The notes beneath the pieces were generated by a model. The model saw only the letters and a list, made by a program, of their open reading frames with translations, was not told the origin of the DNA and did no database searches. A DNA stretch of 24,540 nucleotides from Candidatus Thorarchaeota archaeon. GTDB lineage: Archaea > Asgardarchaeota > Thorarchaeia > Thorarchaeales > Thorarchaeaceae. The stretch lies in the NCBI GenBank assembly GCA_003345555.1, contig PRDJ01000043.1:1-24540 (forward strand), given 5' to 3'. How positions within the stretch are numbered: position 1 is the stretch's first letter; each line of letters begins with the position of its first letter. Positions 1 to 24,540 of the stretch are shown here, one piece after another. The position numbers and the translations under genes are program-made.

Positions 1-496
1 GCTTCTTCCATTGCTCAATCTCACTGCAGGGCCACTCGACCTTGTCACCCAGTTTGATGGCCAGTTGGAGTGCAGCGTCTATCTGCTCCTTTCTTTCCTG
101 CAGAAGATTAGTACGTGACTCTCCCCATGTAACAGCTGATTCCAAATGATCCAGAGCTGCGCAATGCAGGTCGAAGAAAGATACACCCCGACTGACCGTC
201 TTTCGTCCTAGTCCTAGGCAGCTGAACTTCCTCACGAGACGTTGGTGCTTTATAGTACCGGCCAAGGCAATCACGATGTAGGAAGTCATTACCAGCAGGC
301 CATACGCAGTCAAGTGTGCAAACAAAAGCAAAATCAGTCCAAGCATTGAGAACAGCAACCCAAACAGAATGGGCGGCATTATGTCTCGACCCTCCTCGTA
401 TACCGGGCGTCTGCCGTCGGCAAGTCTTCTGTCGAACTCCTCAAAGCTATCGTTCACGAGCTGACAACTGCCCCCAACATTGTCACTGCTGTGCAT
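1..496 (-). CDS. Hypothetical membrane protein, partial (3' end runs off the window start); absent from the ORF track
   Basis: Manual translation gives an open frame from ATG 496 to the edge: MHSSDNVGGSCQ...MPPILFGLLFSMLGLILLLFAHLTAYGLLVMTSYIVIALAG...EQIDAALQLAIKLGDKVEWPCSEIEQWKK. It has two hydrophobic helices. An alternative ATG at 379 is preceded by GAGGAGGG. Confidence 0.7.
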   Translation of the reverse strand, partial: MHSSDNVGGSCQLVNDSFEEFDRRLADGRRPVYEEGRDIMPPILFGLLFSMLGLILLLFAHLTAYGLLVMTSYIVIALAGTIKHQRLVRKFSCLGLGRKTVSRGVSFFDLHCAALDHLESAVTWGESRTNLLQERKEQIDAALQLAIKLGDKVEWPCSEIEQWKK

Positions 497-642
497 ATGA
501 GAGAAGAGGCATATAAGCTATGCTTGCGAGACTTGTCCACACTAGGCTTTCTGAATTCCCTAACGCGTCCCCTCGACGGCACAGACCGGTTTTGTCTGCT
601 GATACTGGCTTCGGAGCTGGCGCTGGTGCAGAGTGCGAATTC

Positions 643-2151
643 CTAAGGGAAAAAGGTGTGGAAGAATCTGCCGTCCCTGTGGCACAGTATCTGAACTACG
701 TGACGCCCGGAGTAAATGCAGCTTGGTACGCCTCCCCCGGGAAGAACCCACTGGCCAGCCATGTAGAAGTCCTTGAGGCCCGGCAGACTCCTCGGCACCT
801 GAGCCATTAGCGTTTCAGCGGTCATCAGCCACCCCATGGGTGACCCCTCGTGGTTCAGGGTGTATCGCCAAGTCGTCTGTGGTGTAGCGACATCAGTCAT
901 CTCGACTTGAGACTCAATCCCGGGGTAGTGTTCCTCCAGTCTGCTCAAGACCTCTGCAGCTACCCGCTCTTTCTCTGCTTCATACTTCGGCCGATCCTTG
1001 ACAAGACGGTCCCAGTAGTCCCACTCCGTCTCGAGCATGACTTGGATGACGGTCTTCCCTTGAGGAGCAAACTTGTCGCTATAGTTGAATACTCTCAGCG
1101 GCAAACAGCTTATCTCGCGAGACCCCAACTTCAATGGGTGCTTCAGGAGAAACATATTGAGCGGAGGGTCGTCTGGGAACGTCCGCCTCGCTCCAAAACT
1201 CATCATGACAGTTGGAGAGTACGTTCTCCAGTTCGAGTATTGCTTCCTGACGCCATCGTTGATGTAACGTCCGCCCAGCATCTTGAATATCGTACTGCGA
1301 CCATCAGCGGCAGACACAACGATGTCCGCCTTATGCTCGGTCCCGTCTTCTAGTCGCACTCCGACTGCCTTGTTATTCTCCACCAGGACTGTCTCCACTG
1401 TGGAATTGTAACTGACCTGTCCTCCAAGGTCTTTGTACCGCTTCTCGATAGGCAGAATGAAACCGGGACAACCCCCTTCAAGAAGGCCCAGCTGCCCTGC
1501 CGCCACTGTGGCCACTATCATTATGATGAACCAAGCTGGTCCATCTGGAGAGAAGAGGTTCTCGAACATCACTCTAGTGAACGGGTTGTGCATTGTCCGA
1601 GCGTACTCAGCGGCAGACTTCGAGTATCCGCCAACGAAGTACTTCATGAAACCGCGCATAGCCCAAATCTCGCGTAGGGTCCCTAGCTTGCCCTTGAGCT
1701 CGGGCGGCAATGCCATTCCCAGGTCCATTAAGAGCGGCGAGTCTTTCAGTCTGCGTGCCTCTCCAATGAACGCATCCACTGCCTTTGCATCATCTGGAGA
1801 GATTCGCTTCAGATCACTAGCCAGCTTGTCCAAGTCACGAGTGAAGTCTACCTTCAGACCACTTGCCTCGTCAACGAAGCGCATGTATCTGTCCATGTCT
1901 ACACATGTTGTGGTCTGCACGGCACCCAGCTCGCGGTATACGTCGTATATAGCGCTGCCCGGTCTGTGTGCTATCAAAAAGTGAATCCCACCATCTATGA
2001 GATACTCTCCTCTCCTCCATGCGGCCGCCAGACCACCCGGTTTCGAATGATGTTCGAAGATATGGCTTTGATAGTCATTCATCTGGGCATAGCACCCTGC
2101 TGACAGCCCCGCGAGTCCAGCCCCGATTATGATTAACGATTTCTCGTGCAA
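643..2151 (-). CDS. NAD(P)/FAD-dependent oxidoreductase, phytoene desaturase-like superfamily (COG1233 type)
   Basis: N-terminal Rossmann motif IIIGAGLAGL, KPGG, LIDGGIHFL, second dinucleotide fold IVVSAAD and C-terminal FYMAGQWVLPGGGVP. The track start (2190) overlaps the upstream gene; TTG at 2151 with GAGGT upstream is the likelier start. Confidence 0.88.
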   Translation of the reverse strand: MHEKSLIIIGAGLAGLSAGCYAQMNDYQSHIFEHHSKPGGLAAAWRRGEYLIDGGIHFLIAHRPGSAIYDVYRELGAVQTTTCVDMDRYMRFVDEASGLKVDFTRDLDKLASDLKRISPDDAKAVDAFIGEARRLKDSPLLMDLGMALPPELKGKLGTLREIWAMRGFMKYFVGGYSKSAAEYARTMHNPFTRVMFENLFSPDGPAWFIIMIVATVAAGQLGLLEGGCPGFILPIEKRYKDLGGQVSYNSTVETVLVENNKAVGVRLEDGTEHKADIVVSAADGRSTIFKMLGGRYINDGVRKQYSNWRTYSPTVMMSFGARRTFPDDPPLNMFLLKHPLKLGSREISCLPLRVFNYSDKFAPQGKTVIQVMLETEWDYWDRLVKDRPKYEAEKERVAAEVLSRLEEHYPGIESQVEMTDVATPQTTWRYTLNHEGSPMGWLMTAETLMAQVPRSLPGLKDFYMAGQWVLPGGGVPSCIYSGRHVVQILCHRDGRFFHTFFP

Positions 2152-2164
2152 GATTCCAGACCTC

Positions 2165-2659
2165 TCATGACTTCTTCTTGATAGATGCAACCAGATCGCT
2201 CATCAAATCGCTCCACACCTTTGCGGCTCCAATCTGGTATGAGACAGCCCTTGCCAGCTTCAAATCGCTCTTGCTGACTCGCGCCAGCAGAACCTCCAAC
2301 TTGTCAATAAACACCTGATTCACAACGACGAATCTTTCAAGCATGGATGCAATCATCGAGGTGGAGGACAATGAACGGTACCTATACCCCGCCTTTCTTG
2401 ATCCCGCCTTTTCGATGACTCCATAATCCTCGAGTAGCTTGAGAGCCCTGTTGACAGAGGTTATCGATGTCGGGTACTTGGAGTCTGGAAAGACCTCATG
2501 CAGACGACTGGATATTTCCCTCTGCGACCACTGGCCGCGTTCAAGCAGCAGGAGCCCCTCAATCCAGCCGCAATACTCTGGGTAGCCGTAGCTCTCATAT
2601 GTCTCGCCCATTGCCAAGAGAAAGTGCCGGCGGATTTCACTAGGTATTTCTGAAGCCAC
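2165..2659 (-). CDS. Winged-helix transcriptional regulator, GbsR/MarR-like
   Basis: MGETYESYGYPEYCGWIEGLLLL...SQREIS...SITSVNRALKLLEDYGVIEK...YRY follows the GbsR wHTH pattern. The start is probably GTG 2659, with an AT-rich TATA-like element (2681-2690) 22-31 nt upstream, suggesting a leaderless mRNA. The track start is 2773. The gene ends 13 nt before the oxidoreductase start. Confidence 0.75.
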   Translation of the reverse strand: MASEIPSEIRRHFLLAMGETYESYGYPEYCGWIEGLLLLERGQWSQREISSRLHEVFPDSKYPTSITSVNRALKLLEDYGVIEKAGSRKAGYRYRSLSSTSMIASMLERFVVVNQVFIDKLEVLLARVSKSDLKLARAVSYQIGAAKVWSDLMSDLVASIKKKS

Positions 2660-2873
2660 CTGCCTTTGGACTTCACATAGAATAATATTAGAATTTCGGT
2701 AATCTGAAATTCTGGCATTCATCTGCATCAGTCCTTGGATTTGCCACAAGAATCCTCCGAAAGCATATGCCAAGACGGGAACCTAGGCACTCAGTAGACG
2801 GGGACCATCGTATTGCATCTCATGACAAGACTTGGAAGAGATTGCGCATGTGCAGCAAGAAAGAGATCCCCCA

Positions 2874-2932
2874 GCTCCTATAACTGGAGCCGAGGGAAGA
2901 CTCGGTGCTGAGCAATGACTCAGCAAGAGTCA
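2874..2932. other. Cluster of short inverted repeats (possible structured RNA or terminator region)
   Basis: GCTCC-N7-GGAGC (2874-2890), CCGAG-N6-CTCGG (2890-2905), GCTGAG-N6-CTCAGC (2907-2924) and the overlapping alternative TGACTC-N5-GAGTCA (2916-2932). Confidence 0.4.
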
Positions 2933-2963
2933 CAAGTGAATGGACACAAACTGTGTAAGGTCA

Positions 2964-3314
2964 CTAATCCTTCTTCCTCTTGAAGGGATTCCTCGGACCA
3001 TGAACCTTGACTTTGAACACACCTTCCTTCGATTCTTCGTGCTTCTCTGCCGGCTTCTTCTCAGCGGGCTTCGCCGCTGGTGCTGGAGCTGGCTTCGCAG
3101 CCGGAGCTGGTGCCGGAGCTGGCCTTGGAGCCGGGGCTTGAGCAGGAGCTGGCCTTTGAGCCGGAGCTGGTGCTTGAGCAGGAGCTGGCCTTTGAGCCGG
3201 AGCTGGTGCTTGAGCTGGCCTAGGAGCCGGTGCTGGTGCTGGAGCCGGCTTTGCGGCCGGAGCCCCCTTCTCAGGTTCCTTCTTCTTCTTTGCAGCTGTT
3301 TCTTTATCGCTCAC
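2964..3314 (-). CDS. Small basic Pro/Ala-rich intrinsically disordered protein
   Basis: GTG 3314 lies 9 nt after GGAGG. The product is MSDKETAAKKKKEPEK, about 70 aa of PA/PAQ/KPA repeats, then EKHEESKEGVFKVKVHGPRNPFKRKKD. Third-position variation between the repeat codons supports coding. Confidence 0.75.
   Translation of the reverse strand: MSDKETAAKKKKEPEKGAPAAKPAPAPAPAPRPAQAPAPAQRPAPAQAPAPAQRPAPAQAPAPRPAPAPAPAAKPAPAPAAKPAEKKPAEKHEESKEGVFKVKVHGPRNPFKRKKD
3136..3215. repeat. Exact 36-nt tandem repeat (2 copies plus 8 nt) within the Pro/Ala gene
   Basis: GCTTGAGCAGGAGCTGGCCTTTGAGCCGGAGCTGGT at 3136-3171 and 3172-3207, partial at 3208-3215. It encodes APAPAQRPAPAQ on the minus strand. Confidence 0.92.
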
Positions 3315-3500
3315 ATCATAGTCCTCCACAAGGGAGCGCCCCTTTGGAGTCAAGAGGCTGACTCAGGCGTAAGATAGTTTCTATTTGAGTTTACTGCCCT
3401 ATGGCAAAACAGCCACTTTTCGGCATCTCAACTGAGGATTTGACGCAATCGACAAACCCCTGCAGAAGAACATCTTGTTCCATTAAGCACCCTTACACAG

Positions 3501-3510
3501 GCTTATAAGC
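3501..3510. promoter_or_regulatory. Palindromic TATA-like element, candidate bidirectional promoter
   Basis: Perfect palindrome GCTTATAAGC near the middle of the divergent intergenic region between the Pro/Ala gene and SSB. Confidence 0.35.
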
Positions 3511-3650
3511 AAAAAACAATGACAAGAGACCAGCAGGCGTTACAAGCTCAGAGTTCCGTAGTTGGAGTATAGCAAAGTGGTACATCCCTGAAGCAAACCC
3601 ACGTAGAATGTCTAGTTTTGAAAGCCTGCAAATGAACTGATAAAGGGATA

Positions 3651-4199
3651 TTGAAAATGGATTTCGATACCGAGCCCGTAGAGGCAACTGTGGCTGAACT
3701 AAAGCCCAGCATGAGAAACTTGACCGTTACCTTCAAGGTGGTCGAGATTGGTGAGGAGCGAGAGATCAGCTCTCGTGACACCGGAGAAGCCCATCGCGTG
3801 GTTGATGCGCGAGTTGGAGACTCCACTGGTACTGTGTTGGTCCCACTGTGGGACGACGCCATCGACAAGATGGAAGTCGGATCAACCTACAAGTTGACCA
3901 ACGGCTATACTGGTCTCTTCAGGGGTAACCTGAGACTAAACATAGGCAAGTATGGTCAGATTGCCGAAGCCGAACAAGCCATCGAGGACGTAAAATCGGA
4001 CCTCGATATGTCTGCCGCAGAGCATGAGGACACCCGTCCCCCAAGGCGAAGCTATGGCGGACGAGGAGGCTATGGTGGCGGCGGCTACGGCGGCGAACGT
4101 CGTGGCGGCTTCGATGACGACCGAAGGAGCAGTGGCGGTGGTTACGGTGGCCGCGACCGCAGAGGCGGTGGCAGCTACGGACGCCGCGACAGGCGTTAG
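3651..4199 (+). CDS. ssb: Single-stranded DNA-binding protein, single OB-fold crenarchaeal type, with Gly/Arg/Tyr-rich tail
   Basis: VAELKPSMRNLTVTFKVVEIGEERE...HRVVDARVGDSTGTVLVPLWD...KLTNGYTGLFRGNLRLNIGKYGQI matches the Sulfolobus-type SSB OB fold. The C-terminus is an RGG/YGG low-complexity tail. The start is TTG 3651 or ATG 3657. Confidence 0.88.
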   Translation: MKMDFDTEPVEATVAELKPSMRNLTVTFKVVEIGEEREISSRDTGEAHRVVDARVGDSTGTVLVPLWDDAIDKMEVGSTYKLTNGYTGLFRGNLRLNIGKYGQIAEAEQAIEDVKSDLDMSAAEHEDTRPPRRSYGGRGGYGGGGYGGERRGGFDDDRRSSGGGYGGRDRRGGGSYGRRDRR

Positions 4200-4225
4200 T
4201 CTCAAGAAACACAATTGAATCTGAA

Positions 4226-4254
4226 TGGGAACGACCTTGTGAGGGCCGTTCCCA
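4226..4254 (+). terminator. Stem-loop downstream of ssb, putative terminator
   Basis: TGGGAACG-ACCTTGTGAGGGC-CGTTCCCA, followed by the pyrimidine-rich TGCTTCTTTTCC, 27 nt after the stop. Confidence 0.5.
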
Positions 4255-4658
4255 ATGCTTCTTTTCCAAAGGCACGGGCCCTGCCTTGCATAAGCTAATT
4301 CATCACAGAATCTCAACAATAGCACGTCATGCGCGAGAGACTCTGAGAGCCTATTCATGAATCCAGTTCTATCTTCGTCCAATAGGGTGACAGGTTTTCT
4401 GCTGGATTGATTAGCGCAGTCTGCGGATTCAATATCAGCATCACGAGCAACCATGCAAGGACAATGGTCTCGTCTTTCAATCCACTTCCCTCTCAGCTGA
4501 CATTCAAATCCCGAACGCCGAGCTCCTATTCCTTTCGTCGCACCAAGGGTTGTACCCGAAGGCACTGATTGAGATTGGTTCCGAACCAGTTACTGCCTTA
4601 GTGAAGAACCATGAGTCGACCGATACGGACGGCCTGTCACGATAATGGAAACTCGGTT

Positions 4659-6512
4659 CTACAATCCGGTCTCTCTCGATCCAAATCGTTTTACGCGAAT
4701 CAGGAGAAACACAGGCGTGACAACGACGGCCGCTGAAATGAAGAACCAGAGAATCAGACTAATATCGAACGGAAAGACACTTAGTTCTACATACAGACGC
4801 CAGAAGTACAGTCTCTCTGTTATGTCCGGTGAGACTCCGTTGACGTCTAATCCTGCTACGACAGTATTGTGACTCTGCCAAAGCGGAACCATTGAACAGT
4901 CGTACGCCTGTAAGTCTTGCAGAGCTGAGTAGTTGGCGTACCGATCGATATACGTTGTTGCATTCCTGCCTCCGACCCAGTAGTTGTACTGGGTTACACC
5001 TCCATATGTGCTGTTGAAGCCCATGTTCAGCCAATTAGCAAAGGGCAAGGACGCATATTCGTCAGCGTCTGCAAGATATCCGGTCCGGCCGTAGAGAAAC
5101 ACGGGCATGGATGCATTGTCTCGAAGCTCCCTGTAGCTACCCCAATCTGCAGCGTGGAGGTTGACTCTTATGACTCCGCTTGCTTCAAGGTCTGACTCAC
5201 AGATAAGGGCTTGCTCATAACTCAAGGGATAGTGTCCGGAGCTCTCGTACCAGATGTCTACCGTGAGCTCGTTGGTTGAGTTATAGCCAAGCGGCGTCAG
5301 CAGACTCTGTGCGTACGTGTAGTTGGCCGAGCCATATATCGCGAAGGCGTCCTTGTGGTACGCCACGCCGTTCGGAATGAAACTATAGAGCGGTTCTGCA
5401 GTAGCCAAGAAAGCGGTAACACAGAGGTTGGTTCTGTTCAAGCATGCGGCGATGGCCTTCCTTACGTTGGCATTATCGAAAGGCGCAATCCTCTGCTGGA
5501 AGCATATGTACTGGATTTGTGCTCCGTGACCTTCCCAGACATTGATGTTGGGGTTGGTCTTGAAGGTGGCGACTTCAGGCGGCACGAGTCCCCTGTACGC
5601 GACGTCAATCTGGCCGAGATTTATAGCAGAATCCAGCACTACATCGTCTGAGAATACCTTTATGATGATCCGCTCGGTCACCGGAAAGCCGCCAGTGATG
5701 TTCCAATAGTTTGGGTTCTTGTGCAGCCATATTTCCTGGTCGGTCCCTCCGAAGCGAGTCCACATTTCAAGTTGATATGGTCCCAGTCCGCATGCACTGC
5801 TAGCATTGGGGTTGCCTTCAGTGTAGAGGACCAGACTATTCATGGGGGCTCGTATTGGATCAACCATGTAAGATGCCGCACAAGATATGAGCTGAAGGAA
5901 AGGAGCGAATGGAATCTTGAGATTGAACCTGACTGCGTAGGTTCCCAATGTTGTGACGTTCTTTATGATGTCAGAATATCCCATGCTGACCTGTGGGCCA
6001 TCGAGCTCGGCGAGTCCGTTACCAGTCAAATTGCAGTTCCTGTCGAATGTATATTTGACGCAGCTAGCGTTGAATGGCCTGACACCATCGTAAGTTACGT
6101 CAGTCCTCAACTGAAAGTCCCAGATAAGGCCGCCTCCGCCGCAAGTCCAGCTTGTTGCCAAAGCAGGGACTATGTAGTCGGACACGTTATCGAGTCCTGG
6201 TTCGATATCTACCAGGCCGGAACTAAGTGAGGTCATGATGTCCCAGCCAGAGTAAGAATGCTCCAGTGCCGGATCTAGACAAGATTCTACTCCGTAGGTC
6301 GTACCCACCGTGATAACATCAGCATGTTCTGCGGCGAGAACCGAAACGCTGCCAGTTGCCTCCTGCATCACAGCCTTCAACGTACCCTCACGAACTGCGC
6401 ATTGGAACTTCATTCCTTCTAGGGACTGCAGCTGGACAGAAGTAATAGGAATCATTCCAAGGATGCCAGCGAACATTACCACGAACAGGACATATCTTTT
6501 CTCAAGCCTCAT
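4659..6512 (-). CDS. ABC transporter substrate-binding protein, family 5 (DppA/OppA-like), archaeal type with C-terminal membrane anchor; orphan
   Basis: N-terminal hydrophobic signal, LDPA, VPALATSW, FQLRTDVTYDG..PFNASCVKYTF, GLGPYQL, NPNYW, PFDNANVRKAIA and a C-terminal TM helix followed by RVKR. Confidence 0.88.
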   Translation of the reverse strand: MRLEKRYVLFVVMFAGILGMIPITSVQLQSLEGMKFQCAVREGTLKAVMQEATGSVSVLAAEHADVITVGTTYGVESCLDPALEHSYSGWDIMTSLSSGLVDIEPGLDNVSDYIVPALATSWTCGGGGLIWDFQLRTDVTYDGVRPFNASCVKYTFDRNCNLTGNGLAELDGPQVSMGYSDIIKNVTTLGTYAVRFNLKIPFAPFLQLISCAASYMVDPIRAPMNSLVLYTEGNPNASSACGLGPYQLEMWTRFGGTDQEIWLHKNPNYWNITGGFPVTERIIIKVFSDDVVLDSAINLGQIDVAYRGLVPPEVATFKTNPNINVWEGHGAQIQYICFQQRIAPFDNANVRKAIAACLNRTNLCVTAFLATAEPLYSFIPNGVAYHKDAFAIYGSANYTYAQSLLTPLGYNSTNELTVDIWYESSGHYPLSYEQALICESDLEASGVIRVNLHAADWGSYRELRDNASMPVFLYGRTGYLADADEYASLPFANWLNMGFNSTYGGVTQYNYWVGGRNATTYIDRYANYSALQDLQAYDCSMVPLWQSHNTVVAGLDVNGVSPDITERLYFWRLYVELSVFPFDISLILWFFISAAVVVTPVFLLIRVKRFGSRETGL

Positions 6513-6742
6513 TGCTCAACCTTCATTCGACCGGGCCACGGGTCGCTGGCCAGCGCTGACGAACCTGAAACTCGGATGCCCGACTCATGTTCACGATGAC
6601 ACTGCACAGTCAGAAGCAGTAACTTAAGCATTATGCAAACCCCATAGTGCTCGTTTCTTGTGTTACGGCATCTTTAAGAATCAAAGCGCCAATAACATGT
6701 TCTGTTAGCTCTCAGAAAAACGGAATGCAAGGAGGAACAGGT

Positions 6743-7453
6743 ATGGGCTCAGAGGGGATAATCGCCAAGCCATTCGACAAGAGGCACTTCCCCTCATGGG
6801 GTATCGTCGGATCTGTAATCGGCCTTGTCTCTATTATCGGAAGGATTCTGAATGTGGGAGGCTATTCGGAATTCGGATTCTTCGTCTCTATCTTGTCCGG
6901 TTTTGGATTGATACTCGCGGGTATCGCCTTCATCCCATTCATGATAGGACTTGGATGGTACATGGACTCGCGTTTCTCCACCTCGAAACTGGCCGCCATG
7001 GTTGGTATGTTCTATGCGAATGCGATGGTCTTCGTTGGCGTCTTCGAGACCATTTGGAGAGAGATCTGGATAGGCTGGTTGTCTTTTCTCTTCAGTGGCA
7101 TGATCATGACCGGACTGTGGACGACAGCCATTTTTCTCCAGCGCACAGTCAAAGCACACAGGCTACTTTCGCTGTTCGGGATAGTCGACATAGGGCTGTT
7201 CGCAGTCTTTCCTCTAGGATACTATCTTTCCACTATCTTCTATTTTCTGGACATGACTTCACGCGGGTTCCTCATCAGCCTCGGTCCGGGTTTCTGGTGG
7301 ATACACAGGATGGTATGGGTCCTCCACTTCGCGATTATGGGCTATATGTTGCTGCTCGCAATTCATATTCGCAGTGAAGAGAAAGAGACTCGAGAACCGT
7401 CCGTTATATTCCAACAATTCCCTAGCCAGACTCCACTGCCGACGTCGGGGTAG
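6743..7453 (+). CDS. DUF998-like polytopic membrane protein (single module)
   Basis: ATG 6743 lies 7 nt after GGAGG (6731-6735); the track start is 6647. It has about 6 hydrophobic helices and is clearly paralogous to the C-terminal half of the next gene (LAGIAFIPFMIGLG.Y.DSRF...KLAA.VG; FSGMIMTGLW...LQRT). Confidence 0.7.
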   Translation: MGSEGIIAKPFDKRHFPSWGIVGSVIGLVSIIGRILNVGGYSEFGFFVSILSGFGLILAGIAFIPFMIGLGWYMDSRFSTSKLAAMVGMFYANAMVFVGVFETIWREIWIGWLSFLFSGMIMTGLWTTAIFLQRTVKAHRLLSLFGIVDIGLFAVFPLGYYLSTIFYFLDMTSRGFLISLGPGFWWIHRMVWVLHFAIMGYMLLLAIHIRSEEKETREPSVIFQQFPSQTPLPTSG

Positions 7454-7602
7454 AATAATCAGACCAGCCTGTCAGAACGCAACCCTACTAAACCAAGACG
7501 CCTCCACATCTCTTCTGTATGCCAGGACAGACCAATATCCTTGCAGGCTGGGACCATTTAAGAGAACCTTTGATTCCGCAAGCCCTTGAGGGAATGCAGA
7601 TC

Positions 7603-8877
7603 ATGAAGTTCGGTATCCCCAAGTGGCCCTTGACAATATTGGGCGGATTCTTCGTTATCCTGCTCTACTGCTTGTTCACTTTTTCATCCTGGGCGCTCTA
7701 TCCTTTTCCATACAGCCCCATGACCAACTACCTGAGCAGACTGGGTGACTTGGTTTACAGTCCACTAGGTGGCAACTTCTACAATGCGGGATGTATCTTG
7801 ACAGGCATAGCACTCGTTCCCTTCTTCATAGGGCTTTATGCCTTGTATGCGGACAGCCTCGTGGAGAAGATTCTGATGATTGTAGGGCAAGTGTTGGGAT
7901 TGTGCTCAGCAGTCGCCCTCACTATGATTGGTGTTTTCTCTGAAGACACTGGAGCACCTCACATGCTTGCCTCGGCCGTGTTCTTCGAATTGTTGTTTGC
8001 AGTCATGATCTTGGTCAGTCTTGCTCTCTTCTTCCATCCGGGTTTAATGAAGGCTATAGCTCTTTACGGCCTGGTCATAGCGGTCTCCGATCTGGTCTTC
8101 TCCTTCTTGGTGGGGGGCCCGTTAGTAGAATGGTATGCAGTCTTCACCGCTCTGGGTTTCGTAGCACTCGTCTCATTGAGCACATCCAGAACAACGGGCA
8201 TGACATTCAGGCAGACAATCCTCAGGCTGTATGACAAAGGCCATTTCGCTCTGTGGGGAATCGCGGCATCTGTTACAGGCCTCGTCTTCATCCTGGGTGC
8301 AATGATCCCATATAGCGGACACAACGGCGAAGCATACTCCGTATTCAATCATTTTGTATCCGAGCTCGGGGAGATAGGAATCTCTGAGGCCGCTATGCTG
8401 TTCAATGTCGGCCTAGTACTTGCAGGCATCGCTTTCATTCCTTTCATGATAGGACTTGGCCTGTATCTTGACTCGCGATTCTACGTTGCGAAACTGGCGG
8501 CTGCGGTCGGTGTGTTCTCCTCAATCGCGATAATCTTCGTCGGCATATTCCCTATGAATTTCATTGCTCAGCACAGACTGTCGGCTCTGTCTTTCTTCTT
8601 TAGTGGAATGATCATGACTGGGTTGTGGATGATTGCCATTCTGCTTCAACGTACGCCAAGAGTCCACAAGCTGATTTCATTGGTCGGGCTGGTCAACGTT
8701 GTTGTCTTTGCAGCATTCATCTTCGGTAACTACGGCACCTACGACATATATGTGGACCGTCCTCCCTTCTGGTGGACCACGACCTTAGAGTGGGCAATCT
8801 ACTTCGCAATCATAGGGTTTCTGTTGTTGATGGCGCTGTACATCTGTAGAAGAGAAAGAGGAAATCCGACCCCGTAG
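7603..8877 (+). CDS. Membrane protein with two tandem DUF998-like modules
   Basis: Module 1: YSPMTNYLSRLG...FYNAGCILTG...LVPFFIGL...IGVFSE...H. Module 2: YSVFNHFVSELG...FNVGLVLAG...FIPFMIGL...VGIFPM...H. The likely start is ATG 7603 (or 7594) after GAGGGA; the track start is 7519. Confidence 0.72.
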   Translation: MKFGIPKWPLTILGGFFVILLYCLFTFSSWALYPFPYSPMTNYLSRLGDLVYSPLGGNFYNAGCILTGIALVPFFIGLYALYADSLVEKILMIVGQVLGLCSAVALTMIGVFSEDTGAPHMLASAVFFELLFAVMILVSLALFFHPGLMKAIALYGLVIAVSDLVFSFLVGGPLVEWYAVFTALGFVALVSLSTSRTTGMTFRQTILRLYDKGHFALWGIAASVTGLVFILGAMIPYSGHNGEAYSVFNHFVSELGEIGISEAAMLFNVGLVLAGIAFIPFMIGLGLYLDSRFYVAKLAAAVGVFSSIAIIFVGIFPMNFIAQHRLSALSFFFSGMIMTGLWMIAILLQRTPRVHKLISLVGLVNVVVFAAFIFGNYGTYDIYVDRPPFWWTTTLEWAIYFAIIGFLLLMALYICRRERGNPTP

Positions 8878-8953
8878 GAATGACTGGAGAGGTCAGTAAT
8901 ACCTCGAACTCGGAGGTAAATCAACTGCCCTACTCCGAAATGGAATGAGAACG

Positions 8954-9016
8954 TTTATTATTGGCCAAAAGACTTCTGTACGGGAATGGGGTTTGCCAGT
9001 GCCGAAGGAAGCACTG
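8954..9016 (+). promoter_or_regulatory. Candidate promoter and 5'-leader hairpin of the ABC operon
   Basis: TATA-like TTTATTA (8954-8960) preceded by GAGAACG. The hairpin CAGTGC-N8-GCACTG (8997-9016) lies just before the SD-like GAGGAG. Confidence 0.35.
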
Positions 9017-9036
9017 TAAGAGGAGCAGCTCAGTGA

Positions 9037-10152
9037 GTGGGAAATGAGAAGATGAATGGAGTAACTGACTCGAGCAAAGAGAGCGAGAACTCAGCGCCGC
9101 CCGTTGAGGAGAATCACTCTCTTGGCGGCTTGCTCTCCAAATTCGGAAGTGTGCTTACGAACTCTTACGTGAGATTCCTAGCTAGGAAAGCCGGCTTTTA
9201 CTTGGTCGTAGTGTTTCTTTCGATGGTGTTGGTATTTTTCATCATTGAATCGATGCCGGGTGATCCTGTTGCCGTAATGCTGGCAAGTGGAAACCCTCCA
9301 CCAGGTGTGGACATCAATGTCCTGGCGGACAAGATGAGGGATTACTTCGGTTTGGACAAACCGATCTTGGACCGGTTCTTCTTCTTCTTGGGCAACTTCT
9401 TCACATGGAATCTAGGGCCATCGTATCATTTCTATCCTGTGCAGGTGTCGACTATAGTCCTGTACTACTTGCCTTACACACTATCTCTGGCAATTCCCGT
9501 GCTCTTTGTTAGTTTCTTCGTGGGAAACTACGTTGGCGCCAGAGCGGCGTATATGAAGGGCAGGTTGAACGAAGCAGGTTACTTTGCTCTGGTCTTCTGC
9601 AATCAGCTGCCGCCTTTCTGGCTTGGATTGGTTGTCGTATTCACCTACGTGCTGTTGTTCCATGGCATTCCTCCAATTGGAGGCGTTACACTAGGCGTGA
9701 TTCCCTCCTTGAGCATCAGCTATTTTGTCGATTTGTTAGCCCACTGGATTCTGCCTTTCCTCACTCTACTAATCGTCTATGTGGGCGCATGGGCTACTGG
9801 CATGAGGTCAATGGTAACCCACGAAATGGATTCTGGCTACGTTCGCTACGGCGAGCAGCTAGGCTTCAAGAAAAGCAAACTGATGTCCTATGCTCAGAGA
9901 AACGCAATCCTCCCACAGTTCACTGGCCTAAACATGGTGTTCAATGGCATCGTCGGACAGACATTGGTAATCGAGATTGTTTTCGGGTGGCCCGGACTCG
10001 GCTTGTTGCTCTACAACGCTGTCTTCAATTATGACTATCCTTTGATTTTCGGCTGTTTCATGGTAATAATCATCATTATTGTCGCGGGCAACTTCCTGAT
10101 AGATGTCCTCTATGGGTTCTTAGACCCACGCATGCGAACTGGGTATGGGTGA
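9037..10152 (+). CDS. ABC transporter permease, OppB/DppB type
   Basis: MPGDPV, YFGLDKP, FFTWNLGPSY, YLPYTL, PPFWLG, EAA-loop equivalent SGYVRYGEQLG...RNAILPQ, IEIVFGWPGLG and DYPLIFG. The start is GTG 9037 or ATG 9052. Confidence 0.92.
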   Translation: MGNEKMNGVTDSSKESENSAPPVEENHSLGGLLSKFGSVLTNSYVRFLARKAGFYLVVVFLSMVLVFFIIESMPGDPVAVMLASGNPPPGVDINVLADKMRDYFGLDKPILDRFFFFLGNFFTWNLGPSYHFYPVQVSTIVLYYLPYTLSLAIPVLFVSFFVGNYVGARAAYMKGRLNEAGYFALVFCNQLPPFWLGLVVVFTYVLLFHGIPPIGGVTLGVIPSLSISYFVDLLAHWILPFLTLLIVYVGAWATGMRSMVTHEMDSGYVRYGEQLGFKKSKLMSYAQRNAILPQFTGLNMVFNGIVGQTLVIEIVFGWPGLGLLLYNAVFNYDYPLIFGCFMVIIIIIVAGNFLIDVLYGFLDPRMRTGYG

Positions 10153-10994
10153 TAGATGTGTGGGAGCTATTACTGAGAAGCCGGAAATTCATGTTCGGGC
10201 TGGCCGTCTTGATAAGTCTCATTCTGCTTGGAACGGTGGGACCCTGGCTGCTTGGAGACCCCTACTACATGAACCTGAGTCTTATCGGTCGGCCTCCTAG
10301 CCCTGAGCACTTGTTGGGTACGACAAGTTTCGGAGAAGATGTGTTTACTCAGCTATGCAACGCTATTGGCAACTCACTGGTGGTCGGTCTTATCGCTGGA
10401 GTATTAGGTACGCTGATAGCAGTCTTCGTAGGGGCAGTGGGTCCATATATAGGAGGGATGGCAGATAGAATCTCGAGTCTGGCTACCAATCTTGCCTTGG
10501 TTCTTCCCTTGATACCTCTATTCATAATCATCGCATCTGTCGTACGCGGACTGAATCTGGTTCTGATAGGGTTGATACTAGCCGCTACTTCTTGGCCGTG
10601 GGCCGCCAGGAGTATAAGATCGCAGGTACTCACCCTAAAAGAAAGGGAATACGTGAATCTGGCGCGTATGTCGGGGCAGAACAGCGTAGACATAGTGGTA
10701 ACGGAGGTTCTGCCGAACATGCTGGCTTACATCATGATGGTCTTTGTCATACTGACCGGGACGGCCATACTCGCCGAGTCAGCGCTCAGCATGATAGGCG
10801 TGTCCACGACGCGCACCATCACTTTGGGGTATATGCTCTACTGGGCCCAACACGAAACCACGGTCCCGTTCTGGTGGAATATCTGGTGGTGGTTCATTCC
10901 GCCTGGCATCGTCTTGACAGTATTGCTGACAGCCATCTTCGTCATCCACGCGGGCATGGATGAAATATTCAATCCAAGGTTGCGGGAGCTCTGA
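10149..10994 (+). CDS. ABC transporter permease, OppC/DppC type
   Basis: PPSPEHLLGTTSFGEDV, WPWAARSIRSQVLTLKEREYV, LPNM, LAESALS and WWWFIPPG. There is a 4-nt GTGA overlap with the previous stop. Confidence 0.92.
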   Translation: MIDVWELLLRSRKFMFGLAVLISLILLGTVGPWLLGDPYYMNLSLIGRPPSPEHLLGTTSFGEDVFTQLCNAIGNSLVVGLIAGVLGTLIAVFVGAVGPYIGGMADRISSLATNLALVLPLIPLFIIIASVVRGLNLVLIGLILAATSWPWAARSIRSQVLTLKEREYVNLARMSGQNSVDIVVTEVLPNMLAYIMMVFVILTGTAILAESALSMIGVSTTRTITLGYMLYWAQHETTVPFWWNIWWWFIPPGIVLTVLLTAIFVIHAGMDEIFNPRLREL

Positions 10995-11000
10995 TACCTC

Positions 11001-12011
11001 GTGGCGACACATATCCTCGAAGTCCAAGATCTCAGGGGCTACTATAGAGGTACATTCGGTGTCGTTCATGCCGTCGACGGTGTTTCGTTCACGGTGGACC
11101 GCGGCGTTGTAATGGGTATTGCAGGCGAGTCAGGCGGTGGTAAATCCACGCTCGCCCAACTTGTCTCGGGGTCACCACCTCCACTGCTACACCTTGAAGG
11201 AGGAACAATCCTCGTCGACGGAATTGACATCTACAGCATAAATCCCGAAGAACTCAGAACTGAAGTCAAATGCAAACGCATGTCCTACGTTCCTCAATCC
11301 TCAATGGAGTCTTTGAACCCCGTCAAAAGGATACGGGACTTCATCTTCGATGTGGTGAGACAACGCACAGGCAAGAGAATTGCCTCAAGCGAAGAGAAAG
11401 CAGAGGTTCTCGATATGGCTGCGAATCACATGAAGACGCTCGGATTGGACAGGCCGGTCTTAGATCGATACCCACACGAACTCAGTGGAGGCATGAAACA
11501 AAGGGTTGTAATTGCAGTGTCAACACTCTGGAATCCCAAGCTCCTCATAATAGACGAACCGACTTCCGCTCTTGATGTGACTTCACAAAAACGCATGATA
11601 GAAGCTCTGCTGAATCTGAAACGAGCGGGAACTATCGAGAGTATGTTGTACATATCTCACGACTTGACAAGTCTAAGACAACTATGCGGCGAATGCATAA
11701 TCATGTATGCAGGGAAAATCGCTGAAATAGGCGATATGGAGGAAACGATAGACAGCCCTCGGCATCCCTATTCACGTTTGCTTACAGCTGCAATCGCATC
11801 TTATGACTCAAAAGGAAGGAAAATGGGAGAATTGAAAAGCATCGCTGGATCGCCGCCCGACCTGAGAGACCCTCCGGCCGGCTGTAGATTCCATCCAAGA
11901 TGCCCCTACGTCATGGATATCTGTAGAACAAAGGAGCCTCCTATGTTCTGGGCAGGAGAGAGAAAGGGTGGAGCTTCTTGTTGGTTATTGACTTCACAAG
12001 CAGGGCAGTAG
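11001..12011 (+). CDS. ABC transporter ATP-binding protein, OppD/DppD type, with C-terminal Cys cluster
   Basis: Walker A GESGGGKST, Q-loop YVPQ, signature YPHELSGGMKQR, Walker B LLIIDEPT, H-loop ISHD, HPYS and C-terminal GCRFHPRCPYVMDIC...ASCWL. Confidence 0.95.
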   Translation: MATHILEVQDLRGYYRGTFGVVHAVDGVSFTVDRGVVMGIAGESGGGKSTLAQLVSGSPPPLLHLEGGTILVDGIDIYSINPEELRTEVKCKRMSYVPQSSMESLNPVKRIRDFIFDVVRQRTGKRIASSEEKAEVLDMAANHMKTLGLDRPVLDRYPHELSGGMKQRVVIAVSTLWNPKLLIIDEPTSALDVTSQKRMIEALLNLKRAGTIESMLYISHDLTSLRQLCGECIIMYAGKIAEIGDMEETIDSPRHPYSRLLTAAIASYDSKGRKMGELKSIAGSPPDLRDPPAGCRFHPRCPYVMDICRTKEPPMFWAGERKGGASCWLLTSQAGQ

Positions 12012-12012
12012 C

Positions 12013-12834
12013 ATGGACGACACTTCTGAAACAGGAAACAACGGAATTGTCCTCAAGTGTGAAGGGCTGACCAAGCTATACACCTCTGGCCTGATAAGGA
12101 CGAAGACAGTTACGGGTGCGAAAGACGTAAGCTTCGGCATAAAGAGGGGGGAGATTGTCTCTCTCGCAGGTGAAAGTGGTAGCGGAAAATCAACCGTAGC
12201 TAGGATGATCCTCAGATTGATAAAGCCGACATCGGGCAGTATCACCTTGAATGGGAGAAGCATCTATTCATATGACATTCGAGAATACTACCGGCAGGTA
12301 CAAGCGGTGTTTCAAGACCCGTACTCAGCCTTCAATCCGTTCTATACTGTCGACCACGTCATGGAAAGGGCTTTTGGCCTCCGCGAAGGCAGCATCGACC
12401 CTGACGAAAAGGATAAGATAATCCAGTCTACGCTTGAGTCGATCGGACTAAACCCTAGTGAAGTCTTGGGCAGGTATCCACACGAATTGAGCGGCGGCCA
12501 AATGCAGCGCATGCTCATTGGTAGATCCCTTCTCATCGGTTCACAGCTACTGATAGCAGATGAACCTACCAGCATGATAGATGCATCGACACGGGCTGGA
12601 GTGTTGAACCTGCTTCTTAGTCTGAAGAAAGACAAAGGGTTGTCCGTGTTGTTCATAACTCATGATATCGGTCAAGCTCAATATGTATCGGAGAGAGTTC
12701 TTGTGATGAAGCAAGGCGAAGTGGTCGAACAGGGCCCTGTTGATGAGGTCTTCATTAGACCAAAACATCCGTACACAAAAGAGCTCCTTGCGGCTGTCCC
12801 TACTCTCTACGAAAGATGGGATACATGCAGATAG
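12013..12834 (+). CDS. ABC transporter ATP-binding protein, OppF/DppF type
   Basis: GESGSGKST, FQDPY, YPHELSGGQMQR, LLIADEPTS, ITHD and PKHPYTKELL. It starts 1 nt after the previous stop. Confidence 0.95.
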   Translation: MDDTSETGNNGIVLKCEGLTKLYTSGLIRTKTVTGAKDVSFGIKRGEIVSLAGESGSGKSTVARMILRLIKPTSGSITLNGRSIYSYDIREYYRQVQAVFQDPYSAFNPFYTVDHVMERAFGLREGSIDPDEKDKIIQSTLESIGLNPSEVLGRYPHELSGGQMQRMLIGRSLLIGSQLLIADEPTSMIDASTRAGVLNLLLSLKKDKGLSVLFITHDIGQAQYVSERVLVMKQGEVVEQGPVDEVFIRPKHPYTKELLAAVPTLYERWDTCR

Positions 12835-12996
12835 GCACCTTCCATTAACCGGGAGAAACATATCCGTCGGTAAAGATTCGCTCCTAGTCTTGTGCGTGAA
12901 TCGAACCGGACCAGTAATGTGATCAAGGCTCGGAGAGTACAGTGTGATGGTCCCTGCCACAGAAAGAAGCAGCGTACCGCGGCAAGAACAGAACAA

Positions 12997-13110
12997 TGAT
13001 TTACAAAAGTGAATCAGAGCAACGATTCTTTCGCCGCAACCCGAAAAGAACAAGGCAACACTTAAATAACGCATGTGGTCATACAAACTATTCGCGGAGT
13101 ACTTAGGAGG
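12997..13110 (+). promoter_or_regulatory. Candidate internal promoter of the binding-protein gene, with upstream inverted repeat and strong SD
   Basis: TGATTTAC-AAAA-GTGAATCA (12997-13016, 7/8 match), TATA-like TTAAATA (13062-13068) and AGGAGG (13105-13110), all within a 288-nt gap. Confidence 0.4.
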
Positions 13111-13122
13111 AAATAAAACTAA

Positions 13123-15105
13123 GTGAACAGAGCAGTTAAGATTGTATCCGCCATGGCTATTGCAGTCATGGTGGCTGCAATGGCCTTTTCCAGTGTCAAT
13201 GTGAGGCCAGTCCTCGCCCAAGCGAGCGTTCCTAGAAACGAAACGGTCTGGGGGGCTGGCTTCGGTATGAACACTGGAAGCTATCAACCATGGAACATGG
13301 GCTCAAACCAAGGCTGGACAACCTACCTTATGTATGAACCCTTGTTCGGGACTAACGTAGCAACAGGAGAAATCATTGGTTGGCTAGGTGATACTATCGC
13401 TTGGCAGGGCACTGACACTATACAGATAACACTGAGAAGCGATCTTCACTGGACTTCCATAGGCAGCAGCCTCGTTAGCAACACCACAGCGATAACGACG
13501 GATGATGTCATCTACTCGTTTGAGATTCTTCAGCAGACCGGTCAACTGGGTTCCCTTGTACAGAGAGTGGGAAATGTCAGTACTGCCTTCGAGAAAGTGA
13601 GTAACACAGTACTGAAGGTGCACATATTACCGCTATACGAAGGAAGCAGTGAGGTGTACCGCCAACTGACATATGGCTTTCTCATATTCCCCAAGGCCGT
13701 CTGGCAAGATATCAATACGACAAATGCTGGCGACCTCTCAACCTATACGAATGATTGGCTAGATACCGTAGCGGTTCCAGCCAAGTGGAGAGTAGCGTCT
13801 GGAATGTACTTACCGTACTATCACGATGCTACAACCACGATTGGTAAGGTTAACGCGAACTGGTGGGGAGTAAATGACACAGACTTCGGCAGATTGCCTA
13901 AACCAAACTACTTTGGATACACATCGTACTCAAGTAACGACCTTGCACTTCTTGCTATGGAAGGTGGAAATCTCGATTGGGATGGCAATTATCTTGCAGG
14001 ATTGACTGAAGTCAAGGCACAATACCCGAACGTCGTCACCTACTTTGATGATTTGCCATATTTCCCAGACAAGTCACCGGTTATGCTTGTTCCGAACCAC
14101 AGGAACTACCCGCTGAATCAGACTTGGCTCCACAAGGCTATGGCTTCTGTGCTGAACTACTCGGCCATGAGTGCCGTTTCCAGCGGCTACTTGAAGAACC
14201 CTAGCCCTATGCTGATTCCAGCAGACGATGCATCGGCCAGAGCACTATTGAATACGACAATCGAAGCCAAGTACGCGATTACTTACAATGTAGCCTATGC
14301 GCTTGGAATCCTAAACACATACTGCAACTTCGATGAAGCATCCGGAGTATGGTGGACAAAGCAAGGAGTCACACCCAGCGATCCTATCAAGCACTATCCA
14401 CTCCAAGAGTGGAACTATGAATCTAATACGACCGCTCCGTGGACTATCTTAGACTTCCTCGGATGGACAGACGTTGATGCTATGGACGCCGTAGCAGCCC
14501 AGCTATTCTCCAGTCTGCTCCACATAAACACACAAGTGGAACTGATTAGCGGCTGGGGTACCGTTCAGGTAAGGATGAACAATTTCCAGTACGATCTTGC
14601 TGACATGGTCATGTCCGGGCAGATAAACATGAACATGTATGAACGCTACTTCCAGATGTTCTCCCCAGAGAGCTCTAGCGCGGGTGGAGGGGTAAATGCT
14701 CCTCTAGGCGGCTGGTATAACCAAACATTCATTGACGACATAGAGGAACTTGATACACATCCTGCCGGCTCTGCCGCGCAATGGGCTGTCGCTAACGAGA
14801 TGCAAGAGATTCTCGGTCAAGTCATGCCTGTCATTCCATTGGCAGGACACGCTGACTGGCAAATCTATAGCACTACGTACTGGAAGAACTGGCCAAACAG
14901 TGTAACCAATCCAATGCTACCAAGCAGTCCCTTCGCTGGCACCACACAGAACGCAAATCTGCTTGCGATTGTCTTCGCCTTGAACTCAACAGGGGCTACA
15001 ACGGTTCTACCGCCGGACTACACGCTCCTCATAGTTGGAGGAGTAGCAGTAGTCGCAGTGCTAGCTATAGTCATTGTGCTGTACATGCGTAGACCTAGCA
15101 AGTAA
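13123..15105 (+). CDS. ABC transporter substrate-binding protein, family 5, cellobiose/oligosaccharide-binding (CbtA/TmCBP-like) type
   Basis: Signal peptide, PRNETVW, YEPLF, ITTDDVIYSF, SGMY, NANWWG, NYPLNQTWLHKAMA, MPVIPL, YSTTYWKNWP and a C-terminal TM anchor followed by RR. The position next to GH94/GH1 genes supports a sugar substrate. Confidence 0.85.
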   Translation: MNRAVKIVSAMAIAVMVAAMAFSSVNVRPVLAQASVPRNETVWGAGFGMNTGSYQPWNMGSNQGWTTYLMYEPLFGTNVATGEIIGWLGDTIAWQGTDTIQITLRSDLHWTSIGSSLVSNTTAITTDDVIYSFEILQQTGQLGSLVQRVGNVSTAFEKVSNTVLKVHILPLYEGSSEVYRQLTYGFLIFPKAVWQDINTTNAGDLSTYTNDWLDTVAVPAKWRVASGMYLPYYHDATTTIGKVNANWWGVNDTDFGRLPKPNYFGYTSYSSNDLALLAMEGGNLDWDGNYLAGLTEVKAQYPNVVTYFDDLPYFPDKSPVMLVPNHRNYPLNQTWLHKAMASVLNYSAMSAVSSGYLKNPSPMLIPADDASARALLNTTIEAKYAITYNVAYALGILNTYCNFDEASGVWWTKQGVTPSDPIKHYPLQEWNYESNTTAPWTILDFLGWTDVDAMDAVAAQLFSSLLHINTQVELISGWGTVQVRMNNFQYDLADMVMSGQINMNMYERYFQMFSPESSSAGGGVNAPLGGWYNQTFIDDIEELDTHPAGSAAQWAVANEMQEILGQVMPVIPLAGHADWQIYSTTYWKNWPNSVTNPMLPSSPFAGTTQNANLLAIVFALNSTGATTVLPPDYTLLIVGGVAVVAVLAIVIVLYMRRPSK

Positions 15106-15115
15106 GAATGAGAGA

Positions 15116-15151
15116 GGAGGTTGTTGATGCAAATCACAACCTTCTTTTTTT
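15116..15151 (+). terminator. Intrinsic-terminator-like hairpin with GCAA tetraloop and T7 tract
   Basis: GGAGGTTG(T)TGAT-GCAA-ATCACAACCTTC forms 12 pairs (one G-U) with one bulge, followed by TTTTTTT (15145-15151). It starts 11 nt after the binding-protein stop. A second IR, CTTTGT-N7-ACAAAG, lies at 15152-15170. Confidence 0.75.
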
Positions 15152-15214
15152 CTTTGTTGGACGTACAAAGCTCACCATGTCTTTTTGGGTGTTTCCCTAT
15201 TCTTGTAAGTTGCC

Positions 15215-17659
15215 TCATGAAATCGTTACCTTCACTTTGACGTCGGTCTTGCCAGCTGGAGGAATTGGAAGGATGTTGCCCTCCAGTTGTTTTCCATCCA
15301 CTACCACAGAAGCGACATTTCCTCTGCCAGCTCGCTCAACATCGATGTGATAAGATATACCGCGGTATTTCCTTATGGCTTGGAATCCCTTCCATTTCGA
15401 GGGAATTACGGGAGCGATTCTTAACCCTTTGAGCGTGGGGGAAATTCCAAGGATATGCTGTGTGATAGCGACATAGTTCCATGCCGCTGTTCCCGTCAGC
15501 CACGAGTTCTTTGCTTCCCCATGAGTTGGAGCGTCGTGACCAGCTATCATCTGGGCATACACGTATGGTTCGCAGCGATGCAGTTCGCCTATTCCTTCTC
15601 GTGCCGATGGGTTAATCTTGAGATAGTATTCATGAGCTCGGTCCCCGTCTCCAACCAGCGTTTCTGCGATCATAATCCATGGATTGTTATGGCAGAAAAT
15701 CCCCGCATTCTCTTTGTATCCTGGAGGGTAAGACGAGATTTCGCCGTATTCTGCAAAGTACCGTGAATATGCAGGCTGAAGAAGCACTATGCCGTGGTTT
15801 GTGTCTAATCGTTGTTTTACGGAGTCAAGAGCTTTTTTCGCTAGCCCATCGTCGAGTCCAATGCCTGCCATGGGGCAAATGCCTTGTGGCTCGATGTATA
15901 TCTGCCCTTCTTGGCACTCCTTCGAGCCCACTTTTCTGCCGAAGTCGTCATATGCACGTATGAACCAGTTCCCGTCCCATCCATACTTATGGATTGTATC
16001 ATCCATCTTTCTCGCCTCTTCTTCATACATACTCGCCTCACTGGCAAGACCACGAGCCTCTGCAAGGTCGGCAATTTCTGTGCAGGCTAGCACAAAAAGG
16101 CCAGCAATAAAGACGGACTCGGCAATCTTGCCATCCTTATTGGTAGTAGTCTGAAAGGACTGGCCTGGCGTGTCAGAGAAGCAGTTCAGATTCAAGCAGT
16201 CATTCCAATCCGCACGCCCTATGAGCGGCAGGCCGTGCGGCCCGAGCCTACCAAGAGTGTAGTGAATGCTCTTCTGAAGGTGATCATCTAGAGGCCTTTC
16301 CGTACCAGACTTGTTTTCGTAGGGAACTCGTTCTTCGAGAATCGACCAGTCGCCAGTCTCCTTGATAAAGGCCGAGACTGCTAGGATGAGCCAAAGGGGA
16401 TCGTCATTGAAGTTGCTGCCAATGTCATTATTCCCGCGTTTTGTCAACGGTTGGTATTGGTGAAATGCACCGCCATTCTGTAGCTGTGTAGCAGCCAAAT
16501 CGAGGATACGCTCGCGAGCACGCTTGGGTACCATCTGGACAAATCCCAAAAGGTCCTGATTAGAATCGCGGAAGCCAAGGCCGCGCCCGATGCCAGACTC
16601 ATAGAACGATGCTGAGCGTGATACGTTAAAAGTCGCCATGCATTGGTATGGGTTCCAAATGTTCACCATGCGGTTGGTATGAACGTCAGGTGTTTCAACA
16701 TGAACAATCGAGAGTAGCTCATCCCAGTATTCCTTTAGGGACTGAAAAGCTGCATCAGCATTCCTTGGGACTAGCAGCCTGGCTATGATGGGTCTCACTG
16801 TTCGTTTGTCGATAATCTGTGAATCTTGTGGGAAGAATTTCTTATCCTTTGGATTCTCGTGGTAACCAAGAAGAAAGATGATTTGCCGGGATTCTCCTGG
16901 CTTGAGTTGAAGCTCTACATGATGGGATCCGATTGGTGACCATCCGCAAGCCACCGAGTTCGTCGTTCGCCCCCGTTGCACAGCCTCAGGGTTATCCCAG
17001 CCGCGATAGGCACCAAGGAAGGCCTCACGCTGCGTTTCAAACCCAGCGAGTTTCTCTGAACAGGCAAAATAGGCAAAGTGATTGCGGCGTTCACGATACT
17101 CCGTCTTGTGGTAGATGACGCCGTTCTCAATTTCCACCTGGCCCGTATTGAAGTTGCGTTGGAAGTTGGTTTGATCGTCTAACGCGTCCCACAGACAGAA
17201 TTCAATCAGAGAGAACACGGAAATACTTGCAGTTTCTTCTCTGTGATTCGTTATCGTCAACTGCCAAATCTCAAGGTTTTCGCCAAGCGGTACGAAGTAT
17301 CTTGTCTGGGCCTCTATTCTCCTATAGGTGGAGCCAATTATGGTGTAACCCATGCCATGACGACAGACGTAGCCCTCTGCTTCGTGACGTGTTGGCATCC
17401 AGGATGGAGACCAAAACTCGCCACTCTTGTTATCACGTATATAGACGTATCTCCCGCCAGAATCGAACGGCACATTGTTGTAGCGATAGCGGGTTATGCG
17501 CCTCTGTCGAGCATCTTTATAGAATGAGTATCCTCCCGCTGTGTTTGAGATAATGCCGAAGTACTCCTCGCAGCCGAGGTAGTTTATCCAAGGTAAGGGA
17601 GTATCCGGTCGAGTAATCACGTACTCTCGGCGCTCATCATCGAATTCTCCGAAACGCAT
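15215..17659 (-). CDS. cepA: Cellobiose phosphorylase, GH94
   Basis: [85 protein letters not shown], catalytic [45 protein letters not shown] and [21 protein letters not shown] lies 5 nt upstream. Confidence 0.9.
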
Positions 17660-17850
17660 GCCATATCACCCCAATCTAGATTGCCTTGTTGTTTCCGAAT
17701 TAGCTGCTTGCCAATCGTAAGTAAAGACTGCTTCCTGGAAGACCTCGATGTGCCGCAGGGATTCAATAACCTTGGAGGCCCACATGAACTCACTCTGAAT
17801 TTGCGCCGAACGGCTCGATTCTATCTCCTCGAATAGGGCTAGACCGTTCC

Positions 17851-17904
17851 ATATATACAAAACGATTTATCGGACAGTCTTCACTTTAATTGGAACATTA
17901 AGTG
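17851..17904. promoter_or_regulatory. Back-to-back TATA-like elements of the divergent GH94 pair, plus imperfect palindrome
   Basis: TATATA-like element at about 17851-17856 (for the minus-strand gene) and CAAAACG+ATTTATC at about 17858-17871 (for the plus-strand gene). CACTTTAAT-TGGAAC-ATTAAGTG lies at 17882-17904. Confidence 0.4.
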
Positions 17905-17975
17905 GAGAGAATCGATTCAGCTTCGAATCTGGGACTCAGAAAACAGACCACATGCCACGGCAGGAGAGGTGCTGA

Positions 17976-20333
17976 ATGAAATACGGCTATTTTGATGACG
18001 CAAGAAAGGAGTATGTAATAACCAATCCTGCGACACCTACCCCATGGATTAACTATCTAAGCAACAGTGAGTACTGCGCCATGATTTCCAATACGGCAGG
18101 GGGATACAGCTTCCACATAGACCCGAAAGATAGAAGGATTCTCCGGTACAGGTACAACAACTTGCCGCCAGACAGACCAGGTAGATACCTGTACGTTAGA
18201 GACAACAAGACAGGGAAGTATTGGTCTCCAACATGGCAACCAGTTCCCAAGAAACTTAGCACATATGAGTGCAGACATGGGCTCGGGTATACAAGAATCT
18301 CATCTTCGTACGACGGTGTCGAAGCTGAGGCTACATACTTTGTGCCCTTGGATGAGAACTTGGAGATTTGGATGCTGACCTTGAAAAATGCTGCCAGCCA
18401 AGAAAAAGAGTTGACCGTCTTTTCATATGCTGAGTTTTGTCTCTGGCATGCAGACCGTGACCAGAATGACCTCCAATCGATTCAAGGAGTGGGTGTGGCT
18501 AAGTATGAGGAAGGAGTTGTCTTCCATCACTTCTTCGATCTAAGCACTGGATATGCTTTCTTCTTCTCAAGTGGCAAAGTGACAGGATATGATTGCAGTA
18601 GAGAGGAGTTCATTGGGCCCTATCGATCCGAATCCAATCCTTTAGCTGTCGATAGGGGCCAATGCTTTGACTCCGGAAGTCTTGGGGGCAATCCTATAGC
18701 CGCTACCAGCAATCCCGTGAGATTGTCTCCCGGACAAGCAGAGACAATAATCTTCGTTCTAGGTGTGGCAAAAGAGAAACCCGAAGCTAAGAAGTGCATC
18801 CAGAAACTCAGACAAAAGAGCGCTGTGGACAAGGAGTTCCGGAGGCTAGGCGAGTACTGGGACACTTTTCTCGCCAAATTCACAGTGGATACTCCAGACA
18901 AAGAATTCGATTCACTCGTTAGTGTTTGGAATCAGTATCAGTGCAGGACAACCTTCGACTGGTCCAGATACGTTTCTTTCTATGAAACAGGCATAGGAAG
19001 AGGAATGGGTTTCAGAGACTGCAATCAGGATACGTTAGGTGTGGTTCACGCTATCCCCGAAAGGGTGCGCAGGCGCATCCTTGATCTCACCAAGAATCAA
19101 TTCAAAGATGGCCATGCCTACCACATCTACTATCCTCTCACCGGGGAGGGAGGCTTCCCCAACTACGCAAAAGAAAAGATGCGATTCTTTAGCGACGATC
19201 ACCTTTGGTTGATTCTTTCGGTCTGTGAGTATATCAAAGAGACAGGAGACTTGGCCATTCTAAGCGAGAATGTCAACTTCGTCGACGGCTCAAGTGCCAG
19301 CCTGTATGAGCACCTGAAAAGGGCGCTGGACTTCACGCTTGGCACGATGGGAAGTCATGACTTGCCTCTCTTGGGCACCGCTGACTGGAATGATCCCTTA
19401 AGCTTGCCCGGCCCCAACGATGCCGCAGAGAGTGTGTTCGTAGCGATGCTATTCCATAAGGTTCTACTGGAACTTAGCGAACTCTGCAAAGAGCACAGCC
19501 ATGATGAAGACAGCAAAAGGTATGTGACCATAGCTGAAAAGACGAAAGCGCACGTGAATGAAATCGCGTGGGACGGGAACTGGTACATACGTGCGTTTGA
19601 CGACTCGGGAAACCCCGTAGGGAGTTCAAAATGCACGGAGGGCAAGATATACATCAACACTCAATCGTGGGCTGCAATCAGCGAAATCGCTACAAAAGAA
19701 AGAGCTATACAATGCATGGACTCGGTGAGAGAATATCTGGACACCGAATACGGTTTGATGCTTCTTGCTCCGCCCTACTCAACATTCCGTCCCGACATAG
19801 GAGCGCTTAGCAGCTATGTTCCCGGGTTGAAGGAAAATGCGTCCATCTGGAGTCACGTTAATGCCTGGGCGATTATAGCAGAATGCATTCTCGGGCGCGG
19901 GGATCAAGCCTACGAGTACCACAAGAAGATCTCTCCTCCTGCAAAGAACAGAATAGCTGAGATCCACAGAGCCGAGCCATACGTCTATGCTCAAACAATG
20001 GCCGGCAAGAGTCACCCAGACTTCGGCGCAGCCCGCCAGTCATGGCTTACTGGAACTGCATCATGGATGATGAAGACTGCTACAAATTGGATTCTGGGCA
20101 TAAGACCACAATACCACGGATTGCTGGTGGACCCATGCATACCAAAGATCTGGCCGAAATTCACTGTCACTCGTCATTTCCGAGGAGCCAGTTATGAGGT
20201 CAAAGTTGAAAATCCGCATCGTGTGTCAAAGGGAATAGAGGATGTAAGAGTAGACAACAGAAGGCTGGAGACAAGCGTCTTGCCTGCGTTCGCTGATGGA
20301 AAGAAGCACGTAGTGGCAATCACTATGGGATGA
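17976..20333 (+). CDS. Second GH94 glycoside phosphorylase, most similar in motifs to short (CepB-type) cellodextrin phosphorylase
   Basis: [75 protein letters not shown], catalytic ADWND, KENASIWSH and SWLTGTASW. SD GAGGTG is at 17966-17971. GH94 membership is secure; the substrate is inferred. Confidence 0.85.
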   Translation: MKYGYFDDARKEYVITNPATPTPWINYLSNSEYCAMISNTAGGYSFHIDPKDRRILRYRYNNLPPDRPGRYLYVRDNKTGKYWSPTWQPVPKKLSTYECRHGLGYTRISSSYDGVEAEATYFVPLDENLEIWMLTLKNAASQEKELTVFSYAEFCLWHADRDQNDLQSIQGVGVAKYEEGVVFHHFFDLSTGYAFFFSSGKVTGYDCSREEFIGPYRSESNPLAVDRGQCFDSGSLGGNPIAATSNPVRLSPGQAETIIFVLGVAKEKPEAKKCIQKLRQKSAVDKEFRRLGEYWDTFLAKFTVDTPDKEFDSLVSVWNQYQCRTTFDWSRYVSFYETGIGRGMGFRDCNQDTLGVVHAIPERVRRRILDLTKNQFKDGHAYHIYYPLTGEGGFPNYAKEKMRFFSDDHLWLILSVCEYIKETGDLAILSENVNFVDGSSASLYEHLKRALDFTLGTMGSHDLPLLGTADWNDPLSLPGPNDAAESVFVAMLFHKVLLELSELCKEHSHDEDSKRYVTIAEKTKAHVNEIAWDGNWYIRAFDDSGNPVGSSKCTEGKIYINTQSWAAISEIATKERAIQCMDSVREYLDTEYGLMLLAPPYSTFRPDIGALSSYVPGLKENASIWSHVNAWAIIAECILGRGDQAYEYHKKISPPAKNRIAEIHRAEPYVYAQTMAGKSHPDFGAARQSWLTGTASWMMKTATNWILGIRPQYHGLLVDPCIPKIWPKFTVTRHFRGASYEVKVENPHRVSKGIEDVRVDNRRLETSVLPAFADGKKHVVAITMG

Positions 20334-20397
20334 GTCCGATTTGTCGATGAGTCTCTATTAGGACGAGATGACCAGCTGCATTAGGCTATCGTTGGCT

Positions 20398-21771
20398 TCA
20401 ATGCTTGTTGCCTACTAGAGTTGCTGCATGTTTCTTGTATTCATTCAATGTCTTGGCTGTTATTCCATTGTTCATGATAATGTCTCTGTAGACGTATGCG
20501 CTTGGTCGGCTTTTGCGTTTCAGTGTCTTGTAGTCTACCTCGACCAGCCCGAATCTTTTGTTGAATCCAGAGTTCCACTCAAAGTTGTCCATAAGCGACC
20601 AGTAGTAGTATGCCCGGACATCCGCTCCCAGTTCAGTAATCGCCCGGTGAACCTGTTCAAGGTGAAGGACTATGAACATTGACCTGATTTTGTCATCGTG
20701 AACTGCGGTCCCGTTTTCAGTAATGTAGATGGGTTTACCGTAGCTTTTCAACCACTTGAGGAGTTCATAGATTCCTTGTGGGTAAATCTCCCAACCCATG
20801 TCTGTTTCACCAAGAGAGTCTTTTCTTGGTGGTGCCGTGCTTTTATTTGGGTGATTCCTTACTCGCTCTCCAACTAGTCTACGAGTATAGTAGTTGAATC
20901 CTAGGAAATCCCACGTGTCCTCTACAGTGGGGATGAGTTCTCCTTGTCCCATCGGCGGACCGATTCTTCCCGTATCTATGGCGTCCAAGAATGATGCATT
21001 GTAGGATTGATGAAGCGAAGCCGCTTCATTTCTGTCCTCAGGTGATTCCTCGTCAAATGCTTGGAAGTAGGTCATGTCTTTGACAGTTCCCACCTTAGGT
21101 GCGTCCTTTGTACGGTTCTTGCCCAGAACGTCATGTATTGCATGGTACGCTTCCGCGTGTGCTAACAGCATATGTCTAAGCACAAGTCCGTACTTGCTTG
21201 GGTCTTTTTCACATGGGGGGAATTTGCCGTGCATATACGACATGGATGCGTAAGCCGTTGGCTCGTTTATCGCAGTCCAAATACCTACAAGGTCTCCAAG
21301 TTTCTCAGCCAAGTACGAAGTGTAGCGCCCAAAGAGCTCCACAGACCTCGAGTCAGGCCAGCCACCGCCTGCTTCCATCCATATAGGATTCGTAAAGTGA
21401 TGTAGCGTGATAAGGGGCTCCAAACCCCGCCTCCTGATGGCTTTCAAAACCATGCGATAGTGTTCGATTTCTCTGGCGTTCCATTCACCTTCTCCGGGTT
21501 CTATCCGGCTCCACTCGACTGAGAAACGGAAAGTGTTGTGCCCGAGTTCTTTTGCCAGATCGAGATCGTGTTCATACAAGTGATAGAAGTCATCCGCTCT
21601 TCCAGACACTGAGCCATCTACTATGTTACCAGGTTGCTTCTCCCATTCGGTCCACTGATTGTTGTTCCCACCCTCGGTTTGGTGCGCGGAAATTGCTGAC
21701 CCCCAAAGGAAGTCTGGTGGAAATTGTAGAAGGGGCTCCTCTTCTCTCTGGTAAGCGGGCATCTTGTCCAT
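20398..21771 (-). CDS. Glycoside hydrolase family 1 beta-glucosidase/beta-glycosidase, cytoplasmic
   Basis: FPPDFLWGSAISAHQTEG, FRFSVEWSRIEP, ITLHHF, acid/base INEP, GFNYY, nucleophile ITENG and WSLMDNFEW. It has no signal peptide. SD spacing favours ATG 21762 as the start. Confidence 0.93.
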   Translation of the reverse strand: MDKMPAYQREEEPLLQFPPDFLWGSAISAHQTEGGNNNQWTEWEKQPGNIVDGSVSGRADDFYHLYEHDLDLAKELGHNTFRFSVEWSRIEPGEGEWNAREIEHYRMVLKAIRRRGLEPLITLHHFTNPIWMEAGGGWPDSRSVELFGRYTSYLAEKLGDLVGIWTAINEPTAYASMSYMHGKFPPCEKDPSKYGLVLRHMLLAHAEAYHAIHDVLGKNRTKDAPKVGTVKDMTYFQAFDEESPEDRNEAASLHQSYNASFLDAIDTGRIGPPMGQGELIPTVEDTWDFLGFNYYTRRLVGERVRNHPNKSTAPPRKDSLGETDMGWEIYPQGIYELLKWLKSYGKPIYITENGTAVHDDKIRSMFIVLHLEQVHRAITELGADVRAYYYWSLMDNFEWNSGFNKRFGLVEVDYKTLKRKSRPSAYVYRDIIMNNGITAKTLNEYKKHAATLVGNKH

Positions 21772-21835
21772 GCCTCCAATTTCAATACGTTCAAATGCAC
21801 ATGCTATTAGGTTTGCTGCCTGAAGAAAGGAAGAC

Positions 21836-21874
21836 TATCACTTAGGAACTGAGTGATATTCCGCTTTATAGCGG
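21836..21874. promoter_or_regulatory. Candidate operator TATCACT-N9-AGTGATA adjacent to a bidirectional TATA-like element
   Basis: Perfect 7-bp IR at 21836-21842 and 21852-21858, and CCGCTTTATAGCGG at 21861-21874. The exact 12-mer AAGGAAGACTAT occurs at 21827-21838 and 21894-21905. Confidence 0.5.
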
Positions 21875-21938
21875 GTAAAAGGAAGATACATAGAAGGAAG
21901 ACTATGTCTGGTCTAGCACCAAAGACTGTGACGAAAGC

Positions 21939-22898
21939 ATGAGATTTGAGAGTCTGCCACTTAGAGAGGCCAATCTCGCAGAGCTAGCGAAGGTCAGCTA
22001 TGATGCGAGACATGATACTGTGCTATCCTACAAAGCTCGCACCATCTCTGAAGCAGCGAAGAGACTCAACGATATCGTAAGCAAGGGCAAAGAGTGCGTG
22101 GTTATCGAGGCGAGAGATGAAAGCAAAGGAACGGTCGGCGGTTTTCTCGAGCTCTTTATGATAATTCGCGGCATAGCGCAGACAGACTGGTGGCAGCCTG
22201 TTGTTTCCGTTACCAGTAGAGAGGGTAAGATTGCCCGGTGTTTGATCGAACAGGCCAAATCCTACGCGCGGGAATCAGGTCGAGACCGAATAGAGGCAGC
22301 ATTCGACATGACCACTCCGAACCAAAGGTCTCTCCTTAGAAAGTACTGGAGATGGTACAGTAGTGAGGGATTCCAGAAGGCGTCTGAGGAATTTCGCATG
22401 AGGAGTTTAATCACGGAGACTGCGCTGCACCACCGCGAGCTTCCTAGTGGTTACAGCTTGGTTTCTGCGGCGTCCGTTGACAAGGAGGAAATCAGGGACT
22501 GCTATCTCAAGTCTTTCTCAGAAAGCATGGACAGACTGATTCTATCCATGAACGCTCAACAGCGGCGAAGCACATTTGATACCTGTTTAGACCCGTCAGA
22601 TGTCATGGACCAAGAAGCGTCGCTTTGCATACAGAGAGACAGGCAAGTTGTGGCCTTTGTTCTCGTGGGGACCGAAAGAGCCGAATCTCTTATCGAACTG
22701 CTGGGTGTGGATCCAGAGTTCAGACGGCTGGGACTAGGTGGGACCATCTTAGCCGAGAGTATGTATGCCCTGCTCCACAAGGGCACAAGAGAGGTTGATA
22801 TTGAAGTCGATGTCAAAAATACCCCTGCATTGAGACTCTATAGAAAGATGGGATTTGCCCCACTGTATCGCCAAGCTTACTACTATACGAACCTCTGA
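21939..22898 (+). CDS. Tandem-domain GNAT family N-acetyltransferase
   Basis: The C-terminal domain has LLGVDPEFRRLGLG and VDVKNTPALRLYRKMGF. The N-terminal domain is a degenerate GNAT fold (QPVVS...GKIARCLIEQAKSYARESG). Confidence 0.85.
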   Translation: MRFESLPLREANLAELAKVSYDARHDTVLSYKARTISEAAKRLNDIVSKGKECVVIEARDESKGTVGGFLELFMIIRGIAQTDWWQPVVSVTSREGKIARCLIEQAKSYARESGRDRIEAAFDMTTPNQRSLLRKYWRWYSSEGFQKASEEFRMRSLITETALHHRELPSGYSLVSAASVDKEEIRDCYLKSFSESMDRLILSMNAQQRRSTFDTCLDPSDVMDQEASLCIQRDRQVVAFVLVGTERAESLIELLGVDPEFRRLGLGGTILAESMYALLHKGTREVDIEVDVKNTPALRLYRKMGFAPLYRQAYYYTNL

Positions 22899-23022
22899 TT
22901 GCTGGTACGTACAGGGGCCTATTTGTTACAGGTTCTTCTTCATCTCACGGGCTCGAACCTCAAACCCGAGCTCCTCGATTGAGCGGCGGTCTCAAGACGA
23001 ACTTGGGCCAAACAACATGATT

Positions 23023-23349
23023 TCATCCTAGCTTTCCCAGAACCGCATCCTGTGCGGCTTTCATTGCAGCGTCTTGCCTCTTACTCAGGCTTGCCGCTTG
23101 CTGCCTTATCTCGTCGAAAAGGTCTTCTCTTGACGATATTGCGCCCTCAACCAGTGCTGCTGCCGCCTCTGAGCGGCTCTTGAACGCACCTATTGCGACC
23201 AGTGAGTCAAGGATTTCAACGACTCGTTTGTTCATGCGGGCGACCACGGGTATCTCCCTATCACTTTCCTCAAACGCATCTACTTCTAGGTTCTTCAAAA
23301 CTCTCTCACGGAGTGTCTCGCGCTTTGGTTTCTCTTCCTTGTCGGACAA
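23023..23349 (-). CDS. Ribbon-helix-helix (CopG/NikR-like) DNA-binding protein with C-terminal helical extension
   Basis: IPVVARMNKRVVEILDSLVAIGAFKSRSEAAAALVEGAI fits the RHH strand-helix-helix pattern with the G.F.SRSEA motif. The start is TTG. Confidence 0.75.
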   Translation of the reverse strand: MSDKEEKPKRETLRERVLKNLEVDAFEESDREIPVVARMNKRVVEILDSLVAIGAFKSRSEAAAALVEGAISSREDLFDEIRQQAASLSKRQDAAMKAAQDAVLGKLG

Positions 23350-23434
23350 TGGTCTGACCCAAGGTGTAAGGCTGTTGAGGAGCTTTTAAGCTTACGTATC
23401 GCGTATCTTCCACACATAGCTGCATCTTACGACT

Positions 23435-23824
23435 TCATCTTTTCAGATGATCCATCGGGCGAGGCTGCGCAGATTCTACTTCGACCTTCTTCCCAACGCG
23501 CGTGACCCTGATTGCCTCAATGCTGACTGGCTGAGAGGAACTCCTGCCCAACTGATTGTGCTTTGACCATACCCAGTCAATCAGGTAGATCTCGCAAATC
23601 AACACGATTACAGCCAAACCTAGCATCGTTACAAAAGGTATCAGCGGAAGAAGGACCGCGACTGCAATTCCAGCGGTCACCTTGACGTAGGCTGTCACGT
23701 TGTGTCGAAGTTTACCCTCTTCAGCGGGTTCCTTTACAGACGTCTCCTGAGGAGTCTCCAAGCCATATTCAGTGGCAACGACGACCCCAGAGTTGCTGCT
23801 TTCACTTTCAACAGTTTGTCTCAT
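23435..23824 (-). CDS. Small hypothetical membrane protein (helical hairpin)
   Basis: Central hydrophobic stretch VTAGIAVAVLLPLIPFVTMLGLAVIVLICEIYLIDWVW. ATG 23824 is preceded by GGTGA; the track start is 23836. Confidence 0.6.
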   Translation of the reverse strand: MRQTVESESSNSGVVVATEYGLETPQETSVKEPAEEGKLRHNVTAYVKVTAGIAVAVLLPLIPFVTMLGLAVIVLICEIYLIDWVWSKHNQLGRSSSQPVSIEAIRVTRVGKKVEVESAQPRPMDHLKR

Positions 23825-23954
23825 CACTTTCACCACCCTATACGCGCTTTATGTATTGCGTATCGACAATACTACATACTCACTATCGCTATATATGCTT
23901 TGTCTCTTAGTTTAAATGCCCGTCTGAGAAATTGCGTGGACAGAGGGGCTGTGT

Positions 23955-24540
23955 ATGAAACCACTTGGGGCCATAACGAAGTATTACAGGTTCATCGATG
24001 AGGAAAGCAAATCGATATTGAATTCTCTCATGGACGAGTCGAGTAGCTACTTCGACCTCGTACAACGGCTAAGCAACGTCGTCCTTGAAGATGAAATCCC
24101 TGTCGATCTGGCCTATGTCGCGGCAGTTCAGGCCTGGTGGGCTAGAGCGGAGAAAGCCATGAACCTAATCCAAGAGAAGTACAAAGATGTGCCCTGCATA
24201 AGGCCATGGGGTTATCGTCATGCTACTGCTGAGAGTGATCAAGTAAAGTATCATAACGCTGTCGTCGAAGCTATAGAACGGGCCATGAACTCATCTCTAG
24301 CCGATTGGATGGCTACGGAGCTTCATCTTCTTCACACGTTTTTTCATTGGCCCTACCATGGAGACATCCCAAGCTGTCTTGAGCCCCTTGAGAAGGCAAA
24401 GAGCCTGATTAGTGCCGACCCTCTTCTGAATTGCTTTGAACCGTTAGTCTATGTATTCGATGGGAGTATAAGAAGAAGGGAGGGAGATGCAAAAGGCGGT
24501 CTTGTTGCTTATCAGAGAGGCTTGGAGCTTTCTGAAACGC
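23955..24540 (+). CDS. Helical-repeat (TPR-like) protein, partial (runs off the window end); absent from the ORF track
   Basis: Manual translation gives 195 open codons from ATG 23955 (GAGGGG upstream): MKPLGAITKYYRFIDEESKSILNSLMDESSSYFDLVQRL...LEKAKSLI...DAKGGLVAYQRGLELSET. It is amphipathic-helical, and TPR-like units begin near the edge. Confidence 0.75.
   Translation, partial: MKPLGAITKYYRFIDEESKSILNSLMDESSSYFDLVQRLSNVVLEDEIPVDLAYVAAVQAWWARAEKAMNLIQEKYKDVPCIRPWGYRHATAESDQVKYHNAVVEAIERAMNSSLADWMATELHLLHTFFHWPYHGDIPSCLEPLEKAKSLISADPLLNCFEPLVYVFDGSIRRREGDAKGGLVAYQRGLELSET

Follow-up and report, generated by a model that had tools for sequence, protein, structure and literature searches.

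The stretch of DNA that we analysed (the window, 24,540 nucleotides of a Candidatus Thorarchaeota contig) carries between positions 9037 and 21771 eight genes: five for an Opp-type ABC importer, two for GH94 phosphorylases and one for a GH1 beta-glucosidase. Their sequences suggest a cytoplasmic, ATP-sparing beta-glucoside locus of a wetland Thorarchaeote, with cello-oligosaccharides as the most likely substrates. We hold the function of the locus to be probable, favour the explanation as a whole with somewhat less assurance, and offer the specific role of the second phosphorylase, GH94_2, tentatively; we infer all substrate assignments and how the two phosphorylases share the work. Anoxic sediments and wetlands harbour abundant Asgard archaea and Bathyarchaeia, whose use of plant carbon has, to our knowledge, been deduced almost wholly from annotation. 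The locus provides a concrete and testable module for such use, with an importer, two different GH94s and a GH1. Its features are as follows.

9037 to 10152, plus strand: OppB-type permease, 371 aa (Pfam BPD_transp_1, 115 bits; about six hydrophobic segments)
10149 to 10994, plus strand: OppC-type permease, 281 aa (Pfam BPD_transp_1, 62 bits, and OppC_N)
11001 to 12011, plus strand: OppD-type ATPase, 336 aa (Pfam ABC_tran and oligo_HPY)
12013 to 12834, plus strand: OppF-type ATPase, 273 aa (Pfam ABC_tran and oligo_HPY)
13123 to 15105, plus strand: family-5 solute-binding protein, 660 aa (Pfam SBP_bac_5, 33.4 bits)
15215 to 17659, minus strand: GH94_1, predicted canonical cellobiose phosphorylase (CBP) of bacterial type, 814 aa (GH94 supersandwich 309 bits, catalytic domain 544 bits)
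17660 to 17975, no strand: divergent intergenic region between GH94_1 and GH94_2 (A/T-rich box near 17852-17870)
17976 to 20333, plus strand: GH94_2, short-loop GH94 phosphorylase of an archaeal clade, 785 aa (supersandwich 271 bits, catalytic domain 510 bits)
20398 to 21771, minus strand: GH1 beta-glucosidase of Asgard type, 457 aa, predicted cytoplasmic (Pfam Glyco_hydro_1, 325 bits)
21836 to 21858, no strand: palindrome TATCACT-N9-AGTGATA, candidate operator, between GH1 and a divergent GNAT gene

All eight genes, and all the motifs named for them in an earlier sequence-only reading of this DNA, are present. That reading had called the locus complete, which says too much: no phosphoglucomutase, kinase or secreted endoglucanase lies within 9037-21771. 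The genome (2.28 Mb, 93.5% complete) contains three PGM/PMM genes; a search of it found no GH94 genes beyond GH94_1 and GH94_2, which share 47-48% identity. Searches of the genome for ROK, ADP-dependent and Glk-type glucokinases gave no hit. Of the families GH5 and GH9, the former gave only a weak match and the latter none, which makes it improbable that the organism attacks cellulose itself.

We suggest that the Opp/Dpp-type importer takes up soluble beta-linked gluco-oligosaccharides produced by other organisms, its binding protein being tethered outside the cell by a predicted C-terminal anchor. GH94_1 would then convert cellobiose and phosphate to glucose-1-phosphate and glucose. GH94_2 is CBP-sized and has kept the -1 and phosphate sites while losing the pocket-closing residues and loop of CBP, so it would most likely release glucose-1-phosphate where the +1 glucose is substituted at the anomeric carbon, as in cellotriose, longer dextrins and other beta-glucosides. 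GH1 would hydrolyse the leftovers, and a phosphoglucomutase encoded elsewhere would pass glucose-1-phosphate into glycolysis. Each phosphorolytic cut saves one ATP for an energy-limited anaerobe, and the design of the locus fits the energy-saving cleavage of imported beta-glucosides that had been proposed for it.

The contig had been taken to be archaeal, and its matches bear this out, placing it in the Asgard archaea (Thorarchaeota). Thorarchaeota supply the best matches of the importer and of one flanking gene, with importer genes 74-88% identical to those of Thorarchaeota and Hermodarchaeota loci; a DUF998 gene at the flank has 72-78% identity in the same-genus genome G003, and another same-genus genome, G002, is the Thorarchaeota OWC3 MAG (contig PRDI01000079). 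The tetranucleotide correlation between contig and genome is 0.94, against 0.97-0.98 for contigs of similar size, a slightly low value that is expected of a mosaic sugar island. The locus is mosaic: the importer is native, the CBP bacterial, the GH1 of Asgard type, and GH94_2 nearer to Bathyarchaeia. On a small scale it shows clearly how gene flow between domains has shaped Asgard metabolism.

By its Pfam domains the importer belongs to the Opp/Dpp class (PepT, TC 3.A.1.5), with two BPD_transp_1 permeases, two oligo_HPY ATPases and a family-5 binding protein, the last barely over the Pfam cut-off for SBP_bac_5 (33.4 vs 32.4 bits). The OppB-type permease is 74-78% identical to the permease immediately 3' of GH94 in Thorarchaeota loci, and identities to these loci are 82-84% for the OppC-type permease, 75-83% for the OppD-type ATPase, 76-81% for the OppF-type ATPase and 85-88% for the binding protein. 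Hydrophobic segments of the binding protein lie at residues 1-19 (N-terminal and signal-like) and 628-646 (C-terminal membrane anchor). The only solved structures related to it are those of five Opp-family binders from Thermotoga, among them an entry named as a mannoside sugar-binding protein, and its similarity to solved sugar binders is weak (E 1e-22 to 1e-18). In archaeal loci the binding protein is constantly linked to glycoside enzymes, so a sugar ligand fits, and it is probably a beta-gluco-oligosaccharide binder. The earlier view of the importer as a sugar system gains from this resemblance to known sugar-binding Opp systems.

Both phosphorylases have the GH94 architecture of an N-terminal supersandwich followed by an (alpha/alpha)6 catalytic domain, matching PF06165 and PF17167 at 271-544 bits, and share GIGRG, DWND, the His of KEN..H and SWLTGT. 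In GH94_1 DWND lies at residue 484, SWLTGT at 719 and the phosphate-site His is H657. This enzyme aligns at full length with the solved CBP of Clostridium thermocellum 3qde (1149 bits) and with 3rrs (1068 bits), and it carries the residue states of CBP (EC 2.4.1.20), namely N163, Q165, R166, E649, Y653, H666 and N667 with a 25-residue post-catalytic loop; in CBPs the neighbouring subunit contributes Q165 and R166, and the 495-509 loop closes the pocket. These states and scores identify GH94_1 as a canonical cellobiose phosphorylase, as had been predicted. In the tree it falls inside the bacterial CBPs beside Anaerolineales (SH-aLRT 97), which marks it as a horizontal acquisition from bacteria.

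GH94_2 has DWND at residue 470, SWLTGT at 689 and its phosphate-site His at H627; it scores 777 bits to CBP, 622 bits to the Vibrio chitobiose phosphorylase (ChBP) and about 98 bits, over part of its length, to cellodextrin phosphorylase (CDP). The solved CDPs 5nz7, 8h6h and 8xi1 align only to residues 482-782, at 96-98 bits. A CDP of the CepB/Cdp type (EC 2.4.1.49) was ruled out by that score, by a length of 785 aa against about 980-1010 aa and by the missing extra N-terminal domain; its residue states (S168, A610, V628 and a loop of 10 residues vs 25) also depart from those of a CBP. The catalytic and phosphate residues R331, R342, W471, D473, H627, Q673 and T692 (in CBP numbering R351, R362, W488, D490, H666, Q712 and T731) are retained, as are Y653 and Q165 of CBP. 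All of the residue changes fall in the acceptor site: D165 stands for N163, S168 for R166, A610 for E649 and V628 for N667. The post-catalytic loop is 15 residues shorter than that of CBP, the CBP 495-509 loop being absent. ChBP, which is disaccharide-specific, shares the short post-catalytic loop, so the loop alone is no proof of an open site.

In CDPs the position of CBP R166 (subsite +2) is aromatic, positions 163, 649 and 667 are Asp, Ala and Ala, and the loop 495-509, which blocks subsites +2/+3, is lacking (PMC7471185, Ubiparip et al. 2020). N163D, E649G, N667A and T508I allow CBP to accept cellobiose (PMC7471185), and S497G in the 495-509 loop raised cellotriose phosphorolysis 5.7-fold (PMC10572201). 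R166Y inactivated an engineered CBP, from which its authors concluded that R166 is important for CBP activity (PMC7471185); single positions thus do not transfer simply between backgrounds. Compared with the CDP states as given in PMC7471185, GH94_2 matches at Asp 163, Ala 649 and the absence of the loop. Position 667 is Val in GH94_2 and Ala in most members of its archaeal clade, and position 166 is Ser in GH94_2 and Thorarchaeota, Tyr in Loki homologues and W, F, Y or C in Bathyarchaeia. These states indicate an acceptor site that is CDP-like or non-CBP, and a cellodextrin-trimming role for GH94_2 is plausible. The two enzymes had been read as a CepA/CepB pair; neither is a CDP of about 1000 aa, though GH94_2 and its clade do carry the CDP or non-CBP residue states.

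GH94_2 lies in an archaeal clade of short-loop GH94s from Bathyarchaeia and Asgard archaea (SH-aLRT 100). It is nearer to the Bathyarchaeia sequences than to those of its genus and falls outside the main Thorarchaeota subclade of the tree. In a set of 33 archaeal loci, GH94_2-type genes recur next to this kind of Opp-type importer and a GH116, GH3 or GH1 beta-glucosidase, and the Thorarchaeota, Bathyarchaeia and Loki loci L013-L039 and L067 combine the same GH94 clade with the same importer family. The Thorarchaeota loci run in the order Lrp, (GH3), GH94, importer, binding protein, GH116; here, by comparison, GH94 follows the binding protein, a bacterial-type CBP and GH1 replace GH116, and there is no neighbouring Lrp gene. 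The present order of ATPases, binding protein, CBP and GH94_2 recurs on an independent contig (L093, 81% nucleotide identity). More speculatively, the short-loop clade (Bathyarchaeia with Thor, Hermod, Loki, Heimdall, Odin and Hod) may form a new specificity class, CBP-sized with an open CDP-like cleft reached independently of the classical CDPs; its members would be native cello- or gluco-oligosaccharide phosphorylases partnered with an Opp-type importer, to which bacterial CBPs were added repeatedly for the cellobiose step. We found no characterised member of this clade.

Since its changes all lie in the acceptor site, GH94_2 could alternatively be a disaccharide phosphorylase for another reducing-end sugar (Glc-beta-1,4-Man from glucomannan, Glc-beta-1,4-Gal or another glucoside), in a locus that serves mixed hemicellulose oligosaccharides. 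GH130, the beta-mannoside phosphorylase family, adjoins the GH94_2-type gene in 8 of the 33 archaeal loci. All eight are from Bathyarchaeia or Loki, and their GH130 suggests oligosaccharides with mannose; the mannoside binder among the solved relatives of the binding protein agrees with this, and exploration of GH94 sequence space has revealed further disaccharide specificities, such as the glucosylgalactose phosphorylase of Paenibacillus polymyxa. We nevertheless consider such a specificity unlikely, because GH130 was not found in this genome, the Thorarchaeota loci and this one pair the GH94_2 type solely with beta-glucosidase families, and its changes agree with the mutations that let CBP take acceptors substituted at the anomeric carbon (PMC7471185).

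Two redundant CBPs with no division of labour, the bacterial copy being a recent addition, would account for the horizontal acquisition of GH94_1, for the catalytic and -1/phosphate residues and Y653 kept in both enzymes, and for most Thorarchaeota having the short-loop type alone beside the importer. Both GH94 types nevertheless occur together in 27 of the 400 Asgard genomes searched (by identity band), or 27 of the 45 that are GH94-positive; the pair spans several families, lies on one contig within 16 kb in 13 of the 27, and is also kept in two cellulolytic clostridia. GH94_2 moreover lacks R166 and E649, and R166Y inactivated an engineered CBP (PMC7471185), which together make redundancy improbable. 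A chitobiose (GlcNAc-GlcNAc) phosphorylase in a locus for chitin or N-glycan fragments, despite the 622 bits to Vibrio ChBP and a loop gap of 4 residues to ChBP against the 15-residue shortfall to CBP, is very improbable: CBP outscores ChBP in both halves of GH94_2, the EPYVYAQ and SWLTGT motifs follow CBP, GlcNAc deacetylase, kinase and deaminase genes occur in none of the archaeal loci, and the Y653/E649 positions hold Tyr and Ala where ChBP has Val and Phe (V631/F627, 1v7v numbering), acceptor positions at which GH94_2 thus departs from EC 2.4.1.280.

The GH1 lacks hydrophobic segments, carries the acid/base Glu in NEP at 169 and the nucleophile Glu in TENG at 351, and matches Pfam positions 4-452 of 453, as expected of an intact beta-glucosidase with a full-length TIM barrel. 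Its score to 1vff, a beta-glucosidase of Pyrococcus horikoshii, is 301 bits, and its nearest named relatives are from Atabeyarchaeia (64-68%). The region 17660..17975 and its counterpart on the syntenic contig L093 share 83% identity, a level of conservation equal to that of the coding DNA, and we observed a conserved A/T-rich box near 17852-17870 within it. The palindrome at 21836..21858 matched once in the window and in none of 100 shuffles; it has no repeat at other promoters of the locus, four sites in the genome are loosely similar to it, and it is a possible operator. Contigs from two metatranscriptomes of wetland soil match the binding-protein gene, covering 13107-15043 with no mismatch, and short RNA-library pieces lie at the OppD-type ATPase gene (10966-11193 in X7, 10770-11034 in X8) and also on GH94_2 and GH1; as contigs, these matches indicate presence, not expression level.

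CBP genes in Lokiarchaeia were reported in 2018-2019, and a Thor homologue of the importer was annotated in 2021 as a probable cellobiose porter of the PepT family (PMC7997004). We found no characterised archaeal GH94, nor such a locus characterised in archaea, in the literature. The novelty claimed in the sequence-only reading holds in this last respect but was otherwise put too high, given the earlier predictions in print and the 27 Asgard genomes with both GH94 types.

Among known systems, CbtABCDF with CelB of Pyrococcus furiosus (TC 3.A.1.5.14) is likewise a PepT/Opp-family ABC importer for beta-glucosides in an archaeon. Its downstream chemistry is hydrolytic, by GH1 only, whereas the Thorarchaeote locus sets two phosphorylases ahead of GH1. 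The Thermotoga Opp-family sugar binders are of the class to which all solved relatives of the binding protein belong, at the low similarity given above. The clostridial systems (C. stercorarium CepA/CepB, C. thermocellum Cbp/Cdp and the R. cellulolyticum cua cluster with CbpA) also combine a cellodextrin ABC importer with cytoplasmic GH94s, whose phosphorolysis yields glucose-1-phosphate with no ATP spent (PMC5663094), and GH94_1 is an orthologue-grade match to C. thermocellum CBP. Here the host is an archaeon, and the second phosphorylase is CBP-sized and of an archaeal clade rather than a CepB/Cdp type of about 1000 aa with an extra N-terminal domain. The importer is of Opp/Dpp type with a predicted C-terminally anchored binding protein, unlike the cua cluster, which has another ABC type and no ATPase gene in the cluster (PMC5663094).

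The short-loop archaeal clade may also provide small natural enzymes with which defined cello-oligosaccharides could be made or trimmed, a goal that engineers have pursued by mutating CBP. OCP2, an engineered Cellulomonas uda CBP (N156D, N163D, T508I, E649G, N667A), makes cellotriose with cellobiose as acceptor (PMC7471185). GH94_2 and its relatives in the clade naturally carry D at position 163 and a small residue at 667, most of them have A or G at 649, and the loop that bears T508, mutated in OCP2, is missing from GH94_2 and its clade. Compared at the level of sequence, GH94_2 differs from OCP2 in being natural, only about 47% identical to CBPs, and replaced at R166 as well.

The locus comprises eight genes separated by short gaps. 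Pfam confirmed the importer, two GH94 genes and GH1 that the sequence-only reading had placed at 9037–21771, and every enzyme motif cited there was found in the sequence:

9037–21771: whole locus, including two permeases (BPD_transp_1, with OppC_N also in the second) and two ABC ATPases with an oligo_HPY tail
13123–15105: family-5 solute-binding protein, with a weak Pfam score (33.4 bits; threshold 32.4)
15215–17659, reverse strand, and 17976–20333, forward strand: GH94_1 and GH94_2, both full-length (Pfam catalytic domain 544 and 510 bits)
20398–21771, reverse strand: GH1 (Pfam 325 bits)

No signal-like segment is present in any of the three enzymes. In the binding protein, a hydrophobic segment at the N-terminus is combined with a membrane anchor at the C-terminus, as is usual in archaeal Opp-class sugar binders. 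Zero-mismatch contigs over its gene (13107–15043) were present in two wetland metatranscriptomes from different studies, at depths of 20–69 there and at most 9 on the remainder of the 18.5 kb compared; as assembled contigs, these data record presence only, and neither expression level nor transcript ends. Short RNA-library pieces also covered parts of an ATPase gene, GH94_2 (18892–19095) and GH1 (21351–21589), and the lack of such contigs elsewhere in the locus is no sign of silence. Taken as a whole, the locus is most likely a phosphorolytic module for the utilisation of beta-glucosides (cello-oligosaccharides).

This locus is real and archaeal. The host genome spans 2.28 Mb in 82 contigs, of which the window is one entire contig (C43, 24,540 bp), and is an estimated 93.5% complete; no 16S rRNA gene was found in it. 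Thorarchaeota archaeon OWC3 (G002, contig PRDI01000079) belongs to its genus and Thorarchaeota QM1B.10 (G020) to its family. The claim of an archaeal host was borne out by the importer, the DUF998 flank and composition: the five importer genes share 74–88% identity with those of Thorarchaeota and Hermodarchaeota loci, the top matches to the flanking DUF998 gene (72–78%) are in the same-genus genome G003, and the tetranucleotide correlation between the window contig and the genome is 0.94, slightly below that of similar-size contigs and far from the outliers C40 and C51. A misbinned Bathyarchaeia contig was rejected in view of the Thorarchaeota-like importer and DUF998 flank. The independent contig L093, from another run and 81% identical in nucleotides, has the same gene order as the window, so the arrangement is not an assembly chimera. 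We therefore read the window as a native Thorarchaeota contig bearing a mosaic sugar island. The public runs richest in matching DNA were wetland metagenomes. The 29,820 bp ENA contig P0241 carries a GH1 98% identical to that of the locus, so a near-identical strain has already been assembled, on a contig some 5 kb longer than the window. The two outlier contigs (~21–22 kb) have a GC content of 0.552 against ~0.51 for the genome and a tetranucleotide correlation of 0.77–0.81 with the rest of the bin, and are probably contaminants.

GH94_1 aligned over its full length with Clostridium thermocellum cellobiose phosphorylase (CBP) at 1149 bits. It retains all residues of the closed CBP pocket (N163, Q165, R166, E649, Y653, H666 and N667 in Cellulomonas numbering, used for CBP positions throughout), and its post-catalytic loop has 25 residues, as in CBP. 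Its closest named relatives are Anaerolineales and other bacteria (75–76%), and the tree places it inside the bacterial CBPs (SH-aLRT 97). Score, pocket, loop, relatives and tree position thus all point to a canonical CBP of bacterial origin.

The second enzyme does not complete the CepA/CepB pair that had been proposed. GH94_2 is a 785 aa protein with no extra N-terminal domain, and it scored 777 bits against CBP, 622 against Vibrio chitobiose phosphorylase (ChBP) and ~98, over the last 300 residues only, against solved cellodextrin phosphorylases (CDPs); its size, domain content and CDP score are not those of the CepB/Cdp type. No further GH94 was found in the genome. GH94_2 falls in an archaeal clade (SH-aLRT 100) with sequences from Bathyarchaeia, Thor, Hermod, Loki, Heimdall, Odin and Hod lineages, inside which it forms an unresolved trichotomy with a Bathyarchaeia group (74–75% identity) and the main Thorarchaeota group (64–65%), lying outside the latter.

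We mapped the residues of GH94_2 through alignments to CgCBP, CtCBP and VpChBP and a 96-sequence alignment. The catalytic D473 and W471 are kept, as are the phosphate and -1 residues R331, R342, H627, Q673 and T692, along with Y614 and Q167 at the Y653 and Q165 positions. Relative to CBP, N163 is replaced by D165, R166 by S168, E649 by A610 and N667 by V628, and the loop after the catalytic Asp is 15 residues shorter. Every member of the archaeal clade has Asp at position 163, and most have Gly or Ala at 649 (a few have Asp, Ser or Thr); the residues seen at 667 are A, T, S and V. At 166, Thorarchaeota carry Ser and the Loki group Tyr, whereas W, F, Y and C all occur among Bathyarchaeia. CDPs have been described as carrying Asp 163, Ala 649 and Ala 667 and as lacking the 495–509 loop that blocks subsites +2/+3 (PMC7471185). 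In the same work by Ubiparip et al. (2020), R166 of CBP corresponds to an aromatic residue in CDPs, a +2 subsite fingerprint; N163D, E649G, N667A and T508I in CBP led to cellobiose being accepted as acceptor, and R166Y caused loss of activity in an engineered CBP (PMC7471185). Within the 495–509 loop, S497G alone raised cellotriose phosphorolysis 5.7-fold (PMC10572201). In the light of these published CBP/CDP differences, GH94_2 looks like a CBP-sized enzyme whose acceptor site is no longer suited to a free anomeric hydroxyl. The pocket spans the dimer interface, where a monomer model cannot tell an open cleft from a closed one.

GH94_2-type genes adjoin the same importer family in 33 archaeal loci, in several arrangements:

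Thorarchaeota and Hermodarchaeota: Lrp, (GH3), GH94, permeases, ATPases, binding protein, GH116
Bathyarchaeia: GH130, GH94, importer; some with aldo-keto reductase and GH1
Loki: importer, HTH regulator, aldo-keto reductase, GH130, rhomboid, GH94, sometimes GH1
Window (rearranged, with neither Lrp nor GH116): importer, binding protein, CBP, GH94_2, GH1

GH94 was present in 45 of the 400 Asgard genomes surveyed. Calling types by identity band (canonical type, 56–69% to GH94_1; short-loop type, 42–49%), we found both in 27 of these 45 genomes, on the same contig and at most 16 kb apart in 13 of the 27. Of the 85 genomes in the Thorarchaeota family, 13 carry GH94, and the host shares the possession of a canonical-like copy with just one of the others. 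One GH94 of each type is likewise present in two cellulolytic clostridia, and the repeated retention of both argues against simple redundancy. In these cultured bacteria (Pseudobacteroides cellulosolvens, L083, 10001–13848; and the locus L077), a short-loop GH94 of ~785 aa occurs alongside a canonical CBP; in P. cellulosolvens it is directly followed by a 494-aa protein whose sole Pfam match is the GH3 N-terminal domain, and an AraC regulator is among the neighbours of the clostridial short-loop genes. The clostridial enzymes form a separate bacterial clade on a long branch, for which we found no characterised member, and we rejected transferring function from their neighbours to the archaeal clade on account of that branch.

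Elsewhere in the genome we detected three PGM/PMM genes, a second GH1 and a weak, partial GH5 match. Searches of the genome found no GH9 or GH130, and no glucokinase of the ROK, ADP-dependent or Glk-type families in its 93.5% complete sequence; free glucose is a predicted product of the locus, and at this level of completeness families that went undetected need not be absent. The organism therefore probably scavenges soluble oligosaccharides freed by others, and the locus does not make up an entire route from cellulose to glycolysis.

Between GH1 and a divergent GNAT gene lies a perfect palindrome, TATCACT-N9-AGTGATA (21836–21858), which has a single site in the window and none in 100 shuffles; four loosely similar sites occur in the genome (contigs C33, C36, C43 and C50). 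An operator common to the locus promoters was rejected, as the palindrome occurs only upstream of GH1. The 316 bp divergent region between the GH94 genes (17660–17975) is 83% identical to L093, a conservation equal to that of coding DNA, and is best kept in the stretch beside the CBP start and in an ATATA(C/A)AAAACGATTT box. The DUF998 gene (7519–8877) encodes a 452-aa membrane protein with 12 segments that looks like a fusion of two ~220-aa halves, each matching separate open frames of ~200–260 aa in same-genus and same-family genomes. Upstream, the ORF at 6647–7453 is a paralogue of the C-terminal half (51% identical). A second family-5 binding protein (4659–6512, reverse strand; 190 bits in Pfam) has a signal-like N-terminus, a C-terminal anchor and no adjoining transporter genes. 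It is partly covered by a short RNA-library contig, and no relative was found in any GH94 locus compared.

Cellobiose phosphorylase genes were inferred in Lokiarchaeia in 2018 (10.1101/385732), a GH94-like transcript was reported from a Lokiarchaeon in 2019 (10.1101/826495), and a probable cellobiose porter of the PepT family was listed for Thor in 2021 (PMC7997004). A 2023 survey does not include GH94 where it lists families in which archaeal cellulolytic enzymes have been characterised (PMC10267330), and a term search of the table of characterised phosphorylases in a 2022 review turned up GT35 alpha-glucan enzymes as the sole archaeal entries (PMC8950772). No paper joining GH94 with Asgard archaea was found in the literature searched. 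What survives of the proposed undescribed system is a predicted variant with an archaeal-clade GH94; the locus is not the first of its kind. Its families are known, the pairing is widespread in Asgard and the general idea was already published.

The reading of the GH94_2 acceptor site is tempered by the short loop, which the enzyme shares with ChBP. At key acceptor positions its residues are nevertheless not ChBP-like: it has Tyr and Ala at the positions of Y653 and E649, and ChBP Val and Phe. A further caution is position 166, which is Ser in GH94_2 and aromatic in CDPs, and at which R166Y abolished activity in an engineered CBP; the CDP states are those given in PMC7471185. A CDP sequence for comparison was sought among the GH94 matches in Pseudobacteroides and Anaerobacterium, but these were a CBP, an enzyme with the short loop, one of the cyclic-glucan-synthase type and two odd frames of 733–774 aa. 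In this locus, a bacterial-type CBP and an archaeal-clade, CBP-sized GH94 with CDP-like or non-CBP acceptor states take the place of the classical CBP/CDP pair.
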